A stretch of 64,000 nucleotides of DNA from a virus (lineage: Duplodnaviria > Caudoviricetes): positions 96,001 to 160,000 of IMG/VR virus record IMGVR_UViG_3300028888_000047; one strand, given 5' to 3'. The position numbers and the translations under genes are program-made. Positions 1 through 64,000 of this stretch are shown here, one piece after another; position 1 is the first letter of the stretch, and the number at the start of each line of letters is the position of its first letter. Below the pieces are notes generated by a model, which worked only from the letters and a program-made list of their open reading frames with translations, was not told where the DNA came from and made no database searches.

Positions 1-88
1 ATATAGCCAAAAATTTTTCGTTAAATTTTGTTAATTATGTAATATTTATTTAGAAATAAGCTTATTTAAATAAAAATAATTAAAGAAA

Positions 89-400
89 ATGGCAAATACA
101 GTAAAAAATCCATTAGATGATTATCAGTTGCTTCAGGAAGTAAGCGGAGGTTCTTATTTCTTCGCAAATACTGATGACTTTGGCGTAGAAACCACAAAAA
201 CACTTGAAGGCACTGCAAAACCTTATATCACAAACGAAGATGGCGAAAATGCTCTAAAAACAGGAGAACCATTAAATGCAGTTCCAAGAGGTGATTTGGA
301 TAAAGGAACATATGATAACACATCGGATGTATATTATAATCCTGAATACACTTATGAAGTTCCAACAGGAGAAGAAGAAAGCGGAACAACTAATGGTTAA
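89..400 (+). CDS. hypothetical acidic protein (only credible plus-strand gene)
   Basis: 103 aa ORF, ATATTTAT motif upstream, ends at convergent terminator. Confidence 0.75.
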   Translation: MANTVKNPLDDYQLLQEVSGGSYFFANTDDFGVETTKTLEGTAKPYITNEDGENALKTGEPLNAVPRGDLDKGTYDNTSDVYYNPEYTYEVPTGEEESGTTNG

Positions 401-405
401 AAAAT

Positions 406-439
406 AAAGGTAGAGATTTAATACTTCTCTACCTTTTTT
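406..439. terminator. bidirectional intrinsic terminator
   Basis: AAAGGTAGAGA..TCTCTACCTTT hairpin with A/T tails between convergent genes. Confidence 0.8.
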
Positions 440-459
440 AATATACTGCTGGTAATAAA

Positions 460-843
460 TCATCCTTTGGCATATTTTTTAACAACTTCAACAATATATG
501 AAATAGTAAAACACTTTTCATCCTTATTTTCTATTTCTTCATCAGGTATTCTTATGCCGAATTCATTCTCCAATTCCATAGTTATTTCTATAATATCAAG
601 ACTGTCGCATCCCAAATCATATATCAGGTTCGCATTGTCGTTTTTGACATCATATTCGTTGACCCCTAGTTTGTAGATAAGAATCTCTTTCACCTTATCT
701 TTACATTCATCCATATAAGGCGATGGGTCATATACAAAGCATTTCTTTTTCATTTTCACTTTATTCATGCGTTTCTTTTTTCTTTCTTCTTCTGCTCTAC
801 GCTTCATAGCTTTGGTGCGGAGATAATTACCGTATCTGCTCAT
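460..843 (-). CDS. acpP: acyl carrier protein with basic N-terminal extension
   Basis: DLGCDSLDIIEITMELENEFGIRIPDEE phosphopantetheine-attachment motif. Confidence 0.85.
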   Translation of the reverse strand: MSRYGNYLRTKAMKRRAEEERKKKRMNKVKMKKKCFVYDPSPYMDECKDKVKEILIYKLGVNEYDVKNDNANLIYDLGCDSLDIIEITMELENEFGIRIPDEEIENKDEKCFTISYIVEVVKKYAKG

Positions 844-1963
844 TTCTTATCTTTTCTAAAAGTTTTGTTTTACTACATATAACATCATATTTATCCCAAT
901 CTTTTGGAACGGAGTATTTAGAAGAATAATATAACAGTTTCACGCCGTTTTCTAGGCATAGCCTATTTTTAAGCAAATCCATTTCAAGACGTTTTTCAAA
1001 ACTATAATTTTTAAAAAACTCTCTTTCTTTAAAATGTTGCTCTCCTTGACATTCTATGGCCACATTAAATTCAGGTAAGTAAAAGTCTAAAGGCATTGGA
1101 TATTTATATTTAAGCCAATCAAACCGTTTTTCTCTTTCATATTTTATTTCATTCTCGTCAAGAAATAGTTTAATTTCACGTTCTAATTTGCTTTCACTAC
1201 ATGATGGGCATCCATTTCCATCTAAATGACTATATGCTGGCTGCCAAAATTCTCCGTGTTCAGGGCAAATAATACAAACGGGAGTTTTTCTATTTATATA
1301 TTCAACTTTTGAATAATCATATTTATCACCATGAATAGCTTTCGCCATTTCAATAAATTCATTTGTAGTATATTTATAACTTTGATGGGTACATTTTGGA
1401 CACTCAGCGCCTCTTATATGTGAATCTGGCGTTTGCCAAAACTCTCCATGTTCCGGACAAATTATACAAACTTTTTTCTTAGCCTTTACATATTCAACTT
1501 TTGAGTAATCATATTTATCTCCATATATAGATTTGGCTTTTTTTATGAAATATTCAGATGTCTTCCTTATTTTATTTCCTCCACGTTCATAGCCGCATTT
1601 AGGGCATCCATGACCATTATAAAAATGGTCTGGACGTGTTTCAAATTCACCGTGCTTTTTACATATAATTGTTACTTTTGTATCACAATTTACATAATTT
1701 ACTTTTGAATAATCATATTCATCGCCATAAATTTCTTTTGCTTTTTTAATAAAATCTTCTGTAGTTAATTTTCTATTGTGCGCACATTTGGGGCATCCTC
1801 TTCCTTGTAAATGTTTATTAGGGGTCTGCCAAAAATCACCATGTTCTGGACATATAATACAAACTTTTGTTTGGCTATTTATATAATTAACTTTAGAATA
1901 ATCATATTTACCTCCATGAATTTTTTTAGATTTTTCTATAAATTCTTTTGCTGTTTTTACCAT
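827..1963 (-). CDS. DUF723-like Zn-repeat protein with C-terminal PD-(D/E)xK/Vsr-like nuclease (putative homing endonuclease)
   Basis: four repeats of YDYSKVxY..KVCIICPxHGEFWQ..H..GxxCPxC; C-terminal LDFYLP..AIECQGEQH; likely ATG at 1963. Confidence 0.8.
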   Translation of the reverse strand: MVKTAKEFIEKSKKIHGGKYDYSKVNYINSQTKVCIICPEHGDFWQTPNKHLQGRGCPKCAHNRKLTTEDFIKKAKEIYGDEYDYSKVNYVNCDTKVTIICKKHGEFETRPDHFYNGHGCPKCGYERGGNKIRKTSEYFIKKAKSIYGDKYDYSKVEYVKAKKKVCIICPEHGEFWQTPDSHIRGAECPKCTHQSYKYTTNEFIEMAKAIHGDKYDYSKVEYINRKTPVCIICPEHGEFWQPAYSHLDGNGCPSCSESKLEREIKLFLDENEIKYEREKRFDWLKYKYPMPLDFYLPEFNVAIECQGEQHFKEREFFKNYSFEKRLEMDLLKNRLCLENGVKLLYYSSKYSVPKDWDKYDVICSKTKLLEKIRNEQIR

Positions 1964-2039
1964 CACTATGCGTTTTATATATAAATATAACGCATTCCCC
2001 AAAATTAATCAAAAGGAGTTTAATAAAAGCTATATTTAT

Positions 2040-2552
2040 TTATTCTTGTTTTAGAAGCCAATTTCTTACTTCGTCTAAAGCCTTTCCTAATAGGTTTTGA
2101 CCTTGCCATTTAGATTCATTATCGGCTTCTGGCATATCTTCTGTTAATTTAATTCCCCAGATATTATCGTATTTTGACGCTTCAACGAATCCTTTGCCTT
2201 TCAACTCAGGATTAAGAATAAGTTCTTTAAGGTCTTCATTCTGTGAATACTTGGCTTTGTTGGCATCAACCATAACCTTATATCTCATTTCATTCCAAAC
2301 CTTATCGTTATATCCCTTAACCTCACGTCCTAAATCCTTTGCTTTCTTTGGGTCTTTTGTTGCTAGAATTTTATCAGCAGTTTCGTAATCTCCAAATACG
2401 ATAGCCTTTACATACATAAAGTATTGCTCACTATTGAAGAAATGAAGGGTTTTCTTTTCTCCTTTAATCATCATTTCAGCATCAAATCCTGCGGGATACC
2501 AATTACTTGGCCATTCTCCCCAAAATAAAATATGTTTATTAGTTACTTTCAT
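2040..2552 (-). CDS. NADAR (YbiA-like) ADP-ribosylhydrolase
   Basis: SEQYFMYVKA, KAKDLGREV, KYSQN, VEAS..D.IWGI, GQNLLGKAL motifs. Confidence 0.92.
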   Translation of the reverse strand: MKVTNKHILFWGEWPSNWYPAGFDAEMMIKGEKKTLHFFNSEQYFMYVKAIVFGDYETADKILATKDPKKAKDLGREVKGYNDKVWNEMRYKVMVDANKAKYSQNEDLKELILNPELKGKGFVEASKYDNIWGIKLTEDMPEADNESKWQGQNLLGKALDEVRNWLLKQE

Positions 2553-3022
2553 GGTTCAAACTTTTTTAATTCAATTTCTTTTTCAATTATATATCCATAT
2601 AGTTTTGGCGTTCTTTCCATAGTAAGTTTTGATATTTTACTATTAAGAATACCACTCAAGGGAAATACTATTTTTTTATAACCTTTTTCTTTGCAAGCTT
2701 GTTTAATGTGTTCAAAGTCATCATCAATTACCTTTTTAAACTCTTCAAAGTCATCATCGGTCCAATTATGATTATCGGGGTTATCTCCCTTTTTATAGCC
2801 TTTTTGAGTTGTAATCGGGTAAGCGTTGTCAAGTCCTCTTAATATAGCGCTTGTTACTGAAGGGTAATGTAATCCTGTTTTCCCAAATCGTTTTGCATAT
2901 TCAGAATTATCTGACACTTTGCCTCTTCCTGATGTTCTATCGCAATTATCTGTAAAAATGAACAGCTTATTTTCACTGTTTTTTGCTAACCATCTAGTAT
3001 AACTTTCTTTTGTTAAATTCAT
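2549..3022 (-). CDS. conserved phage protein, possibly macrodomain-like
   Basis: LFIFTDN..RTSG, AILRGLDNAYPITT, IVFP..G pattern; between NADAR and PARG-like genes. Confidence 0.5.
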   Translation of the reverse strand: MNLTKESYTRWLAKNSENKLFIFTDNCDRTSGRGKVSDNSEYAKRFGKTGLHYPSVTSAILRGLDNAYPITTQKGYKKGDNPDNHNWTDDDFEEFKKVIDDDFEHIKQACKEKGYKKIVFPLSGILNSKISKLTMERTPKLYGYIIEKEIELKKFEP

Positions 3023-3459
3023 AACCCTAAATAATCAAGAATTGGTAAAACGTTTTTCCTTATCTCTTCCCTTTCAGCATCAGTATATTTTCTTCCTTCC
3101 TTTAAAAGAGATTCTGTCTCTTGTCTGGCAGTTAAAGGTGCTGCATTTTTAGAATACCTACTGCATTCCCAATCAATAACTGCTGCAAGCCAATCAACCT
3201 TGTTTAAGCCATATCTCCTACCTGAAAATATATGATGTTTATTATGGTATTTATGCCATTTTTGCACACGTTTATAGTCTCCCCAAAATAGTTTTAGCCA
3301 AGGCTTTTCAATATCGTGCAATAACCATTTTGGCTTCCAAACTCCTAGTTTAAGCGCAACTAAATTGTAATTTCTCCAATGGTAGTACCAATACTTGAAA
3401 CTACTTCTTTGACTTTTATCAAACTTCTTTGATTTTTCTAATAATTTATCGTAGTTCAT
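3019..3459 (-). CDS. HD-like (DUF5662-type) protein
   Basis: H..HDIEK..HKYHNKHH..IDWE motif set. Confidence 0.6.
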   Translation of the reverse strand: MNYDKLLEKSKKFDKSQRSSFKYWYYHWRNYNLVALKLGVWKPKWLLHDIEKPWLKLFWGDYKRVQKWHKYHNKHHIFSGRRYGLNKVDWLAAVIDWECSRYSKNAAPLTARQETESLLKEGRKYTDAEREEIRKNVLPILDYLGL

Positions 3460-3644
3460 TGTGGCAAATAAAATTCAATTAAGATTATTAGTGTTAGAAA
3501 TGCTAACAATGCAAATATTGCAAGATTAACCCAAAAATTAGCTTTTACAAGTTGCCTTACCTGACAGCATATTAAAACCTTTATAAACGCCAAAATTACT
3601 ATGGCAATATATATTGTAAATAAAAATGAAAATATTCCTGCCAT
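3456..3644 (-). CDS. small two-TM membrane protein
   Basis: two hydrophobic stretches, 4-nt overlap with next gene. Confidence 0.65.
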   Translation of the reverse strand: MAGIFSFLFTIYIAIVILAFIKVLICCQVRQLVKANFWVNLAIFALLAFLTLIILIEFYLPQ

Positions 3645-3651
3645 ATTTTAA

Positions 3652-4524
3652 TTAATTGTTAAAGGTTTCTGCAAATGGAAGATAGTTACCTCTTGGATTA
3701 TGTTCTCTGTGTGAATTGCCATCATCAAGAACAGCGAATACTATCTTTTCAAACTTATCACGATATTCAGGTTCTTCAAGAACTTCCTTGAACAATTTTG
3801 CAACATCTTCAGGAGGATTAGCAAATGCTCCACAACCAAATGCTCCCAATACAATTGAATCATTTTCCCAATATATTGCAAGATTAAGCATTGTTCTGAT
3901 TTTCTCCTTTGTAATACTCTTTGCCCAATCACTCATATGACCTTTTGAGTCAAGTGGTGGATTACTTAGAGCTGCAATTGTGATGACATCTATGTTAAAT
4001 AGTTTATCCATAAATGCATATTCTTTGTCATCACTTTCCCTGAACACTGAGATTGAAGGAGAATATATTGCTCCATGATTTACAGGTAATGGATAACGCT
4101 TTTTTTCAAGCGGCAAGCAATATTCCTTTGATAAAGTATCAATAAACCTAAAGATGGATTCAAATAGGTTTGTTCGCCTGCAAATATTTTCCTCTTGTGC
4201 TCTTGAACCTTTTCTCACTCCTCCACCCGGAACTTTAAATGAAGCAAAGTTGACTACAGCAGGAGAATATCCATCATCATATAGTTCCTTTGCTGCATAC
4301 AAACAGTCTTGGTTGACCACTTTAATCTCTGTCTTGAAACGTTTTAGTTTATCAAAATTGATGTTCTTCTTGATGTCTTTATCATAGAACGTAACGCTAT
4401 CAAGATTAATTCCATCGTGTTCTCTTGGTATATCTACCTTTTCACCTTTGCTGTTTATGTAAAATCCTTTATTAACAACATAAACGGTTTCAGCGAACAC
4501 CTTTATTAAGTCTTCTCTTTCCAT
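3652..4524 (-). CDS. TIGR02452-family microbial PARG-like macrodomain
   Basis: NFAS..PGGG..GSRAQEENICRRT and LGAFGCGAFANPP motifs. Confidence 0.93.
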   Translation of the reverse strand: MEREDLIKVFAETVYVVNKGFYINSKGEKVDIPREHDGINLDSVTFYDKDIKKNINFDKLKRFKTEIKVVNQDCLYAAKELYDDGYSPAVVNFASFKVPGGGVRKGSRAQEENICRRTNLFESIFRFIDTLSKEYCLPLEKKRYPLPVNHGAIYSPSISVFRESDDKEYAFMDKLFNIDVITIAALSNPPLDSKGHMSDWAKSITKEKIRTMLNLAIYWENDSIVLGAFGCGAFANPPEDVAKLFKEVLEEPEYRDKFEKIVFAVLDDGNSHREHNPRGNYLPFAETFNN

Positions 4525-4617
4525 TAAAAATAATATAAGATATTAAACAATATATTACAAATATACAAAAAATATATTAAATATAATAATAAATTAATAT
4601 AAAAATATATTATATTA

Positions 4618-4845
4618 TTAATAATCATAATCAATATATTCTGTATTGTTCGTATTATATTCTACATCGCTATACGAAGGTTTAAGACCTATTCTAAGCA
4701 AAGAAACTGTCACCCATAAAAACATCAGGCCAAGCATAAAGCACCAAAACTTACCAACTCTTTCTTCGCTTTTTTCGGCGTTAAATAATAACACAATTGT
4801 TATAATACCCGATAAAATGGCAGGCAAAATCGCAAAAAAACTCAT
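4618..4845 (-). CDS. small membrane protein
   Basis: two TM-like segments. Confidence 0.6.
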   Translation of the reverse strand: MSFFAILPAILSGIITIVLLFNAEKSEERVGKFWCFMLGLMFLWVTVSLLRIGLKPSYSDVEYNTNNTEYIDYDY

Positions 4846-5069
4846 AGTGATTTACCGTTTAATATTTCCATATCTATTTCATCACAAGCATCAAACACAA
4901 AACCATCTTCAAGTGAGTCTTCCGCCAAATCAAGGAAGAAAGATATTTGCAACAGTGTATCATCAGATAAAGTTGCGTCAACTTTCTTATAAGATTCAAG
5001 TCTATTTTTAATGCTTTCTAATTTATCTTCAACATTTTTAATAAGTTTATTCTGGGTCATATTTTCCAT
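4842..5069 (-). CDS. hypothetical protein
   Basis: ORF in operon packing. Confidence 0.6.
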   Translation of the reverse strand: MENMTQNKLIKNVEDKLESIKNRLESYKKVDATLSDDTLLQISFFLDLAEDSLEDGFVFDACDEIDMEILNGKSL

Positions 5070-5188
5070 TTTTAATTAAATTATTCATTTCACGTTCAAA
5101 GTATAAAAGTTGTTCATCTGTAAGATTTTCAACCCACACTTTTTATGTTATTGGTTCTAAATCTGAACTCTAGGTATTTTTCTAACAT
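5047..5188 (-). pseudogene. small ORF split by a one-base frameshift at an A5 run
   Basis: MLEKYLEFRFRTNNIK continues in +1 frame as VWVENLTDEQLLYFEREMNNLIKNGKYDPE*. Confidence 0.45.
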
Positions 5189-5214
5189 AACTTTATATTT
5201 TATTTCTATCTTTT

Positions 5215-5928
5215 TCAATATTTAAGCCACGACATTAACACTAGATTATCATTAAATCTTCCATATGCCGTAGGGTGTTCAACATCATCTTCATCAACGT
5301 CACTTCTAACATATTTAGAAATATATTCGTAAAGTTCTTTGGCCGTTATTTTTCTATCTTTGTTGCTATCAGCCCCTCCTTTTAAGCCATTAATAACTCT
5401 GTTATAGAAATAACTATTTCTTTTTCCTACTTCTTCAAGAGAATATTCATTTTTTCTGGATGCGGTAAAAGCAACAAAATGCCCATTTTTAGGAAGTTTT
5501 ATTTTGTTGGCTGCTTTTTTGATTCCTCCTGATTCGCAAGCACCGGTAAAAATTATTTTTCTGCATGCTTTTGATGAATTAAATATTGAAACTATTTCAT
5601 TGTACCAAATAAAACCATCCCCACAAGAAATTCCATCATTACACCCATGGCCGCTAAAAGCAAAAACAAGCATATCTTCTTCCTTACATGATTTTGCTTG
5701 CTTTTTAAGGTATTTGAAAACGTTAGTTCTATTAACACTTTCCCCTCTTATTAAGAAAATCATTGCACCCCTATTTCTATATAAATCAGCAAGGTCTTTC
5801 ATGTCATTCTCTGGGCAATTTAAATCTCCATTAGCAGCATAAAAAACTCCATATACTTTTCCATTAGTATTGTTGATGCTGATAAATAAAAATATAATTG
5901 CAATGAAAATATTTTTAAATATCTCCAT
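5215..5928 (-). CDS. caspase-like (C14/metacaspase) peptidase with N-terminal signal
   Basis: FAFSGHG and GACESG His/Cys dyad motifs; GGADSNKDRKITAKELYEY C-terminal motif. Confidence 0.85.
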   Translation of the reverse strand: MEIFKNIFIAIIFLFISINNTNGKVYGVFYAANGDLNCPENDMKDLADLYRNRGAMIFLIRGESVNRTNVFKYLKKQAKSCKEEDMLVFAFSGHGCNDGISCGDGFIWYNEIVSIFNSSKACRKIIFTGACESGGIKKAANKIKLPKNGHFVAFTASRKNEYSLEEVGKRNSYFYNRVINGLKGGADSNKDRKITAKELYEYISKYVRSDVDEDDVEHPTAYGRFNDNLVLMSWLKY

Positions 5929-6481
5929 TATTTGTGTAATCCGGATTTCCATCAGAGTCTTTTTTAGGAGTAATTATTGTATCTTTACTTTCTATGTTTA
6001 CAATATACCTTTCATCGTTTGCAACATCCGCAACTTCACCAGTCAATCTATTGTAAATGACATAAACGTTATATGAATTTCCTTTGTTATCTTTGAACTT
6101 TACGCTTTTTGCTCGAAGTTTTTCGTTAAGAGTAAACCAAGATATTTTACCTTCAATAATGGTAGGTATTCTACTTTCAGGAATTCCAACGTAAATAACT
6201 TCAATATCATTGTAATTAAAACACTTTTTTAAAGCGTCTTCAACATCAACATCATTATTAACATAGAACCCTGTTTTGTTGTTTGGAATTGTGTCAGAAT
6301 TATTAATCTTAACTGTATCTTTCTTATCACTTCCAAATAATCGCTCTATAACCTCTTCTTTCGCCATCTGAGACGATTTCGGAGCCGCTATGGCAAACAT
6401 ATAAGCCATAGCAAAAACAATAGCCACGGTGAAGATTATATACTTCAAACAGCCAAATTTCTTTTTTCCGTATGTACTCAT
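5915..6481 (-). CDS. membrane-anchored hypothetical protein
   Basis: N-terminal TM helix. Confidence 0.7.
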   Translation of the reverse strand: MSTYGKKKFGCLKYIIFTVAIVFAMAYMFAIAAPKSSQMAKEEVIERLFGSDKKDTVKINNSDTIPNNKTGFYVNNDVDVEDALKKCFNYNDIEVIYVGIPESRIPTIIEGKISWFTLNEKLRAKSVKFKDNKGNSYNVYVIYNRLTGEVADVANDERYIVNIESKDTIITPKKDSDGNPDYTNNGDI

Positions 6482-6484
6482 TTT

Positions 6485-6706
6485 TTATTTTATTTTTAAT
6501 AAGTCTTCAATATAACACCATTTATCTATTTTCCATTCATATCTCAACCAATCTAGTTTTTCAAAGCTAGACATAGAAAAATAACGGTTATTTTCATGAA
6601 TATAAGCGTCACGTACTTCAATTCTATTATAGTAATGGTGGACCAATATTATATTTGACTTTGGTCTAGGATATTCATTAGACTTATGCCACAATTTTTT
6701 ACTCAT
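6485..6706 (-). CDS. hypothetical phage protein (DUF551-like pattern)
   Basis: WH..E.P...KWCYIEDL. Confidence 0.6.
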   Translation of the reverse strand: MSKKLWHKSNEYPRPKSNIILVHHYYNRIEVRDAYIHENNRYFSMSSFEKLDWLRYEWKIDKWCYIEDLLKIK

Positions 6707-6965
6707 TGTTTTTTGCTAATTTTTCAATATCCTGTAAATAATCTACACATTGGTCTTCCGTGAGTGTTTTATTGAATTCAAAGGTTTTTTCCTTTGCAAC
6801 GCAATTTCCTTGTTCAACTACTTCATAACCATAGTCAACTGTAACGACAAATTCAGTTGTATCGCATCCGGTCATAATTGTTATTCCTAACTTACCGCCA
6901 TGATGTTTCCGTTGTATGGTTTGTATTTCTCCAAGAACAAATAATAACTGTTTATCTGTTAACAT
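6699..6965 (-). CDS. hypothetical protein
   Basis: ORF in operon packing. Confidence 0.65.
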   Translation of the reverse strand: MLTDKQLLFVLGEIQTIQRKHHGGKLGITIMTGCDTTEFVVTVDYGYEVVEQGNCVAKEKTFEFNKTLTEDQCVDYLQDIEKLAKNNE

Positions 6966-7351
6966 TTTTCATCAATATATTTGATTATTTCCTTCAACAA
7001 AACAATACGAGCCCCGCATCTATCAGTCATTCCGCCATCTGTGCTATTTATTTGAGCGTTTGTCCAATATTGTAATTCATTCTCAAGATATTCCTTTATT
7101 TTACATTTTTGCCAACTTGCCACACAAGATGCAAAAGCTAACAATTTACTATAAGAATCAGGCGTTCCGTAATCTTGTATATACTTGCCTGTTAACGTTC
7201 TCAAATCATCTGGTATAAATGTTTCTTCAGTTTGAACGCATCTGTTATTTTGCATGCTATTTAAAGTATTATTTAAATCTTCAATAACAGCATTTTGATA
7301 TTTAATTTGAGAATCAATTGTGTTTATTGTTTTATTCATTTTAGGCTTCAT
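6959..7351 (-). CDS. hypothetical protein
   Basis: ORF in operon packing. Confidence 0.65.
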   Translation of the reverse strand: MKPKMNKTINTIDSQIKYQNAVIEDLNNTLNSMQNNRCVQTEETFIPDDLRTLTGKYIQDYGTPDSYSKLLAFASCVASWQKCKIKEYLENELQYWTNAQINSTDGGMTDRCGARIVLLKEIIKYIDEKC

Positions 7352-7386
7352 AAATAACAAATAATAAATGCTTATCTGTTAACATT

Positions 7387-7584
7387 TTAAGTATTTCCTA
7401 TTAATATTTTAATCTTTTTTTCTATTAAATCGTTTATATTAACAGTAGTTGTTTTCTTAGGCATTTGTTCTTTTATTTGTTGAAGCAAGTCATATCTAAT
7501 GCTTTGATTAATATGCCCGTCTCCAAATTTATCAATCAATGTGTATAAGCCTTCAGCTTCGTATGTTGGAATATATAAAATCAT
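7387..7584 (-). CDS. hypothetical protein
   Basis: overlaps rtcB stop by 4 nt. Confidence 0.6.
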   Translation of the reverse strand: MILYIPTYEAEGLYTLIDKFGDGHINQSIRYDLLQQIKEQMPKKTTTVNINDLIEKKIKILIGNT

Positions 7585-8924
7585 TTCTTTACAAATTTAG
7601 TTTCACCATCAGTTGCTTTGATATTAATCTTTGGCTTCATAAAATATAATATATCACAAGTATCTTTGATTAACTCAACAATCTCAGACATAGGTTTATA
7701 TGCATCCGGAGCCTCGTCAAGCGTGTTTTGACATACAGATGTGGAATATATACCTGCATCAGTCATTTGCTTCTGAAAATCGTTAAAATTGATTTTCTTT
7801 TTTGCTGCTGCGCGAGACATAATACGTCCAGCTCCATGAGGCGCAGAGCAATTCCAATCATCGTTTGACTTTCCTTCGCATATTGCTACGCCATCTTTCA
7901 TGTTAAAAGGTATAATCATTCTTTCTCCCTTATAAGCCCTGATAGAACCTTTACGGATTGTCATGTCTCCAAAATCAAGGTAGTTATGAATAGAAGATAC
8001 TTGGTCAATAACCTTTGCCCCATTTATCTTATTCATTACCTCAGCAGCTTTACGAAGTATAATCATACGATTAAACTTGGCATATGCTTGTGCAACTACC
8101 ATATCAGTAAGATAGCCCTTTAAAAGTTCTCTTTCAAGATAGCCATCGCTTTCTGGCGTGCGATATTTTGCACGTATCTTTTTTAAATGCTCTGGAATTT
8201 CAGTAGGGTCTCCCTTAAAGTTAGCCACAAACTCTTTCACCTCTTTTTCCATACCTTCCTTATCAACTGATAAGCCTTTTGCAGCATGAACCCATTTTTG
8301 GCAAACCATTTTTCCAAGGTTACGTGACCCGGTATGTACAGTAAATGCCCACTTCTTAAGTTCATCGTTTGTATCATATTCAAGGAAGTGATTGCCGCCG
8401 CCTAATGTACCAATAGATTTAATGAACGTACTAAATTCCATTCCAAACCCCTTGCACCAAGTTTCAAAATCATCTTCTGTTTTAAATTCAACAAAATTAA
8501 TTGCTCCGCCAGATGTTTGATATGCCTTTTGAACTTCAGAGTTTACAAATCTAATAAACTCTTTCATTTCAAACTGACGCAATTTATGTATATTGAATCC
8601 CGTTGGAATTTCTTTTTTAATCTTCCTTTCGAATTGGGCATATTTCTTTTCTTCTAATGGCTTATCGAAGAAAATAGCCTCAATCCCACAGCCAATATCC
8701 ACACCAACAAAATTTGGATTAATGTGAGCGTTTTCTTTTGGTATAGGACAAGTAAATCCAATTACAATACCAACACCAAGGTGTACGTCTGGCATTATTC
8801 TAATTTTTGCCCCTTTGAACATTGTTGAGTTTGATAACTCGTAGATTAACCGCAACGCAGAATCTTCTATATTGTCAGTAAAGATTTTAATATCTTTGCA
8901 TTGTTTTCCTTGTATCTCTATCAT
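7581..8924 (-). CDS. rtcB: RtcB RNA ligase
   Basis: MPDVH, VGVDIGCG, GTLGGGNHFLE, HTGSR, HN, HGAGR, DEAPDAYK motifs. Confidence 0.96.
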   Translation of the reverse strand: MIEIQGKQCKDIKIFTDNIEDSALRLIYELSNSTMFKGAKIRIMPDVHLGVGIVIGFTCPIPKENAHINPNFVGVDIGCGIEAIFFDKPLEEKKYAQFERKIKKEIPTGFNIHKLRQFEMKEFIRFVNSEVQKAYQTSGGAINFVEFKTEDDFETWCKGFGMEFSTFIKSIGTLGGGNHFLEYDTNDELKKWAFTVHTGSRNLGKMVCQKWVHAAKGLSVDKEGMEKEVKEFVANFKGDPTEIPEHLKKIRAKYRTPESDGYLERELLKGYLTDMVVAQAYAKFNRMIILRKAAEVMNKINGAKVIDQVSSIHNYLDFGDMTIRKGSIRAYKGERMIIPFNMKDGVAICEGKSNDDWNCSAPHGAGRIMSRAAAKKKINFNDFQKQMTDAGIYSTSVCQNTLDEAPDAYKPMSEIVELIKDTCDILYFMKPKINIKATDGETKFVKK

Positions 8925-8925
8925 A

Positions 8926-9348
8926 TTATAAATTTTGTTCTTCGATTAATACTTTCTTCCACTTTGCTGTCATTTTTACCTTATCAATGATTGGTAAAGG
9001 AAATCTAGCAAATGGTGGTCTATTTTTCTCTTTCATAATAGCAGAAAAATAACTGTCAACTTCTTTGATGTATACATCAAGTTCATCTTCGTTTACTTCC
9101 CTGATGAAAGTAATATTGTAATTTTTCTTTATGTCTGACTCATCCATACCTGATATGCCACACATGAAGCAAGGAGAATTATCTTCACAAAGGCCTGATA
9201 CATAATTAAGATGCCCTTGTTTGTCAACATAAGCAACTTGTTTTCTTATTCCGTCTGGAAATAAAAAGTCATTAGCATATTCAGGGCCGGGACAATTTCT
9301 CCCAAAAGTAATGATTTTACCGACAAATGGTTTTAATGCTTTAATCAT
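8926..9348 (-). CDS. hypothetical protein
   Basis: 140 aa ORF. Confidence 0.7.
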   Translation of the reverse strand: MIKALKPFVGKIITFGRNCPGPEYANDFLFPDGIRKQVAYVDKQGHLNYVSGLCEDNSPCFMCGISGMDESDIKKNYNITFIREVNEDELDVYIKEVDSYFSAIMKEKNRPPFARFPLPIIDKVKMTAKWKKVLIEEQNL

Positions 9349-9362
9349 GCACTTTGTTTTTT

Positions 9363-9842
9363 TTATATTTTTTCTGCAATTTTATTTAGTCTGATAATAA
9401 CAGCATTGACTTCTTTAACTATTTCTTCTTTCGAAACGTTTTTTAACATATCAAGCTCTTTTTGCCTTGCTATTCTATTTGCTGCGCAAACAGATTTTGC
9501 TTCTTCCATTAATGTGTATTTATATCCGCATTTATATGTTTTTGCATTTTCGGGTGTAATTTCCATAGTATAACCGTCTCTGAAATACAATTTTATTTCT
9601 TTTAAATGGTTTCCTATGAATTTATGCTCTATTTTTTTGATAAAATGTCTTATAAGAGTTGCACCTTGTACTTCCCATACATAATCGCCCTTTTTCAATT
9701 GGCTAAACATAAGGTGCTGTTTATCACAGTTCTTTTGATATTTTATTTCCCTATAAATTCCTCCATATGCAGAACACAGTCCATAAATAATACCGGTAAT
9801 AAAAGGACTACTGCACAGCAAAATACAAAATATTTTAAGCAT
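9363..9842 (-). CDS. hypothetical protein with N-terminal TM
   Basis: 159 aa ORF. Confidence 0.7.
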   Translation of the reverse strand: MLKIFCILLCSSPFITGIIYGLCSAYGGIYREIKYQKNCDKQHLMFSQLKKGDYVWEVQGATLIRHFIKKIEHKFIGNHLKEIKLYFRDGYTMEITPENAKTYKCGYKYTLMEEAKSVCAANRIARQKELDMLKNVSKEEIVKEVNAVIIRLNKIAEKI

Positions 9843-9854
9843 ACATTTACTTTT

Positions 9855-10130
9855 TTACAAATTTTCAAGTTCTTCTTTTAGTTTTTTAAGTTCGTCATTT
9901 CCTTCAGCCATAAACAAAGCAAAAAGTTTTTGCCTAATTAAATCATTTCTTGAGGCGATTTCGAATGTTTTATAGCCTCCAGAAGGTAAAGCAACGCCAA
10001 ATGATATAAATGCTTTTTTATGGTACTTAACAGAATATTCGAAATTTTCTTCTAACTGCTTTATTGAACGTTCTGTTTCTCGTATTTTTCCCAATAAAAC
10101 ATAACCTTTTTCTATTTGTTCTTTTGTCAT
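9855..10130 (-). CDS. hypothetical protein
   Basis: 91 aa ORF. Confidence 0.7.
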   Translation of the reverse strand: MTKEQIEKGYVLLGKIRETERSIKQLEENFEYSVKYHKKAFISFGVALPSGGYKTFEIASRNDLIRQKLFALFMAEGNDELKKLKEELENL

Positions 10131-10133
10131 ATT

Positions 10134-10601
10134 CTAATCTATTTTTTCAGTTTCACTTAATTCATCGTAACGACCATACCATGTGTCGTTGTCAAATGAT
10201 TCTCTTATGTTATCATATATTTCACCTGTCACATCAAGTCTTCCTGATTGCCAACTTGTTTGAACGTCAATTGAGAACCATCCGCCATCTTTTGTTCTAA
10301 CAAACCAAATTAGATTTTTATCATATTTTGGTATATTACATGCTACAAAATAATCAGTTTCTTTTGCAAATAAATGGTCAGATATTTCAATCTCTTCTTG
10401 CCATATATCATATAATGGCCTTATTGTTCCTCTATGAAATGATTCAAAATACCTGTGTTTTGCTTCATTAGCGCCAATTACCTCATTTACTGTGGCAATA
10501 AAATGTCTACTTGGGCCGCATTTTCCATCATCAAAAAAATGGTATTTCTTTCCGACTTCAGGAACTGGTGTTTCAGTTGCAAATTTCTTTTTCTTTGACA
10601 T
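10134..10601 (-). CDS. conserved hypothetical phage protein
   Basis: FFDDGK..SRH..WFVRTKDGGWFS; TAG stop; promoter at ~10625. Confidence 0.75.
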   Translation of the reverse strand: MSKKKKFATETPVPEVGKKYHFFDDGKCGPSRHFIATVNEVIGANEAKHRYFESFHRGTIRPLYDIWQEEIEISDHLFAKETDYFVACNIPKYDKNLIWFVRTKDGGWFSIDVQTSWQSGRLDVTGEIYDNIRESFDNDTWYGRYDELSETEKID

Positions 10602-10756
10602 ATACTTAGATAATTTATTTAACCCAAAGATAAGAAAAAAAATTGATATAAACGAAAAAAAAGTGTTAAAAAACGTTAAATGGCAGAAGATTATTCATCT
10701 TCTGCCTTATTCCATATAGGTTAAAATGTGTATATATTCAATAAACTTTGGTTTTA

Positions 10757-11368
10757 TTACATATACAACTTATTTGCGGATATGATTTCCAATACGCCTT
10801 GTGGAAGCAAAGGAAATATAATCTTCCTCTCCTTAATCAATCTCCTTATATATGTTGATGAAATTGCAAATGGAAGGATGAATACGTGTTTATATTCATA
10901 TGTTTTTCCATCAGTGCTTTCAACCTTTCTTATTTGCCAATCATTACCCGAAAGATGCGTACCTACGTTATCCCTTTCAAGAGAAATGATTTTATAGAAT
11001 GGAAGAATATCTGTTGATGCTTCTTTCCAATATGGTATTTTATCTGCCGTGTCAGAGCCACAAATTATATACAGTTCATCGTTTTTGTATTTTTCCCTGA
11101 AATAGTTCAATGGCTTATTGGCGTAATAAGGAGGCTCAAATGTACCTTCAATATCAGATACTTCAACTAATTTTCCAAATGGTAGAATAGCCTGACTAAT
11201 CATTTCAACTCTTAAATCAAATGGGGCGGGATTAATATCCTTTTTCCAAGGGTTATGTCCCGATGGAACAACAATTACCTTGTCAACAAAATTCAATGCC
11301 TCCCGTATCATATTGATGTGACCAATATGTATTGGGTCAAATGAACCTAATAAAAAACCTATTTTCAT
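10757..11368 (-). CDS. nadD: nicotinate/nicotinamide mononucleotide adenylyltransferase
   Basis: GSFDPIHIGH, NPWK, ICGSD..W, ISSTYIR motifs. Confidence 0.9.
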   Translation of the reverse strand: MKIGFLLGSFDPIHIGHINMIREALNFVDKVIVVPSGHNPWKKDINPAPFDLRVEMISQAILPFGKLVEVSDIEGTFEPPYYANKPLNYFREKYKNDELYIICGSDTADKIPYWKEASTDILPFYKIISLERDNVGTHLSGNDWQIRKVESTDGKTYEYKHVFILPFAISSTYIRRLIKERKIIFPLLPQGVLEIISANKLYM

Positions 11369-11370
11369 GA

Positions 11371-12150
11371 CTATTCACAGCAATCATATGCTCCCCACAT
11401 TTCTCCATTCATAAGCGCATTATATGCGCACATGCCATAGCCCATAGCATCAGGATAACCACCTCCAACGAATCTACGAGGAACTTGAGCACCATTTTGA
11501 GGATATATTCTAACAGAATTACACTGATATGTGTCGAAAGCGTATTTCAACTTATCGCACTGGGCAACAACGAACACTCTGCGTTCATCATCCATACAAG
11601 TGATTGGCTCTTTTTGTTCCCAATTCTCGTTTACCTTTATTGTTATTTGTTTTCTTGTTGTGGTTGGTTTGCTATTGTTTGGGTTAACAAGGCCAGGAGT
11701 CTTATCATACATTGGGCTTGTTCTATTAACGTTTCCGCTGCAAGCACCTGTATTTTTAGGGTTTCCGAACATAAGCTGTTCATTAACGCCAAGCCTACGT
11801 AGCTTGTTGCTTCCCTCAATCCAAGCAAAACGCTTTTTGGCTAAAGTTCTAAGTGCCTCATCTATTTCTGCTTGTGTGCATGACCTCCAATAATCCATGT
11901 CATCATCATTTATGGTGTATTCACATGTAGATTCATCGGAAAAATCATAATCAAAAACACATTCGCTTTTCCATTTACCATTACTATCTTGTACATAATG
12001 GTTGGGGTTATAATAGCAAATTAGAGAATAATCGACACCGCCCCCTTCTTCAACTGGGTCATATGTTTCGCCACCAAATATCGCAAATGAATTGTGGCAA
12101 GATTTTTGGGTGATAAATTCTCCCTTTTCGAACTTTAATTTTGATTTCAT
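11371..12150 (-). CDS. hypothetical protein
   Basis: 259 aa ORF. Confidence 0.75.
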   Translation of the reverse strand: MKSKLKFEKGEFITQKSCHNSFAIFGGETYDPVEEGGGVDYSLICYYNPNHYVQDSNGKWKSECVFDYDFSDESTCEYTINDDDMDYWRSCTQAEIDEALRTLAKKRFAWIEGSNKLRRLGVNEQLMFGNPKNTGACSGNVNRTSPMYDKTPGLVNPNNSKPTTTRKQITIKVNENWEQKEPITCMDDERRVFVVAQCDKLKYAFDTYQCNSVRIYPQNGAQVPRRFVGGGYPDAMGYGMCAYNALMNGEMWGAYDCCE

Positions 12151-12158
12151 TTTATTGT

Positions 12159-12476
12159 TTATTCAAATTCGTGATTAATCGAAAAATTGTATAAATACAG
12201 CAAATCTTTATTCATCATATCTGTCCAAAGATAAACCCCAGGATATGAAGCAGGTATTACTTTTCCTTCTTTTGTGAAGTGATAAACATATGTGCGTTTT
12301 GAATCAGCAGATACATTTATCTCAACGTGCATTGAATAATCTTCGCTTTGTTCTTTCTTTATTTGGCAAAGAATATCCAAAAATGTTTCAACGCTACTAC
12401 ATTCTCCAATCGCTTTATCTTTATAGTATATAATGCCTTTAAGATTGCTATTTATATTATTGTTTATAGTAATCAT
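12159..12476 (-). CDS. hypothetical protein
   Basis: ORF directly after TATATTTG promoter. Confidence 0.7.
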   Translation of the reverse strand: MITINNNINSNLKGIIYYKDKAIGECSSVETFLDILCQIKKEQSEDYSMHVEINVSADSKRTYVYHFTKEGKVIPASYPGVYLWTDMMNKDLLYLYNFSINHEFE

Positions 12477-12547
12477 ACTTAATGCAAATATACAATAAAT
12501 CTGTGAGAAAGGTAAATTATTTAAGTTAATTAAAGTTAAACTAACTA

Positions 12548-12847
12548 TTAATCTTTTTCATCCATCAAGATTGAATGTACGTTTTTTAATTCTTTCCTTT
12601 TACCAAATGGTCTCTTCGTTACTGACACATAAGAATCTATTACCTTGTTTATTTCTTCCTCAGTGTCGTAAGGCCCAATCCATATTGTCTTTTTCCACGC
12701 TTCATGATGAGCAAAATATTTGCCATCTTTATTTTGTTTTATTTCAAATTGGCCTGCTGTTATTTGTTTTTGAAACCATTTTGGTTCAACTTGCCTTTTT
12801 TTAGGTAGATGCTCCAACGCAGCATTCTTCAATTGTTTTTTTACCAT
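12548..12847 (-). CDS. hypothetical protein
   Basis: 99 aa ORF. Confidence 0.65.
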   Translation of the reverse strand: MVKKQLKNAALEHLPKKRQVEPKWFQKQITAGQFEIKQNKDGKYFAHHEAWKKTIWIGPYDTEEEINKVIDSYVSVTKRPFGKRKELKNVHSILMDEKD

Positions 12848-13118
12848 CTTTTATATCCACTATTTCGCAATATACGTTTGTCCAAAATTTATTCCCTTCA
12901 GGGGTTTCATTCCATGCAAAACTAAACATTATAATTTCTTCTGGCATGTTATTCCTTGAATAAAGTTCTATGAATTTTTTTACGGAACCATGCTTCGAAA
13001 TTATATGATATTTATCTCCACGTTTTATTTCAAGTTTTAAATTATTTAACCATTTTTTATATATCAATTTTTCTTTCAAATATCTATAAAATTGTCTTTT
13101 TGTCATATAAGTTCCCAA
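12801..13118 (-). CDS. FxWxxTxEGxxFW paralog family protein
   Basis: FYRYLKEKLIY..FAWNETPEGNKFW. Confidence 0.7.
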   Translation of the reverse strand: MGTYMTKRQFYRYLKEKLIYKKWLNNLKLEIKRGDKYHIISKHGSVKKFIELYSRNNMPEEIIMFSFAWNETPEGNKFWTNVYCEIVDIKDGKKTIEECCVGAST

Positions 13119-14083
13119 TTTTTAACAAAGTTTTCATACCCATTGAGGAAATCAGTTAATTTCATCTTCTTACAACCCTCAAGTTGCAATTCATTTATCT
13201 TTAAACATCCATTTGAAACAAATAAAAGCAAACCATCATCAACAACAGTAAAATGTGATTTATTTTTTACAGTATTAGAAGAATTATTAGATACTAATTT
13301 GGCATCAAATATTTTTATTGATTTGCCATTATACTTGTCATCCGATTTAATAGTACACCAAGCTCCTGGCTTATCTGAAAACGCTCTTATATGATTCAAT
13401 ACATCATTGACATCATTACTTAAATCAAGCTTTGTATTTTCATGCGTTAATTTTGGCGCTTTATGTTTATACTGTGTTAAATCCTGTTTTATTGTATTTG
13501 GCTTTCCATCTGCTTCCATTATAAACCTTAATGTTTCTCCGCATAATCCAATACACGGTCCAAGGCTTAACATTTTATATATTTCGATGAAGTTTCTGCC
13601 TGAATAATTTGGTATAGAAGTTTGACAAATAATGTCTCCATCATCCATTTTCTTATTGAGGTAAAAAGATGTTAATCCAATTCGTTTTTCTCCATTTGCA
13701 ATTGCCCAATTGATGGGTGCTGCCCCTCTATAATCAGGAAGAAGAGAACCATGAATATTAAATGCGCCATATTTTGCCATTGCTAAAACCGATTCAGGAA
13801 TCATTTGATAAGCAATAACAATGAATATGTTTCCATTTAATGCCCCCAATTTAGCATGGAAATCTTTACTTTCCAAATTTGTAGGCTGTAATATAGGAAG
13901 TTCCAATTCCTCTGCCAAATCTTTAATTGGAGTTGTTTCAGTTTTCTTTTTTCGTGGATTATAATAATCAGGTTTGGTTACAACGCCAACCACATTATAG
14001 CCATTAAGCATAAGAGCATTTAATGTTGGGTAGCCAAAATCTGTTGTTCCGAAAAAAACTATTCTCAAATCACCTTTCTGCAT
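13103..14083 (-). CDS. fmt: methionyl-tRNA formyltransferase
   Basis: IVFFGT.DF, VVTKPD, NIHGSLLPDYRGAAPINWAI, MDDGDI, APKL, LQLEGCK. Confidence 0.95.
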   Translation of the reverse strand: MQKGDLRIVFFGTTDFGYPTLNALMLNGYNVVGVVTKPDYYNPRKKKTETTPIKDLAEELELPILQPTNLESKDFHAKLGALNGNIFIVIAYQMIPESVLAMAKYGAFNIHGSLLPDYRGAAPINWAIANGEKRIGLTSFYLNKKMDDGDIICQTSIPNYSGRNFIEIYKMLSLGPCIGLCGETLRFIMEADGKPNTIKQDLTQYKHKAPKLTHENTKLDLSNDVNDVLNHIRAFSDKPGAWCTIKSDDKYNGKSIKIFDAKLVSNNSSNTVKNKSHFTVVDDGLLLFVSNGCLKINELQLEGCKKMKLTDFLNGYENFVKNWELI

Positions 14084-14394
14084 AATTCTTGTCCTCCAAA
14101 CTCCTCCGTATATTGTTTTTTGAATAAAGTATGAATGTCATACCAAAAATCGTACCCTTCTTTAGTCTTATCCCATACAAACAACATTGTTATTAAATTT
14201 TCAAAACCATTGTCATTACCACAATCAATTAAAGAATTATTTGGGTATTCATATTGGTAGTTATTTTGTATTTTTTTATCATTTATATTTTTTTTATATT
14301 TGTGATATACTCCATTTTCTTTTAAAAACCTGAATAAAAAATTAAGCCTTTCTTTTTCCTCAGGAGAAGCGTCTTTTTTTCCTAACCTTATCAT
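14065..14394 (-). CDS. FxWxxTxEGxxFW paralog family protein
   Basis: FRFLKENGVY..FVWDKTKEGYDFW. Confidence 0.7.
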   Translation of the reverse strand: MIRLGKKDASPEEKERLNFLFRFLKENGVYHKYKKNINDKKIQNNYQYEYPNNSLIDCGNDNGFENLITMLFVWDKTKEGYDFWYDIHTLFKKQYTEEFGGQELCRKVI

Positions 14395-14427
14395 AATCAA
14401 TTGATTATATACATTATTAACTCTGCC

Positions 14428-14483
14428 GAAAATATACAAAAAAAACGTGAGATAAACAAATATCTCACGTTAAAGTATGTTAA
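14428..14483 (-). promoter_or_regulatory. fused terminator-promoter cassette (copy 1)
   Basis: AACGTGAGATA-TTTGTT-TATCTCACGTT hairpin, T-run, TATATTTT -7 variant. Confidence 0.7.
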
Positions 14484-14495
14484 TTCAATTGAAAT

Positions 14496-15395
14496 TTATT
14501 GGTAATATTTTCCATAGTTTTTAATGAAATTTTTGTAAGTCATCAAGCTAAAAACTTTTGGGTTTTGATTTTTAATGCTGTAATCTACAATATTAGAAAT
14601 AAAGGCTATTAAATTTTTAGGCAAATATCTACTTTCTTTAAAATTTTGATAATTGGTTTTCCATTCGTCTGTGTTTGAGTATTCATAATTATCATAAAAA
14701 TATTTCTGATACTGTGGTATCAACGATTTTATGTTATTTAATTCATATTGTTTCCTTTGATTACCAAGTTCACTTTGTTTTGTTTTAAGATATTCTTGAC
14801 CCTGTGTAGAGGATGTAAAAGAACCAATGTTTAACCATTTCATTGCAGATTGTAAATCAGTTATATTTTTTGAACAATCTGTTATATACTTATCAATTAA
14901 TTCTAATGCCTGTCTATTTTTTATAAACTTACCAACCCAAGTATTAAAATTATTTGGCGTTATGTTTTTTTGAACATATGTTAAAACATCTTTTTCTTGT
15001 ATTTCAGTGTCAATATAAACCTTTTCTCCATTTCTTTCTACATATTCTCTACTTCTGCTAAAATCCGCATTGGGAGTATTATTTCTATATTCAATTTGCC
15101 TAATATTATTAAGATGCGCGCCAAACCATTTATTCAAATAGTACATTTCTGTCATTTTACCTGTACCATTTGCATAAATACCGTATTTATTATTCCATTG
15201 TCCATTGGTTCTCGCATCCATATACATTGCAGCGGCATTCTTAAGCCAATTACCTGCTTTTCCTGCCATTTGACCTAATTGGCTACCCTTTAATGAATTC
15301 CATGCATTTCCAAACCACCCCTCTTCAAGCATGAATTCATCAATGGATTCATTTAATGCCTTTTTAACTATATCTTCTGTAATTATAACTCTCAT
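14496..15395 (-). CDS. hypothetical protein, possibly virion-associated/late
   Basis: N-terminal ITE..LNES..LEEG pattern; ATATTTAT motif upstream rather than sigma-A promoter. Confidence 0.65.
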   Translation of the reverse strand: MRVIITEDIVKKALNESIDEFMLEEGWFGNAWNSLKGSQLGQMAGKAGNWLKNAAAMYMDARTNGQWNNKYGIYANGTGKMTEMYYLNKWFGAHLNNIRQIEYRNNTPNADFSRSREYVERNGEKVYIDTEIQEKDVLTYVQKNITPNNFNTWVGKFIKNRQALELIDKYITDCSKNITDLQSAMKWLNIGSFTSSTQGQEYLKTKQSELGNQRKQYELNNIKSLIPQYQKYFYDNYEYSNTDEWKTNYQNFKESRYLPKNLIAFISNIVDYSIKNQNPKVFSLMTYKNFIKNYGKYYQ

Positions 15396-15517
15396 ATTTA
15401 TATATTTTTATATAAATATTCAGGATAACAAAAAAATAAAAGCGAGGCTCAAACGAACCTCGCCATTTTATTAAGATAATAACATAGCAGTTGGCATAAA
15501 TTAACCAATATGCACAG

Positions 15518-15727
15518 TTAATCCATATATGATTTTATAAGTTCTCTTAGATTATTATATTTTCTACCAACAGGCTTAATATTCCCATCGTCAAAAATTT
15601 GCACAATCGTCCAACCAACGATTTTATCATCTTGCTTATCGTCTATTAAAGCAGAAACTTTATAGCCATATGCTAAATGAATTGCTTCTGACAATTGTTC
15701 ATTTATTTCTTTTAATATGTTTTTCAT
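15518..15727 (-). CDS. hypothetical protein
   Basis: ORF, likely start MKNILKE. Confidence 0.55.
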   Translation of the reverse strand: MKNILKEINEQLSEAIHLAYGYKVSALIDDKQDDKIVGWTIVQIFDDGNIKPVGRKYNNLRELIKSYMD

Positions 15728-15773
15728 TATCCATTTTATTAAAAATGTGCCGACATCTATATTATTGCCTTTA

Positions 15774-16277
15774 TTAAACCTCAATGTAGCCTTTATCTTT
15801 GCCGTTTATAAAATCGCATATTATTTCCTTAGTTGTTTTTCCGCCAGCACGTTTCACATCAAGTTCTTCCTCAAGATAATCTCCACAGAAATAATAACAG
15901 CCTATACCTTTCATTGAAGAAAAGTCAAAATCCACCTTATATTTTCCCTCAAATATTGCCTTGCAAATTTCCTTAATAGCATTATCTGTTAATCTAATAC
16001 CTTTTTCGCAGGAGAATTCATCAGAAAGAGGTCCAATAAACGAAGCGTCAGTATCGCCTCCATATACCATATCTGCTGCAATAATGAGATTTCCATTAAC
16101 TAATGAAACGCCGCACACATAAAGGTCTGGGTCCCCAATATCATAGAGATAAATACGATTAAATGTCACTAACTCACCATTTTTTGTCTTCTGTGACAAA
16201 AGGTCTTTCAGAACACCAGCCCAATCAACATTTTCAGTTGGATATACCAACGCTTTAATTTCTTCTAATGTTTTCAT
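15774..16277 (-). CDS. hypothetical protein
   Basis: 167 aa ORF. Confidence 0.7.
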   Translation of the reverse strand: MKTLEEIKALVYPTENVDWAGVLKDLLSQKTKNGELVTFNRIYLYDIGDPDLYVCGVSLVNGNLIIAADMVYGGDTDASFIGPLSDEFSCEKGIRLTDNAIKEICKAIFEGKYKVDFDFSSMKGIGCYYFCGDYLEEELDVKRAGGKTTKEIICDFINGKDKGYIEV

Positions 16278-16278
16278 A

Positions 16279-16761
16279 TTAATCTATGCTTTTTATCAGT
16301 TCCATTATTTCTTCTGTAATATTATCAAAGAATTCAATGTCTTCCGAACAAAGACAATCATTTGCATATTCTTTAATACGATTAACCTTCTCAATTATTA
16401 ATTCTTTAGGTTTAATTGATTTTACAGCCTTTTCTGCGCTTTCTTTATAAATATAAAATTCGCCCAAATATGGCCTATAGCCACCAAGATAAAAGCCGCC
16501 TTTTAATCCACCATTTATAAGTTTACCATTTTCGTCAATGCCTATGAAATCAGTATAACGTTCAAGAAGTTTACCTGAATGGAATACACAGAATCTCCAA
16601 CAGCCACCATCAAGTTTCTTTTCTTGCCATATTTTTTTAGACACCTTATCGCCATCAGAATCTCCTAATTTTCGTTCAACTACTTTACCGTCTTTTATTT
16701 CATAAATAACACCTAGTTCATTAACTTTTTTCCAAAGTTTTTCTAAATAATTCTTTCTCAT
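16279..16761 (-). CDS. hypothetical protein
   Basis: 160 aa ORF. Confidence 0.7.
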   Translation of the reverse strand: MRKNYLEKLWKKVNELGVIYEIKDGKVVERKLGDSDGDKVSKKIWQEKKLDGGCWRFCVFHSGKLLERYTDFIGIDENGKLINGGLKGGFYLGGYRPYLGEFYIYKESAEKAVKSIKPKELIIEKVNRIKEYANDCLCSEDIEFFDNITEEIMELIKSID

Positions 16762-16767
16762 ATTAAT

Positions 16768-17214
16768 CTATGTTTTTAAATAATTTGTTTTATTCAATTT
16801 ATTTTCTAAGTTATGCATGTTTTCTGGCGCTTCCAAAGCAAGCCCTTTCTCAATTAGTCCACGATAATCAAAGTGATGAGCATTAAGCCAATCAATTGCC
16901 TCATATAATGTATTCCACTTATAGTCATCTTCCGAATGAAAATAATTTCTTGCTTTATAACCAAGTATTCCGTCTATTATTTTTTCTAATTCTTTTTGTT
17001 CTTCCTCAGTCATAGAAGACATTGGACGGAGATATGGTGTATAGTCAGATATTGACAACGACCAATTTAAATTAAGAGCTATCTTCACTTGATTATGACA
17101 AAATGGAGCTAACCCTTCTATTATTTCAGGTCCTCTATTAGTTCTAACCTTTACCCCATACGGCAACCTTGCAGAAAGGTCTTGGAATAATAGGAATTTT
17201 TCTTCTTGTGTCAT
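16768..17214 (-). CDS. conserved Bacteroidetes-phage hypothetical protein
   Basis: DLSARLPYGVK..PYLRPMSSMTEEE..WLNAHHFDYRGLIEKGLALEAPE; TAG stop. Confidence 0.8.
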   Translation of the reverse strand: MTQEEKFLLFQDLSARLPYGVKVRTNRGPEIIEGLAPFCHNQVKIALNLNWSLSISDYTPYLRPMSSMTEEEQKELEKIIDGILGYKARNYFHSEDDYKWNTLYEAIDWLNAHHFDYRGLIEKGLALEAPENMHNLENKLNKTNYLKT

Positions 17215-17363
17215 AACTTTACTATTACCTAAGTTGATACCACTTTACTAAGAAAATCACGAAAGCAACAAGTTCTAAGGCTGTTGCAGTAAGCCACACA
17301 TACGTCATACTCTTTATGCTACTAATTTAACCATTTTATTTTATCCGTATCTTATTTATGCTG

Positions 17364-17418
17364 CAAAGATAACAAAAAAACGTGGAACAACCAAATATTC
17401 CACGTTAAATAATGTTAA
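17364..17418 (-). promoter_or_regulatory. fused terminator-promoter cassette (copy 2)
   Basis: AACGTGGAA..TTCCACGTT hairpin, T-run, TATCTTTG. Confidence 0.75.
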
Positions 17419-17437
17419 AAATCTTCTTTCAATTATA

Positions 17438-17860
17438 TTAAGCTGTTTTTCTATCTGCTTTTTCTTGTTCTTCCTTTTCCATTTCCTTAAGGTTTTCATC
17501 ATAGATGAATAGAATAACCTCATATAAGCCATCATAAAGCTCACGAAGCTTTTGCTCAGTAAACTTCTTCTTAGCCTCACGGAGAACTGTTACAGCCTCA
17601 ACCTCGATAAAGTTAATCTTGTACTTTTCTGGCTTTTTCTTGTCAACGCACCAAGCATCAACCCAAGGCAATGTTTTACCAACATAACCAAGATATTCTG
17701 CAAACATTAAGAACAAAGGCGCAGAAAGATTATATTTACCCTCACCAATAAGTTCTTTTAAATCGCCCTCATATCCATTTTCCTCACTCTTTACTTCAGG
17801 CTTTTCGTCTACTGCCGTCTGAGTTGCAGTACCCTTTTTCAGTTCTTCATTATTTTCCAT
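17438..17860 (-). CDS. hypothetical protein
   Basis: 140 aa ORF. Confidence 0.75.
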   Translation of the reverse strand: MENNEELKKGTATQTAVDEKPEVKSEENGYEGDLKELIGEGKYNLSAPLFLMFAEYLGYVGKTLPWVDAWCVDKKKPEKYKINFIEVEAVTVLREAKKKFTEQKLRELYDGLYEVILFIYDENLKEMEKEEQEKADRKTA

Positions 17861-18010
17861 TGCAATAATATTTAATCTGATTTTTAATAATAAGTTTCGT
17901 GATATTCCACAGTTGAAGTTAATATTTGCTTAACGGTTGCACTTTTGTGCTGTGTTTTACCTTCTTTTGCTTCTATTATGCTCGAAGCAAATACAAAATT
18001 TTCATTACTA

Positions 18011-18706
18011 TTATTCATTATTTTCTAAACTATTTTCTTCAACTGGTAAATCCCCAAGAGATATTTCACAACTTCTACCGTTCATAAGTTTTGCTACAGC
18101 ATTATATTCAGCAAACTCCCTTTCAAGCTTCCAATCGTTTTTAGGGGTAAATCGGTTGTAGTCTTCCTTGTTATTGATTGGCACAACCTTACCTTTTGTG
18201 GAAACCTTATATGGTTTTCTATATTCTTCAGTAATATCTATACCAAAAAACGATGTAAAGCCTCTTTTAAACCTGAACCAACGGCTTTTTTCTAATTCTT
18301 TTATTTTTTCCCTTACTTCACTATTTGAAGGGTAATGTGTTAATTCCTTTTCATTGTTTTGCTTTTTCTTTTCTTCTACTGTAAAATATTCGGTGTTCTC
18401 ATCAGTTCTATTCTGACGTGAGCCATATTTCTCCATCCATTCGTTATTGCTATAGCTTCTATTGTTTTGGCTTCTATATTGATGCGAGGTACTATACCTG
18501 TTTTCTCCATAGTAGTCATAAGGTTCATAGTCGCCCAACCATGAAATGGGTTCTTTCTTTAATTCCCTTATCATTGCCAACACTGAATAAATCAGCAGTA
18601 TAACCAATGGAGTTAAATATGTGGTGTCGGGATTATAAGAATCTACCATTATTCCAAGGTAGTAGAGCGAAAGCAACGCCACCACAAAAGATAAAAATGC
18701 AAACAT
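18011..18706 (-). CDS. membrane protein (two N-terminal TMs)
   Basis: hydrophobic N-terminus, promoter at ~18746. Confidence 0.7.
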   Translation of the reverse strand: MFAFLSFVVALLSLYYLGIMVDSYNPDTTYLTPLVILLIYSVLAMIRELKKEPISWLGDYEPYDYYGENRYSTSHQYRSQNNRSYSNNEWMEKYGSRQNRTDENTEYFTVEEKKKQNNEKELTHYPSNSEVREKIKELEKSRWFRFKRGFTSFFGIDITEEYRKPYKVSTKGKVVPINNKEDYNRFTPKNDWKLEREFAEYNAVAKLMNGRSCEISLGDLPVEENSLENNE

Positions 18707-18795
18707 ATATTATTTCTATTGTGCTACAATATATTAACTTTAAGCAAATATACAAATAAAATGTCTATAAAAGAAATATATTAAGTTAAATAAAG

Positions 18796-20631
18796 TTAAA
18801 CCACACTCAAGTTGGTGTCTTTATGCTCCTTGTATAGAGAATGTATGTTTGGAATAAGCACTTTTTGACCGACCTCTATGTTATACACAAGTAATCTCTT
18901 ATTGCCGCCAATCTTAAGCCCATTGTCTTCAATTGTTGCATCAAGTACCACATATACAGCAGACTTGCCCAAATCATCGTTTGTGAGATAATCACGATTT
19001 GTTTCAAGCACGAAATCCTTAATCTTATATGGTCTAAACTGATAAACCAATGAATCAGGAGTAAATGACTCAAAACGCTTTATCTGACTTGCTCTTGTAT
19101 AGTTATTCTTACCACTCAATACAGCCTCACCAATGTAATCATATTCAAGAGAAATATTATGCCTCTTCAAAATATCCGGTAAAGCTAATTTCATGTAAGA
19201 TACCCTGTTCTTTAACTGAGAACTAAATTGGTATATTTCCCTAATTTCTTTATCAGACAGGTCAATAGCAATATTACCTCTTGGTTTTGTTCCAAGTTGA
19301 GCCATTGGATTCTTAACATCATTTGGAATCCACTGAAATGTTGTCTTGCTACAAGGTACAATCTTTCTATTCTGAAAATCATTCTCCCATGCAGAATACA
19401 TATCAGCAAACTTCTTATTTACATAAATGTATGTATTGCCAATTGTAGACTTCTTATCACGATAACCACATAAACGACCAAGTAATGCTTGCGCTGTAGT
19501 ATCTGCTTTAAGAGAATAGTCATATATCATGTAGATATAATCCTTTAATCTTGCATCAAGAGTAATACCTGCTCTAAACGCACCCTTAATTAGAACAATT
19601 AGAGGCTTGACATACATCTTTGGAACGCTGCCGATGAGAGCGTTAGAATGCTTCATACTATCAACCCTCTTATTATATTCATTCTTATTGATTAGGTCAT
19701 TTGCAATTTCATTGAACTTATCATATTCAATGTTGCTACCTGATGAATACATTTCATGAATATCAAAATCCTTTGCAATATATGGATTGGATTCAATAAC
19801 ATTAAAATACCGTGTGCGGATGAAGATAACTCCTGCTTCGTCATTATCAACCATCCTTTGATGTGCGTCATTGATATAATCAAATATCATGCCATCTTCT
19901 TCAATGTCATCCTTTTCAGCGTCCATAACCTGGCCATTATAAAGGTATTCAGACACTCCAACATAATCCTTCGATGGTTTAAGTTCAACAATGCTCTTAA
20001 CTTCCTTAGTGTCACTTACAATTTCATCAAATGGAGTTGCTGATACTGATATGATATAGATATTCCTCTTAATAAGTTCATTTGTGTCTCTCCAATCAAT
20101 ATCATGTTGATAAAGAAACTTGGTCAATATGTTATTCTTACCTGAGCCATAATGAGCCTCATCAATAAAGATAACAGTATTATTGATGTCACCGTCATAT
20201 TTCAATAAGTCACTATTCTTCATAACGAAATAATGATTTACTGACAGGTTTTTCTTGCTCCTTAATCCTGAATATATATTATCCTTATTTGCGCCAATGA
20301 CTTGTTCTTCAACACGCTTTAATGTCTGAGACTTTAGTCCACAGTCATTCATGCCTGTGATGAACATGTATTTATCAACGGCAAGATAACGCTGAAGCTT
20401 GGTCTGTGATATTATATTAACAACAGCATTACACACGCCTGTCTTTCCACTCTGCATCTTAGCGGCAAGGATAACATGGTTTCTTCGTGTGGTTTTTCTT
20501 GCTAAGTTGGCAACCACATCTTTGGCTGTGTTTATTTGACTATCGAATAAATAGCCATGCTTTTTGCTAAATGTCTTTCTAAATTTGTCGTTTGGGGTTT
20601 TTAAAATCTCTTCAATATTAAACATTGCCAT
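18796..20631 (-). CDS. superfamily-2 helicase/ATPase-like protein
   Basis: Walker A MQSGKT, DEAH, SAT, motif VI-like QALLGRLCGY. Confidence 0.8.
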   Translation of the reverse strand: MAMFNIEEILKTPNDKFRKTFSKKHGYLFDSQINTAKDVVANLARKTTRRNHVILAAKMQSGKTGVCNAVVNIISQTKLQRYLAVDKYMFITGMNDCGLKSQTLKRVEEQVIGANKDNIYSGLRSKKNLSVNHYFVMKNSDLLKYDGDINNTVIFIDEAHYGSGKNNILTKFLYQHDIDWRDTNELIKRNIYIISVSATPFDEIVSDTKEVKSIVELKPSKDYVGVSEYLYNGQVMDAEKDDIEEDGMIFDYINDAHQRMVDNDEAGVIFIRTRYFNVIESNPYIAKDFDIHEMYSSGSNIEYDKFNEIANDLINKNEYNKRVDSMKHSNALIGSVPKMYVKPLIVLIKGAFRAGITLDARLKDYIYMIYDYSLKADTTAQALLGRLCGYRDKKSTIGNTYIYVNKKFADMYSAWENDFQNRKIVPCSKTTFQWIPNDVKNPMAQLGTKPRGNIAIDLSDKEIREIYQFSSQLKNRVSYMKLALPDILKRHNISLEYDYIGEAVLSGKNNYTRASQIKRFESFTPDSLVYQFRPYKIKDFVLETNRDYLTNDDLGKSAVYVVLDATIEDNGLKIGGNKRLLVYNIEVGQKVLIPNIHSLYKEHKDTNLSVV

Positions 20632-20634
20632 TAA

Positions 20635-20850
20635 TTATTTGTTAATCTTCTTCAACTCTGTAAACTTTACTTTCTCATGTGGCAGTAAATTCATATTCTT
20701 AATCTTAACTACTATATCACTCCTATGCTTTACGCTCAAATCCATCGCGCTAGGAACCACATAATCACCAACGTTAACAGCGCCGCTATCTAAGCGAATA
20801 CCGTTAATCACGCCAATTCCAAGGCAATTAAGTAAACAAAATTTTTTCAT
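20635..20850 (-). CDS. hypothetical protein
   Basis: ORF after promoter cassette. Confidence 0.55.
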   Translation of the reverse strand: MKKFCLLNCLGIGVINGIRLDSGAVNVGDYVVPSAMDLSVKHRSDIVVKIKNMNLLPHEKVKFTELKKINK

Positions 20851-20871
20851 ATCATTGTAATCTTTTGGCTG

Positions 20872-20927
20872 CAAAGATAAGAAAAAAACGTGAGATAAAC
20901 AAAAATCTCACGTTAAATAATGTTAAA
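20872..20927 (-). promoter_or_regulatory. fused terminator-promoter cassette (copy 3)
   Basis: AACGTGAGAT..ATCTCACGTT hairpin, T-run, TATCTTTG. Confidence 0.75.
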
Positions 20928-20936
20928 ACAAAAATA

Positions 20937-21341
20937 TTATACTTTGTTCATTGCTTTTTTAAGCCTAAGTAATAGTATTTGTCTTGCAGTACCAATTGAA
21001 TCAACTATATACTTTGAATCCTTACAGAACATATTAGGAGAAGAGTTACTGAGCGTTACATGATAAAACCCATAATATTCCTTTATTGTTTTAAAGGTTT
21101 CAAGAATTCTATCCTCATCATCATCTTTCCACTTATCCAAAAATTTTCTTATTTCCTCAATAACAGAATTAATTAAATCCCTGGCGTTTATGAATTTATC
21201 ATAATAATCTCTAACACACATATGAGACAATTCATATGAAAGATAATCCATTGATTCTATAATACCTGATAAAAATACGCAAGAATCAGTATAAAAATAA
21301 TTTATTTTTGATTTCATATTATTAATCAAATCCATTTTCAA
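20937..21341 (-). CDS. hypothetical protein
   Basis: 134 aa ORF. Confidence 0.65.
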   Translation of the reverse strand: MKMDLINNMKSKINYFYTDSCVFLSGIIESMDYLSYELSHMCVRDYYDKFINARDLINSVIEEIRKFLDKWKDDDEDRILETFKTIKEYYGFYHVTLSNSSPNMFCKDSKYIVDSIGTARQILLLRLKKAMNKV

Positions 21342-21768
21342 TCAATTCTTCAATAATCTCCCAACGGGTATCAAGCTTTGCGCCGGCTTCTTTCAAGAAA
21401 AATCTATTAAAGGCTTCTTCACCGTGTATTTCAATAAACTTTTCTTTAGTGCCATACATCTTAACTCGTTCTATTGCATAACGTATTAATGCATTGCACT
21501 TGATTACATCACAACTAATACCAAATACTTTTTTCTTTTCAATATATTCATTTCTTACGTCATCAGGAAGATTTTCGAATCTCTCAGCTCTTGTCGGTAT
21601 GTATAATTCATCGTAGATGGTATTTACAGCCTCTTTGAGCCATTTTTCTCTATCAGCCTTACACCAATCCACAAGGTCTTTTTTTAGGCTGTCCTGAGCG
21701 ATTCTATTGTAATCTAAATCGTCAAATGATAAAATGGCGCATCCATTGGGATAAATTTCATTTTTCAT
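21322..21768 (-). CDS. hypothetical protein
   Basis: 148 aa ORF. Confidence 0.7.
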   Translation of the reverse strand: MKNEIYPNGCAILSFDDLDYNRIAQDSLKKDLVDWCKADREKWLKEAVNTIYDELYIPTRAERFENLPDDVRNEYIEKKKVFGISCDVIKCNALIRYAIERVKMYGTKEKFIEIHGEEAFNRFFLKEAGAKLDTRWEIIEELIENGFD

Positions 21769-22153
21769 CTTTAATAATTTCTATTTTTTTTGTTTTAGCT
21801 GACTGCCATTTGACATCAAAATGTTTTTTCTCTACATATTTTTTAGCACAATCTTTGCAACATGTTATTATCCAACCTTTTGTGTGACCTATATTTTCTC
21901 TAGTTCCACAAAATTCGCAAACATTGTACGAATCACTTTCAGCTTTTGCGATTTTTTCACGTAGTTCGTCTGTAATATTATGAGCGTAGAATCTTAATCC
22001 TCCAAACTTTTCTTTTATTTGAGTTATGATTATTTTTTCATCTTCTTTTTTATTCTCGTTGTATTTCTCAACGTATTCCACAAGTGGCTCTATAAGGCTA
22101 TTCCAACCTTCATCGCATTCTATTACCACTCCAGCCCTTTCGCTTAATTCCAT
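21758..22153 (-). CDS. conserved phage protein with C-terminal Zn finger
   Basis: EC..GW..QIKEKFGGLRFY..CEFCG..GWI.TCC. Confidence 0.8.
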   Translation of the reverse strand: MELSERAGVVIECDEGWNSLIEPLVEYVEKYNENKKEDEKIIITQIKEKFGGLRFYAHNITDELREKIAKAESDSYNVCEFCGTRENIGHTKGWIITCCKDCAKKYVEKKHFDVKWQSAKTKKIEIIKDEK

Positions 22154-22169
22154 AATAATATATTTTAGT

Positions 22170-22214
22170 CAAATATACAAAAAAAACATGAGATAAAAAA
22201 ATACCTCATGTTAA
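22170..22214 (-). promoter_or_regulatory. fused terminator-promoter cassette (copy 4)
   Basis: AACATGAG..CTCATGTT hairpin, T-run, TATATTTG. Confidence 0.7.
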
Positions 22215-22486
22215 TCTTTGTTAATTTCTTGCTTTTTCACTATGAATCTCATTGAAAGTTCAGACTCATACAAGGTAGCCTTTCTACTTGTTCCGTCCTC
22301 CAAATCAATCATTGTACCGTATATTGTGTTAGTAGTTTTATTTTCTACCTTGAAAATTCTTCTAGGGTATATTATTGTTGGAGGGATATAATAAGTTTCC
22401 CCTTCATTTATATCTTTGAAATCTGTGAGAGGCGGAGTTTTCCTCATCCTTTCATAATCATAAAATCTATTATCAAGCCTTGACAT
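22211..22486 (-). CDS. tandem paralog (PP-domain) protein
   Basis: DFKDINEGETYYIPPTIIYPR. Confidence 0.7.
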   Translation of the reverse strand: MSRLDNRFYDYERMRKTPPLTDFKDINEGETYYIPPTIIYPRRIFKVENKTTNTIYGTMIDLEDGTSRKATLYESELSMRFIVKKQEINKD

Positions 22487-22736
22487 ACGCTACTTTTTTA
22501 ACTATAAATCTGCTGGTTATATCTGTTCTATAAATTGTTTGCATAAAGAATTCGCAAAACTTTCTTATTTTGATATGATTTTCTCCCTTTTCCATTACAA
22601 CAAAATCAAATCTTTTATTGTAAATCAAAGGAGGCATATGATATATTTCTCCTTCTTTAATATCTTCCCACTTAGTTATTGGCTCAACATTTCTAAGTTT
22701 TACGAATGCAAGCATTCTTTTTCTATCAATTTTCAT
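22473..22736 (-). CDS. tandem paralog (PP-domain) protein
   Basis: KWEDIKEGEIYHMPPLIYNKR. Confidence 0.7.
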   Translation of the reverse strand: MKIDRKRMLAFVKLRNVEPITKWEDIKEGEIYHMPPLIYNKRFDFVVMEKGENHIKIRKFCEFFMQTIYRTDITSRFIVKKVAYVKA

Positions 22737-23542
22737 TTCACTAGAGATAAGTATTTATACTCTTCATCTTCCTTATATAGCCAAACGTTTTTATTTTTGT
22801 CAACGTCCAAAGCTTGAATAGAGCCAACATATTTTCTGAGTATTTTCAGTGTCATCCTGTTTTTTTCCAATGTTGGAGGAAGATGATACAAACAATCAAG
22901 CTTTATTTCTCCCCAAGAAGTAATACCTGGTGCAGAACGCCATTTGTCTTTCAGCTCTTTTTCGTATTTTGATTTATTCCACCTTTCCAATTGTTCATCA
23001 GACATAGCAGAAGAATGCTGCTTTAATGGGAATATAATTCTGTTGCCTATTCTTAACCCATCGTTTTTTGGGTTAGTTATTGCATTTTTTATAATTGGAC
23101 ACCAAAATGGCTTTTTTAACTTCTCATCAGGATATGTATTTAATTTTATAACCTTATTAACACCACCAGGTCTTCCTGTTTCTGCTGTGCATCTTGTAGC
23201 AAAAGCATTTTTATTTGGCTTTTGAACTTTCATTAAATATTCGCAGCCATTGCAAAATGGACTATTTTCTGGTAGTTCTTGTGAGCCTTTAAATGGTAGT
23301 GCCAATTGAGTTGGAGAATCAAATGGCGCAACATGGTGTCTCATTGCAGCACCAGGTATGATTATTTGCGATGTTGATGGGTTTTCACCAACAGGTACTA
23401 ATCCAAATTTTGGCATTTTTTTATCTATTTTATTATTTAACAAAGTATCGAGTGGAATGTCATATTTACAACTTTCACACTCGGTACAATCTTTTTTCCC
23501 ACATGGCATTAAATGACAATTATCCATGTCCTTCACCATCAT
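22733..23542 (-). CDS. Cys-rich protein with C-terminal PP-domain
   Basis: CxxCxxC, CxxC..C..WCP; SWGEIKLDCLYHLPPTLEKNR. Confidence 0.7.
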   Translation of the reverse strand: MMVKDMDNCHLMPCGKKDCTECESCKYDIPLDTLLNNKIDKKMPKFGLVPVGENPSTSQIIIPGAAMRHHVAPFDSPTQLALPFKGSQELPENSPFCNGCEYLMKVQKPNKNAFATRCTAETGRPGGVNKVIKLNTYPDEKLKKPFWCPIIKNAITNPKNDGLRIGNRIIFPLKQHSSAMSDEQLERWNKSKYEKELKDKWRSAPGITSWGEIKLDCLYHLPPTLEKNRMTLKILRKYVGSIQALDVDKNKNVWLYKEDEEYKYLSLVK

Positions 23543-24257
23543 CTAAATTACCAATCAGTTCTTCAATATCATCAAGCCAAGGCGCTCTTCCTCCATGACG
23601 AAGTTCGCCCAAAAATTCATTGTCATCTGGCACTCTTCCAAGAGCTTGACCCATAGAATCATTGTCTATTTTTCTATCGCTGAACTTCTTTAATTCATCA
23701 GAATGCTGTTTGAGATAATCATCGAAAGAAACTTTATGGCTTATCTGACCATTCTGAATGCCTTGGATATAATTCTGAAATAACTTAGCCTTAAGTTGCC
23801 CCAAATCAGAAATATTCTTTATTTCCTCTTCATTATGGCGTTCCAAATCTTCCATTGTATCGCCAAATAACTTATTACAACTTAAACTGTATATCTCTTC
23901 TCCCAATGAGCAAAGTTTATCCATAGATACACCATTTGCTTCCATAAAGAAATGTAACAAATGGTTGATTGTCATCGTGACATGCTCATATTTATCCAAG
24001 TCTTTGATACCACCCTTCTTACCGTTACCCCTTGCCATTTCATTGGTAATCTTCTCAAGGGTTTTAACAATGTCTTCAGTACAAGTAGAGGTGGAGAATG
24101 GGCAATCTGAACGCCTTGTCTGATTCTTGATAAGAACCTTCATTATACCGTTATTGGTTACACTCCTTCTAAAAAGCATGTACTTGCCATCAGACTTAAT
24201 GACGCGAATAAAACAGTTGAAAACAACAAGTTCAATGTTTTTATTATCCTTTTTCAT
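23520..24257 (-). CDS. hypothetical protein
   Basis: ORF, likely start MKKDNK. Confidence 0.75.
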   Translation of the reverse strand: MKKDNKNIELVVFNCFIRVIKSDGKYMLFRRSVTNNGIMKVLIKNQTRRSDCPFSTSTCTEDIVKTLEKITNEMARGNGKKGGIKDLDKYEHVTMTINHLLHFFMEANGVSMDKLCSLGEEIYSLSCNKLFGDTMEDLERHNEEEIKNISDLGQLKAKLFQNYIQGIQNGQISHKVSFDDYLKQHSDELKKFSDRKIDNDSMGQALGRVPDDNEFLGELRHGGRAPWLDDIEELIGNLDDGEGHG

Positions 24258-24336
24258 CTTTAAATTTTTAATACAATTTGTGATGAAAATATACACAAAA
24301 TTATTTTAATAGAGAAATAATAATAGTTAAATATTA

Positions 24337-24675
24337 TTAAATCTCATCTACTTCAACAAACAGCTTCTTTTCCAATGGCAAATTTCTCCAATAAGAATAA
24401 TCGCTTGCTTGCCTCTCATACTCACACATTTCCTTTTGCTTGTCAGTAGCAGTGCCATCCATTTCTGCGTTGCGAGCTGCCACCATTTCATTCCAAAATG
24501 CCCAATATTGCGCATTACGCGGCCTAATTAAATAATTGCCACTTGCAATATCACAAGCAACCTGTGAAATCAATCCACATTCACTTTCTGTGATGAATTT
24601 ACACTTGTCTTTTAACATAAGTTTAAATTTCCAAATAATGTGGTTCATAAACTCTTTTATATGCTTCGTTAACAA
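24337..24675 (-). CDS. hypothetical protein
   Basis: ORF; start uncertain. Confidence 0.6.
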   Translation of the reverse strand: MLTKHIKEFMNHIIWKFKLMLKDKCKFITESECGLISQVACDIASGNYLIRPRNAQYWAFWNEMVAARNAEMDGTATDKQKEMCEYERQASDYSYWRNLPLEKKLFVEVDEI

Positions 24676-25315
24676 CTGATACGTTTGTTACAACACTTTC
24701 TCCTCTTTCTTGTGGTTCTTTAGTAACGGAATGAAGATGCCCTGTAAGTACTTGACGTGGTTTCTTATTATCAATAGCATCAGCCAATGGATGACATCCA
24801 ATATGGTCATTTGTTTTCCAAGGAACGTCATCGAGTATTATATCACCAGTACCATATGGGCAATCGTGTGTTAATAACAAATCAACCTTATATGGTATTT
24901 TGCTGTATATTTTTTCCAATTCAACATCAGAAGTCATCCATGCCCAATTATAGAATTGATGACACCAAGGAGTACCATATATGCTTATTTCCTGATATGT
25001 ATCATTTGTTTGTTTTACATATTCTGCTGAAGAATCACAAAGGTATGTAATCTTGGTGTCTTTAAACATAGCTTCCCAATCGTCAGGATGACGCATAGAC
25101 ACCCAGTCGTGATTGCCTGCAATTAAGAACGCTTTCTCACATGGTTGTTTCTCACACCACGGTACAAATTTTTTTGCAAGCCATTTAAGAGTTCCCTCAT
25201 GCAATGCCTGCACATTCAATGGAACAATATCTCCACATATACACAGTATGTCACACGGTTTTATATCAAAATCCAATATACCATGCATATCTGAAATCGC
25301 ACATATTTTTATCAT
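24623..25315 (-). CDS. calcineurin-like metallophosphoesterase
   Basis: SDMHG, CGD, GNHD, THDCP, GHLH. Confidence 0.92.
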   Translation of the reverse strand: MIKICAISDMHGILDFDIKPCDILCICGDIVPLNVQALHEGTLKWLAKKFVPWCEKQPCEKAFLIAGNHDWVSMRHPDDWEAMFKDTKITYLCDSSAEYVKQTNDTYQEISIYGTPWCHQFYNWAWMTSDVELEKIYSKIPYKVDLLLTHDCPYGTGDIILDDVPWKTNDHIGCHPLADAIDNKKPRQVLTGHLHSVTKEPQERGESVVTNVSVVNEAYKRVYEPHYLEI

Positions 25316-25423
25316 AAAAAAAATTAATTTGTTTAATTATTAAAGCCTCACACGCTTTTTCAACGTGTGAGGGTAGTAGTTAACAAATATGCAGTACTGT
25401 TTAACTACAGAAAGATTTTGTTG

Positions 25424-25519
25424 AGTGTTCGGTCCGATTCGAACGGACGTGACGGATTTTTTATTTACCGTTCTAACAGATTTGCAGTCTGCTGGCTCAA
25501 CCAACTCACCCACGAACAC
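25424..25519 (-). tRNA. tRNA-Cys(GCA) with long variable arm
   Basis: GTGTTCG/CGAACAC acceptor, U73, GCAGA-CTGCAAA-TCTGT, T arm GTCCG-TTCGAAT-CGGAC, ~27-nt variable region. Confidence 0.85.
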
Positions 25520-25543
25520 ATTTGGGAGTATTGACTCCCAGTT

Positions 25544-26149
25544 TTAGGCTTTCTTCGTGCTAACGAACTTGCCATCCTTGCCACGTACCACCTTTGGCTT
25601 ATCAGGTGTTGTTCTAACGCGATACTTAGGCTTTGGGCATTTCTTCGTTGATGCAACAGGAGGGTTTGTAGAAGCTGCAACAGCTTCAGCCTTTTCCTTC
25701 AAAGCATCCCTAAGCCAAGAAGCTGTGTTGTTTACCTTGGTTGTAACAGTTTCCTTAAACTTCTTCAAGTTCTCGTCCTCTGCCACATTCTTAGGAATTA
25801 CAACAACAAGATTACCCTTTTTCTTGTCAACAAAGCGATTAAGTTTATCAATGATGCAATTACTTGGTATTGTTGCCTTGGTTTCCCTACGGGTTCCTTT
25901 ACCTGTAACCTTTACAGTGATAACACCATCCTCAATGTTGATGTCAAACTTTTCCTTCTTTTCGTTGAAAGGAATAATAACCTTAAAATCTGACACACTA
26001 TCCTTTATGGTCTTCATGAAATCATTAAAGCCATCAAATGCATTCTTACCTGTTTCCATGATAGAATCGATAGTAGCATCAAAATCGAAGTTGTCGAATG
26101 CCCTCTGGGCATCATTCAAAAGCGACAACGCATTTCCAAAAATACTCAT
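25544..26149 (-). CDS. small heat-shock (Hsp20/alpha-crystallin)-like protein
   Basis: FDINIEDGVITVKV..IP..GNLVVVIPK. Confidence 0.6.
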   Translation of the reverse strand: MSIFGNALSLLNDAQRAFDNFDFDATIDSIMETGKNAFDGFNDFMKTIKDSVSDFKVIIPFNEKKEKFDINIEDGVITVKVTGKGTRRETKATIPSNCIIDKLNRFVDKKKGNLVVVIPKNVAEDENLKKFKETVTTKVNNTASWLRDALKEKAEAVAASTNPPVASTKKCPKPKYRVRTTPDKPKVVRGKDGKFVSTKKA

Positions 26150-26225
26150 AATTCTATAATTTAAAATTAGTTTTTATTTAAAATCAAATACAAATATACA
26201 AAAATGTTTCAAAAAAACAAAATTT

Positions 26226-26912
26226 TTATTCAAGTTTTTTACATTCTTCTTCAGAAAAGTTTTCATGCAATTTATTAAGCCACCATTGTGTTTTAAACTT
26301 GCATTTTGGCATTCTTTGCCCTTTCATTATACTTGAACGTCTGCAAACAACCCCTTCCTTAACTGTAGGGTATTGGCATCCATCTTGAGTCCAATCGTTG
26401 TTTTGTATTGATGCTATGAAATCCTTGGTTAGTTTTCCATGATAAATCAACTCAGGAGTAAGTATCCTTTCGTCTTTACAAAATATATCATAAAAATCAC
26501 TAGGCTCTATATAACCTTTTTTCTTCATAAAAACATCAATAAGGGCAAGATTTAAAGTGTCTCCATCCTTATGAAAACCAGCAAAACTGTTTTCTCCGTA
26601 CCATTCAAAGAAAAATGTCAGTTCTTCAACTCCATTAAAAATTCCTTTTTTGCCTGAATTGTTAACTATGATACTTTTCAAAACATTTTCATAATGTTCT
26701 TTGAAATATCTGACTGCTTCTCCGAAACCTTCTGTGTTTTCATCTACTAGGGTTTGTCTTGAACCAAATGTTGTAAATTGCTTTTTATCGCGACCTTTTG
26801 CAATATACTTTACTCTGAAGTTTTGACCATCTAATTTGTTAAATGCCCAAACATCTTCACCCAATAATGTGCCATCGTCTTGCACCCTCGGTATCGAATC
26901 ATAGCTTTTCAT
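26226..26912 (-). CDS. ATP-dependent RNA-ligase-like nucleotidyltransferase
   Basis: motif I KLDGQN, FFEWYG, KEGVVCR, KFKT. Confidence 0.75.
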   Translation of the reverse strand: MKSYDSIPRVQDDGTLLGEDVWAFNKLDGQNFRVKYIAKGRDKKQFTTFGSRQTLVDENTEGFGEAVRYFKEHYENVLKSIIVNNSGKKGIFNGVEELTFFFEWYGENSFAGFHKDGDTLNLALIDVFMKKKGYIEPSDFYDIFCKDERILTPELIYHGKLTKDFIASIQNNDWTQDGCQYPTVKEGVVCRRSSIMKGQRMPKCKFKTQWWLNKLHENFSEEECKKLE

Positions 26913-26916
26913 AAGC

Positions 26917-26971
26917 CAAATATACAAAAAAAACGTGAAATACGGAAATGTCTCACGTTAAATATTGTTAA
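26917..26971 (-). promoter_or_regulatory. fused terminator-promoter cassette (copy 5)
   Basis: AACGTGAGA..TTTCACGTT, T-run, TATATTTG. Confidence 0.7.
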
Positions 26972-27507
26972 CATATAAACGCTAAATACGTCATAAGAAG
27001 CAATATCAGCACAATTACAAGTATTACGGCAATAATTCCATTGTTTTCACTTTCATTATCACCGCCTTTCATTTTTCGCTTAATGACGAAATTGTATAGT
27101 CCCTTATTTTTCAACACCATTTCAAATGGATGATACCCAGTTTTGTCTTTTTTAAGCCCATCAAGAAGTCCATCATCATTTCTAGCATGAGCAGCATATA
27201 ATTTGCCGTCTTTAAGGGTAAATCCAATAAGTGACAAGTTATAATCCTTAGTGCCCGGCGTTTCGTTTATCTTATTAAAATCAATTATGAAAAACTGTTC
27301 ATGACCGGCTTTGCCAACATAATCATTCCAATGGTACTCTTGGTTTGCAATGCACCATTTTATTGTCTTGTGACAAAATATACGATTACAATCACTAAAT
27401 GAACTAACTTTTATTATGACAATATTGTTTTTGTCATATATAACAGCAGTGTCTTTGCAACTATCAGCAATTGCTTTTAAAAAGTGTTCTTTTCCTTCAA
27501 AAATCAT
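26968..27507 (-). CDS. WCI-domain protein with C-terminal TM anchor
   Basis: KWCIANQEYHWNDY..FFIIDF..LIGFT..AAH; hydrophobic C-terminus. Confidence 0.7.
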   Translation of the reverse strand: MIFEGKEHFLKAIADSCKDTAVIYDKNNIVIIKVSSFSDCNRIFCHKTIKWCIANQEYHWNDYVGKAGHEQFFIIDFNKINETPGTKDYNLSLIGFTLKDGKLYAAHARNDDGLLDGLKKDKTGYHPFEMVLKNKGLYNFVIKRKMKGGDNESENNGIIAVILVIVLILLLMTYLAFIC

Positions 27508-27509
27508 AA

Positions 27510-28214
27510 TTAAACGGTTCTATATGCTCTTTCTAATTTATCTGTACGATATTCAAATGCACTTAATCCATCCTTAGCAATCTTATTCAACGCAGCAATG
27601 GCGCTTTCAATATTATCCAAGCTTTTAAACGTTCTGGTCATTAGAATTCTCAAACCCAAACGTCTACCTTCGCCATTAATACACTCTCTATCCTTAAACT
27701 CATCCAACACACCCGAAGATACAACGCCATTATATAACAGCTTCATCTTGCTTTTAGCATTGTCAAGCTTCCATGATAATTTTTGTACATAATGGAACAC
27801 GGCCTTTTCGTTACCCTTGGCAACATCAGAAATTTCCTTAATAGCATCAACAATCTGATAAGCATCAACCCTGAACAAACGAAATGGCTCATCAACTTCA
27901 GGCAACTTCAAAATAAGGTTTGCAATTGTTCCCCATTGACGATATGCATTATCATAATATGCAGCAAGACTCTTAATTGGTCCTGCATTTTTAACAATAT
28001 TCTTGATAATGCCCGGAAGTATTGTTATTTCAGTTTCACGCTTTTTCTTGGCTTCTTTCTTAGCCTTGTTTATTTCACGCTGCTTTTTCTTTGACAATTT
28101 GCTCTGGATTTCCTTGTCCTTTTCTCGCTTGTATTTGCGATACTCTTGCATTGTCATTTTCTTGCCACCGATTACTATATAAGTGGTGGCTTCATAACTA
28201 TTCATGCTTGCCAT
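27510..28214 (-). CDS. hypothetical helical protein
   Basis: 234 aa ORF after TATCTTTG promoter. Confidence 0.75.
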   Translation of the reverse strand: MASMNSYEATTYIVIGGKKMTMQEYRKYKREKDKEIQSKLSKKKQREINKAKKEAKKKRETEITILPGIIKNIVKNAGPIKSLAAYYDNAYRQWGTIANLILKLPEVDEPFRLFRVDAYQIVDAIKEISDVAKGNEKAVFHYVQKLSWKLDNAKSKMKLLYNGVVSSGVLDEFKDRECINGEGRRLGLRILMTRTFKSLDNIESAIAALNKIAKDGLSAFEYRTDKLERAYRTV

Positions 28215-28318
28215 AATCTATTTTATTCAAGTATGGTGCAAAGATAATCATTTTTTCCAATATACGCAAATATATTTGGTTAAAAAAAGTTAAAGGGCAG
28301 AATAATCTGCCCAATTTG

Positions 28319-29509
28319 TTATATTTTCACACCAAGTTCCTCAAAATGAAGTTCTTTTGTGGCTATTTCAAATAACTCATTATTACCCATATGTTTCCCA
28401 AGGTCATCTGAAATCTTAATTACAAGCTCCCAGAAATCACGTGGACTATAACGACATTTAGAAAGCTTCATTACAATATTAGCAGGTTTATAGCCATCTA
28501 TACCTAAATCACAGGTAATGTTTGTGCCAATTCCCGCTGATACTTTTATTCTTCCTTTGAAATACTTAGCAATTTCTGCATATTTTTCAAAATCAAGTGC
28601 ATTACTAAATACTATTGTTTTAGTTGTTGGGTCAATACGGAGTTCTTTAAGTTTGTCAATAATCATATTTCCAATCTTGAATTCATCACCGCTATCTTGG
28701 CGGAATCCATCAAACAATTTAGCTTGGTGAAGAGTTAATGTGTGCAAGAATGATGCAGTTGAATATGTATCCACAAGTGCTACTCCAAGGTCTCCACCAA
28801 AAACAGATGCCCATGCGTTAAGAGCGTTGAAATTTGCGGTTTTAAACCCACCTATACCGGCGTGGAACATAAACCATTCATGCGCCTGTGTTCCAATTGG
28901 TGTCATTTTATATTTCATCGCGAAATATACGTTAGAAGTACCTGTGCAATAAACAGGACAACGTTCTTTAAGGCGTTTTACAATAGCTTCGTGAGAACTT
29001 GCGGAAGCCCGGCGACGAGTTCCAAAATCAGCGAAATAAAGTTGATGCTCATTGGCGAAATCAATTTTTTTATCAAGAATGTCTATCACCTTCTTCAAAT
29101 CAATATTTACTCCAAGGTATTTGTTACGGCATTCAGCAACAATAGCAAGGATAGGCACTTCATAAAGAGTTACCTTATACATCTTGTCAGTAACTTCAAT
29201 GTGAAGATGTCCTTCTTCGTCAATCCAACATTTAATTTTATCCAATTCGAATTGGAATCCTTTAAGCCATTCTGTATAATTGGTGGCTAAATAACGAATA
29301 TTGGAAACGTATATATACTCTTCAGTTGTAAGTTTCAACTGACAAAGTTTAGCAAATTCCAATTGAAGCATTTCCAAGAATTTCTTATCATACTTCTCAT
29401 TATTGCGGTCATTAAATGTAAATGTGCCTTCTGCATCTGGGTATAGCTTAAAATATGCATTAGACATACTAAGCTTATATACATCTGTATCAAGAATACT
29501 GTATATCAT
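28319..29509 (-). CDS. pncB: nicotinate phosphoribosyltransferase
   Basis: LDTDVYKLSM, DFGTRRR, GTSNV, GTQAHEW, DTY, RQDSGD, GIGT, KISD. Confidence 0.95.
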   Translation of the reverse strand: MIYSILDTDVYKLSMSNAYFKLYPDAEGTFTFNDRNNEKYDKKFLEMLQLEFAKLCQLKLTTEEYIYVSNIRYLATNYTEWLKGFQFELDKIKCWIDEEGHLHIEVTDKMYKVTLYEVPILAIVAECRNKYLGVNIDLKKVIDILDKKIDFANEHQLYFADFGTRRRASASSHEAIVKRLKERCPVYCTGTSNVYFAMKYKMTPIGTQAHEWFMFHAGIGGFKTANFNALNAWASVFGGDLGVALVDTYSTASFLHTLTLHQAKLFDGFRQDSGDEFKIGNMIIDKLKELRIDPTTKTIVFSNALDFEKYAEIAKYFKGRIKVSAGIGTNITCDLGIDGYKPANIVMKLSKCRYSPRDFWELVIKISDDLGKHMGNNELFEIATKELHFEELGVKI

Positions 29510-29519
29510 TTCCTAAATA

Positions 29520-29945
29520 TTATTTAAAAAAAGTTATTACTAAATCGTATTTTTCTCTAAAAAAAGCTTGTGCTTTATGCCCTTTAAAAATTTCTTCATC
29601 CATTTTTTCAACTACTTCAATGAATATTTTCTTATTCAATGAACATCTTCTTAATATGTTAAAAACAAGTATTTGAGCAAAATGTCTTTTATCATTAATT
29701 GCTGTGCGAACTGAATAAATTCTATTGATATTATCAAACCCATGTTCTTTAGTAATTTCAATGACATTTTCAGTATTAGCAATTAAATTACGCATAGACG
29801 AATCATAAAAAAAAAACAAACTGGATTTATTTTTAGCACCAAGTTTTTTTTTCAAAGTTGAATAAAACCCAAATTCTTTGGAACAACGAAATAGTTTTTT
29901 AGCTATTTCGTCATCCCAAAAAGCTTTAAATTTTAAAAATTCCAT
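29520..29945 (-). CDS. hypothetical protein
   Basis: 141 aa ORF. Confidence 0.65.
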   Translation of the reverse strand: MEFLKFKAFWDDEIAKKLFRCSKEFGFYSTLKKKLGAKNKSSLFFFYDSSMRNLIANTENVIEITKEHGFDNINRIYSVRTAINDKRHFAQILVFNILRRCSLNKKIFIEVVEKMDEEIFKGHKAQAFFREKYDLVITFFK

Positions 29946-29948
29946 TAT

Positions 29949-30884
29949 TTAATATATTGGTTCAATATTTTCGTTGTACCAATCATTGAATTCTTTAAAC
30001 TCTTCGTCTGTGAATTCTTTTCTAACTGAGTTCCATTTATTATAGTCACAATGTTTAATTTTGACTATAATTCTATTACCTCTTTCATCTTTGATTGGAA
30101 CAGTAGGTCTTGCTACAATACCTTCCTCAATAAGAGTAGGGTCTTTTACCCCTTCCACCTTTGTTGTAAAGCCATCAGTTACCATCTTTTCGAATTCAGC
30201 AAGAGTGCCAATACCAATGAAAGGAACAGTCTTTAGTCCAAGACCTTTGCAATAGGCATCGCGCACATCTTTCGGAACCCACCATCCTTGTACCTCTATA
30301 TCGAACACTTGAAAATCGTTTTTATCAAAATAGCGCCCTCCACATTTCTGAATGCCTTGGCCAAAGTACTCTCCATAGATATACACGGGAATTTCCTCAA
30401 GTTCTATGCCAACATTTTTTAAACCTGAAAGGCTTTCATTATCTACTTTTTTAAAAGCAACTACAGGGTTAAAAGCCGTGGCATATTCAATTTCTGTTGC
30501 ATAATATTGAATCTTATTAGTTTCAACATTTTTGACAGGAGCAAAACGTGCAGTTTCTTTTGGGAACATCTTTTCAAGTTCAGGTTTAATCCTATCTGCA
30601 ATTTCTTGAAGCATTTCAAATTGACCATGTTGAGAAGATGCTTTATCGGTTTTACCGCCAACCATTATTTGGTTAGTTGATGGGAAATAACAAATCTTGG
30701 AGTTTGTTCCATCAATTTTGCTATATCCTTCAAAAAGGCAGTCCTTAAGATAGCCAAACGCCGGGTCCGAATAACAGCCCATTATGATTTGGTTTTGGAA
30801 CTTATGCCATTTTGGGTTAGGGCATTTATCGCCTAAATGTTTGTATCTTTTATACAATGTTTGTATTTTACTGTAAGTTTCCAT
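29949..30884 (-). CDS. Rnl2-like ATP-dependent RNA ligase
   Basis: KIDGTN, YGEYFG, FQVFDI, EEGIVARP, IVKIK. Confidence 0.85.
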   Translation of the reverse strand: METYSKIQTLYKRYKHLGDKCPNPKWHKFQNQIIMGCYSDPAFGYLKDCLFEGYSKIDGTNSKICYFPSTNQIMVGGKTDKASSQHGQFEMLQEIADRIKPELEKMFPKETARFAPVKNVETNKIQYYATEIEYATAFNPVVAFKKVDNESLSGLKNVGIELEEIPVYIYGEYFGQGIQKCGGRYFDKNDFQVFDIEVQGWWVPKDVRDAYCKGLGLKTVPFIGIGTLAEFEKMVTDGFTTKVEGVKDPTLIEEGIVARPTVPIKDERGNRIIVKIKHCDYNKWNSVRKEFTDEEFKEFNDWYNENIEPIY

Positions 30885-31310
30885 TTATTCTTTCTCCTCT
30901 TCGTATTGGTTAATTTTCTCGTTAATTTGGTCAAGCTTTGATTTATTGCGTTCGATGCGTTTCATAAGTTTATCAGTATCTTTACTGTCCTTATCTAACT
31001 TTTTCAAAGCATCTTTATCAGCCTTTATTCTTTCTTCCAAAGTTTCAGCACGTTTAATCCATGCATTATATTGTTCGTCAGATGGTTCATCAATATCATC
31101 ATCATCAACAGTAGCTGGAGAAATAAACTCATCTTTAACGCCATACCTCACTTCTCTGTATACTGGTTTTCCGCCTCTCATTCCATCATACTCGTTAACG
31201 TAGAAAGAATGGCCATCATCACTCCAAGGCTCAATATAAAAACCTTCAACGACTCTACCTGTTGGTAATGTAGCCACAACTGGCTGATTCTTTTTGAAAC
31301 TTTGTACCAT
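30885..31310 (-). CDS. hypothetical protein with coiled-coil C-terminus
   Basis: 141 aa ORF. Confidence 0.7.
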   Translation of the reverse strand: MVQSFKKNQPVVATLPTGRVVEGFYIEPWSDDGHSFYVNEYDGMRGGKPVYREVRYGVKDEFISPATVDDDDIDEPSDEQYNAWIKRAETLEERIKADKDALKKLDKDSKDTDKLMKRIERNKSKLDQINEKINQYEEEKE

Positions 31311-31321
31311 ATTTATATTTT

Positions 31322-31909
31322 TTAAAAAACTTTTTTGACCTCAATATAATCACTTTTTTCAAGGAATTCCATGAATTTATTTTCATCCATGAATCCAACA
31401 AAATCGATTAGTACATTGATTTTAATGTTAGGGAATTCCCTGTGGAAATCTTCTATTGAATCCTTTACGCAATATACGTCAGCTATGCCACAAAAATCTA
31501 CCTCAGTAACCCCAAGTGAATCTACAAGAGCGTGTATCTTCTTATTAGACTTTTCGTTTCTCATAACAGAGTATTCCTCGCGGTCTTCATCAGTACCCTT
31601 TGTAAACACATGATGGTCAATTCCCAAGTCGTTCACAATATCAATTATTGGCTGATATATTGCAGCGCCACATGTATATTCCTGACAATGTATTGGCCAA
31701 ATACCTCCATTTTGTTTAAATGAACAATGTGTTATAGGATGGAAGTCAGCCGAATCCCATATAGAAATATATTCTTTACCATGCTCTTTCAAGTAGAATG
31801 GCATTTTATTAAACTTTTCTATAGTTCCCTTTACTGCTAATTTTCCATTATCGAGAAAATCTTTTTGAATATCAATTCTGAATAAAACTTTTGAAACCTT
31901 TTTTTCCAT
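31322..31909 (-). CDS. pncA: nicotinamidase (isochorismatase family)
   Basis: IDIQKDF, DFHP..H, WPIHC, KG..EYS, GIA..YCV. Confidence 0.9.
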   Translation of the reverse strand: MEKKVSKVLFRIDIQKDFLDNGKLAVKGTIEKFNKMPFYLKEHGKEYISIWDSADFHPITHCSFKQNGGIWPIHCQEYTCGAAIYQPIIDIVNDLGIDHHVFTKGTDEDREEYSVMRNEKSNKKIHALVDSLGVTEVDFCGIADVYCVKDSIEDFHREFPNIKINVLIDFVGFMDENKFMEFLEKSDYIEVKKVF

Positions 31910-31910
31910 A

Positions 31911-32336
31911 TTATTCTTTTTTTAAATTTTCAATTTTTTCTTCCAACTCCTTATAAAGTGGGCTTTTATTTTTTCCAATGTATGATTTCAGACTATCAAA
32001 TTCACTTATAATTTCTTTTTTTGAACAACATGGTCTGTTTTCCAAATATATTTTTTCGTTAAAGCATTTAATTTCCCATAGAATACTAATAATCCACCAG
32101 AAACCATCGCCTTCTTTTGTTCTAGACCAAGTGCAGAAAACGGTTGAATTTTGTATCCATTTACAAGGTGAGTCAAGTGTAGAAGTTAAAAGTTCTTTAA
32201 ATGTATATTTTTTCCTTTCTTTTTTATGAAACCCATATATAGAATCATACGTAGTGTGTAAAGCAAGCATTCTGCTATAAAGCCCACGCTCTTTCATAAA
32301 ACGTTTATATCGTTTTAGTGCTTCATTAAATTTCAT
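31911..32336 (-). CDS. FxWxxTxEGxxFW paralog family protein
   Basis: YKRFMKERGLY..FCTWSRTKEGDGFW. Confidence 0.7.
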   Translation of the reverse strand: MKFNEALKRYKRFMKERGLYSRMLALHTTYDSIYGFHKKERKKYTFKELLTSTLDSPCKWIQNSTVFCTWSRTKEGDGFWWIISILWEIKCFNEKIYLENRPCCSKKEIISEFDSLKSYIGKNKSPLYKELEEKIENLKKE

Positions 32337-33766
32337 TAAACAACTGTTTTTATGTATTCTTCAACACATTTGAATAGTTCTTCTTTTGTTATATCAGGCT
32401 TCTCAATAACCTTATTTTTTACCCTATTCATTAATATTCCAATTGCTTTTCCTGGCTTCAAGTTAAATTCTTGCATTATATCATTTCCGGAAATTGGAAT
32501 TTTCAACTGCTTTCCGCTTTCTTGTTTACTCTTTTTATCGAGTTCAGCGATTTTTTGTTTAAGTCCAGGAACAAACTTAACCTTTTTGCCATACATTTGT
32601 GTTATGTTATTGGCGTGCATAAGGTCCAAAGCCACTTCCAAATCTTTATCGTTACCGTCAAATTTAACAACGAATTTTCTAATCACGGCTGGCCTTGGAA
32701 TACTTCCTCCCATATAAGTTGAAAATGATTCGTGCGTCTCAATAGCCTTTTTGACAGTTTCTATTGTGGCGTTGGAATATTTCATTGCTTTCATTATATC
32801 CTCTGCCATATCAGCCCCAATTTGCGAATGGAACATAAATCCCTTATCGTATGTTTTGAGTTTTCCAATATCATGGAATAAAGCTGCTAATCTAGTTTCA
32901 ATCACCTTTGGCGTTTTGTCAAGTGTTTCAAGAGTGTGCTGATACAAAGTCCTTATTGGTCTTATATCCTGATATACGTGTTTACTCATTGAAATGGATG
33001 GCAGCACAATATGAAGGCAATTACATCTATCCATTTTTTGTATTGCTTCGCTTGGATTATCACACAAGAGCATTTTATTGATTTCGTCAGTAACTCTCTC
33101 TTGCGTCAACTTTTTGATTTCATTGCGATTTGTAATCATTCCAAGCCAAGTTTTTCTTTCAATACCCCAACCTAGTCTTGCAGAAAATCTAATAACACGT
33201 AGGATTCTAAGTGGGTCATCTGAGAAGACAACATCAGGTTCTCCAGTGCATCTGAGTATCTGATTTTTCATATCATCAAGACCCATTTTTGTGATGTCAC
33301 ATATTTCATCGGTACTTATGTTGTAGTACAATGCATTTATTGTGAGGTCACGTCTCATTGCATCTTCTTCAATAGTACCATATGCTGTGGCTGGGTTTCT
33401 TGATTCTTTGTTGTATTTTTCTTTTCTCGTTTGGACGCACTCAATTTCAATATCACTTAGTTCTGTGTCATTAAACAATTGGAATTTAGCGGTTCCATAG
33501 TTAGGAAACACTACAGGATTTTTACTATTAATGTAATTTCCCGTGTGATAAGTTACCCATGTTGCAAATGTTATACCACCATCAGGAGCTTTTACAACAA
33601 TATCAACGTCATGTGGGTCATAGTTTTCTGAAAGAAAAAAGTCCCTTACACAACCGCCAACTAAATAAACATTATTTTCGTAGATTGAACCTTTAATTAG
33701 TTCTTTAAGTCTATCTACAAGTTTTCCAACTTTGGAATTAGGGTGCTTTTCTAATATCTTATTCAT
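32336..33766 (-). CDS. cca: CCA tRNA nucleotidyltransferase with HD domain
   Basis: VGGCVRD, DVD, RRDLTINA, DDPLRILR, ER, HDIGK. Confidence 0.93.
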   Translation of the reverse strand: MNKILEKHPNSKVGKLVDRLKELIKGSIYENNVYLVGGCVRDFFLSENYDPHDVDIVVKAPDGGITFATWVTYHTGNYINSKNPVVFPNYGTAKFQLFNDTELSDIEIECVQTRKEKYNKESRNPATAYGTIEEDAMRRDLTINALYYNISTDEICDITKMGLDDMKNQILRCTGEPDVVFSDDPLRILRVIRFSARLGWGIERKTWLGMITNRNEIKKLTQERVTDEINKMLLCDNPSEAIQKMDRCNCLHIVLPSISMSKHVYQDIRPIRTLYQHTLETLDKTPKVIETRLAALFHDIGKLKTYDKGFMFHSQIGADMAEDIMKAMKYSNATIETVKKAIETHESFSTYMGGSIPRPAVIRKFVVKFDGNDKDLEVALDLMHANNITQMYGKKVKFVPGLKQKIAELDKKSKQESGKQLKIPISGNDIMQEFNLKPGKAIGILMNRVKNKVIEKPDITKEELFKCVEEYIKTVV

Positions 33767-34761
33767 TTCAAATCAACCATTTCAATTGGGGTGAAAAATT
33801 TTGCCAATTCTGTTCTATCATAATAGAACGCCAAATCATTGTCATTTACTTCAATGCCATTGATAAGCTTGTATGTCTGAGGGAAATAAACCTCATTTGC
33901 GCATTTATATTCGTTTTTGCCTGTATTGTGACGTTTAACAAACACATTCATTATTTTATCAGATGCTTGTGTTTTGAAATGATAGCATACAAGTTCGAAG
34001 AACTCCATTTTAACATCAATTCCTGTTAAACCTTTGATACTATCTTCTGAAACGTATTTGCTACAAGCACTTATAGCGTCTTTGTAATTTAATCCTGATT
34101 TTAGCTTATATATAACCTCATCATTATTTAGAGAAAATAAATCAAACCATTTAATTATAGGGGTCTGCCTTATTGTTTCTTCAACAATACCCATTAATAT
34201 TTTTTCATATTTCGTGGTTCTATTTGGATTCAGTTTACCAAATATAATTTCTCTTGTTTTTTTGGAATTTATGGCAATTTCTATGTCAGTAAACTTACGC
34301 ATAAAATCCTCATAAGTATCACAATCAAAAACAATTGCTGGATTAATCCATTTAAGAGTTTGAAAATTAGCTTTTTTCATATCAAATGATAAGAAATAGT
34401 TACTTCCCTCTTTTACTTGCTCCTGCGTATAAAGATTAATATCGCCTATAACTGGAACATATTCTTTAATTTCTTTCGTTATCTTTTCATCAGATAAAAA
34501 ATCCTTATATGCCTTAGAATTAGAAACGGTCGCTATAATATTGTTTCTGAGAGTATGATAAGCTTCCAAGAATTCTTCAACGCTTTTATAATTTTCTTGT
34601 ACGTATTTAACATATTTTAAATACGAATCCATATAGCCGAATTCATTTAGAATGATTAATCTTTCAGTGAAATATGGCTCCGTTAGTACTTGTACAGGTA
34701 CTCTGTAGTCTTCACAAAATCTGTGTCTTAACAGCTTTAAACTATGTTCATTCATTTCCAT
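33763..34761 (-). CDS. hypothetical protein with possible polymerase-palm-like motifs
   Basis: SFDMKKANF and NNDEVI. Confidence 0.6.
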   Translation of the reverse strand: MEMNEHSLKLLRHRFCEDYRVPVQVLTEPYFTERLIILNEFGYMDSYLKYVKYVQENYKSVEEFLEAYHTLRNNIIATVSNSKAYKDFLSDEKITKEIKEYVPVIGDINLYTQEQVKEGSNYFLSFDMKKANFQTLKWINPAIVFDCDTYEDFMRKFTDIEIAINSKKTREIIFGKLNPNRTTKYEKILMGIVEETIRQTPIIKWFDLFSLNNDEVIYKLKSGLNYKDAISACSKYVSEDSIKGLTGIDVKMEFFELVCYHFKTQASDKIMNVFVKRHNTGKNEYKCANEVYFPQTYKLINGIEVNDNDLAFYYDRTELAKFFTPIEMVDLK

Positions 34762-34781
34762 ACCTTTTTATACTTTTTCAG

Positions 34782-34837
34782 CAAAGATACAAAAAAAACG
34801 CGGAATAAACAAATATTCCACGTTAAATAATGTTAAA
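34782..34837 (-). promoter_or_regulatory. fused terminator-promoter cassette (copy 6)
   Basis: AACGTGGAATA-TTTGTT-TATTCCGCGTT, T-run, TATCTTTG. Confidence 0.75.
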
Positions 34838-35605
34838 TCATCCTTCAGTAATACAATATTCGTATATTGTCACTAAATCATCGTCTTTCAACGGCGCAAT
34901 AAACCTTTCTACGAACTCACTTATCCATTTGTTTTCATCTGATTCATCATCAACATCAACCCATCCCTTGTCGCTTAAAAAAGCGTAGTTCCAATAAGCA
35001 CAATTATGAGAAACAAATTCATCTACATTTTTAAAATTAGATAAATAATTTTTCTTTGTTTTCCAATTGGCTTTTAAGTTTTCTTCTTCCGGCGTTGATG
35101 GAGAATCATCATCAACAACTAAAGCCCATATCTTTTCGAATAATTTAACATATGATTCATTCATATGCATACTATCCCAGTCAACATCTTTGGCTAATGC
35201 TTGATACACTTCTTTACCATTTTTTAATTTCAAAGGATAAGAAAAGTTTTTTCCTAAATTGTATTTATCCCATTTACCATTAGGATTTTCTTCGCTCAAT
35301 GCGTTCCCATCTTCGTCATAATACAATCCTTCAGTAACAGTCCTATAATATTCAAAAGAACTCATTGCATTGATTGCTTTTAACCTTTCCTTGAAATAGT
35401 CAATTTGGAATTTATTTAAAGTGAATTTTTCTGGCTTGCTTGTGATTTCAGTTAGCATCTTGGATGAGTTTTCTTTCATTTTTTCTGCATCCAAGTATTT
35501 GTATTTTATATATGGCTTAACCTTGAGAGCTTTGTCGTATTTCTCCATTAATTTTTCAGGATTATTTCCGACAACCATAACTGATAAAAATTTACTTTTT
35601 GCCAT
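34838..35605 (-). CDS. conserved hypothetical phage protein
   Basis: NPNGKWD..Y and GW..W..F..L.DDDLVTIY pattern. Confidence 0.75.
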   Translation of the reverse strand: MAKSKFLSVMVVGNNPEKLMEKYDKALKVKPYIKYKYLDAEKMKENSSKMLTEITSKPEKFTLNKFQIDYFKERLKAINAMSSFEYYRTVTEGLYYDEDGNALSEENPNGKWDKYNLGKNFSYPLKLKNGKEVYQALAKDVDWDSMHMNESYVKLFEKIWALVVDDDSPSTPEEENLKANWKTKKNYLSNFKNVDEFVSHNCAYWNYAFLSDKGWVDVDDESDENKWISEFVERFIAPLKDDDLVTIYEYCITEG

Positions 35606-35608
35606 GTA

Positions 35609-37066
35609 TTATATTTCCCTATTTTGCGTTACTGTATTCACCATGTTCGTTGTACTAGCAATAGTATATGGCTCAATTCTAATGCGGTTTGTACCGTATC
35701 TTCTGTCCAATTCTTCCCTTAATTGCGTAACAACGGATGCCGGTATTTGGGCTTGGGCGGTTGCGTCGTTTTGCTGTTCTACAACAGCCCCTACATCTGC
35801 TATCCCATTTCCTTCATTCATAGCGACTTGTTCGAATGCTTCTCCTTCATCTTCGCCAACAGCATTATCGTTTACAAGAAGTGGTTCAGCATCAAAAAGG
35901 TCTACGGCTTCCTCTTCTGCTTCATCTACCAACCCCATAGCGTCGTTAAATCTATATTCAAAAATCGGTCGTTCTGGGGGGTCTAATGGCTGTATTATTT
36001 GCCTACCACCAAGAGCATCCGGCTCTTTTGCTTTTTTATTTTTGAATATGACTTTTTTATGCCCTTCGTTTTGAGTAAAAGAAATAATATCATCATCAAT
36101 AGAAATGGGATTAAAGCCATCGCCTAAAGCTCTAAAAATAGTTCCTGCCCTTTTCTCAATATGGCATAAGTCAAAATGGCCATAAGCCCAATATTTAGGA
36201 CTCATTCCTTTATCTCTTAAATGCTCGAAGATTCTATCAAAAACTTTTCTTTCTTCCCTAATATCATCAGCTAATGAAGCGTCCCTTTCTGTCCATTCAT
36301 CAAAGCCACTATGTGTTTCTGGGTTAACAAACGATGGAGCAGTGTGTGATACAACGCAATCTATTTTAACGTTGTTGGCTATGTCTTCAATAGCATTGTT
36401 GTCGAATATTGGTGCTTCATTTTTCCAATAGATGGTCTTTTTCTTTGTTGTAGAAAACCTATTAATTCTTTCTTCTTGCTTTATTCTCCATGTTCTATCA
36501 AGAGATATTGCTCCGCCAACGCATAATATATTTTTATCCATCGCGCTAACAACAGAATAGTCAGGAATAGCTTTAATATTTGATAAATTAATGGCTTCGC
36601 CATCAAAATATGAAGGGTCGTCATGATTTCCCCTCACAAAAATCAAATATGAATTATTATATGATAAAATTCTATTAAACCTATCAAAAAGGTCTTCATA
36701 ATATTTTGGCTTATTAAAGCCTATTCCGCAATCTCCTGCAATTATAAAAATAGAATCAGAAAAAGCAGATGTCATCATTTTTTTTGCTTTTCTAATAGCA
36801 TCTTCAAATGTTGAATTACTCAAAGTTGTATATCCGCCATCGTAAATCGTAGCAAATGTATGCCTATCGTGATGCAATAGCCTTGCTGCTTGCTCTTTTG
36901 CTGCTTTTCTGGCTTGCCTTTCTAATTCCTTTGGATGAGGCTTGTCTTCATCTTCTGTTTTGACTGAAAGACCATTTTTGATGCCATTAAAGAATGTTTT
37001 AAATTCTCCATGACAATCTCCTAAAACGAAGATATTTTTAATCTTTTCAAATGTATAAGTTCTCAT
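35609..37066 (-). CDS. metallophosphoesterase with acidic C-terminal tail
   Basis: GDCHG, GDCG, RGNHD, GGAISLD, SHTAP, GHF. Confidence 0.9.
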   Translation of the reverse strand: MRTYTFEKIKNIFVLGDCHGEFKTFFNGIKNGLSVKTEDEDKPHPKELERQARKAAKEQAARLLHHDRHTFATIYDGGYTTLSNSTFEDAIRKAKKMMTSAFSDSIFIIAGDCGIGFNKPKYYEDLFDRFNRILSYNNSYLIFVRGNHDDPSYFDGEAINLSNIKAIPDYSVVSAMDKNILCVGGAISLDRTWRIKQEERINRFSTTKKKTIYWKNEAPIFDNNAIEDIANNVKIDCVVSHTAPSFVNPETHSGFDEWTERDASLADDIREERKVFDRIFEHLRDKGMSPKYWAYGHFDLCHIEKRAGTIFRALGDGFNPISIDDDIISFTQNEGHKKVIFKNKKAKEPDALGGRQIIQPLDPPERPIFEYRFNDAMGLVDEAEEEAVDLFDAEPLLVNDNAVGEDEGEAFEQVAMNEGNGIADVGAVVEQQNDATAQAQIPASVVTQLREELDRRYGTNRIRIEPYTIASTTNMVNTVTQNREI

Positions 37067-37221
37067 AATTACAAAAAATTAATTCGATTTAAAACAACTT
37101 TTAACTATTTTATACAAATATACAAAAAAAGTTTAATAAAAAGAATTTGTTTACTAAAAAAATAAGCACCATTAACATTAATTAACGATGCTTATTTTTT
37201 TAAAAACTCAAACAATTTCAA

Positions 37222-39300
37222 TTATGCCGAAAACACCTTTTTGAAGATTTCGTTGTATCTGTCAGCATCTGCCACATCTGCCGTAACAGTTTCTCCAACT
37301 TTAACCTCTGTTGCCTCGTTAAATGGCTCTGGTTTTAGGTAATCGTCAAGATTAATACCCTTCTTTTTGGCCATTTCCTTATCCTTGTCGCTTACCTTAA
37401 GGTCAGGGCGTTTGCCAAGCCACTTAAGAGCATCTAAGTTATTGAAGCGAATGGCGTTGCCAAGAGAAGTCCAGCCAATATCGTTAACTTGGTTAACATT
37501 GATGTCTTTACGTGCGGCTAACTTCTTTACAAGCCAAGCCATATTAGAATCCATACAAGCCACATTGATTGCTGTGTCTTCATTGTCATCAATAAAATTT
37601 AAATCGAATTTACCGCTATCAATGATAGTCTCAATCATTTCTTGAACGTTCTTGGAATTCTTAGTAGACAATGTGTTAGTCTTATCCAAGTAGTAATTGA
37701 ACAACAGGTTCTGAATAAGAGACTCCCCATATCCATCGTCCGCGTTGCTATCAAATTTATCATTGATGATGATTTTACCTGCAATCCTGTGCATTTTTGC
37801 GTCAATAGCACTGAAGATAGGTCTTCTATCATTGAATTCGAAATTGACATCAATGTCCTTGGTCTTGTCGATAAGCTCTATTGCGCCATCTTCATCGCCT
37901 TCGTCTATAAGCTTATGGAGCAAAATGCTAGGATTAACCGCCTCACGATTCAGATAATCATCTGTCTTAATTCCAACTTTAGACAAATACTTCTCGTCCT
38001 TGAGGTTTGTGCCATATGCATCCCAAACCTGATTCAGGGTGTCTATTTTGTAATTGTCTTTCTTGTAATAAACAGCTACAACGCTTCTATCGTCGTTAGG
38101 TCCCAAGTTGAAATCAAACAATACATAGCACTTACCATTTTGGTCAATTGGCATTTGACCAATCTTAATGAAAGAATGGCCACAAAGGAAATTCAATCCG
38201 CTGTTGGTTAGTGCATTAATAACTATGCGTTTGTCTTTGTTATATGCAACAGCCAAATCGCTATCGTGCTTTTTAACAAAATCAAGTAGTTCTTTTTCTC
38301 CCCACTTGAAGTTTTTATTTACTTTCAACTTTAAGAACGTACCAAGGTTTACTCCAGCATTAACAAGGGCTTGCTGAATATTCACGTTCTTACCGTGATA
38401 ATTAATACCCATGTTCATCATATTTCCATCGCTTGTAGAATGGGCTGCGTGAAAACCGACAGTGTCGCTTACCGTAAAACCAATGTGAGCCAACTCGTCT
38501 TTTTCTGGCTTAGAAAAGTCGAAGAAGAAGTACTGCTTATTGCTCTTACTTGATACGTAGTTTTTCCACTGACCTTCTGATGATGTAATACACCAAGAGG
38601 TGCGGCCATAACAAAGGGTGTTAGAATCCTTATAGCTTTTCACGTTAAGAATAACAACATCTTTGTCGTTGAATATAACGTCGCAATCTGGCGTGTTATT
38701 TGACACGAAAGAAAGAAGGTCATCCTTATTCCAAGAATATTTTTCTTGCAATGCTTGCTTTAACAGTGTTTTGATTTCCGATGCGTTTCTTACTGCCGAC
38801 ATACGGCCAATAACCTTAGTTTTGGTGTTGGCAGATAGTTTATTAAACTTACTGAAAATATCAAACCACTCGCTGAACGTACCATTTGTATGACACGTGA
38901 GTCCATTGAAAGTATCAGGTTTAATAGCTTCGGTGAGAATTTTACGCTGGTCTGTGTTGAAACGACTTATTATGTTTTTGATAAATGCAATTTTGCAAAG
39001 GCCATCGGTCTCTGAACGTAAATTTGCAAAATCAGTAGCGGAAGAATAACAAATAAGGTTTCCGTTTTTACTAAGCTGTTTAATCAGACTAGGATTTTCA
39101 TCAGCCCATCTTTTGATTGCTTCAAGCTCTTCAATCTTTATTGCCTTGCTAAACACAACCTTTACGCCCCACAACTGATAGTTTGGCTGGCCGTCGAACA
39201 TTTTTATGATTCTTGCGAAAGTGGTGTTAGTCTCAGGATTGATAGCATATTTATCAATCAAAGGCTGAATTTGCTTTTTAGAATAATTTAATTCTGACAT
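37222..39300 (-). CDS. WCI-domain plus ankyrin-repeat protein
   Basis: SWCITSSEGQWKNY..FFFDF..IGFT..AAH; C-terminal DVN..R.P / VN..ND.GWTSL ankyrin-like repeats. Confidence 0.8.
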   Translation of the reverse strand: MSELNYSKKQIQPLIDKYAINPETNTTFARIIKMFDGQPNYQLWGVKVVFSKAIKIEELEAIKRWADENPSLIKQLSKNGNLICYSSATDFANLRSETDGLCKIAFIKNIISRFNTDQRKILTEAIKPDTFNGLTCHTNGTFSEWFDIFSKFNKLSANTKTKVIGRMSAVRNASEIKTLLKQALQEKYSWNKDDLLSFVSNNTPDCDVIFNDKDVVILNVKSYKDSNTLCYGRTSWCITSSEGQWKNYVSSKSNKQYFFFDFSKPEKDELAHIGFTVSDTVGFHAAHSTSDGNMMNMGINYHGKNVNIQQALVNAGVNLGTFLKLKVNKNFKWGEKELLDFVKKHDSDLAVAYNKDKRIVINALTNSGLNFLCGHSFIKIGQMPIDQNGKCYVLFDFNLGPNDDRSVVAVYYKKDNYKIDTLNQVWDAYGTNLKDEKYLSKVGIKTDDYLNREAVNPSILLHKLIDEGDEDGAIELIDKTKDIDVNFEFNDRRPIFSAIDAKMHRIAGKIIINDKFDSNADDGYGESLIQNLLFNYYLDKTNTLSTKNSKNVQEMIETIIDSGKFDLNFIDDNEDTAINVACMDSNMAWLVKKLAARKDINVNQVNDIGWTSLGNAIRFNNLDALKWLGKRPDLKVSDKDKEMAKKKGINLDDYLKPEPFNEATEVKVGETVTADVADADRYNEIFKKVFSA

Positions 39301-39457
39301 TTTTTTATAGTTTTGTTTATTTTTCAAAATTCATAATTCACTTTGCAAATATACAAGAAAAAATACGCATTAAAAAATATTTTAAGTTAAATAAAGTTAA
39401 TATATTTTCTCTTAAAAATATTGCAAGATGTTAAACTCCATCTTGCAATATATACAT

Positions 39458-41929
39458 TTATCTTTTTCTTGGCGCGTGTGCTGCCACCTCTTCATTCACG
39501 CCATCTACCACATATGTTCCATCTTCTGACCTCACCCATATTTCTGTGGTTTTAACTTCGCCTTTCTTGAAACTATCAATCAGTTTTCTAAGACTAGAAT
39601 CAATTTTTTTATTTTTTTCTATGGCGTTTATTACCCTAGGACTATAATATGAATATGCGTAATGTATAATAAGTTTTGACGAATCAAAATTATTTTCAAA
39701 ATCATTAGCCTCAACTAGTCTTGTCATTATAAGGTCGAATAAATCACAAGTTCTACCTCTATCGTGAACAAAAGACGACAATCTGCTAATGAACTCTGGC
39801 GATTTTTCGTTATCCATAACCTTCATCAACATAAGGAAATTTCCAACATATAACGCCACGTTATAATCAGTTATTAGTCCGTTTTTAAAGTGTTCTATAC
39901 CGTTTTTAGAAGGAACAATCAATGGTCTGCCGTGTGTTGCGTCAATCATATTGCTAATCATTCTTCTAGCAATATCACCTATTCTTTTACGACCAATAAT
40001 TTCGCCTAGTTTATATCCATTATCATAGAATAAATTTATATAATCTGATGAATTATAACCAAATGTTACATTTACTATTACGTCAAACAACGTATTCGCT
40101 CTTTCTTGCTGCAACAAACTTTCCCTAACGTCTTTGTTTTTTAACAAGTCCTTAGCCGTAGCAAGTTCTAATGATGTTATAGCATTGTAAAACCTATCAA
40201 CTACATTATCTTTTCTACAAATAATATCATATGGTAGACCATACTCCTCTAGTTTGGAATCGAAAGATTGGTTTATAGGCTCAAATCTGTCATTGAAAAG
40301 CCTTGCACAAGAACTTTCATGTTTTTCAAAATTGTGCGTAATAATACCAAATACAAGCTTTTCTGGGTCGTTAGAATTCTTTGAAAAATCAGCGAATATA
40401 ATATGCAGATTTCCGTATTCTCCCCTATGACCTCGTTGGTCTATATATGCATCGCCTAAGAAATACCTAACATTGTCATTCTCAACAATCAATGCAACCT
40501 TATCGCCGTAATCGCATATAATGTAGTAATCCTCTTCATCAACACACTGGTTAAGGTAATCGAACATGCTTTCCCTATCCCACTTATATTGGTTTGGCTC
40601 ATATGTTACCACATCGGATAATTTGATTCCATATTTATCAAGAATTCCATATATGTTTCTGCAATCTATTTGTTTAGAAACAAATGATTTAATTTCAGAA
40701 ACTACGTCAGTTCTTTTACCTTGCATAAGGTTTGTGTTCTGAAAATCGTGGGCATTTGTGATACCCCTATCGTGTACAGAAGTAAAACCTACTATTGATA
40801 AGTTATCATCTTCTTTCCTTGAAAAATCCATCAGAACATATTGAGTGGCACTGGGATTGTTCTCAACATATTGGTCCCAATATTTCTTATCTTTTGAAAT
40901 ACACCAATTAGTGGTTTTTGCGAGCCTTTTAACTGTTTCGTAGTCTTTGACTTTAAGCAACACCATATCACCTTTATCAATTACTATTTCGCAGTTAAAC
41001 TCCTCTGAATTGTTCAAAAAATCAATCAATGATTGCTTATTCCATTCGAAATGAACATCAGCAAGGAAAGACATCTGCTTTAATATTTCAACAGGGTCTT
41101 CCACCGTTGACATTTTTCTTATGAAATTGTTCTTCTTTTTGTTTGAAAGCTTGCCAAACTTAGATAAGGTATCATAATCCCTATTGCACAACTTATATGC
41201 CCTAAGAGCCTTCTTTTGAGACGTATTAAACATATTAATAACGTCATTTGCTCGTTTTTCTGTTCTTAGTTTAGACATTTCATTAACCAAGCAGAAAAAA
41301 TCTCGCATATTAGTGTAGGCGGTTATTGTGCCTTTAGACAATTTGTTAGCCAACTGGCTATAATTGTCATTCCAAATCATTATTTTTTCTAACAAAAACA
41401 ACGAAACGCCTTGCTTGAAATGCGCATTTGCTGCCCACAAGAAGAAATTCTTAGAGCCATTAGTGATGACATAAAAGTACATAATCAAAGCACTGTATTT
41501 ATCAGCATACTTTGTAACGTTAGCCACCAATTTTTTGTTAAGTTCACAAAACTCATTATATTTTTCTTCAAAATTAGCAGGTACTGCTAATATTTCTGAC
41601 AGCATACGCGAATCTTCAAAAAAGCCAGCTTTTTTCTGAGTGATTACCCAAAGATGGCTATATTTTTTTGAAAGTTCCCTAACTTTTTTGTCTATTTGTT
41701 CTCCGTAATTGTACCCTTCATTGAAAGTAACGTTAGATTGAGAATCATTAAAAATCATAAGATAATCACCAGAGTATGATGAATATGGATTTTTAACTTC
41801 TCCGTCTACGTATACTGCTACTCCATGACCAACACAAAAAATGTTATGCTTGAAGAAAATTTCTACGTTTGATAGGGTTTTTGCCATTCTCATCAAATGA
41901 CGAAAACCCCTTATTTTTGTACCAATCAT
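39458..41929 (-). CDS. large WCI-domain protein (paralog of adjacent gene)
   Basis: FNTSQK..WNKQSLIDF..NWCISKDKKYWDQY..MDF..VGFT..AH. Confidence 0.8.
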   Translation of the reverse strand: MIGTKIRGFRHLMRMAKTLSNVEIFFKHNIFCVGHGVAVYVDGEVKNPYSSYSGDYLMIFNDSQSNVTFNEGYNYGEQIDKKVRELSKKYSHLWVITQKKAGFFEDSRMLSEILAVPANFEEKYNEFCELNKKLVANVTKYADKYSALIMYFYVITNGSKNFFLWAANAHFKQGVSLFLLEKIMIWNDNYSQLANKLSKGTITAYTNMRDFFCLVNEMSKLRTEKRANDVINMFNTSQKKALRAYKLCNRDYDTLSKFGKLSNKKKNNFIRKMSTVEDPVEILKQMSFLADVHFEWNKQSLIDFLNNSEEFNCEIVIDKGDMVLLKVKDYETVKRLAKTTNWCISKDKKYWDQYVENNPSATQYVLMDFSRKEDDNLSIVGFTSVHDRGITNAHDFQNTNLMQGKRTDVVSEIKSFVSKQIDCRNIYGILDKYGIKLSDVVTYEPNQYKWDRESMFDYLNQCVDEEDYYIICDYGDKVALIVENDNVRYFLGDAYIDQRGHRGEYGNLHIIFADFSKNSNDPEKLVFGIITHNFEKHESSCARLFNDRFEPINQSFDSKLEEYGLPYDIICRKDNVVDRFYNAITSLELATAKDLLKNKDVRESLLQQERANTLFDVIVNVTFGYNSSDYINLFYDNGYKLGEIIGRKRIGDIARRMISNMIDATHGRPLIVPSKNGIEHFKNGLITDYNVALYVGNFLMLMKVMDNEKSPEFISRLSSFVHDRGRTCDLFDLIMTRLVEANDFENNFDSSKLIIHYAYSYYSPRVINAIEKNKKIDSSLRKLIDSFKKGEVKTTEIWVRSEDGTYVVDGVNEEVAAHAPRKR

Positions 41930-41941
41930 TATTCAAAAAAA

Positions 41942-43306
41942 TTAGAATTTAATTTCCTTGCTAAAAACATCAGCAAACTCGTTTTTAATATCAATACCAA
42001 GAGTCTTATAATCAACACCCGCTTCGCGGAATTTATCTTTTATAATATCTTCGATAATATTACACTTTTTATCTATTTCGTCTTTTATGCCATTAACATA
42101 TTCATCATATGTATCAATGATATATTTGACTGTTTCATTGTTTACAGCATCTTCATTCTGAACAGAATTCACTTTACCATCAGAACGATTTGTATTGCTA
42201 CTGGTAGAATGTGTATTTGTGTTCGTGTTGGTGTTGGTTGACCAAGTTGAGAAAAGTTTATCACATTCCCTTTCATCCTCATAACCGGATGCAGTAACAT
42301 TATATGATTTGGTAAATTTGAATTGCTCTTTACACCCAATGGTATTGACCAAATCCAAGCCCATACCAAGAGCGTGGTCTACGTGTTCAATAACCAAATA
42401 TTCGTTTATAGAATGGGCGTTATATCCACCATTACCAAAATTCATACACATTACGCCAGTCTTTTCACGAATCTGAATCACATCAGTAAATGGCTCAGAA
42501 TGGAAGCATTTGTCTGTAAAGCCCCACTTAGATGTCACTGGCTTAATATGCTTTTTGTAAAAATCAGCGGTGAATAGTTGTGTGGCGCTACATTTCCAAG
42601 CTGCACGAAGAAGCTCTGGTGAGTCCCAACCAATTACATATGCAACATCGTCAAAGAACTCTTTGTCAAGCTCTTTACTACCCTGCATACCTGTTTCCTC
42701 TTCAACGAAGAATGCAGCCTTACACTTTTCTACGTTCTTTACAATCTGCAAAGAAATGTAAACACCTAACTTATCGTCTGCGCCAATGCCCTGGCCATCA
42801 ATGAAAATCTCATGGCGAACTTCATCGGTTGTGGTTGATTTTACCCTTCTTGTGCGAAGAGGCAATTCTGCTCCTGCTAATGCAAAAGGCTTGGCCTTAT
42901 CTTGGACAGTATCCATATGTGATGTTACGCATGGATAAAATTCTCCCTCTTCAAGCTTACCCTTTGTAAGGTATACGTTTCCTTTCTTATCAAACTTATA
43001 GTCTACTCCATTTCTACGCGCCCATAAGATGATATAAGCAGCCATTCTAAACTCGTAGTTGCTACATGAAGGAACCTGCATCACCTCATATAGTTCTTTC
43101 ACGTCAATGTGCTTATATGGCAGACTTGCAATATATTCACGAGCCTCTGTCTCAGTCATTGGTCTTTTTTCGGTATTCTCCGAAGTTTTTTTATTCTCAG
43201 TGTCTTTTCCAAGAACTTCACCAGTGGCGGTGCTTACTTTTTCACCATTAACTATAGTGGTGTCCTTCTCTTGGCTTTTAGCCTTTTCTTCTTTTGAGTT
43301 ATTCAT
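41942..43306 (-). CDS. M20/M28-family zinc peptidase-like protein
   Basis: SHMDTV, GADDKLG, EETG, D, GYNAH..E. Confidence 0.85.
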   Translation of the reverse strand: MNNSKEEKAKSQEKDTTIVNGEKVSTATGEVLGKDTENKKTSENTEKRPMTETEAREYIASLPYKHIDVKELYEVMQVPSCSNYEFRMAAYIILWARRNGVDYKFDKKGNVYLTKGKLEEGEFYPCVTSHMDTVQDKAKPFALAGAELPLRTRRVKSTTTDEVRHEIFIDGQGIGADDKLGVYISLQIVKNVEKCKAAFFVEEETGMQGSKELDKEFFDDVAYVIGWDSPELLRAAWKCSATQLFTADFYKKHIKPVTSKWGFTDKCFHSEPFTDVIQIREKTGVMCMNFGNGGYNAHSINEYLVIEHVDHALGMGLDLVNTIGCKEQFKFTKSYNVTASGYEDERECDKLFSTWSTNTNTNTNTHSTSSNTNRSDGKVNSVQNEDAVNNETVKYIIDTYDEYVNGIKDEIDKKCNIIEDIIKDKFREAGVDYKTLGIDIKNEFADVFSKEIKF

Positions 43307-43391
43307 TCTATTTATGCTAAATTAATATTTTGCTGCAAACATACAAAAAAATATATGAATAAAAAAATATTTGTTAATTTTTTAACATATT

Positions 43392-43748
43392 TTAATCAAT
43401 TTTTAACTCTCCAATACAATTGGTGTTTTTTTCTCCATTTTTGAATGTGAACCAATTTACTACAAGTTTTGAATACATATCTTTCTTATAAGCCAACATT
43501 TCTAACAAAGTGATTGCTATATTATCACTATTTATCCCATTAAGGATTTCGCAAACAACATCTTCTTTATTATATAACACAAATTCTAAAGAAGCCTTCT
43601 CAGGATTTTTTACCCTATTCAACCAAGTTTCTGTTATAGAAATACAATTTACTGCGATTTCTGTTATTTGCTGTTTTGAATAAACGCATTCATCTTCGTT
43701 ATGCTTACCATCCCAAATTTTGAGTATGTTTTCTAATTTATTTTTCAT
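43392..43748 (-). CDS. hypothetical protein
   Basis: ORF. Confidence 0.65.
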   Translation of the reverse strand: MKNKLENILKIWDGKHNEDECVYSKQQITEIAVNCISITETWLNRVKNPEKASLEFVLYNKEDVVCEILNGINSDNIAITLLEMLAYKKDMYSKLVVNWFTFKNGEKNTNCIGELKID

Positions 43749-43984
43749 TCTAAAATTACGCATTTTGCTAATGGTAGTCCTTTTGGCGCCGGGGCAATTT
43801 GAATTCTTAATTCTCCTCGCTTACCAACTATTACCTTCTTGACCACATCGGTTTCTTTTGTTACAATATCTACTCCTATTTTATACCCCAATTTCTGTAT
43901 AACATCAATCCTTGCATCTATATCATGCACGTGGTCTATAAAATATTCTATGTCATTGAAATCACGGGTATAGTCTTTTTTCAT
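43745..43984 (-). CDS. hypothetical protein
   Basis: ORF with 4-nt overlaps. Confidence 0.7.
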   Translation of the reverse strand: MKKDYTRDFNDIEYFIDHVHDIDARIDVIQKLGYKIGVDIVTKETDVVKKVIVGKRGELRIQIAPAPKGLPLAKCVILE

Positions 43985-44322
43985 ATTAAAACATAATTAA
44001 GTAGTGCCTTTTTATCTGCTCCTGATAATTTATACCATTTGCTAGAAAATTTTGTCAACCCAAATTCACGCATAATAGACGTTTTTGAGGCGTTAGACAA
44101 AGAATCATAGATTCTTATAAGTTCACCTTTTATTATAACATTTTGTTGGCACTTTGAAAGGTGTTCAAAATCGTTTAACCAATCATTTTCTTTAAGATTA
44201 AACTTTTTGAAAAAGTGCTTGTATTTTAAAGATATTTTACCCCTATTTTCAACATCCTTACTATTCCATTTATTTTTGGCACTCTCTATAATGTTTTTTT
44301 TATCTATAGTAATTTCGTTCAT
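43981..44322 (-). CDS. hypothetical protein
   Basis: ORF. Confidence 0.65.
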   Translation of the reverse strand: MNEITIDKKNIIESAKNKWNSKDVENRGKISLKYKHFFKKFNLKENDWLNDFEHLSKCQQNVIIKGELIRIYDSLSNASKTSIMREFGLTKFSSKWYKLSGADKKALLNYVLI

Positions 44323-45019
44323 TATTGGGGCGTGCGCTTACTGTTACACAACGATTTAAATTGTTTGTACTATATGGTTGATTAATACTGCCGTGGCACT
44401 TAACGAATATTCGATTTCTACTAATACCTTCTCTTAGTAATACGTTGATGATTGTATTAGCCCTTGCTTTTGAAATTCTTAAATTAGACTCGTAATCACC
44501 AGTGCCGGCGTCAGCATAAGCATCAATATACAATGATGAACACATATTATTTGCGGCAAAGTCTATTAAATGATAAAGTTCTTCTTTGTTTGTTAGAAAG
44601 CTGGAATTGAATTGAAAATAGAAAAACCATTTTTTACCATTTTCCTCTGATAAACGCGAATATTGGCTTTCTTCATATGTTTCTATCGGTTCATAAGAAT
44701 CGCACCTATTAGGAATTACAACAGCGTTTCTCCTAACATTAGTTCTACATCTTGGTGCATATCTCGCATAGCCTATTTGCCTACCATATGCGTCATAATG
44801 CCTTTCTTCAGTTTGGCCATTAACGTGGTACACGTTTGTTATCTTTTTGTGGATAACAAGTTTATTTGATACCCCATCGTAAACTTCCTCCACTTCATCA
44901 AAATCATTGATGCAATCGGTACTATTATACGTACCATCCATGTAAATTGTTTGTTGCGCTCTCTGAGCATTAGCTACGCAGCAAAAAGAAAGCGCAGCGA
45001 TAAAAAATAAATTTCTCAT
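44300..45019 (-). CDS. secreted OmpA-C-like peptidoglycan-binding protein
   Basis: signal peptide MRNLFFIAALSFCCVANA; YFQFNSS..YADAGTG..N.RISKARA..G..NRCV. Confidence 0.85.
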   Translation of the reverse strand: MRNLFFIAALSFCCVANAQRAQQTIYMDGTYNSTDCINDFDEVEEVYDGVSNKLVIHKKITNVYHVNGQTEERHYDAYGRQIGYARYAPRCRTNVRRNAVVIPNRCDSYEPIETYEESQYSRLSEENGKKWFFYFQFNSSFLTNKEELYHLIDFAANNMCSSLYIDAYADAGTGDYESNLRISKARANTIINVLLREGISRNRIFVKCHGSINQPYSTNNLNRCVTVSARPNNERNYYR

Positions 45020-45056
45020 ATAAGTAATAATGTATTGATTGTAAATCACTTTTGGA

Positions 45057-45112
45057 CAAAGATACAAAAAAAACGTGGAATAAACAAATATTCCACGTTA
45101 AATAATGTTAAA
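45057..45112 (-). promoter_or_regulatory. fused terminator-promoter cassette (copy 7)
   Basis: perfect AACGTGGAATA-TTTGTT-TATTCCACGTT, T8, TATCTTTG; -33/-7 spacing 20 nt. Confidence 0.8.
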
Positions 45113-45174
45113 AAACTAAATCTCTTTAAAACAAAAATGATAGGCTATTGCCTACCATTCATTTTTTACTATGG

Positions 45175-45351
45175 TTACTTAATAGTAATCACAGAATCTG
45201 TGACAGTAGAATCAACAACCTCAACGGTGTCAATTGTGTCAACGGTGTCAGTTGCTGTTGAATCAGCAGCGGCTGTACCAGTGGTGTTGCCACCGCATGC
45301 AGCAAAAGAAAGTGCGACAAATGTCACAAACATGAATACTAATTTTTTCAT
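45175..45351 (-). CDS. small Bacteroidales-type lipoprotein (58 aa, missing from ORF track)
   Basis: MKKLVFMFVTFVALSFAA-C-GGNTT..DTVDTIDTV; lipobox, own promoter (~45408) and terminator. Confidence 0.85.
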   Translation of the reverse strand: MKKLVFMFVTFVALSFAACGGNTTGTAAADSTATDTVDTIDTVEVVDSTVTDSVITIK

Positions 45352-45479
45352 TTTTTTTCTTAATTTTAATTAAACAATTTATTATTATTTATTGCTTTAA
45401 ATCTATGCAAATATACAAATAAATATTGTAAAACAAAAATAAATATTGTATTTTTTACTATTTTTGGTATGTTTTTGAC

Positions 45480-46046
45480 CTAAATCAATTGCATTTCCCT
45501 TGCAATCTCAATTATTCGTGTTTTATGATTAAACGCCCATTGGTATTTATCAATCTCGTTTACAGGAACCCAAGCAATATGACCCACTTCGTTTTTCTCA
45601 TTGTGCTTTTTGGAAAAATTTGATAGATTTTCAATCGTGTTATTTGGGTCATATGCTCCAAACCTAAAAGTCACATTCTGATGGTTAGCTGTAATCGGGT
45701 CATCTTCATAAGAAATAAATTTTACTATTTCCTCTGATACACCAACACCTGTTTCTTCTTCAAGTTCGCGTATTGCACATTGTTTAGTTGTTTCATTGAA
45801 ATCAAGATAACCACATGGGCAATTCCAATACCCTTGGAAATCAGCAGCGCCGGTACCGCGTTCAGAAGCTAACACATAAAGTCTACCATTCTTATCCTTA
45901 CAGAAAAAAAACATTGCTGTTGCCATAGAACGACTAAACCAACCTAAAAAACGCCCATGTGTGTCAAAGCACGGTTGGTTAATGGTAGAAAAATTTTGTT
46001 TGTTACTTTTAAATAAAAATTTTTTTAATACTTTCAAAAATTTCAT
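45480..46046 (-). CDS. Nudix hydrolase
   Basis: GYLDFNETTKQCAIRELEEETGV Nudix box; AFNH. Confidence 0.92.
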   Translation of the reverse strand: MKFLKVLKKFLFKSNKQNFSTINQPCFDTHGRFLGWFSRSMATAMFFFCKDKNGRLYVLASERGTGAADFQGYWNCPCGYLDFNETTKQCAIRELEEETGVGVSEEIVKFISYEDDPITANHQNVTFRFGAYDPNNTIENLSNFSKKHNEKNEVGHIAWVPVNEIDKYQWAFNHKTRIIEIAREMQLI

Positions 46047-46326
46047 AATTTTTTTTCTTATTAAAACTTACAAAAAACTTATAATATTTGTCGTATTCAT
46101 GAGACCAAAAATTAGAACCCATTTTTGAATCAGCCCACGCTATCAAATCCATAATAGCTTCAGTTGGGAGCGTATATTTACTTATATATTCATTTATGCT
46201 ATAAATTATTCCCTGATAAGTCCTTCTAAATGGAAAATTTTTAGCTTCTTCTAAAAAATGATTATATAATCCTCTTTCTTTTAAGTAACGCTTAAACAGT
46301 TTGTATTCTTCATCCGTCATAAACAA
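46009..46326 (-). CDS. FxWxxTxEGxxFW paralog family protein
   Basis: FKRYLKERGLY..IAWADSKMGSNFW. Confidence 0.65.
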   Translation of the reverse strand: MFMTDEEYKLFKRYLKERGLYNHFLEEAKNFPFRRTYQGIIYSINEYISKYTLPTEAIMDLIAWADSKMGSNFWSHEYDKYYKFFVSFNKKKNYEIFESIKKIFI

Positions 46327-47077
46327 ATAATTTTTCTATTTTTGCTTTTTGTTTGCAACCGCATTTAGTTGTACCCATTCCATCTTTTTTCTCCATACTC
46401 CAAATACATTTGAAATCATCAGGAGCCTCATATTCTGAAACAAATATTTTATAGCCTAATTTTGCATATTTTCTTATAAAATCCCAGAATTCATCATGGT
46501 CAAATCCTTTATCCTTATAGCCTTTCGTTCCTCTATATGGTGGGTCACAGTAAAACACTACGTTTTTATTTTCACCTAAAGATGTTTCGACATGAAACGC
46601 ATCTTTATAATCCCCAGTTGTAAAGTATGTGTTATGAAGATGTTTAAAGTTCCTAACTTGATTTATAAAGTTATTGAATGCTTCCAATATGTGATTTTCA
46701 CCACGCTTTTCGTTAACTTTAGCATAACCATTAAACCAAGCGGAACCATATGAGCAAGCATTACCTACATAGCCTATCATATATTTTGGGTAAGTGATAG
46801 AGCAACTACCCATTTTGGCAAGTTCTTTCATTTCGTTATATTGGCTTTCTGTGACTTCCTTTGGTATATTAAAAGCTAACCCAAGCCTAATTGCTGCCCA
46901 AAGGCTAATTACATAGCTATTATTATCATAACCTATTTTAATAGGCCAGTCAACCTTGTCGATTACATTACAACCGCCTACAAATGGTTCAACGTATTTA
47001 AAACCCGGTTTTAATTCCTTCATTATAAAAGGAATAATATATTTTGCTATTTTAGCTTTACTACCGCTATATCTCAT
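46310..47077 (-). CDS. Dam-like (D12 class) DNA adenine methyltransferase
   Basis: MRYSGSK, YVEPFVGG, YCDPPY, VSEY. Confidence 0.9.
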   Translation of the reverse strand: MRYSGSKAKIAKYIIPFIMKELKPGFKYVEPFVGGCNVIDKVDWPIKIGYDNNSYVISLWAAIRLGLAFNIPKEVTESQYNEMKELAKMGSCSITYPKYMIGYVGNACSYGSAWFNGYAKVNEKRGENHILEAFNNFINQVRNFKHLHNTYFTTGDYKDAFHVETSLGENKNVVFYCDPPYRGTKGYKDKGFDHDEFWDFIRKYAKLGYKIFVSEYEAPDDFKCIWSMEKKDGMGTTKCGCKQKAKIEKLFVYDG

Positions 47078-47366
47078 TTGTGTACATGTATATATTCCAT
47101 TCCTTATGAATATCCGCCCAATTAACATCATCAGAATTATATTCATGCCAAACAAAGCAACTTGTCGTCCAATTTCCAGGAAGACTTTCATTAAAGAAAT
47201 ATGCTAAATTACCATTATAATTGCGTTGATATTCACCACGCGGATTAGTTCTCATAATTCTAAAATACTCACTATACAACCCTTTTTCTTTTAGAAAACG
47301 GATGAATTTTTTAAATAATATAGCCTTGTAACGACTGATTATCTTGTTTAATAATGTACTTTCCAT
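47067..47366 (-). CDS. FxWxxTxEGxxFW paralog family protein (divergent)
   Basis: FIRFLKEKGLY..CFVW..W. Confidence 0.65.
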   Translation of the reverse strand: MESTLLNKIISRYKAILFKKFIRFLKEKGLYSEYFRIMRTNPRGEYQRNYNGNLAYFFNESLPGNWTTSCFVWHEYNSDDVNWADIHKEWNIYMYTNEI

Positions 47367-47384
47367 ATTATATACAATCATCAG

Positions 47385-47440
47385 CAAAGATACAAAAAAA
47401 ACACGAAATAAACAAATATTCCGTGTTAAAGTTTGTTAAA
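47385..47440 (-). promoter_or_regulatory. fused terminator-promoter cassette (copy 8)
   Basis: AACACGGAATA..TATTTCGTGTT, T-run, TATCTTTG. Confidence 0.75.
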
Positions 47441-48209
47441 TTGTTATTGTTTCGCTTTCACTATTTTTTGTAAGGTCAACGGTAGGTAAAAGTTTTCCAT
47501 CATTACTACATAGTTCATTTAACGAAAATAAAAAACGATTTTTGTCATCATTATGCACCCATTTCATATCAGTATCGTAATGCGTGTTGTAAATTAAATA
47601 ACAATGAGGAACGCCGTATTTTTTGAATGCTTTTTCTTCCATTCTAAAAAACTTTCTCCTCGTAGCCAATGCCCAATTTGCATTATTTCTAAAAGAAGAT
47701 ATTGGCTTAATTTGTAACGTAAACCTCAATTGATTATCTTTGCTTGCAAACAAATCTATGTTTAATTTAGAATCCTCTTTGTGTTCAGAATGTTTTATTT
47801 CATAGCCAAGGCTTTCAGCAATCTCTCTAATTTCATTTTCACGTTTTCTACCATCCCATGTTTGATATATTGCATGCATCAGAATATCTTTAAAATATGT
47901 CAAAGCTGGAATATCTTTATCACATTTTGATTGATATTCCAAAGTTAAATCGTATAACTCATCTACGCTTCTTCCTCTTTCTGATGGCTTTGCTTTGTCA
48001 TCATATAAGGTATAATCAATCCATTTGTTGTAAAAATCTTCCTCATTTACCGGATGAAACTTATCAAGAATATAATTCATTGAGCCAATTCTATCTTCAT
48101 GGATGATTGACATACACTCATAATTAAAACCTTTTAATTCATTTTTTGCTATTACGCATTCTGCTTTTGGATAAAATTTAATTTCAGCTATTGAAAATGG
48201 CTTACTCAT
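47436..48209 (-). CDS. putative PD-(D/E)xK (MjaI-like) endonuclease
   Basis: TWDG..RE, ED..NIDL, LQIKP. Confidence 0.55.
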   Translation of the reverse strand: MSKPFSIAEIKFYPKAECVIAKNELKGFNYECMSIIHEDRIGSMNYILDKFHPVNEEDFYNKWIDYTLYDDKAKPSERGRSVDELYDLTLEYQSKCDKDIPALTYFKDILMHAIYQTWDGRKRENEIREIAESLGYEIKHSEHKEDSKLNIDLFASKDNQLRFTLQIKPISSFRNNANWALATRRKFFRMEEKAFKKYGVPHCYLIYNTHYDTDMKWVHNDDKNRFLFSLNELCSNDGKLLPTVDLTKNSESETITI

Positions 48210-49041
48210 TATAATCTATATTTACGATTGGAGCTTTTATAACAGTCTCCTTATTTTTATTTGACATCCAATTTTTCTTTAATCCATCTATGAAATTATT
48301 AAGTTGTTCTTCAGTCATGAAATCGAAATAATGGATGTTTTTTTTTGGGTTTTTTTTCAATACATAAAAGCAACTATCATATTTTCTTGCGTGTTGTTGC
48401 TTTTTAACCTTTCCAGATATTAATCTTTGTTTAGAAACCAACGTAAATTTATCAAGAACCTCAAATCCCAATGAAGATGCACACAGCCAAACCCATGAAG
48501 TGCTATTAAGTTCCTTTCCGCCTGTCGTAGTGTTTTGACATTTAAATACAATCAGACCATCTTCTTTTAAAACTCTATGTGCTTGTTGTAAATGGTGGTA
48601 ATAACTGCTCAACAACTCAGCCACTGGATAATAAGAACTAAATCTCTTACCAATTATATTGCTATCTTTTCTTCCGTTCGACATAGATGCACAATCGCGA
48701 GGTCCGATTACAAAAGGCGGGTCAAAATTAATATACCTAACGCTTTCGTCTTCCAATGGCCAATTACCCCAGGGGTCTAATTTTTCTACACCTTCTACTT
48801 GTGGGTCTACATCAAATTTATATTTTGGCTGTGGTATCTCAAATTCTTCTTCCCTTTCTACCAATCTACCGTCTTCAGTTTTTTCCTGTATTGTACGCTT
48901 AAATTTACCATAAAAATTTCCAATGCTATATGTTGCATCAACATCAAATGGCTCACCTTTCATGTGTAAATCCATAATATCTCTTAATATTGCGTGCTGA
49001 TTATAATTAACGCTTTTAATAACATTTGTTGAGTCTGCCAT
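48202..49041 (-). CDS. DNA amino-methyltransferase
   Basis: DATYSIGNFY, FDPPF, RVLKEDG.IVFKCQ, QQHARK. Confidence 0.85.
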   Translation of the reverse strand: MADSTNVIKSVNYNQHAILRDIMDLHMKGEPFDVDATYSIGNFYGKFKRTIQEKTEDGRLVEREEEFEIPQPKYKFDVDPQVEGVEKLDPWGNWPLEDESVRYINFDPPFVIGPRDCASMSNGRKDSNIIGKRFSSYYPVAELLSSYYHHLQQAHRVLKEDGLIVFKCQNTTTGGKELNSTSWVWLCASSLGFEVLDKFTLVSKQRLISGKVKKQQHARKYDSCFYVLKKNPKKNIHYFDFMTEEQLNNFIDGLKKNWMSNKNKETVIKAPIVNIDYNE

Positions 49042-49045
49042 AGTA

Positions 49046-49498
49046 TTAATTTTCAATTTTATTTTTTAATACCTTAGAAACAATCTTACCACTAGCTGTT
49101 GGATATTTCTCTTGAACCATTGAAAGAATTGCTTTCATGTCTCTCATTGAAATCTGATAATCAGAATCATTCTGTTCAATATAATGAGCAATTGAATCTT
49201 CTGTATATTTTTCAATTTCTTCTTCCGTAGGCTGCTCAGGTATGTATTGTTTGATTACATCTATTTCTTTCTGTTCTGCTTCAGCAAGGTCATTTCTACC
49301 TCCTTTTATATACTGAGCAATTGATTCTTTCCTTTGGTCAATCATTTTAAGCAATACGTTTACTTCTTTCGCTTCATCAAGCGTAACGCCAGACTTTTCA
49401 ACCTTCACTAATTCAGTCTTTATCAATTTAAGGGTTTCTAACTTTTCTTTTTCCCTATTTTTCATTGCCTCTGCAATGCACTTGTTAATTTCTATCAT
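49046..49498 (-). CDS. GatB/YqeY domain protein
   Basis: AMK..L.LIK..QRKESI.QY..GGR.DLA..E..YIPEQ. Confidence 0.9.
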   Translation of the reverse strand: MIEINKCIAEAMKNREKEKLETLKLIKTELVKVEKSGVTLDEAKEVNVLLKMIDQRKESIAQYIKGGRNDLAEAEQKEIDVIKQYIPEQPTEEEIEKYTEDSIAHYIEQNDSDYQISMRDMKAILSMVQEKYPTASGKIVSKVLKNKIEN

Positions 49499-49674
49499 AA
49501 CTTTAATATTTTTTTAGTTTTTTAACAAATATACAAAAAAAAATTAAAAAACAAAAAAAAACGATTACCTTTTTTAAAAGATAATCGTTTGAAATTATAT
49601 CGAGTTGCACTTACTGGAGGCACAACTTTTAAAACTCTGTTTTAATTTAATGCACTTTACTCACTATTTACTTC

Positions 49675-49779
49675 TTAGTACTTATATTGATACTTATAAT
49701 ATGTATCACTATAAACTTTGCTATAACTATTAAAATAAGCTTTAGCTGCTTTTACAATAAAATTTTTAATCTTACTCAT
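49675..49779 (-). CDS. small Tyr-rich peptide (34 aa)
   Basis: MSKIKNFIVKAAKAYFNSYSKVYSDTYYKYQYKY*. Confidence 0.5.
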   Translation of the reverse strand: MSKIKNFIVKAAKAYFNSYSKVYSDTYYKYQYKY

Positions 49780-49800
49780 TACTATAAACTTTTAATTAAC

Positions 49801-50166
49801 TTACTTTTCTATTCTACGATTATTAATTGTTACGTTTAAAACCTTAACATACTTTTTATACTGTTCTTTATTGAGAATATATCTCATGTTCTTCAAGTCA
49901 AAAGAAATTGCATTGTTAACTACACTTTTACGGCTTTCTTTATCCATAACAGCAGCGCTTCTTAAAGACTCAAAGAAAACAGTGTGTATGTTTTCTACAG
50001 ATTCTATTTGGTCCTTAGAAAGTTCCAAATACCTTGCCAAGCTGTTGATATTAACATTAATATCATATGCCTCAACTCGATTAATCTCATTGCTATTGTT
50101 GTCCTCAGCCATCACTGTTAGACTTGTAGCTAGCAATAAAGCTACTGATAAAATTACTTTCTTCAT
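49801..50166 (-). CDS. secreted Bacteroidales-type helical protein
   Basis: signal peptide; LARYLELSKDQ..ILNKEQYKKY..LN.TINNR. Confidence 0.75.
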   Translation of the reverse strand: MKKVILSVALLLATSLTVMAEDNNSNEINRVEAYDINVNINSLARYLELSKDQIESVENIHTVFFESLRSAAVMDKESRKSVVNNAISFDLKNMRYILNKEQYKKYVKVLNVTINNRRIEK

Positions 50167-50336
50167 TTTTTGCACTTTTAAATCACTAATTATTTTACTT
50201 ACTTCATTTAATATATATTACTTTTTTTTACATAATATATTATTTTAAATACTATTTTATCTATTTGCTATAATTTTTTGATTTACATCAAATTAACGTG
50301 TGCGCACACAATTTTTTTCTTTAAAAAAACCAAGTT

Positions 50337-50783
50337 TTAATCACTTGGTAATCCTTCTAATATAAGTTTTTTTCTTTTTTCGTCCGGCGTCCCAACATTT
50401 TTTTCAAAGGCGTTAAAAAAATATTCAACGAACTCTTTTTTATTTGTTCTTGCTACAACCTTTTTCCAATTTTCGAACCAAGGATATTGTTGTTGTCGTG
50501 CTAATTTTAAATTATACCTTTGTAATGTATCAGTCATTACTAATATGTAATCTTTTGCGTTCAAAAGACCATTATCAATTAATGATTTTAATATATTAAA
50601 TTGGAGTTTTAGAAATTTTATTTCATATTCTACCCCCATTCCTGAATAATTTCCTCCATCAAATCCATAAAATACATAACTGTTGTTTTCTTTTATGAAA
50701 TTAATAATATTAATATAATATTTGCTAGGAAAAATACCTGCTTCTTTACAATATCTTGTAACTATTTTAATATCGTATGTCAT
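50337..50783 (-). CDS. hypothetical protein
   Basis: ATG just after TATCTTTG promoter. Confidence 0.65.
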   Translation of the reverse strand: MTYDIKIVTRYCKEAGIFPSKYYINIINFIKENNSYVFYGFDGGNYSGMGVEYEIKFLKLQFNILKSLIDNGLLNAKDYILVMTDTLQRYNLKLARQQQYPWFENWKKVVARTNKKEFVEYFFNAFEKNVGTPDEKRKKLILEGLPSD

Positions 50784-50873
50784 TGTTTCACGCTGCAAAG
50801 ATACAAAAAAATAATGTAATAAACAAAATAATACGGAAAATAGTGCGTTTTTTATGCTTATTCTTGATTTCAA

Positions 50874-51317
50874 TCAAGCATATGCTGTCGCTGTGGTGGT
50901 TATTGAAGATAAAAATGGCTTAATCTCAGTTTCTTCCTTTGGAGAAAGCTTATCATATAATTCTTTTGCGTTTTTATATGCTTCTATTTTCATCAATTCT
51001 TCTTCTTTAGAATTCTCCAAACAATAAAACAGAATTAGTTCATTTAATCCATCTTTTATTGTGTCTGTTGTTATACAATATTGTTCTTTGTCTTCAGCAT
51101 CTACATTATCAAGATTTTCATATAAATACATCACCCATTCTATGGATTTTGAATACCAATAATTATGACCTTCATTGGTTGTATCCCATCTGAATGAATT
51201 AAAAGGCATCATAGCCTCTTCATAATCAATAGAAAATTCTAATGTGTCTTTTGAAACTTTAGAACCATATATACTGTTTTCTTTCAAAAACCTTTTAAGC
51301 AACTTTTCAATCTTCAT
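50874..51317 (-). CDS. FxWxxTxEGxxFW paralog family protein
   Basis: LKRFLKENSIY..FRWDTTNEGHNYW. Confidence 0.7.
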   Translation of the reverse strand: MKIEKLLKRFLKENSIYGSKVSKDTLEFSIDYEEAMMPFNSFRWDTTNEGHNYWYSKSIEWVMYLYENLDNVDAEDKEQYCITTDTIKDGLNELILFYCLENSKEEELMKIEAYKNAKELYDKLSPKEETEIKPFLSSITTTATAYA

Positions 51318-51445
51318 AGTTAAAACATTTTATATTACTATACAAATATACAAAAAAATGTTAAAACAAAGAAATATTAAATGTTAATATTTGTTAAAAC
51401 AAAAAGCAGCATGCTGTTATTAGCACACTGCTGATTTTTTCATAA

Positions 51446-51541
51446 TTAGGGAACATATACGCCTGATTCGAACAGGATAAATCAATTTACAGTTGATTGA
51501 GTAAACCATTCCTCTACTTAAACTTGCTGTGAGTTCCCTTG
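51446..51541 (-). ncRNA. ACAGCAA-clamp RNA E1 carrying acceptor-less tRNA-Tyr(GTA) body
   Basis: AAGGGAAC-TCACAGCAA..D arm, ATCAA-CTGTAAA-TTGAT, CCTG-TTCGAAT-CAGG..GTTCCCT. Confidence 0.7.
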
Positions 51542-51543
51542 CG

Positions 51544-51632
51544 TTGTGATGGCTGGATTTGAACCAGCGACAGGATTTCACATCCAAACTTCCTTATGAG
51601 AGAAGCGCAATAGACCACTCTGCCACATCACA
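51544..51632 (-). tRNA. tRNA-CAT (Met or Ile2) with long variable arm
   Basis: TGTGATG/CATCACA, CTTCT-CTCATAA-GGAAG, V-arm GGAT-GTGAA-ATCC, T arm GCTGG-TTCAAAT-CCAGC. Confidence 0.85.
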
Positions 51633-52101
51633 TTAATTCATTTGCTTTTAATCTTGCATTTTCTCTTTGCTCTCCAGTAACACTTAATAATGACCTCACC
51701 AAAGTGCTACTAATATGAGAATATTCTTTATCGCAAGGAATAAGCACGGTTTGAAGCCCACCAAGCCATTTGTTTGCGTCTGCTTGGGATAATTCATAAT
51801 CCGCATCTGTAGCGTTTCTGATGCCCTTTACAATGTATTTTGCACCACATTTTCTTGCCACATCAGCCACCAATGTATTAGGCGTTGTACAAACGTGTAT
51901 TCTGCCTTGCATTTCAAGTTCATGATACTTGGATTCCAATGTTGCACCAATAGCACGAACTTCAAACATCCTTTTTTTATTTGGGTTAGGTGCAACAAAT
52001 ATCACTACTTCATCAAATAAGTCTAATGCTTTTTCTACAACATGAGCGTGACCTTTTGTAAATGGGTCAAAACTACCCGGAAATATTGCTACTTTTTTCA
52101 T
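51628..52101 (-). CDS. coaD: phosphopantetheine adenylyltransferase
   Basis: AIFPGSFDPFTKGH, NPNK, KGIRNATD..YE, ISSTLVR. Confidence 0.92.
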   Translation of the reverse strand: MKKVAIFPGSFDPFTKGHAHVVEKALDLFDEVVIFVAPNPNKKRMFEVRAIGATLESKYHELEMQGRIHVCTTPNTLVADVARKCGAKYIVKGIRNATDADYELSQADANKWLGGLQTVLIPCDKEYSHISSTLVRSLLSVTGEQRENARLKANELM

Positions 52102-52102
52102 A

Positions 52103-52315
52103 CTATTTCTTCAAAAAATTATATACAACAGCAAAAGGCCAAAAAATCATCAAAAATAAAATCAACATACGAGCCATACCTTCTTCAACACCTTCTTCTG
52201 ATGCTTTGGCTTCTTCGTATTTCTTTGAATAATTTTTCTTCCATAGCCACGTTGCTACAATAACGCCAATAATGAAATAAATCATTATAACTACTGATAT
52301 TACGCTAAAACTCAT
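52103..52315 (-). CDS. small membrane protein
   Basis: two TMs, FWP motif. Confidence 0.65.
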   Translation of the reverse strand: MSFSVISVVIMIYFIIGVIVATWLWKKNYSKKYEEAKASEEGVEEGMARMLILFLMIFWPFAVVYNFLKK

Positions 52316-52502
52316 ATAGTATGTTTTTTTATATTAATTTAAAATTGGCTGACTAGTCTTTTCACAGCCAAGTAGCATATACATACTGCCCAAAGCATTT
52401 GCTTTGTTTGGTTCTTCCAAGCAGTTTCTGCCTTTATAGCCTCCCGTTCGCCTAAAGTCGTTATGCCATAGGTTTATCTACTTTGCAGTAGGGCTATATG
52501 AG

Positions 52503-52587
52503 CTCGCCGGGTGCGATTCGAACACACGGTGTCAAAAGACACGGTAGTTTTGGAGACTACTGGGTTAAACCACTCCCCCACCGGCGA
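52503..52587 (-). tRNA. tRNA-Trp(CCA) with long variable arm
   Basis: TCGCCGG/CCGGCGA, G73, GTAGT-CTCCAAA-ACTAC, V-arm GTGTC-TTTT-GACAC. Confidence 0.88.
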
Positions 52588-52841
52588 ATTTTACATTTCC
52601 AAATATTTTTTTAAATCTTGCTTTTTTAAAATTCCAAGGCAACCTTCTCTCATATCGAATCCTTGGCATGTGGTTACAGACCCATCACGTTCAGTTCGCC
52701 AGTTCCCTGATTAAACAGAAATTGCTCTGCAACACTAGTGCTTAACTTCACTGACTCTCGTATGCGTCGCAGAATTGCACTACTCTACACGTGTATGAAG
52801 AACCGACTTTAACAGAACCTTACCTGTGTCATGGTAACGCA

Positions 52842-53321
52842 TTATTTTATAAGTCTATCTACCCTTCTACAAAACATTATTCCTCCAATATAGTTTCCTT
52901 TGAATTTGTATAATCGCTTCAAATCAAATTCTCTATACCCGCCGAAAAAATGTATGTTTTTGTAAACGGACTCTATTATTTGGCAATAATTAATAAAACG
53001 AATTTTTAACGTTTCCCTACAATCTTTTGCCATATGTTCCCCCAAGTCTTCTAACACAATTCTAACATAAACGTTTTGCTTGCTATTCAAATAATTCAGT
53101 ATTTCAAATACAGAAAAAGTTTCATATTCTGTATTACCACATTTGAAAATAGCTTTTCCATTTTTGTTTAAAAAATATAAATGTATGTCAAAAGCCCTGA
53201 TACCGCATTTTTCGTATTGTTCGAATATGCTTACTGTTTGAGCGCGTTTAAGCCAATTAATAATTCTGTCTTTTAGCCTATGCGGTCTCAAATAACTCAT
53301 TGAATGTAATGAACCTACCAT
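52842..53321 (-). CDS. PI-PLC-like phosphodiesterase fragment/homolog
   Basis: GSLHSMSY..AQT.SI.EQY..GIRAFDI..VRIVLE. Confidence 0.55.
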   Translation of the reverse strand: MVGSLHSMSYLRPHRLKDRIINWLKRAQTVSIFEQYEKCGIRAFDIHLYFLNKNGKAIFKCGNTEYETFSVFEILNYLNSKQNVYVRIVLEDLGEHMAKDCRETLKIRFINYCQIIESVYKNIHFFGGYREFDLKRLYKFKGNYIGGIMFCRRVDRLIK

Positions 53322-53382
53322 AGTCTATCACTTATAAAAGCCTTATTTAAATAAATATTAGACTATGGCAGGAAAATTACGT

Positions 53383-54696
53383 TTATTCCCACCAAGTAAT
53401 AGATGGGTCTTTAATCCAATCCACAAACTCAGGATAAGAGTCTTGAATTGGTACTCTTTCATCAGACCAATCTACAGTCGTCGGAACTGCAATCATTTCA
53501 GCAGGGCTACCTGGGTCTACCGTCAACTGAATTACTTGATTATTAACTTGCACTACAACAGGCAATGCGTTAATGGCATCCCAAGCGGTTTCATATTCTC
53601 CTTCTGGCAATGTAACAGAAAAACTTACCGGGTCTTCGTCTGTGTGCCTATTTGGCTGTGTGTTTACCATTGTAGTTGTTGATACACCAAATAGTCCGTG
53701 CACTTCTTGTCCTCCAATTGTTAAAGGTAACGTACCACCAGCGGCTCTCAAAATAATGTCAGCTGTGTATTCATCACCATTCTTGGTAAATTTAATATCA
53801 AACACAACATCATTATAATCAAAATCTGATGTGGCTGCGCCAAGGTCTTCACACATTACTCTTACGTAATCTACAGGGGTTGGTATAACTTCTCCTTCAC
53901 CTGGAATAATCTTTATAATCCAATCATTATATACGTAATCCCTAACATCTAACTCGTTCTCGTTAGCATCAGAACCTTGCTTGGCTGATTCGTGGTCAAA
54001 ACCAACATAGTAATTTCCATTGATTTTTTCCATTCTCCAATGCTTATACCAACGCTGTCCGCCGCCTTGTGATGTTTTGAAACTAAAGTCCTCAGTGGCA
54101 GAATTCCACATAAGCATACATCCATCCCAAGCAGTACAAGTTCCTGCGTTGAAATTGTTAATAATGTCGTCAAATGGAGTTACCTGTGAAACCGTTGTCT
54201 CAGCTTCATACGGCCACCAACTAATAACATTTGTAGTAACTTCATAATCAACAGTTGTAGCAAGTTCATTCATCTTACTTCCATTAGGGCCAGTGTAAAC
54301 CTGTTGCACAAAGAAGTTCTTCACGTGAATTAATGGCACATAACTGGTGTCACCTTTTTCGTTAAATACAGCCAACACTTCTGCCAATTCGTCATCGGTT
54401 ATTGGGTCTGGCTGAGGCCAATCAAGATACTTGTCATTATCATCATGAGTACCCCACTGATTTCCATTAGGCTGTGCTGCACGAGTTAAAGCTTTATTAG
54501 TTACGTCAACCAATGGTACATAATTCATACCCCATTTATGCCCAGCATAATCTTTTGGAGAAACATTAAAAGTACTATTAAAGTCATAAGAATAGACTTC
54601 TTTCTTGCTGTCCTGATAATTGCCAAAATCATGCTTTGAACATGAGGCAAAGGCTACTAACATTGTAGCGAAAATAATAAAAATCTTTTTATCCAT
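53383..54696 (-). CDS. Bacteroidales-type lipoprotein (LruC/DUF4842-like)
   Basis: lipobox FAS-C; TRAA; RVMCEDLG..SDFDYNDVVFD; AAGGTLP; ER..I..YP.F..W. Confidence 0.8.
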   Translation of the reverse strand: MDKKIFIIFATMLVAFASCSKHDFGNYQDSKKEVYSYDFNSTFNVSPKDYAGHKWGMNYVPLVDVTNKALTRAAQPNGNQWGTHDDNDKYLDWPQPDPITDDELAEVLAVFNEKGDTSYVPLIHVKNFFVQQVYTGPNGSKMNELATTVDYEVTTNVISWWPYEAETTVSQVTPFDDIINNFNAGTCTAWDGCMLMWNSATEDFSFKTSQGGGQRWYKHWRMEKINGNYYVGFDHESAKQGSDANENELDVRDYVYNDWIIKIIPGEGEVIPTPVDYVRVMCEDLGAATSDFDYNDVVFDIKFTKNGDEYTADIILRAAGGTLPLTIGGQEVHGLFGVSTTTMVNTQPNRHTDEDPVSFSVTLPEGEYETAWDAINALPVVVQVNNQVIQLTVDPGSPAEMIAVPTTVDWSDERVPIQDSYPEFVDWIKDPSITWWE

Positions 54697-55092
54697 ATAT
54701 TTAATTTTATCATAAATATTTTCCTTAAAATAAAAAATGAGGGCATCATATAACATTACTGTCATTGCGCCCTCGTAACATTTCTCATAAAAGGGCTGTA
54801 CATCACCTAATATGAAACGAGACTAACGTAAATCTCAACCGACACCATTAAGCTACCCATAAACGCTTTCGCGCACTTTCGCACTCAATCAGGTGTTTTC
54901 CGCCCCTATCCATCGGCACGGGATTTTCCACGCATTACCTTTTTCCGAAACTATTTCTTTACGTGGCAGCCATACGTCAACTTGGACTGCATATGACATA
55001 CAGCGATGGCTTAATTAAACCATAATATATCAATTTCTTAATATATCCTCATTTACAGTACAAATTTACAAAAAATAATTTAAAAACAAAAA

Positions 55093-55695
55093 TTATTTGA
55101 AATATTTTTTAGTTTCAGTATCAACTTCTTTTATAATTGTTGGTATTCTATAGCAACCTGACATTCTTTTTATTGCTCTAATTAATCCAAAACTACATAA
55201 CAATTTACCATATTTCCCAAAATAAAGGTTAAAACTTGTTATATACAATGGCTTTTTGCTTTCTCCCCTATAACATATGCCATACTCGCTATCGTCACCA
55301 TATAGAGTTTTAGCTATTCCAACAATATTTAATCGTTTTTTTGCCTTTCTTTCAAGATAATGTTTAGCCAATGCCATTCTTAAATGGCACCCCAAACCTC
55401 TTTTTATTGGTCCGGAAACAAATTCGTTTCTTGCTGAAATATATCCCAATTCTTTCAAATAAACATATCCATCAATTATAATGGTGTCAAATTCATTCAA
55501 ATCTATTTGCTTAAGTAGTTCTACTATTCCCGGTAATTCCCTCTTGTAAAATTCACCAGGTATATATTCTGAACCTATTTTTACATCAGCGTATATAAAC
55601 TTTGATGCGTGTTCATCAACCCACTTATTAAATATACCTCCAACAACGTGGCAGATGTTATCCTTATAATATGCATCAATGGCAATTTTCTTCAT
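55093..55695 (-). CDS. nfi: endonuclease V family protein
   Basis: AIDAYY, YIPGEFYKRELP, IIDG, VGIAKT, RIPT..VD. Confidence 0.88.
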   Translation of the reverse strand: MKKIAIDAYYKDNICHVVGGIFNKWVDEHASKFIYADVKIGSEYIPGEFYKRELPGIVELLKQIDLNEFDTIIIDGYVYLKELGYISARNEFVSGPIKRGLGCHLRMALAKHYLERKAKKRLNIVGIAKTLYGDDSEYGICYRGESKKPLYITSFNLYFGKYGKLLCSFGLIRAIKRMSGCYRIPTIIKEVDTETKKYFK

Positions 55696-55801
55696 AATAT
55701 AGAAGTTAAAAAACGCATTAGTAAGTTTTTCTTAAACTACCGCTTCGCTCTTTTTCCGCTTATCGTCCTCCACCATGAATGGGGATTTACTAATGCATAT
55801 G

Positions 55802-55894
55802 CGGAGGATGAGAGGCTCGAACTCCCGCGCCGAAGGGTCTCTTCGACCTAACACGTTAGCAATGTGTCCCCGTCACCAACTTGGGTAATCCTCC
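55802..55894 (-). tRNA. tRNA-Ser(GCT)
   Basis: GGAGGAT/ATCCTCC, anticodon loop TTGCTAA, long V-arm. Confidence 0.9.
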
Positions 55895-56170
55895 TTAAAT
55901 ATAATACTTACATTCCACCATCCCGTACAACTGTAATGCTTGCCTTGATGTAAGATACTTACATTCGTTGCCTACGGTAACTTCTCTGAGTTTTGACCTC
56001 AGTATGTCCTTCTGTATGCTATTTTAAAAAAATCATTTCTACACACTAGCAGCCTCGCGTCGTTTACTCTAGTACCTTCCAAATGCATCTACACACCTAA
56101 ATCAACACATATAGTATTTCATTAGCAATGCAGTCTACAGCAAATGGCTCCAGTCCCACCCTCGAAATGA

Positions 56171-56467
56171 TTATTTTTTGAATTCTATACAAGCAATTTC
56201 ATCACGATGCAGCGTTTTATATTCATTTTCAACATGTTGTTTTAATGAACGTGTATTCCCGTCAAAAATTTGTTTATGGCGTTCAATCACTAAATCAACA
56301 GCATTACCATGAAATGTTGCATTTAGTAAAACATCGCCATTACGTTTGCTTATTTCGCCGCCATTAAATGATTTTCTTTTGCTGCCATTTTCGTAAAACC
56401 AGAACTTATATATATTCTCGGTTTCTCCAATTCTTTTTTGCCAATCTTTCCAATATTTCTTTGTCAT
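56171..56467 (-). CDS. hypothetical protein
   Basis: 98 aa ORF. Confidence 0.7.
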   Translation of the reverse strand: MTKKYWKDWQKRIGETENIYKFWFYENGSKRKSFNGGEISKRNGDVLLNATFHGNAVDLVIERHKQIFDGNTRSLKQHVENEYKTLHRDEIACIEFKK

Positions 56468-56518
56468 AAATTAGCCGCCACCCATTGATATTGTCTCCCC
56501 CAACTGAGAAGGGTATTG

Positions 56519-56593
56519 TACTCCATACAGGATTCCAACCTGTGACCCAGGGTTTAGGAAACCCTTGCTCTAATGCTGCTGAGCTAATGGAGC
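56519..56593 (-). tRNA. tRNA-Arg(CCT)
   Basis: AGGGT-TTCCTAA-ACCCT; atypical D loop and T loop TTGGAAT. Confidence 0.85.
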
Positions 56594-56703
56594 AAAAAAA
56601 ACATATTCACTGGGCTTAGCTTCCCGAAGAAGAAATGCGCGTAAAACCCATTGGACGGAACGTTACTCATCCTTTTCCGCATTTTTAAGTGGAATATGCT
56701 TTG

Positions 56704-56777
56704 AGCCTCCAGAGGGATTCGAACCCACGACCCCGAGATTACAAATCACGTGCTCTAGCCAACTGAGCTATGGAGGC
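56704..56777 (-). tRNA. tRNA-Thr(TGT)
   Basis: canonical cloverleaf, loop TTTGTAA. Confidence 0.93.
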
Positions 56778-57088
56778 AAAATTATCTATTGTTTCACTAG
56801 TGGCGTACAACAGACAAAACGCCACTCTTCTCGTGAGTTACTCGGAGGATTTAATCAGACGCACCACCAATTTCCTCGAACCCGTGTTCATCTTTCTGGT
56901 AAGTGACCAACCCATCAAGCCTACAGGCAGTACTTGAGAAAATGCCCGCCCCTCAAGCAAAAATTCGAAGCGCTATGCATAATTGCGAGAGACTGTTATA
57001 CGTTTGCCTTCAATGGCTATGTTCGTCTTGTATGCTACAAATATACAAAAAATAGATATAAAAAAGAAATTTAAAATGTTAAATTTTG

Positions 57089-57220
57089 TTAAATATAATC
57101 TTCATTTCCACAACTATTACATATGGCTCTATCTGTCATCATCCCTGCTCTAACAGATACATTTCTACTGCCACATCTTTTGCAGATAAGTTCTCCATTT
57201 TTATAATCAAAGCCTTCCAT
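57089..57220 (-). CDS. small zinc-ribbon protein (43 aa)
   Basis: MEGFDYKNGELICKRCGSRNVSVRAGMMTDRAICNSCGNEDYI*. Confidence 0.7.
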   Translation of the reverse strand: MEGFDYKNGELICKRCGSRNVSVRAGMMTDRAICNSCGNEDYI

Positions 57221-57434
57221 AAATATTTTTCTTTTAAAAAGGTAGGTACTTTATATAAAAAGATTAGTAAGTTGCATGATTTGCTAATCGACCATGTTCT
57301 AAACCTGGCTTCGCATGCATCACTTCAGCAATTCAGTTTAGACATATACGTTTTATATAGTTGCCTACCGGCAAAACCTACATACTTTGAGTGACGCTTG
57401 GCGACTCTCAGGGAATAGTAGGACTCAAATATGA

Positions 57435-57770
57435 CTATTCTAATATCTCAACAACTTTTCCAAATATATTATCCTTTGATATTGTACCATTTATACCACC
57501 ACGGTTATTGCCAATGAGATACCTATCACCACTTTTAACTGCTTGTATAAGGTGCAAGTAATAATGACCTTTAACTTTGCATAATACAATATTCTTTTTT
57601 TCAAGAACAGTTTCCTCATTAACGGGTTCACATATGACAGATTGACCGCTTTTTAAAATTGGAAGCATGCTGTTGCCATAGCCTGTTATTTTTCCATATA
57701 AACCATTTTTAAGATTTTCTGCACTTATTTTATTTTCTTTACCTTCAAAATCATATGAATATTCTGCCAT
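57435..57770 (-). CDS. S24/S26 peptidase-like protein
   Basis: GNSMLPILKSG, IVLCKV..YLHLI, IGNN. Confidence 0.7.
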   Translation of the reverse strand: MAEYSYDFEGKENKISAENLKNGLYGKITGYGNSMLPILKSGQSVICEPVNEETVLEKKNIVLCKVKGHYYLHLIQAVKSGDRYLIGNNRGGINGTISKDNIFGKVVEILE

Positions 57771-57777
57771 ATTAAAT

Positions 57778-58026
57778 TTACCCTTTTATCTTAATAAGCG
57801 TATCATCCTCGTTGGCCTTTCTAATCCACCTCATAAGTAGCAGAGCCTTTTCTGTTACATTGAATGAAGCAGATTCGCCAACATCAGATTTGTTACTCAC
57901 ATCTATCTCTAATTGGTATTCAGTATTATCAACTGCAATTATTTTGTATACAGCAATGCCTCCTGCTAAAACAGATTGCAATTGAGCAATACCTTTTACC
58001 AATGGTTTAATGTCCTGCACTATCAT
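57778..58026 (-). CDS. hypothetical phage protein
   Basis: DVG.ASF..EKA.LLMRWIRKA. Confidence 0.7.
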   Translation of the reverse strand: MIVQDIKPLVKGIAQLQSVLAGGIAVYKIIAVDNTEYQLEIDVSNKSDVGESASFNVTEKALLLMRWIRKANEDDTLIKIKG

Positions 58027-58831
58027 TTGTTTCTTTTATTAATGTATTAGCAATATCAATATAATCCTTATTTATTTCAATGCCTATGAAATTTCTATTT
58101 GTCTTAATGGCTGCGATTGCTGTTGTTCCACCTCCCATAAATGGGTCTAACACTATATCACCTTCATTTGACCAAGATAATATATGCCTCAGTGGAAGTT
58201 CAAGAGGAAATACAGCTGGATGCTTTATTTGTTTTTCATTTACCTCAAATAATCTCTTGTTTCGAGCAACTGCCATATCCCATATCTGGTAATCTATCAT
58301 TTTATTACTGACGTGGTAGTTTATCTCTTTTCTACCTTTCTCGCCTCCCATTATCTTAACTGTAGAGGCATATAGTTTACCAGCTGATTTACAAGGTATC
58401 ATTATAGGATTGAATGTCTTAGGCCTCTTACCTTTAACAAAACAAAACATAAACTCAACACATCTTGTATATCTGGGCTGCCTTACCTGTGGCATAGGAT
58501 TCTTCTTCCTCCAAAACATATAATCGTTAAGGCTAAAACCGCATACATCCATAAAGTAAATCGCTTGTCTCATTGATGTACCACTTCTGCTACCGTTTTC
58601 AGTCTTATCGTCAACGTTCCATATAAGAACACCACCATCTTTCAAAACCCTGTATAATTCTCTTGCTATTGCTTCGAATTTATCCTTGCTCCAACAATCT
58701 GTACATACTCCATTGTACGTGCGTAGATTGTCATATGGTGGTGACGTAACGATTAAATCAATTGAGTTATCATCAATTTGTTTCAGCAACTCCTCTGAAT
58801 CGCCACAATAAATATTGTTTAAATCTAACAT
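58007..58831 (-). CDS. N4/N6 DNA methyltransferase (beta class)
   Basis: TSPPY, HPAVFP, VLDPFMGGGTT, IGIEI. Confidence 0.93.
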   Translation of the reverse strand: MLDLNNIYCGDSEELLKQIDDNSIDLIVTSPPYDNLRTYNGVCTDCWSKDKFEAIARELYRVLKDGGVLIWNVDDKTENGSRSGTSMRQAIYFMDVCGFSLNDYMFWRKKNPMPQVRQPRYTRCVEFMFCFVKGKRPKTFNPIMIPCKSAGKLYASTVKIMGGEKGRKEINYHVSNKMIDYQIWDMAVARNKRLFEVNEKQIKHPAVFPLELPLRHILSWSNEGDIVLDPFMGGGTTAIAAIKTNRNFIGIEINKDYIDIANTLIKETNDSAGH

Positions 58832-58846
58832 AAAATTGTCTTTTTG

Positions 58847-58923
58847 TGACCCTAGTAGGATTCGAACCCACGATGAAAAATCGGTTTAGAAGCGACCGCA
58901 TTCGACCACTCTGCCATAGGGCC
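58847..58923 (-). tRNA. putative amber suppressor tRNA (anticodon CTA)
   Basis: GGCCCTA/TAGGGTC, A73; anticodon stem GTCG/CGAT pairs only in the register giving loop TT-CTA-AA (C31:C39 mismatch). Confidence 0.7.
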
Positions 58924-58950
58924 AATTGGCTGCATTTTTACAGCCATATA

Positions 58951-59241
58951 TTATTTTGAACCGACAAGTTTTAATTTCTTAAATAACCTATCATGTCCTA
59001 AAATAGCTAAAGATGTGGTTTTATTACCAAGGTCTGGTTCTTTAAATTCAGTATAACTTACCCCAAGAACAGATAACTTGTTTTTCCACTTGTTAACATC
59101 AGCACTCAAATAAATCAAGTACTCATTTTCCCATCCACTATTATGTTCAAGTAACCATTGTGCCACTGCGTGACCGCCTTGAACACAACCATATACCGCA
59201 TCAAGCGATTTATCAATCAATACGTATAACTTATTTTTCAT
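58951..59241 (-). CDS. PTH2-like peptidyl-tRNA hydrolase domain protein
   Basis: LYVLI..L..VQGGHAVA..F.EPDLGN.TTSLA..KLKL. Confidence 0.7.
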   Translation of the reverse strand: MKNKLYVLIDKSLDAVYGCVQGGHAVAQWLLEHNSGWENEYLIYLSADVNKWKNKLSVLGVSYTEFKEPDLGNKTTSLAILGHDRLFKKLKLVGSK

Positions 59242-59539
59242 CTGAATCAGCGTATAAGTTATAGTATTTAATAACCTGGTTCTTGAAATAAGGAATAGCC
59301 TCAGATTCAGTTAAATCTCCTCCGGTATAAACAATTCTACCGTGATAAAGACCTTTCCAACAACGTTTTCTTACTTCGTCCTCAAGATATTTATCACGTT
59401 CTTCTCCAACTATTCTGTGTTTGAAGAGATAATATGCAACATAGAAATAATGTGCATGATAAGGTTTTTTAACTTCTTCTTTAAACTTTAAATACTGTTC
59501 CTTTGTGGTTGCTTTATTTGTAAATTGTAATTTTTCCAT
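59231..59539 (-). CDS. hypothetical protein
   Basis: 102 aa ORF, YYLFKHR. Confidence 0.7.
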   Translation of the reverse strand: MEKLQFTNKATTKEQYLKFKEEVKKPYHAHYFYVAYYLFKHRIVGEERDKYLEDEVRKRCWKGLYHGRIVYTGGDLTESEAIPYFKNQVIKYYNLYADSDEK

Positions 59540-59561
59540 AATATAAAAAATTCTAGTATAA

Positions 59562-59744
59562 TTATTTTTTTTGGCTTGGTTTTCGCCAGTGTTTTAAGCA
59601 ATTTATGTAAACTAAACATGTTGATGCACTTTCAGCACCATCATACCCACTTGCCTATGGGCGTATTATACTAGAATTTATATTTGGACTACGTATCCTC
59701 TTCAGCTACCAATGTTGGTCAGTAATCTACCAAAAACTATTCAT
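59562..59744 (-). promoter_or_regulatory. leader ORF with three in-frame TAG codons overlapping a 12-bp stem
   Basis: MNSFW*ITDQHW*LKRIRSPNINSSIIRP*ASG..QKK-TAA; TTCTAGTATAAT/ATTATACTAGAA (59665-59676 / 59551-59562). Confidence 0.5.
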
Positions 59745-59769
59745 AACTAATAAATATTAAATTATTATG

Positions 59770-59843
59770 GGGGCAGTGAGGGAATCAAACCCACGTAAAC
59801 AAGTGCCACAAACTTGCGCCTAAGTCTCTCGGCCAACTGTCCC
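59770..59843 (-). tRNA. tRNA-His(GTG)
   Basis: G-1:C73, CAAGT-TTGTGGC-ACTTG. Confidence 0.88.
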
Positions 59844-59847
59844 ATAT

Positions 59848-59891
59848 TTAGGAAACATTTTTTTTCATATCTATTTTTGGCTGTTTCCTTG
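59848..59891 (-). ncRNA. ACAGCAA-clamp RNA E2 (short variant)
   Basis: AAGGAAAC-AGCC..GTTTCCTAA. Confidence 0.5.
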
Positions 59892-59899
59892 TATTTCAG

Positions 59900-59973
59900 C
59901 GGTCCGTACGGGTAACAATCCCGTCATTTCCGCCGTGACAGGGCGGCGTCTTCATCGTGCAGACCCACGGACC
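59900..59973 (-). tRNA. tRNA-Asp(GTC), atypical D/T loops
   Basis: GGTCCGT/ACGGACC G73, CCGCC-CTGTCAC-GGCGG, T loop ATTGTTA. Confidence 0.8.
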
Positions 59974-59980
59974 ATTTTTT

Positions 59981-60029
59981 TTAGGTAACCGTTTGTATAA
60001 CCTTACATTGTTTGCTGTTAGTTACCTTG
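59981..60029 (-). ncRNA. ACAGCAA-clamp RNA E3
   Basis: AAGGTAAC-TAACAGCAA..GTTACCTAA. Confidence 0.65.
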
Positions 60030-60032
60030 TTG

Positions 60033-60105
60033 AGCAGGTTTCTCGATTCGAACGAGTCTTTGATACAGGATTGTATCACGTGCTAAGCCATTACACCAGA
60101 ACCGC
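60033..60105 (-). tRNA. degenerate tRNA-Gly(TCC)-like
   Basis: Gly-like GCGG start, D and T arms intact, extended anticodon stem TGATACA-ATCC-TGTATCA, bulged acceptor. Confidence 0.55.
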
Positions 60106-60113
60106 AAAAAAAA

Positions 60114-60173
60114 TTAGGAAGCATTTTATATATTACCACAAACCATTAAAAAAACTTGCTGTTAGCTTCCTTG
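60114..60173 (-). ncRNA. ACAGCAA-clamp RNA E4
   Basis: AAGGAAGC-TAACAGCAA..GCTTCCTAA. Confidence 0.65.
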
Positions 60174-60365
60174 CTTTTTTATAAGCGTAGCAGGGTTATC
60201 ACTTTTCACCCAATAGCGACGATTCACACGTTAAACGTATCTGCATACACTAGGACACAGCATTTAGTCCTATCTGCGCACTGAGGCTTTAAGTCCACTC
60301 CGTTTTTGGGGCTTCCTACTAAACAGCAACAAGTGCTGCGTAGAGGAATGACACTTTCTGCTTTG

Positions 60366-60447
60366 TTGCGGGGGTGAGATTTGCACTCACGAACCACATG
60401 GGACCGGCTTATGAGACCGGCGAATTTGACTACTTTTCTACCCCGCT
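60366..60447 (-). tRNA. initiator-like tRNA-Met(CAT) with extended variable arm
   Basis: AGCGGGG/CCCCGCA with 1:72 mismatch, CCGGT-CTCATAA-GCCGG, T loop TGCAAAT. Confidence 0.78.
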
Positions 60448-60450
60448 ATA

Positions 60451-60702
60451 TTATTTCAATAATTCTTTTAACTTTTTCAGTTCCTCAATTTTCTTATTGA
60501 TTGATTCGCAATCAAATGTATTTTCAAAATCTTCTTTTACAAGGTTATTTAACAAAACATCAACCTCATGCTTAACATCTTCATACAGTTCAACATAATA
60601 TTTTTGTCCAATAATCTTTTGTGCTTCAACTTTTTCATATCCTGCCTCTACAAGATTTTTATAAAGCTCTTTTCTAAAATCAGCGTCTAAAATTTTTCCC
60701 AT
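60451..60702 (-). CDS. hypothetical protein
   Basis: ATG after TATATTTG promoter. Confidence 0.65.
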   Translation of the reverse strand: MGKILDADFRKELYKNLVEAGYEKVEAQKIIGQKYYVELYEDVKHEVDVLLNNLVKEDFENTFDCESINKKIEELKKLKELLK

Positions 60703-60892
60703 AACTTGTATTTTTAATAAACTAACGCAAATATACAAAAAATATTTGTAAAAAAGAAATTTTTAATGAAAAAAAATCCTAAACTCTTCCCCATAGCTTT
60801 CGAACATAGTTAAACTAACTGACCGGCGACACAAAACTTGGAGGCCATCCCAATGAGGTCACGTTGCTTTCAGTGTTAGGGTTTTTTTATTG

Positions 60893-61262
60893 TGGACCTA
60901 GGCGGAGTCGAACCGCCGTCTTGCTCTGCGTTCCATAGAAATTTATACAAGCTTTTAGAGAATTTGGTGAGTGGTTTGCGCCACCCGTCCTCTCTGCCAC
61001 CCTATTTTGAGAAAATAGGGAAAACATGGGGGATGACCGGAATCATCAGTTCCACCATCTTAACGTACAACGTTAAGAAAAAATTACTAGGATGTTCTGT
61101 TCCTAAGAGCCTAGTCTCTCGGCCTATCGCTTACGCAGCCATTGCATAAGCATAAGCAGGAGAATCTACATTCTCGCCGTTTATGTTTTTTTTGCTATTT
61201 CTAGTGTATGCCCACTGCTTGATTTCTACCAAACTACAGCCAATCTATACCATTTTAGGCCC
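60893..61262 (-). ncRNA. ssrA: tmRNA
   Basis: GGGCCTA/TAGGTCC-A acceptor with G3:U70, T arm GGCGG-TTCGACT-CCGCC, ATAAAC-GGC resume, tag GENVDSPAYAYAMAA*. Confidence 0.92.
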
Positions 61263-61274
61263 GTTTAATATAAA

Positions 61275-61355
61275 ATAGGGAACTATCTGTTCAACGTTTT
61301 CAAATTTCAAGTCTGATGTTTTAACATAAATAATAACTTGCTGTGAGTTCCCTTG
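61275..61355 (-). ncRNA. ACAGCAA-clamp RNA E5 with Ser(TGA)-like anticodon stem-loop
   Basis: AAGGGAAC-TCACAGCAA..TCAGA-CTTGAAA-TTTGA..GTTCCCTA. Confidence 0.65.
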
Positions 61356-61360
61356 TTTAG

Positions 61361-61435
61361 TGGAGCCAGTGGGGCTCGAACCCACGACCCTCTGAATGCA
61401 AATCAGATGCTCTAGCCAAACTGAGCTATGGCCCC
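61361..61435 (-). tRNA. tRNA-Ala(TGC)
   Basis: G3:U70, loop TTTGCAT. Confidence 0.93.
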
Positions 61436-61485
61436 TTGGAGTGAGGTTTTTAACGGTGGCCTCACGGCGCCGGTATTAAAATACG

Positions 61486-61559
61486 TGGTGCTAGTAGGAC
61501 TCGGACCTACGACCGCTTGAATATCAGTCAAGAACTCTAACCAACTGAGCTATAGCACC
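61486..61559 (-). tRNA. tRNA-Ile(GAT)
   Basis: CTTGA-CTGATAT-TCAAG. Confidence 0.9.
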
Positions 61560-61563
61560 ATTG

Positions 61564-61592
61564 TTAGGAAACCATTTAAATACGTTGCTCTA
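61564..61592 (-). repeat. truncated 3' remnant of clamp RNA (E6)
   Basis: TAGAGCAACGT..AAATGGTTTCCTAA matches 3' end of E7. Confidence 0.5.
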
Positions 61593-61605
61593 TAATATTA
61601 ATTTG

Positions 61606-61679
61606 TGTTGATGGAGGGACTTGAACCCCCGGTCTCAACGGTATCAGCGTTGCGCTTTAACCAACTAAGCTACACCAAC
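61606..61679 (-). tRNA. tRNA-Ile(GAT), second divergent copy
   Basis: GTTGGTG/CATCAAC, CAACG-CTGATAC-CGTTG. Confidence 0.88.
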
Positions 61680-61682
61680 ATT

Positions 61683-61809
61683 TTAGGAAACATTTTATTA
61701 ACGTTGCTCTACCATCTGAGCTAAATGGAAATTTTACTTCCCACTACCGGATTCGAACCGGCGACCCACGGATTACAAATCATTTTCAACTTTGCTGTTA
61801 GTTTCCTTG
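61683..61809 (-). ncRNA. ACAGCAA-clamp RNA E7: circularly permuted tRNA-Thr-like (YrlA/Y-RNA-like topology)
   Basis: order anticodon loop (TTTGTAA), T arm, acceptor closed by GTAAAA loop, D arm, inside AAGGAAAC/GTTTCCT clamp. Confidence 0.8.
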
Positions 61810-61815
61810 CTTGTG

Positions 61816-61891
61816 TAGGATATGAGGGATTCGAACCCACGAACCTTCTGGGTGTAAACCAGACGCTCTAAACCAGCTGAGCTAATATCCT
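61816..61891 (-). tRNA. tRNA-Val(TAC)
   Basis: TCTGG-TTTACAC-CCAGA. Confidence 0.92.
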
Positions 61892-62246
61892 ATGCCTCCT
61901 AATGTCCTATTTTATAATCTCCCTAGGAAAAGAGATAACCGTATCAAGGAACGGTGTGCTACTTGTACTTGGCAGTGGCGACATTATAAACCTTATAGTT
62001 TGTCACAGGACCTTTCAAGTTAATACGTAAGTTAAATAAAGTCTTTTTCCTCCCTACTAACAGATGTTCGAATTAACTACTTGGCCGACGTTCGTTAAGA
62101 AAAAGCAAACCTCACTACAAGCAGAGCAATAGCGTATGTAATCATTTCCACGTTTTGAAATCATCTGACGTTTCAATTCTTACCCCTATGATACCTAATG
62201 ACCGATACATTAAATAACCGTTCTAAGTCTGACTCTCTGTGACTTG

Positions 62247-62322
62247 TGGTGGGTAGGACCGGAGTTGAACCAGTTTAGCCGGATTTTCAGTCCGGTGCAT
62301 ACACCACGTCTGCCACCTACCC
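62247..62322 (-). tRNA. tRNA-Phe(GAA), CCA encoded
   Basis: CCGGA-CTGAAAA-TCCGG; ends ACCA. Confidence 0.9.
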
Positions 62323-62381
62323 ATTGTTTGTGACGTTTTAATTGGCGGAGTGCGCCACCTTACTCTCCATTTTAGACCAGC

Positions 62382-62447
62382 TTATCGCTTTGTCCACCAG
62401 CTATAGGCTACTGCGCCTACTGCTGCACCAAAAATAAATGTCAACAT
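62382..62447 (-). CDS. 21-aa hydrophobic peptide
   Basis: MLTFIFGAAVGAVAYSWWTKR*, A-rich upstream region. Confidence 0.55.
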   Translation of the reverse strand: MLTFIFGAAVGAVAYSWWTKR

Positions 62448-62482
62448 AATTTTAAAATACTTTGAATTAAACATATAGTTAA

Positions 62483-62905
62483 CTATAACAATTCATTACC
62501 ACATTTTCTACATTTTTCCATTAGGTCATTAACAAACGTTTTTAACTCTTCATCCGTATCAAACCTATGGAGTTCAGCATCTTTTTGATTTAAAAAGCAT
62601 ATTTTCACTTCGCCTGGGAAATAGAAAAAATCTTTTTCTTCATTGTATCTAGTCCCATGAAAATGATACCTTGCCAAATTTTTAGCAGAACATGGAGAAT
62701 AATCACTGAACTTATATAAATCCTCTGTAACTGTTGTTACCTTTGGTTTTCTAAAGAGCCTTCTTTTAACAATTGTATCTCCTTTTTTATGAACAAGATA
62801 ATTAGAACAATCTCGTATTTTTACAGGAGTCACATCTATCGATGTTATATTCTTATAATATTCCTTGCTTTTGCAAGATAAAGATTCTAAATTTTCTTTT
62901 ATCAT
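62483..62905 (-). CDS. hypothetical protein
   Basis: true start MIKENL (ORF-track extension overlaps tRNA). Confidence 0.7.
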   Translation of the reverse strand: MIKENLESLSCKSKEYYKNITSIDVTPVKIRDCSNYLVHKKGDTIVKRRLFRKPKVTTVTEDLYKFSDYSPCSAKNLARYHFHGTRYNEEKDFFYFPGEVKICFLNQKDAELHRFDTDEELKTFVNDLMEKCRKCGNELL

Positions 62906-62919
62906 AACAATGTATTTTG

Positions 62920-62992
62920 TGCGCCCACTGGGATTCGAACCCAGGACCCCAAGATTAAAAGTCATGTACTCTGCCTGCTGAGCTATAGGCGC
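62920..62992 (-). tRNA. tRNA-Lys(TTT)
   Basis: loop CTTTTAA. Confidence 0.9.
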
Positions 62993-63011
62993 ATTTTTAG
63001 TAAAAAAATAG

Positions 63012-63083
63012 TGCGCCCGGAGAATTTCGAAATCTCGACCCCATGTTTAAGAGACACGTGCTCTGCCTCTGAGCTACGAGCGC
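63012..63083 (-). tRNA. tRNA-Lys(CTT)
   Basis: loop CTCTTAA. Confidence 0.88.
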
Positions 63084-63090
63084 AATATTG

Positions 63091-63163
63091 TGCGCCCACT
63101 GGGACTCGAACCCAGGACTCCCACATTAAAAGTGTGGTGCTCTACCAACTGAGCTATGGGTGC
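63091..63163 (-). tRNA. tRNA-Lys(TTT)
   Basis: CCACA-CTTTTAA-TGTGG. Confidence 0.92.
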
Positions 63164-63266
63164 ATATTTCTACCTTGCTGCACCATAACTCTTCGTAGGT
63201 ACAGCCTAGACCTGTTTATATGACTTTTGTTTTCGTTTCATGACTTTTATATTTTTTAAATTGTTT

Positions 63267-63617
63267 TTAATTCTTTAATATCATTGTTGTTAAGCAAGGG
63301 TCATCAGTACGAACAAACCCAAACTTTTTGTAAAATTCTACAAGACCTTTTGTAGTCCTATATTTTATATTCTCTCCAGTACGAGGCATTGGCTTTACTA
63401 ATAAACTAATCTCATATCCTTTGAACATTTCGATAGCCTTGTTTAGCATCATAGTCGCAATGCCTTTGCTTGTATAGTTTATGTTGGTTACAACATAATT
63501 GATGTTAACCTTATTATTTCCTTTTTTCTCAATACCTAGTTTCCCTACTCTAACACAACCACTATAAGCGTTTATGTAGTGACATTCACTAGTACTAAAT
63601 GTTTCAAGTCTTATCAT
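63267..63617 (-). CDS. GNAT acetyltransferase
   Basis: V..NYTSKGIATMML..L.V..LVEFYKKFGF; start MIRLETF. Confidence 0.8.
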   Translation of the reverse strand: MIRLETFSTSECHYINAYSGCVRVGKLGIEKKGNNKVNINYVVTNINYTSKGIATMMLNKAIEMFKGYEISLLVKPMPRTGENIKYRTTKGLVEFYKKFGFVRTDDPCLTTMILKN

Positions 63618-63620
63618 ATG

Positions 63621-63705
63621 CGGTGGGAGAGGGATTCGAACCCCCGGACCCCAAAGGGCCAACAGTTTTCAAGACTGCCTCCTTAAACCACTCGGACATC
63701 CCACC
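63621..63705 (-). tRNA. tRNA-Ser(TGA)
   Basis: GCAGT-CTTGAAA-ACTGT, long V-arm, G73. Confidence 0.92.
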
Positions 63706-64000
63706 AAGCGATGCACAGCAGCAGTATCGTTGGCTTAGTGCTTCCTTACGGCTAGGTAAAATGACTGCTACCTTGAACGGACGTATGGCTAACGTTGTGG
63801 GTTACTTCGTCCCACTTCACAGTCTAACAACCCTAGTCACTCATATGTACATCTTTGAGTGTTGTTCTTGAGACCCACGTCTGGGTGCAAGTTTATATTT
63901 TATCTATGTATTCAACTAATTCTTTTTTCCTCCAAGGTAAATTATTCCTTTCACACCATTTTTGAATCGATTTATCAGACACTCCGTATTTTTTTCCTAC

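What the first reader, a model, noticed from the sequence alone, without database searches (positions are those of the whole stretch)
51446..61809. Family of 'ACAGCAA-clamp' RNAs carrying interchangeable tRNA-derived cargo
Seen: seven minus-strand elements at 51446-51541, 59848-59891, 59981-60029, 60114-60173, 61275-61355, 61564-61592 (partial) and 61683-61809. They share 5'-CAAGGnAnC-T(A/C)ACAGCAA...GnTnCCTA-3'; E2 has a shortened motif and E6 keeps only the 3' arm. The terminal stem covaries (GGGAAC/GTTCCC, GGAAAC/GTTTCC, GGTAAC/GTTACC, GGAAGC/GCTTCC), while the unpaired ACAGCAA is invariant in the five full copies. That pattern suggests a structured RNA with a protein-binding site. Most copies start a few nt 3' of a tRNA. 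The cargo varies: permuted tRNA-Thr, acceptor-less tRNA-Tyr, a Ser(UGA) anticodon hairpin, a His-like UUGUGG segment, or short A/U loops. Knowledge: bacterial Y RNAs (YrlA) join a Ro60/TROVE-binding terminal stem to a tRNA-mimic domain and often co-occur with RtcB. Inference: this is a modular phage RNA scaffold, either Y-RNA-like or presenting anticodon loops as decoys for host anticodon nucleases. No Ro60/TROVE gene is in this window.
Basis: partly seen in the sequence, partly recalled or inferred. Interest (0 to 1): 0.9.

Follow-up and report, generated by a model that had tools for sequence, protein, structure and literature searches.

The report
Phage Y-RNA-like handle RNAs
Between the tRNA genes of this 317-kb phage lie small RNA genes that share a conserved "handle" (a 7-bp stem next to ACAGCAA) joined to tRNA look-alike parts. 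The handle travels with a Ro60-like ring-protein gene in very different phages, so these are probably an uncatalogued kind of Y RNA.

Summary
Five full copies lie in the window, plus one copy with a damaged motif and one 3' remnant. All are on the minus strand, each 3-14 nt from a neighbouring tRNA or tmRNA gene. The closing stem has 7 bp (AGGNNNC/GNNNCCU), then NN, then ACAGCAA. At least four more copies lie elsewhere in the genome.

Related phages keep the stem, T arm, D arm and capped acceptor through compensatory changes. Orthologous scaffolds carry different anticodons.

E7 has YrlA topology. It scores 38 bits against Rfam YrlA, below the cut-off of 69.

It does encode a DUF2828/DUF7788 protein about 25 kb past the window. 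Its model matches every Ro60 structure over both domains (Z 13-18).

In my tests the handle follows this gene. All 8 larger records with closed handles carry it, against 0 of 10 control records. Four named phages from four host phyla have 2-5 handles beside it. Phage Bxz1, with a canonical Ro60, has a GNCGAA-type Y RNA instead.

Best reading (0.68): Y-RNA-like RNAs cut from tRNA transcripts and bound by the Ro60-like protein, displaying tRNA-like baits. Binding and function are inferred.

This scan has already reported the same family on other DNA. I found no Rfam family or paper describing it.

The parts
51448..51539 (-). E1: handle RNA (AGGGAAC/GTTCCCT + UC + ACAGCAA). The cargo is a tRNA body in normal order (D arm, anticodon arm with GUA, T arm) without an acceptor stem. 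It starts 3-4 nt after the tRNA(CAU) at 51543-51632 and is followed by a terminator-like hairpin.
   Evidence: ARAGORN reads the cargo as tRNA-Tyr 51454-51523; Rfam tRNA 41.9 bits. The L073 ortholog has compensatory changes in the clamp and anticodon stem, and GCA in place of GUA.
59850..59889 (-). E2: degenerate copy. The 7-bp stem AGGAAAC/GTTTCCT is perfect, but the motif is reduced to AGCCAAA. It lies between tRNA-Asp and tRNA-His.
   Evidence: z -3.1; found by the motif-free closure scan.
59983..60027 (-). E3: short handle RNA (AGGTAAC/GTTACCT + UA + ACAGCAA) with a 22-nt A/U-rich cargo. It lies between a tRNA-shaped RNA (60036-60110) and tRNA-Asp.
60116..60171 (-). E4: short handle RNA (AGGAAGC/GCTTCCT + UA + ACAGCAA) with a 33-nt U/A-rich cargo.
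61277..61353 (-). E5: handle RNA (AGGGAAC/GTTCCCT + UC + ACAGCAA). The cargo includes an anticodon-type hairpin UCAGA-CUUGAAA-UUUGA (UGA). It lies between tRNA-Ala and the tmRNA.
   Evidence: Orthologs in L053 and L135 keep the scaffold but carry GCA and UGG.
61564..61592 (-). E6: 3' remnant of an E7-type element (end of the D arm, linker, GTTTCCT). It has no 5' arm and no motif, so it is probably a dead fragment between the two tRNA-Ile genes.
   Evidence: 24/29 identical to the 3' end of E7 by direct comparison of the printed sequence.
61685..61807 (-). E7: handle RNA (AGGAAAC/GTTTCCT + UA + ACAGCAA) carrying a circularly permuted tRNA-Thr(UGU)-like body. The order is anticodon loop, T arm, acceptor stem capped by a loop, D arm. 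The chain is opened in the 5' strand of the anticodon stem, which is YrlA topology.
   Evidence: YrlA 38.2 bits over the full model length; covariation in clamp, T stem and D stem across 18 relatives; centroid fold.

Best explanation
The elements are genes for small Y-RNA-like RNAs with two modules.

Module 1, the handle, is constant: a 7-bp closing helix (AGGNNNC/GNNNCCU), two variable bases, then single-stranded ACAGCAA on the 5' strand. Module 2, the cargo, is exchangeable and built from tRNA parts: a whole tRNA body without an acceptor stem, a permuted tRNA with a capped acceptor, a lone anticodon hairpin, or a short A/U loop.

Proposed working, step by step:
1. The RNAs are transcribed within the phage's tRNA operons. 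Shown: same strand, 3-14 nt from flanking tRNAs, no terminators of their own.
2. They are released by the enzymes that trim the neighbouring tRNAs, with RNase P defining the 3' side. Inferred.
3. The handle is the docking site for the phage's Ro60-like ring protein (DUF2828 + DUF7788/vWA, 534 aa, genome 184574-186178). This would parallel the way Y RNA stems dock on Ro60. Inferred from fold, co-occurrence and adjacency in other phages.
4. The cargo cannot be aminoacylated. It presents a tRNA elbow or an anticodon loop, either as bait that links the ring (and perhaps a host exonuclease such as PNPase) to tRNA-handling proteins or damaged tRNAs, or as bait that occupies anticodon-directed nucleases. 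Speculative. Which of these holds is open.
For: The family is real and works at the RNA level:
- The five exact motif matches in the window are all closed. The genome has 9 full copies, all on the minus strand.
- Closure of ACAGCAA sites is strand-specific and above arm-shuffled controls. Named phages: 13 of 19 sites closed, against about 5% for shuffled arms. The 80 DUF2828 loci: 68 of 237 sites closed on the gene strand (shuffled arms about 10%) and 9 of 96 on the opposite strand (shuffled arms about 11%).
- Across 18 permuted members from diverse phages, 99% of cells are paired and 14 of 16 pairs show double changes. No shuffle out of 500 reached this, and slid controls were 38-48% paired.
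- G-U pairs occur in the clamp, which only makes sense in RNA.

The partner protein:
- P0001 hits DUF7788 (69.7 bits) and weakly DUF2828. It has a MIDAS-type DTSSSM motif.
- Its AlphaFold model has pLDDT 82.
- The ten best structural matches are all Ro60/TROVE entries: Thermus phage phiLo, Xenopus, human and Deinococcus. Z is 13.2-18.4 over 395-427 residues spanning both domains. The next matches are vWA-only at Z 9.8 or less.

The link between handle and protein:
- All 8 records of at least 38 kb with closed handles encode the protein. None of 10 pattern-only control records do.
- RtcB is found in only 4 of the 12 handle records.
- Handles lie directly beside the gene, on its strand, in Mycobacterium phage Tourach (3), Salmonella phage BPS15Q2 (2), Listeria phage LP-048 (3) and Leptolyngbya phage Lbo-JY46 (5).
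- Specificity control: Bxz1, with a canonical TROVE Ro60, has a GNCGAA-type YrlA upstream and no handle there.

Precedent: phage Ro60 binds phage-encoded Y-like RNAs and host PNPase (PMC12135203), and bacterial YrlA RNAs mimic tRNA (PMC4201824).
Against: - No binding or expression data exist for any handle RNA.
- In this genome the protein gene is at least 11 kb from the nearest handle and about 27 kb from the window's copies, so the link here is co-occurrence only.
- The whole-record test covers few independent lineages (about 4-5). Its controls were not matched for tRNA content.
- ACAGCAA is not the known Ro60 recognition motif (GNCGAA, GGUCCGA).
- Only E7 resembles YrlA in Rfam, and it scores below the cut-off.
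- E2 keeps its stem without the motif, so the stem may have a use of its own.
- In Listeria phage CKA15, the most highly expressed non-coding region reported lies about 0.6-1.1 kb from the handle array, not on it (against PMC12282133).
Confidence: 0.68

Rival explanations
1. Free-standing decoys. The RNAs act without the Ro60-like protein, as uncleavable or sacrificial mimics of anticodon loops and tRNA bodies that soak up host tRNA-targeting nucleases. The clamp only keeps the ends together and protects them from exonucleases.
For: - The cargo is tRNA-derived and cannot be charged, because the acceptor is capped or missing.
- Orthologous scaffolds differ in the anticodon triplet: UGA, GCA and UGG in one scaffold; GUA and GCA in another.
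- The phage invests heavily in tRNA supply and repair: 37 tRNA/tmRNA genes and RtcB.
Against: - This does not explain why seven unpaired bases are invariant from Bacteroidota-type phages to mycobacteriophages and cyanophages.
- It does not explain why handles sit beside the Ro60-like gene.
- Several copies have no tRNA-like cargo at all (E3, E4).
- It is compatible with the best explanation as a downstream role.
Confidence: 0.12
2. Processing punctuation. The clamp plus motif is a cis signal that insulates or directs cleavage between tRNAs in the long precursor. The cargo is debris from tRNA gene duplication and decay.
For: - Every copy lies 3-14 nt from a tRNA or tmRNA end.
- E6 and E2 look like decaying copies.
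- tRNA fragments are easy to generate in tandem arrays.
Against: - Cargo stems are maintained by compensatory changes across distant phages: 4 of 5 T-stem pairs and 4 of 4 D-stem pairs show double changes.
- The acceptor caps differ in sequence but stay paired.
- In Tourach, Lbo-JY46 and LP-048 the handles form arrays next to the protein gene with no tRNA between them.
- Most tRNA junctions in this genome have no clamp.
Confidence: 0.08
3. Permuted or split pre-tRNAs. E7-type elements would be circularised and reopened, as in the red alga Cyanidioschyzon, or trimmed and ligated by RtcB, to give working tRNAs.
For: - E7 has its 3' half before its 5' half.
- Joining ACG to GA would restore a perfect 5-bp anticodon stem. 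The L053 ortholog covaries at that point, GA/UC becoming GG/CC.
- RtcB is encoded in the window.
Against: - The acceptor is closed by loops of 4 to 17 nt. In the sister element (genome 171864-171987) it is closed by a c(UACG)g tetraloop, with no discriminator base and only 5 clean pairs.
- The same handle carries cargo that can never become a tRNA (E3, E4, E5).
- The phage already has ordinary Thr(UGU) and Gly(UCC) tRNA genes.
- A complete 178-kb phage has handles and the Ro60-like gene but no RtcB.
Confidence: 0.05
4. DNA-level elements. The inverted repeats are recombination or insertion sites (integron attC-like cassette borders or a small mobile element) that shuffle tRNA genes.
For: - Conserved inverted ends with a variable centre lie between gene cassettes.
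- Remnant copies (E6) suggest past rearrangements.
Against: - Orientation is strictly one strand, matching the tRNAs and the protein gene: 10 closures on the minus strand against 0 motif-bearing ones on the plus strand; 68 of 237 sites closed on the gene strand against 9 of 96 on the other.
- G-U pairs in the stem would be A-C mismatches on the other strand.
- The arms do not fit the attC core (RYYYAAC/GTTRRRY).
- There are no target-site duplications and no near-identical copies, as a mobile element would leave.
Confidence: 0.02

Closest known systems
YrlA Y RNAs bound by Ro60/Rsr in bacteria and TROVE-encoding mycobacteriophages (Rfam RF02553; Chen et al. 2014, PMC4201824)
   Same: - Small RNA closed by a terminal stem next to a conserved 5'-strand motif.
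- A tRNA-like module with T arm, D arm and capped acceptor, opened at the anticodon stem (E7; weak RF02553 hit over the full model length).
- Encoded in genomes that also carry a Ro60-fold protein, and often RtcB.
   Different: - The motif is ACAGCAA, not GNCGAA.
- The score is below the Rfam cut-off, and most copies give no hit at all.
- The protein belongs to DUF2828/DUF7788, with no TROVE Pfam hit.
- The cargo is modular: linear bodies without an acceptor, lone anticodon hairpins, or nothing.
- There are many copies per genome, embedded in tRNA operons.
- Bxz1, with a canonical Ro60, uses the GNCGAA type and has no handle.
phiRo60 with Yrl1/Yrl2 of Thermus phage phiLo (PMC12135203; PDB 9KOP, 9L5Y)
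   Same: - A phage-encoded Ro60 ring with phage-encoded Y-like RNAs.
- It is the best structural match of the protein here (Z 18.4 and 16.8).
- It shows that such a phage particle can engage host PNPase.
   Different: - phiLo Ro60 is a recognised Ro60 homolog, and its RNAs carry the CGAA motif in a stem-bulge-stem.
- No tRNA-like cargo is described for them.
- Sequence identity to the protein here is about 12%.
Species 1 and 2 stable RNAs (rnaC, rnaD) in the phage T4 tRNA cluster (from my own knowledge, not checked here)
   Same: Small stable non-tRNA RNAs encoded inside a phage tRNA operon and released by tRNA-processing enzymes.
   Different: No shared motif or known protein partner. Their function is unknown. 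No sequence comparison was made here.
Circularly permuted tRNA genes of Cyanidioschyzon merolae (from my own knowledge)
   Same: The 3' half is encoded before the 5' half, as in E7 and its sister element.
   Different: The algal genes mature into working tRNAs through a circular intermediate. Here the acceptor end is closed by a stable loop with no discriminator or CCA site, and the same handle carries non-tRNA cargo.

Membership tests
YrlA (Rfam RF02553) | Covariance-model score at or above the curated gathering score (69 bits) | tested here: not met
   E7 scores 38.2 bits, E 1.4e-5. No other window element was reported at E up to 5. The Tourach and BPS15Q2 handle RNAs give no hit at E up to 0.01.
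YrlA (Rfam RF02553) | tRNA-like domain (T arm, D arm, capped acceptor-like stem) whose anticodon-stem position leads into the terminal stem | tested here: met
   Met for E7, and for 17 relatives with covariation in the T and D stems. Not met for E1, E3, E4 and E5, whose cargo has other topologies.
YrlA / canonical Y RNA | Ro60-binding motif GNCGAA(N0-1)G (GGUCCGA in vertebrates) near the 5' end (PMC4201824, PMC12135203) | tested here: not met
   All full copies carry ACAGCAA at this place. The control phage Bxz1 has GCCGAAG-type motifs and no handle.
YrlA / canonical Y RNA | A TROVE-domain Ro60 gene in the genome | tested here: not met
   PF05731 finds nothing in the 95%-complete genome. A protein with the Ro60 fold from another Pfam family is present.
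ACAGCAA-handle RNAs with a DUF2828-type Ro60-like protein (uncatalogued; reported repeatedly by this scan) | 7-bp closing stem, 2 nt, then ACAGCAA on the 5' strand | tested here: met
   Five window copies and four more in the genome. E2 and E6 fail on the motif or the arm.
ACAGCAA-handle RNAs with a DUF2828-type Ro60-like protein (uncatalogued; reported repeatedly by this scan) | A DUF2828/DUF7788 protein with a Ro60-like fold encoded in the same genome | tested here: met
   P0001 lies at genome 184574-186178. Fold Z 13-18 to all Ro60 entries. It is not adjacent to handles here: the nearest is about 11 kb away.
ACAGCAA-handle RNAs with a DUF2828-type Ro60-like protein (uncatalogued; reported repeatedly by this scan) | Physical binding of the handle by the protein | not testable with these tools
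   Only co-occurrence (8 of 8 against 0 of 10) and adjacency in four named phages.
Permuted pre-tRNA genes that mature into working tRNAs | An acceptor end that can be opened to give a 7-bp stem with a discriminator base for CCA addition | tested here: not met
   The acceptor is capped by loops of 4 to 17 nt. The sister element has a c(UACG)g tetraloop, 5 clean pairs and no discriminator. Maturation itself cannot be tested here.
Intrinsic terminators | G+C-rich hairpin followed by a U run | tested here: not met
   None of the three terminator-like sites in 59700-62400 coincides with an element. The 3' flanks are A-rich (UAA).

The most novel reading that the evidence does not exclude
The phage runs a programmable bait system. 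One Ro60-like ring would be loaded, through a universal handle, with a changing set of tRNA-part baits (elbows, anticodon loops). The baits would steer it to host tRNA-directed defence nucleases, or to tRNAs damaged by them, so as to block, sense or clear the damage. Anticodon swaps between related phages would then record an arms race over which tRNAs the host attacks.
Probability: 0.2. Interest if true: 0.9.

Novelty: new variant of a known kind. Interest (0 to 1): 0.78.

Why it matters
Ro60-Y RNA particles are known in animals, in some bacteria and in a few phages, and their function is still poorly understood.

Here a second, much wider branch appears. It has a different protein family, found by tblastn in 653 deposited phage genomes. 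It has a different RNA recognition motif. Its RNA design is modular: one handle carries tRNA bodies, permuted tRNAs or bare anticodon hairpins.

Homologs of the protein, with handles beside the gene, occur in easily handled phages: Felix O1-like phages, the Listeria P100/A511 group, and cluster L mycobacteriophages. The question of what a Ro-type ring does with tRNA look-alikes therefore becomes directly testable.

It also explains non-coding gaps in many phage tRNA regions, and stretches that tRNA finders call as odd tRNAs. E1, for example, is called tRNA-Tyr.

Tried and rejected
- Megablast of the region against deposited phages: no match.
- Rfam at gathering thresholds: only tRNAs and the tmRNA.
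- TROVE Pfam search of the genome: nothing.
- Single-sequence AlphaFold of the protein: unusable, pLDDT 35. It was replaced by a model built from a 31-sequence alignment.
- phmmer of the protein against PDB sequences: nothing meaningful.
- Ribozyme (hammerhead, HDV-like 'theta'), K-turn and integron attC readings were considered from the sequence. I dropped them because the core motifs are absent and Rfam gave no hit down to E 5.
- Pairing across a tRNA (the 3' arm of one element with the 5' arm of the next) was considered. I rejected it because neighbouring arms mismatch at 1-2 of 6 positions, while arms within an element are always perfect.
This failed because 39 of 142 turned out to hold closed handles themselves. 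I replaced it with arm-shuffle controls and a whole-record test.
- I tried to tie the handles to the highly expressed non-coding regions of Listeria phage CKA15 (PMC12282133). The one region with published coordinates lies beside the handle array, not on it, so there is no expression evidence.
- Paper searches for DUF2828, and for ACAGCAA together with Ro60/Y RNA, found no description of this RNA family.
- Thermodynamic stability is not distinctive for most copies.

Full report
**Setting.** The window is bases 96001-160000 of a 317,464-bp virus record that is estimated 95% complete. The record carries 37 tRNA/tmRNA genes, most on the minus strand. The finding lies in two minus-strand tRNA blocks.

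- AAGGNNNCTNACAGCAA matches exactly five times in the window. Allowing two mismatches gave 7 matches, where shuffles gave 1.49 on average and never reached 7.
- Each of the five is followed, 22-100 nt later, by the exact complement of its own arm and then TA.
- The helix has 7 bp (AGGNNNC/GNNNCCU).
- A scan that ignores the motif (CA + AGGNNNN closed by its complement within 200 nt) finds 10 sites on the minus strand of the whole genome. These are the six closed elements of the window plus four copies outside it. Nine of the ten have ACAGCAA at the same offset. The plus strand gives 5 sites, none with the motif.
- Full copies outside the window lie at genome 171507-171619, 171864-171987, 173325-173383 and 231044-231198. 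Two possible variants lie at 163067-163169 and 271463-271555.
- E2 keeps a perfect stem but its motif is reduced to AGCCAAA.
- E6 is a 29-nt 3' fragment, 24/29 identical to the end of E7.
- Six arm variants, each with an exact partner, occur within this one genome.

**Cargo.**
- E1 holds a D arm, an anticodon arm (GUA) and a T arm in normal order, but no convincing acceptor stem. ARAGORN and Rfam score it as a tRNA.
- E5 holds a 5-bp hairpin with the loop CUUGAAA.
- E7 is permuted: anticodon loop UUUGUAA, T arm, a 7-8-bp acceptor stem closed by a loop, then the D arm. The chain is opened between positions 29 and 30 of the anticodon stem.
- Its sister at genome 171864-171987 is Gly(UCC)-like, with the acceptor closed by a c(UACG)g tetraloop.
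- E3 and E4 carry only 22-33 nt of A/U-rich sequence.
- The 'His-like' reading of E4 is a 7-nt resemblance without a stem. I do not accept it.

**Relatives and covariation.**
- Scans of viral contigs for the 5' half brought in related jumbo phages and unrelated ones.
- Orthologs keep the clamp through double changes, for example GGGAAC/GTTCCC becoming GGGAGC/GCTCCC.
- They keep the acceptor cap through entirely different sequences: UUCCAUU/AGUGGGA against GUCUGGG/CUUAGGC, and ACUGGUGG/CCACCAGU with a 17-nt loop.
- They keep the split anticodon stem, GA/UC becoming GG/CC.
- For 18 permuted members, RNAalifold recovers the clamp, T stem and D stem.
- On that structure 99% of cells pair and 14 of 16 pairs show changes on both sides. 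No shuffle out of 500 reaches any measure, and slid controls pair at 38-48%.
- Members were chosen for a closed clamp, so helix 1 is partly circular. The T and D stems were not selected on pairing.
- As a non-circular test of the clamp, I compared closure of every ACAGCAA site with closure by shuffled arms. Named phages: 13 of 19 against about 5%. The 80 DUF2828 loci: gene strand 68 of 237 (shuffled arms about 10%), opposite strand 9 of 96 (shuffled arms about 11%).
- G-U pairs in the clamp, together with the strict strand bias, point to RNA rather than DNA.
- No element coincides with a terminator-like site.

**Anticodons move.** The E5 scaffold is nearly identical in L053 and similar in L135, but the loop triplet is UGA, GCA and UGG respectively. 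E1 has GUA, while its L073 ortholog has GCA along with a covarying stem.

**What is it like?** With a permissive threshold, E7 matches YrlA over the full model length at 38.2 bits, E 1.4e-5, against a cut-off of 69. YrlA RNAs are tRNA-like Y RNAs bound by bacterial Ro60, and carry a GNCGAA motif near the 5' end (PMC4201824). The genome has no TROVE match but does have RtcB at window 7617-8807.

**The partner protein.** Earlier notes of this scan pointed to a DUF2828-type Ro60-like gene. I treated this as a lead and tested it.
- PF11443 gives a weak hit at genome 185777-186139.
- The ORF (534 aa, P0001) hits DUF7788 at 69.7 bits and DUF2828 at 25.6 bits. It has a MIDAS-type DTSSSM motif.
- A model built from 31 homologs has pLDDT 82.
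- By Foldseek its top twelve matches are Ro60/TROVE chains.
- By VIA-align the ten Ro60 entries score Z 13.2-18.4 over about 400-427 residues covering the ring and the vWA domain. They stand clear of the vWA-only matches at Z 9.8 or less.
- tblastn finds relatives in 653 deposited phages. In some mycobacteriophages these are annotated 'Ro-like RNA binding protein'.

**Does the handle follow the gene?**
- Among records with several closed handles, all 8 of at least 38 kb encode the protein. The four without it are 13-22-kb fragments.
- None of 10 control records do. The controls have the pattern but no closure, are 54-345 kb long, and six of the ten are 99-100% complete.
- RtcB is found in only 4 of the 12 handle records. 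It is absent from a complete 178-kb phage that has both handles and the gene.
- Four named phages from four host phyla all show handles beside the gene, on its strand. Tourach has three directly downstream, and the middle one is a permuted tRNA. BPS15Q2 has two, in the tRNA array that follows the gene. LP-048 has three within 340 nt upstream. Lbo-JY46 has five in tandem downstream. Their proteins are DUF2828 + DUF7788.
- As a specificity control, Bxz1 gp220 is a canonical TROVE + vWA_Ro60 protein. Upstream of it lie a YrlA-type tRNA-like RNA and GCCGAAG-type motifs, but no ACAGCAA handle.
- This suggests two protein types, each paired with its own RNA motif. On the canonical side I tested only one phage (Bxz1) here; the phiLo paper adds a published case.

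**Mechanism.**
- Shown: the family exists, its structure is maintained, it sits in tRNA operons, a Ro60-fold protein is present, and the two co-occur.
- Inferred: the RNAs are released by tRNA-processing enzymes and the handle binds the ring.
- Speculative: what the cargo does. It cannot be charged. Known Y RNAs tether Ro60 to PNPase, and phiLo Ro60 with its Yrl RNAs binds host PNPase (PMC12135203). By analogy, the cargo may be bait that links the ring to tRNA-handling proteins or damaged tRNAs, or that occupies anticodon nucleases.

**Literature and catalogues.**
- No Rfam family covers the handle.
- Searches for DUF2828, and for ACAGCAA together with Ro60/Y RNA, found no description.
- A Listeria phage study suspected Y RNAs near its Ro60-like gene and found that protein in virions (PMC12282133). 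Its one located hot spot is next to the handle array, not on it.
- This scan has reported the same family many times on other genomes, and twice on this genome outside my window.

**Verdict.** The finding is a real, conserved family of small RNAs, best read as a new variant of the Ro60-Y RNA theme. Binding and function remain untested.

Noticed in passing
window 60036-60110 (-): A tRNA-shaped RNA with D-arm-like and T-arm-like segments, a 6-nt 'anticodon' loop and a weak acceptor stem. It sits between E4 and E3. ARAGORN and Rfam both miss it.
   Followed up: no
window 51543-51632 and 60365-60447 (-): Two tRNAs with long variable arms (type II shape) and a CAU anticodon. This is an unusual combination for Met/Ile tRNAs.
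   Followed up: no
window 58846-58923 (-) and 60892-61262 (-): A tRNA with a CUA anticodon (amber-suppressor type; ARAGORN calls it 'Pyl') and a phage-encoded tmRNA with the tag GENVDSPAYAYAMAA. The CUA tRNA hints that some genes may read TAG as sense.
   Followed up: no
window ~52600-52860, 54780-55030, 55920-56165, 56800-57060, 57250-57430, 59590-59760, 60180-60360, 61950-62240 (-): Blocks of non-coding sequence richer in G+C lie between genes and tRNAs. They have no Rfam match and may be further structured RNAs.
   Followed up: no
window 55096-55695 (-), 7617-8807 (-), 51631-52101 (-): RNA- and nucleotide-handling genes sit in and near the tRNA blocks: an endonuclease V-like ORF (23.8 bits), the RtcB ligase (207 bits) and a cytidylyltransferase-like ORF.
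   Followed up: partly
L053:7809-7885, L135:2954-3026, L073:2535-2626 versus window E5 and E1: Orthologous handle RNAs keep the scaffold but change the anticodon triplet: UGA/GCA/UGG in one scaffold, GUA/GCA in another.
   Followed up: partly
L235 ~3440-3931 (Listeria phage LP-048; corresponds to CKA15 26,236-26,727): The most highly transcribed non-coding region reported for the P100-like phage CKA15 lies 0.6-1.1 kb upstream of the three handle RNAs and has no ACAGCAA. It is a separate abundant RNA of unknown kind. The same paper detected the Ro60-like protein in purified virions.
   Followed up: partly
genome 163067-163169 and 271463-271555 (outside the window): Two possible variant handles, with G-U-containing arms and a shorter spacer before ACAGCAA.
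   Followed up: no

What the first reader, a model, noticed from the sequence alone, without database searches (positions are those of the whole stretch)
58847..59760. Candidate amber-readthrough-sensing operon: TAG-studded leader, PTH2-like gene and CUA tRNA
Seen: the ATG at 59744, just after an ATATTTAT motif, opens a 60-codon frame to TAA at 59562. It contains three in-frame TAGs, two as TGG-TAG (MNSFW*ITDQHW*LKRIRSPNINSSIIRP*..). The 5' arm of a perfect 12-bp stem lies just after the RIRSP codons. Its 3' arm, followed by T6, ends 11 nt before the ATG of the next gene (59539). Downstream are a 102-aa ORF, a PTH2-like peptidyl-tRNA hydrolase and a tRNA best folded with anticodon CUA. Inference: only ribosomes that read through UAG reach and melt the stem, possibly pausing at the RAPP-like RSP. 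This would couple expression of the cassette to the state of amber recoding, acting as a genetic-code switch sensor.
Basis: partly seen in the sequence, partly recalled or inferred. Interest (0 to 1): 0.85.

Follow-up and report, generated by a model that had tools for sequence, protein, structure and literature searches.

The report
Stop-codon-readthrough-sensing leader of phage operon
A 317-kb phage puts a tiny leader gene holding UAG stop codons in front of two small genes and its own UAG-reading tRNA, so the genes can probably be translated only when that tRNA overrides the stop. The same design, with the stop always matching the tRNA, recurs in dozens of phages including the Lak megaphages, and I found no published description.

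Summary

- **Leader.** It starts at ATG 59744 on the minus strand. Its conserved core is M..F-W-TAG..W-TAG..I-R-S-P, kept in 15 distinct relatives.
- **Wider family.** A looser family of mini-ORFs lies upstream of the same cassette in 54-55 of 57 unique viral loci. Each has an early in-frame stop and ends in Pro-Pro-stop or an R-x-x-P motif. The cassette is a 4-helix protein "X", a Pth2-fold protein and a suppressor tRNA.
- **Stop matches tRNA.** The internal stop always matches the neighbouring tRNA, with no mismatch: TAG with CUA in 47 loci, TGA with UCA in 3, and TAA with UUA in Lak-A1, B1 and C1.
- **Stem.** The window's stem is the local form of a helix that keeps its position but not its sequence. 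It pairs the last leader codons with the AUG of X. Cognate partners beat every one of 20000 permutations.

The likely mechanism is that only ribosomes carried past the stop by the suppressor reach the arrest-like motif and open the helix. X and the overlapping Pth2-like gene can then be translated.

Nothing here is experimental. The genome itself uses the standard code. The T-run after the stem is not conserved, so this is not a terminator. This scan found the same cassette earlier in at least eight other genomes. I found no publication describing it.

The parts
59769..59842 (-). tRNA-His(GUG), last tRNA before the leader; the leader lies in the 229-nt spacer that follows it
   Evidence: ARAGORN; Rfam. 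The same tRNA-His precedes the leader in L001, L002, L004 and L005.
59685..59744 (-). Conserved core of the leader mini-ORF (codons 1-20: M-N-S-F-W-stop-I-T-D-Q-H-W-stop-L-K-R-I-R-S-P)
   Evidence: There are 15 distinct relatives. Synonymous swaps occur in the motif (CGT/AGA, GGT/GGC, CCT/CCG, GAT/GAC, CTG/CTA).
59727..59729 (-). First in-frame TAG (codon 6), preceded by TGG and followed by A
   Evidence: Invariant in all 15 distinct members of the clade.
59706..59708 (-). Second in-frame TAG (codon 13), preceded by TGG
   Evidence: Invariant in the clade.
59685..59696 (-). Arrest-like motif I-R-S-P (codons 17-20). The Pro codon 59687-59685 pairs with U-G-G of the X start.
   Evidence: For motif classes RGSP, RASP, RAGP, RAPP and N-x-P-stop see PMC10987492.
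59655..59657 (-). Third in-frame TAG (codon 30), preceded by R-P, 8 nt past the perfect 5' arm. Not conserved as such; some relatives have a third TAG elsewhere.
59562..59744 (-). Only the first 20-25 codons are conserved.
59665..59692 (-). 5' arm of the long-range helix (perfect core 59678-59665)
59563..59664 (-). Loop of about 100 nt with three or four small hairpins. It is the largest in the family, is absent from relatives, and is single-copy in the genome.
59527..59562 (-). 3' arm of the helix (perfect core 59562-59549). It runs through the T-run and over the ATG of X. U59538 and G59537 have unpaired probability 0.02-0.05.
59231..59539 (-). Gene X: 102 aa, predicted 4-helix bundle. Invariant residues are A35, Y37, K40, H41 (motif Y-V-A-Y-Y-x-x-K-H), K62, F85 and V89. 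No known family.
58951..59241 (-). Pth2-fold protein of 96 aa. Its ATG overlaps the end of X by 11 nt. Invariant blocks are Y-G-C-V-Q-G-G-H and E-P-D-L.
58927..58946 (-). 6-bp hairpin directly 5' of the suppressor tRNA; possibly a processing signal
   Evidence: reported on the + strand; the repeat is palindromic in position.
58846..58923 (-). tRNA with anticodon CUA (amber suppressor type). It has G1-C72, A73, a 3-bp D stem and a C-C mismatch at the base of the anticodon stem. Amino-acid identity unknown.

Best explanation
This is a translational switch that reports whether the phage's own suppressor tRNA is working.

The mRNA after tRNA-His starts with a mini-ORF whose 6th and 13th codons are UAG. 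Without suppression, RF1 ends translation there, 40-60 nt before a long helix. In that helix the codons of the I-R-S-P motif and those that follow are paired with the region up to and including the AUG of gene X, so X cannot start.

When charged tRNA(CUA) outcompetes RF1, ribosomes run on into the helix. They probably dwell at the arrest-like Pro motif, which is I-R-S-P here and possibly R-P-UAG 10 codons later. Relatives have Pro-Pro-stop or R-G/A-S-P instead. This keeps the 5' arm inside the ribosome and frees the X start. X and the Pth2-like gene, whose start overlaps the X stop, are then translated.

What is shown by comparison:
- the leader is a conserved ORF;
- its stop matches the tRNA;
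- the helix and its register are conserved.

What is inferred:
- stalling at the motif;
- the direction of the switch (on with suppression);
- what X and the Pth2-like protein then do. My preferred guess is that they recycle or trim tRNA esters so that suppression is tolerated or held at a set level.
For: **Leader family.**
- In 57 unique IMG/VR loci that hold the Pth2-like gene, 54 have a leader by regular expression. L010 adds a variant. The first internal stop is at codon 2-9.
- C-terminal motifs are PP-stop 29, IRGP 10, IRSP 4, VRGT 3, RASP 3, K/R-GPD 3, RGSP 1 and RGFP 1.
- Amber mini-ORFs ending PP-stop occur in 29 of 57 target zones. There is 1 in all other sequence of these loci on both strands, and 0 in the 317-kb genome.
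- Pro-Pro is spelled with 8 codon pairs. The terminal stop is TAA in 27 of 28 and never TAG. The base after the internal TAG is a purine in 28 of 28.

**Stop matches anticodon.**
- TAG with CUA in 47 loci and TGA with UCA in 3 (L017, L020, L022).
- TAA with UUA in Prevotella phages Lak-A1, Lak-B1 and Lak-C1.
- No mismatch was found.

**Helix.**
- Duplex energy between the leader end and the X start region averages -15.2 kcal/mol for cognate pairs and -8.4 for non-cognate pairs. The cognate sum is -532, against -302 +/- 17 for permuted partners, and 0 of 20000 permutations reach it.
- In 35 of 35 loci, nt -6..+4 around the X AUG pair within -16 to +13 nt of the first base of the last motif codon (mostly 0 to +12), usually UGG with the last Pro codon.
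- Five pairs show compensatory changes in the IRGPD subgroup.
- Loci where the leader is fused in frame to X keep the helix.
- In the window, the U and G of the X AUG have unpaired probability 0.02-0.05.

**Precedents.** Arrest motifs RAGP, RAPP, RGSP and RASP, and stalling at N-S/A-P-stop, are experimentally established in other uORFs (PMC10987492). Poly-Pro C-termini slow termination (PMC6412442).

**Cassette linkage.** The Pth2-like gene is followed by a suppressor tRNA in nearly all loci. X stop and Pth2 start overlap.
Against: - There is no expression, ribosome-profiling or toeprint evidence.
- Within the window's clade, the spacer between the two TAGs shows no third-position bias (variable sites 6, 7 and 7 by codon position). 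The blocks around both TAGs are invariant at the nucleotide level, so an RNA- or DNA-level constraint acts there as well.
- The last Pro codon is also the complement of the UGG of the X start, so part of its conservation could come from pairing rather than from the peptide.
- The three TGA loci, and likewise the three Lak loci, are probably one clade each. The covariation therefore rests on few independent events.
- The genome ends 29 ORFs in TAG without special back-up stops, so strong suppression should be costly.
- The functions of X and of the Pth2-like protein are unknown, so the benefit of the circuit is conjecture.
- Four loci with a TAG leader show no suppressor tRNA in the fetched flank.
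Confidence: 0.6

Rival explanations
1. Transcription attenuation. The stem plus T-run is an intrinsic terminator. Readthrough of the TAGs lets ribosomes disrupt it, so transcription continues into X, the Pth2-like gene and the suppressor tRNA. A Rho-dependent version is also possible: early termination of the leader leaves naked RNA and causes polarity.
For: In the window the 3' arm is followed by six T. The tRNA lies downstream on the same strand with no clear promoter in between. A synthetic UAG-in-leader switch works this way through an unmasked rut site (PMC6412442).
Against: The T-run is absent in the relatives. The stem encloses a loop of about 100 nt and was not called by the terminator scan. 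In all 35 loci the 3' arm ends on or at the X start codon, in a fixed register with the last motif codon. A terminator does not require that. Rho polarity can be neither tested nor excluded, and could act in addition.
Confidence: 0.12
2. There is no sensor. The TAGs are ordinary recoded sense codons in an N-terminal extension of protein X, left over from or on the way to a TAG-recoded genome. The separate mini-ORF forms are decayed versions.
For: In L001/L049, L005, L009, L010, L013, L014 and L021 the leader runs in frame into X, giving products of about 150-156 aa. Some relatives are recoded. The Pth2-like gene holds an in-frame TAG in L058 and L067, and an in-frame TGA at an invariant Trp in L048, L050, L056 and L059.
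Against: The stop is never replaced by a sense codon in 54-55 of 57 loci, although a single transition would do it. Its type follows the neighbouring tRNA for three different stop codons. Most loci have a separate mini-ORF of 9-30 codons ending PP-TAA. This genome has no other convincing in-frame TAG: only 4 ORF pairs are joined by TAG, and the two tested had no Pfam hit. The fused forms keep the helix.
Confidence: 0.1
3. The leader works the other way round, or as a minigene. The early stop in a 3-8-codon ORF provokes peptidyl-tRNA drop-off, as in lambda bar minigenes. It thus creates or measures the need for peptidyl-tRNA hydrolase. Alternatively, a ribosome stalled at the motif represses X rather than activating it.
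For: The stop comes very early (codon 2-9), and a hydrolase-fold gene is always in the operon. The codon before TAG is often a rare one, CGG in 14 of 28.
Against: This does not explain the conserved in-frame Pro motif downstream of the stop. It does not explain why the stop must match the tRNA, or the helix register. The leader stop lies 48-80 nt from the X AUG in most loci, too far for a stalled ribosome to occlude it.
Confidence: 0.1
4. The conserved block is a DNA or RNA signal that is not translated, such as an operator with two TTGGTAG repeats 21 bp apart, a promoter, or a tRNA-binding RNA. The open frame would then be chance.
For: The sequence around both TAGs is invariant at the nucleotide level, and the repeat spacing equals two helical turns. 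UGGU could pair with an A-C-C-A 3' end and UAG with the anticodon, as in T-box leaders (my inference).
Against: Outside the window's clade the nucleotide sequence is unrelated. Yet the ORF grammar persists: ATG, early cognate stop, in-frame Pro motif and TAA, with many Pro codon spellings. There is no Rfam match, T-box included, down to E = 10. The Arg codon CGT is exchanged for AGA in L005.
Confidence: 0.04

Closest known systems
Arrest-peptide uORFs that unmask a downstream start (SecM-secA, MifM-yidC2, ApdA/ApdP RAPP peptides, the RQH family; PMC10987492, PMC10951233, PMC10951299)
   Same: A short uORF lies directly upstream of the regulated gene. It has a C-terminal R-A/G-x-P or Pro-Pro motif, and some known ones also stall with the stop codon in the A site. 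An mRNA helix hides the downstream initiation region, and its 5' arm lies at the stall site.
   Different: The known examples sense protein export or membrane insertion through a pulling force on the nascent chain, and regulate Sec/YidC genes. Here the leader has no signal or membrane segment. The sensed event is decoding of an in-frame stop codon upstream of the motif. The output is a phage Pth2-like operon. Stalling itself is untested.
Leader-peptide attenuators that sense charged tRNA (trp, his, pheA leaders) and TnaC
   Same: A mini-ORF carries one to three copies of the codon whose decoding is being measured. Ribosome position decides between alternative RNA states.
   Different: Those sense sense-codon tRNAs or free Trp, and control transcription terminators or Rho. 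Here the codon is a stop, the competitor is a release factor, and the helix covers a start codon. The U-run is not conserved.
prfB (RF2) autoregulation through an in-frame UGA, and PepNL of E. coli (PMC11890864)
   Same: A natural in-frame stop codon acts as a sensor of the balance between termination and its alternative. In PepNL, read-through by Trp-tRNA modulates an arrest at the stop codon.
   Different: prfB uses a +1 frameshift and senses RF2. PepNL uses near-cognate read-through by a normal tRNA to cancel an arrest. Here a dedicated suppressor tRNA encoded in the same cassette is needed to reach the arrest motif.
Synthetic amber-codon leader switches of genetic code expansion (review PMC6412442, section 6)
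   Same: UAG is placed in a leader peptide so that an orthogonal tRNA(CUA) controls the downstream genes.
   Different: Those are engineered from tna or trp leaders and act on transcription. This one is natural, is conserved across many phage lineages, and is predicted to act on translation initiation.
Stop-codon-recoded phages and their code-change modules (bioRxiv 10.1101/2021.08.26.457843; theta ribozymes, PMC10879173)
   Same: A suppressor tRNA encoded by a large gut or rumen phage. Relatives include the TAG-recoded Lak megaphages. The shared idea is that suppression times gene expression.
   Different: Those papers describe suppressor tRNAs, synthetases, release factors and ribozymes. I found no mention in them of a leader, a hydrolase or gene X. 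This genome is not recoded.
Archaeal/eukaryotic-type peptidyl-tRNA hydrolase Pth2 (PDB 3erj, 2zv3, 1wn2, 1xty, 1q7s)
   Same: The predicted fold is the same (TM 0.65-0.77, probability 1.0).
   Different: There is no Pfam or PDB sequence-level match. At 96 aa it is shorter, and it has its own invariant blocks. Activity and substrate are unknown.

Membership tests
RAPP/SecM-like regulatory arrest peptides | Short uORF immediately upstream of the regulated gene, conserved only near its C-terminus | tested here: met
   There are 54-55 of 57 loci with such a uORF. N-terminal parts are unrelated between groups, and the Pro motif is always present.
RAPP/SecM-like regulatory arrest peptides | C-terminal motif of the R-A/G-P/S-P or Pro-Pro(-stop) type | tested here: met
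   PP-stop 29, IRGP 10, IRSP 4, RASP 3, RGSP 1 and others. For the motif list see PMC10987492. The window's motif is I-R-S-P.
RAPP/SecM-like regulatory arrest peptides | mRNA helix that sequesters the downstream initiation region and is opened by the stalled ribosome | tested here: met
   Predicted structures only. See (permutation test 0 of 20000; register kept in 35 of 35).
RAPP/SecM-like regulatory arrest peptides | Demonstrated elongation or termination arrest (toeprint, peptidyl-tRNA accumulation) | not testable with these tools
RAPP/SecM-like regulatory arrest peptides | Arrest relieved by export or insertion of the nascent chain (signal or membrane segment in the uORF; Sec/YidC gene downstream) | tested here: not met
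   The leaders are 9-30 residues with no hydrophobic segment. The downstream genes are X and a Pth2-fold protein.
Classical transcription-attenuation leaders | Terminator hairpin with U-run that alternates with an antiterminator | tested here: not met
   The U-run is present only in the window. The scan called no terminator on the minus strand, and relatives lack the U-run.
Pth2 peptidyl-tRNA hydrolase (PF01981) | Pth2 alpha/beta fold | tested here: met
   Model pLDDT 86.6. The 15 best Foldseek hits are Pth2 proteins or Pth2-like structural-genomics entries.
Pth2 peptidyl-tRNA hydrolase (PF01981) | Match to the family profile at the curated threshold | tested here: not met
   No Pfam hit at E up to 1. 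PHROG 3668 'hydrolase' scored 3.6e-6. No PDB sequence hit with a profile.
Pth2 peptidyl-tRNA hydrolase (PF01981) | Catalytic residues and hydrolysis of peptidyl-tRNA | not tested
   The invariant blocks Y-G-C-V-Q-G-G-H and E-P-D-L..T lie where I recall the Pth2 helix-1 and Asp/Thr motifs to be. No residue-level superposition was made.
Stop-codon-recoded (code 15) phage | Many genes with in-frame TAG that align to sense codons in relatives | tested here: not met
   Only 4 ORF pairs over 200 codons are joined by TAG in 317 kb, against 14 for TGA as a control. TAG ends 29 of about 403 ORFs.
Stop-codon-recoded (code 15) phage | Phage-encoded suppressor tRNA | tested here: met
T-box leader | Match to the T-box covariance model, with specifier loop and antiterminator | tested here: not met
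   No Rfam hit down to E = 10 in 58500-60200.

The most novel reading that the evidence does not exclude
The cassette is a self-contained, natural sensor of the genetic-code state. An arrest-peptide leader measures how well the infected cell reads whichever stop codon the phage's suppressor decodes (UAG, UGA or UAA). Only then does it release a conserved two-protein module, X plus the Pth2-like enzyme, which acts back on suppression by tuning charged suppressor tRNA or release-factor competition. In recoded relatives such as the Lak megaphages, this would be the checkpoint that commits the infection to the late, recoded gene set.
Probability: 0.3. Interest if true: 0.95.

Novelty: new variant of a known kind. 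Interest (0 to 1): 0.85.

Why it matters
Phage suppressor tRNAs are thought to drive a switch of genetic code during infection. How the switch is sensed or timed is an open question (stated in PMC10879173 and in bioRxiv 10.1101/2021.08.26.457843).

- **A testable element.** This leader is short and makes the question experimentally tractable. Its input is stop-codon readthrough. Its logic follows the well-understood arrest-peptide switches. It exists in variants for UAG, UGA and UAA.
- **Orphan suppressor tRNAs.** It gives the "orphan" suppressor tRNAs of standard-code phages a concrete target.
- **Two new protein families linked to suppression.** It ties a Pth2-fold protein and a new 4-helix protein family to suppression.
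- **Published genomes.** The cassette is present in the published Lak megaphage genomes, so the claim can be checked by anyone.
- **Synthetic biology.** It is a natural counterpart of engineered amber-codon switches, and a source of compact parts that respond to orthogonal tRNAs.

Tried and rejected
- **Rfam.** A scan of 58500-60200 down to E = 10 found only the two tRNAs. No T-box, riboswitch or HDV-like ribozyme was found.
- **INPHARED phages.** blastn of the locus and tblastn of X found nothing. tblastn of the Pth2-like protein found the Lak phages. It also found two Stenotrophomonas jumbo phages in which the domain is the C-terminal part of a 261-aa protein without the cassette.
- **Loose DNA pattern.** A 14-base pattern in viral contigs returned mostly chance hits and was dropped.
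- **Stem as a mobile element.** The arms and the loop are single-copy in the genome.
- **Upstream AT-rich block as a promoter.** There is no enrichment upstream of genes. The sigma-70 scan was at shuffle level.
- **Third-position bias between the TAGs.** None was found.
- **Hairpin around the two TAGs.** It is weak and shows no covariation.
- **Gene X.** No Pfam, PHROG or PDB sequence match. No fold match: Foldseek best E 1.6, VIA-align best Z 4.8. The ESM Atlas returned only viral hypotheticals. Only 67 clusters match among 1.84 billion representatives.
- **Complex prediction of X with the Pth2-like protein.** No verdict.
- **Amino-acid identity of tRNA(CUA).** The nearest phage tRNAs are only 63-68% alike (Val, Ile, Ala), so this is undecided.
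- **Two TAG-joined ORF pairs in the window, read with TAG=Q.** No Pfam family.
- **Back-up stops after TAG-ending genes.** They are no different from those after other genes.
- **GTDB genome scan.** Only two metagenome-assembled contigs turned up, both carrying the full cassette. They gave no host information.
Full report
**Setting.** The window is bases 96001-160000 of a 317,464-bp IMG/VR virus record, rated 95% complete by CheckV.
- The genome has 32% G+C. Nearly all genes lie on the minus strand. It carries 36 tRNA genes and a tmRNA.
- It uses the standard code. Among about 403 long ORFs the stops are TAA 298, TGA 76 and TAG 29. Only four ORF pairs longer than 200 codons are bridged by a TAG, against fourteen for TGA as a control.

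**Observation.**
- ATG 59744 opens a 60-codon minus-strand frame with TAGs at codons 6, 13 and 30. The first two follow TGG.
- The pattern TGGTAG-N15-TGGTAG is unique in the genome and is not expected by chance.
- The inverted repeat is 14 bp perfect. In the predicted fold it grows to about 28 pairs, 59692-59665 with 59527-59562. The 5' side starts inside the I-R-S-P codons and the 3' side covers the ATG of the next gene. The U and G of that ATG pair with the Pro codon 59687-59685, and their unpaired probability is 0.02-0.05.
- Downstream lie a 102-aa ORF (X) and a 96-aa ORF that overlaps the end of X by 11 nt. After a further 27 nt comes a tRNA with anticodon CUA.
- The 96-aa protein has no Pfam hit. 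A confident model (pLDDT 86.6) matches solved Pth2 enzymes at TM 0.65-0.77.
- X is a confident 4-helix bundle (pLDDT 91) with no relative in PDB, Pfam or PHROGs.

**Relatives of the window's clade.**
- Searching IMG/VR with X and with the Pth2-like protein gave 70 loci, mostly from contigs of 90-412 kb.
- In 15 distinct sequences of the window's clade, the leader block S-F-W-TAG, five variable codons, W-TAG-L-K, then I/V-R-G/S-P/T is kept, while the flanks diverge.
- Inside the motif the changes are synonymous or conservative. They include CGT to AGA for Arg.
- The five codons between the TAGs show no third-position bias, and the bases around both TAGs are invariant. An extra nucleotide-level constraint, still unexplained, therefore acts there.

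**The wider leader family.** The decisive step was to look at the more distant loci.
- Almost all of them (54 of 57 unique loci by regular expression, plus L010) carry a mini-ORF of 9-30 codons at the same place. It has unrelated sequence but the same grammar.
- That grammar is Met, one to eight often basic residues, an in-frame stop, three to twenty residues, and then either Pro-Pro-stop (29 loci, 16 distinct peptides) or an R-x-x-P motif (IRGP, IRSP, RASP, RGSP and others).
- Such amber mini-ORFs are about a thousand times denser in this 350-nt zone than elsewhere in the same loci (29 against 1). None occurs in the window's genome outside the finding.
- Pro-Pro is written with eight different codon pairs. 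The terminal stop is TAA in 27 of 28 and never TAG. The base after the internal TAG is always a purine.
- These features point to a translated peptide.

**The internal stop follows the tRNA.**
- Where the Pth2-like gene is followed by tRNA(CUA), the leader holds TAG (47 unique loci, the window, and two MAG contigs).
- In the three loci where it is followed by tRNA(UCA), the leader holds TGA.
- In the published Prevotella megaphages Lak-A1, Lak-B1 and Lak-C1, a tRNA with anticodon UUA lies about 140 nt upstream. Their leader holds TAA after Q-H/F-W and is followed by S-R-G-S-P or D-R-G-P.
- No mismatched pair was seen.
- The TGA loci and the Lak loci are probably one lineage each, so this counts as two or three independent events, not fifty.

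**The stem is conserved in position, not in sequence.**
- In every locus the predicted fold joins the last codons of the leader to the start region of X.
- Duplex energies of cognate leader-end and X-start pairs average -15.2 kcal/mol, against -8.4 for non-cognate pairs. The cognate sum lies 14 standard deviations beyond permuted partners, and 0 of 20000 permutations reach it.
- In 35 of 35 curated loci, the bases from -6 to +4 around the X AUG pair within -16 to +13 nt of the first base of the last motif codon (mostly 0 to +12). Typically UGG pairs with the final Pro codon.
- The IRGPD subgroup shows five pairs with compensatory changes.
- Loci in which the leader happens to run in frame into X keep the same helix.
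- The window's loop is simply the longest, at about 100 nt, and is single-copy.
- The T-run after the 3' arm is peculiar to the window. The helix is therefore not a conserved terminator.

**Mechanism.** The simplest reading is a translational switch of the SecM/MifM/ErmCL type with a new input.
- RF1 (or RF2) ends the leader at the early stop unless the phage suppressor decodes it.
- Only then does a ribosome reach the Pro motif. Motifs of this kind (RAGP, RAPP, RGSP, RASP, and Asn-Ser/Ala-Pro-stop) have been shown to stall ribosomes in other uORFs (PMC10987492). Pro-rich C-termini slow termination (PMC6412442).
- A ribosome held there occupies the 5' arm and exposes the AUG of X. The Pth2-like gene follows by coupling.
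- The steps shown by comparison are the ORF, the stop-tRNA match and the helix register.
- Stalling, the direction of the switch and its purpose are inferred.
- Because the tRNA lies downstream on the same strand, Rho polarity could add a transcriptional layer. This cannot be tested here.
- My guess for the purpose is that X and the hydrolase-fold protein deal with tRNA esters produced under suppression, or set its level. A tmRNA gene sits in the same array. There is no evidence for this guess. A complex prediction for the two proteins gave no verdict.

**Known or new.**
- I found no description of this leader, of X, or of the Pth2 link. I looked in full-text searches, in the key paper on recoded phages, and in the paper on ribozymes next to phage suppressor tRNAs.
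- The nearest natural precedents are arrest-peptide uORFs, prfB, and PepNL, where read-through by Trp-tRNA modulates an arrest.
- The nearest artificial one is the amber-codon leader switch of genetic code expansion.
- This scan has met the same cassette at least eight times in other genomes. One of those reports was later priced at 85/100 for the observation and 20/100 for the bold self-contained-switch reading. I take that as a caution on function, not on anatomy.

Noticed in passing
window 60892-61262 (-): A phage-encoded tmRNA (tag peptide of 15 residues starting G-E-N-V and ending A-M-A-A) sits in the same tRNA array, 1.1 kb upstream of the leader. Relatives L001, L002 and L004 have it too. 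A ribosome-rescue RNA next to a suppressor cassette may not be a coincidence.
   Followed up: partly
window 58927-58946 (-): A 6-bp hairpin with an 8-nt loop lies directly 5' of tRNA(CUA), between the Pth2-like stop and the tRNA. It may be a processing or pausing signal.
   Followed up: no
L190 733-805, L191 844-916, L193 734-806 (Lak-A1, Lak-B1, Lak-C1): The published Lak megaphages are known for TAG recoding. They carry a tRNA with anticodon UUA (ochre type) next to this cassette, and their leader holds TAA. I did not check whether they also have in-frame TAA in other genes.
   Followed up: partly
L048, L050, L056, L059 (Pth2-like gene, codon about 35): In these loci the Pth2-like gene has an in-frame TGA at the position of an invariant Trp. 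Three of the four also have a tRNA(UCA) about 600 nt upstream. These phages seem to read TGA as Trp, yet they keep a TAG leader and tRNA(CUA). L058 and L067 have an in-frame TAG inside the Pth2-like gene.
   Followed up: partly
alignment A4 (L003, L009-L023 spacer between leader and X): The loop of the helix holds a conserved motif (A-U-G-G-G-A-A-A, a few bases, then U-A-G-U-G-A) in the IRGPD subgroup and, weaker, in L006 and L007. It could be a protein-binding or standby site.
   Followed up: no
window 59733-59738 and 59700-59712 (-): The bases around both TAGs (A-G-U-U-U-U-U-G-G-U-A-G and U-G-G-U-A-G-C-U-G-A-A) are invariant in 15 distinct relatives, third codon positions included. The two TTGGTAG copies are 21 nt apart. 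Coding does not explain this.
   Followed up: partly
window 25423-25519, 51543-51632, 52502-52587, 55801-55894 (-): Several tRNA calls are unusually long (Cys 97 nt, Met 90, Trp 86, Ser-GCU 94), and tRNA-Tyr is only 70 nt. They may hold introns or extra arms.
   Followed up: no
window 9858-10694 and 16282-17244 (-); genome 45848-46786 and 239394-240887: Four ORF pairs are joined in frame by a single TAG. The two in the window have no Pfam family when read through. I do not know whether any is a real readthrough product.
   Followed up: partly
window 58007-58831 and 57435-57770 (-): Directly after the tRNA come an N6/N4 DNA methyltransferase (PF01555, 1e-46) and a small S24 peptidase-like protein (3e-5).
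   Followed up: no
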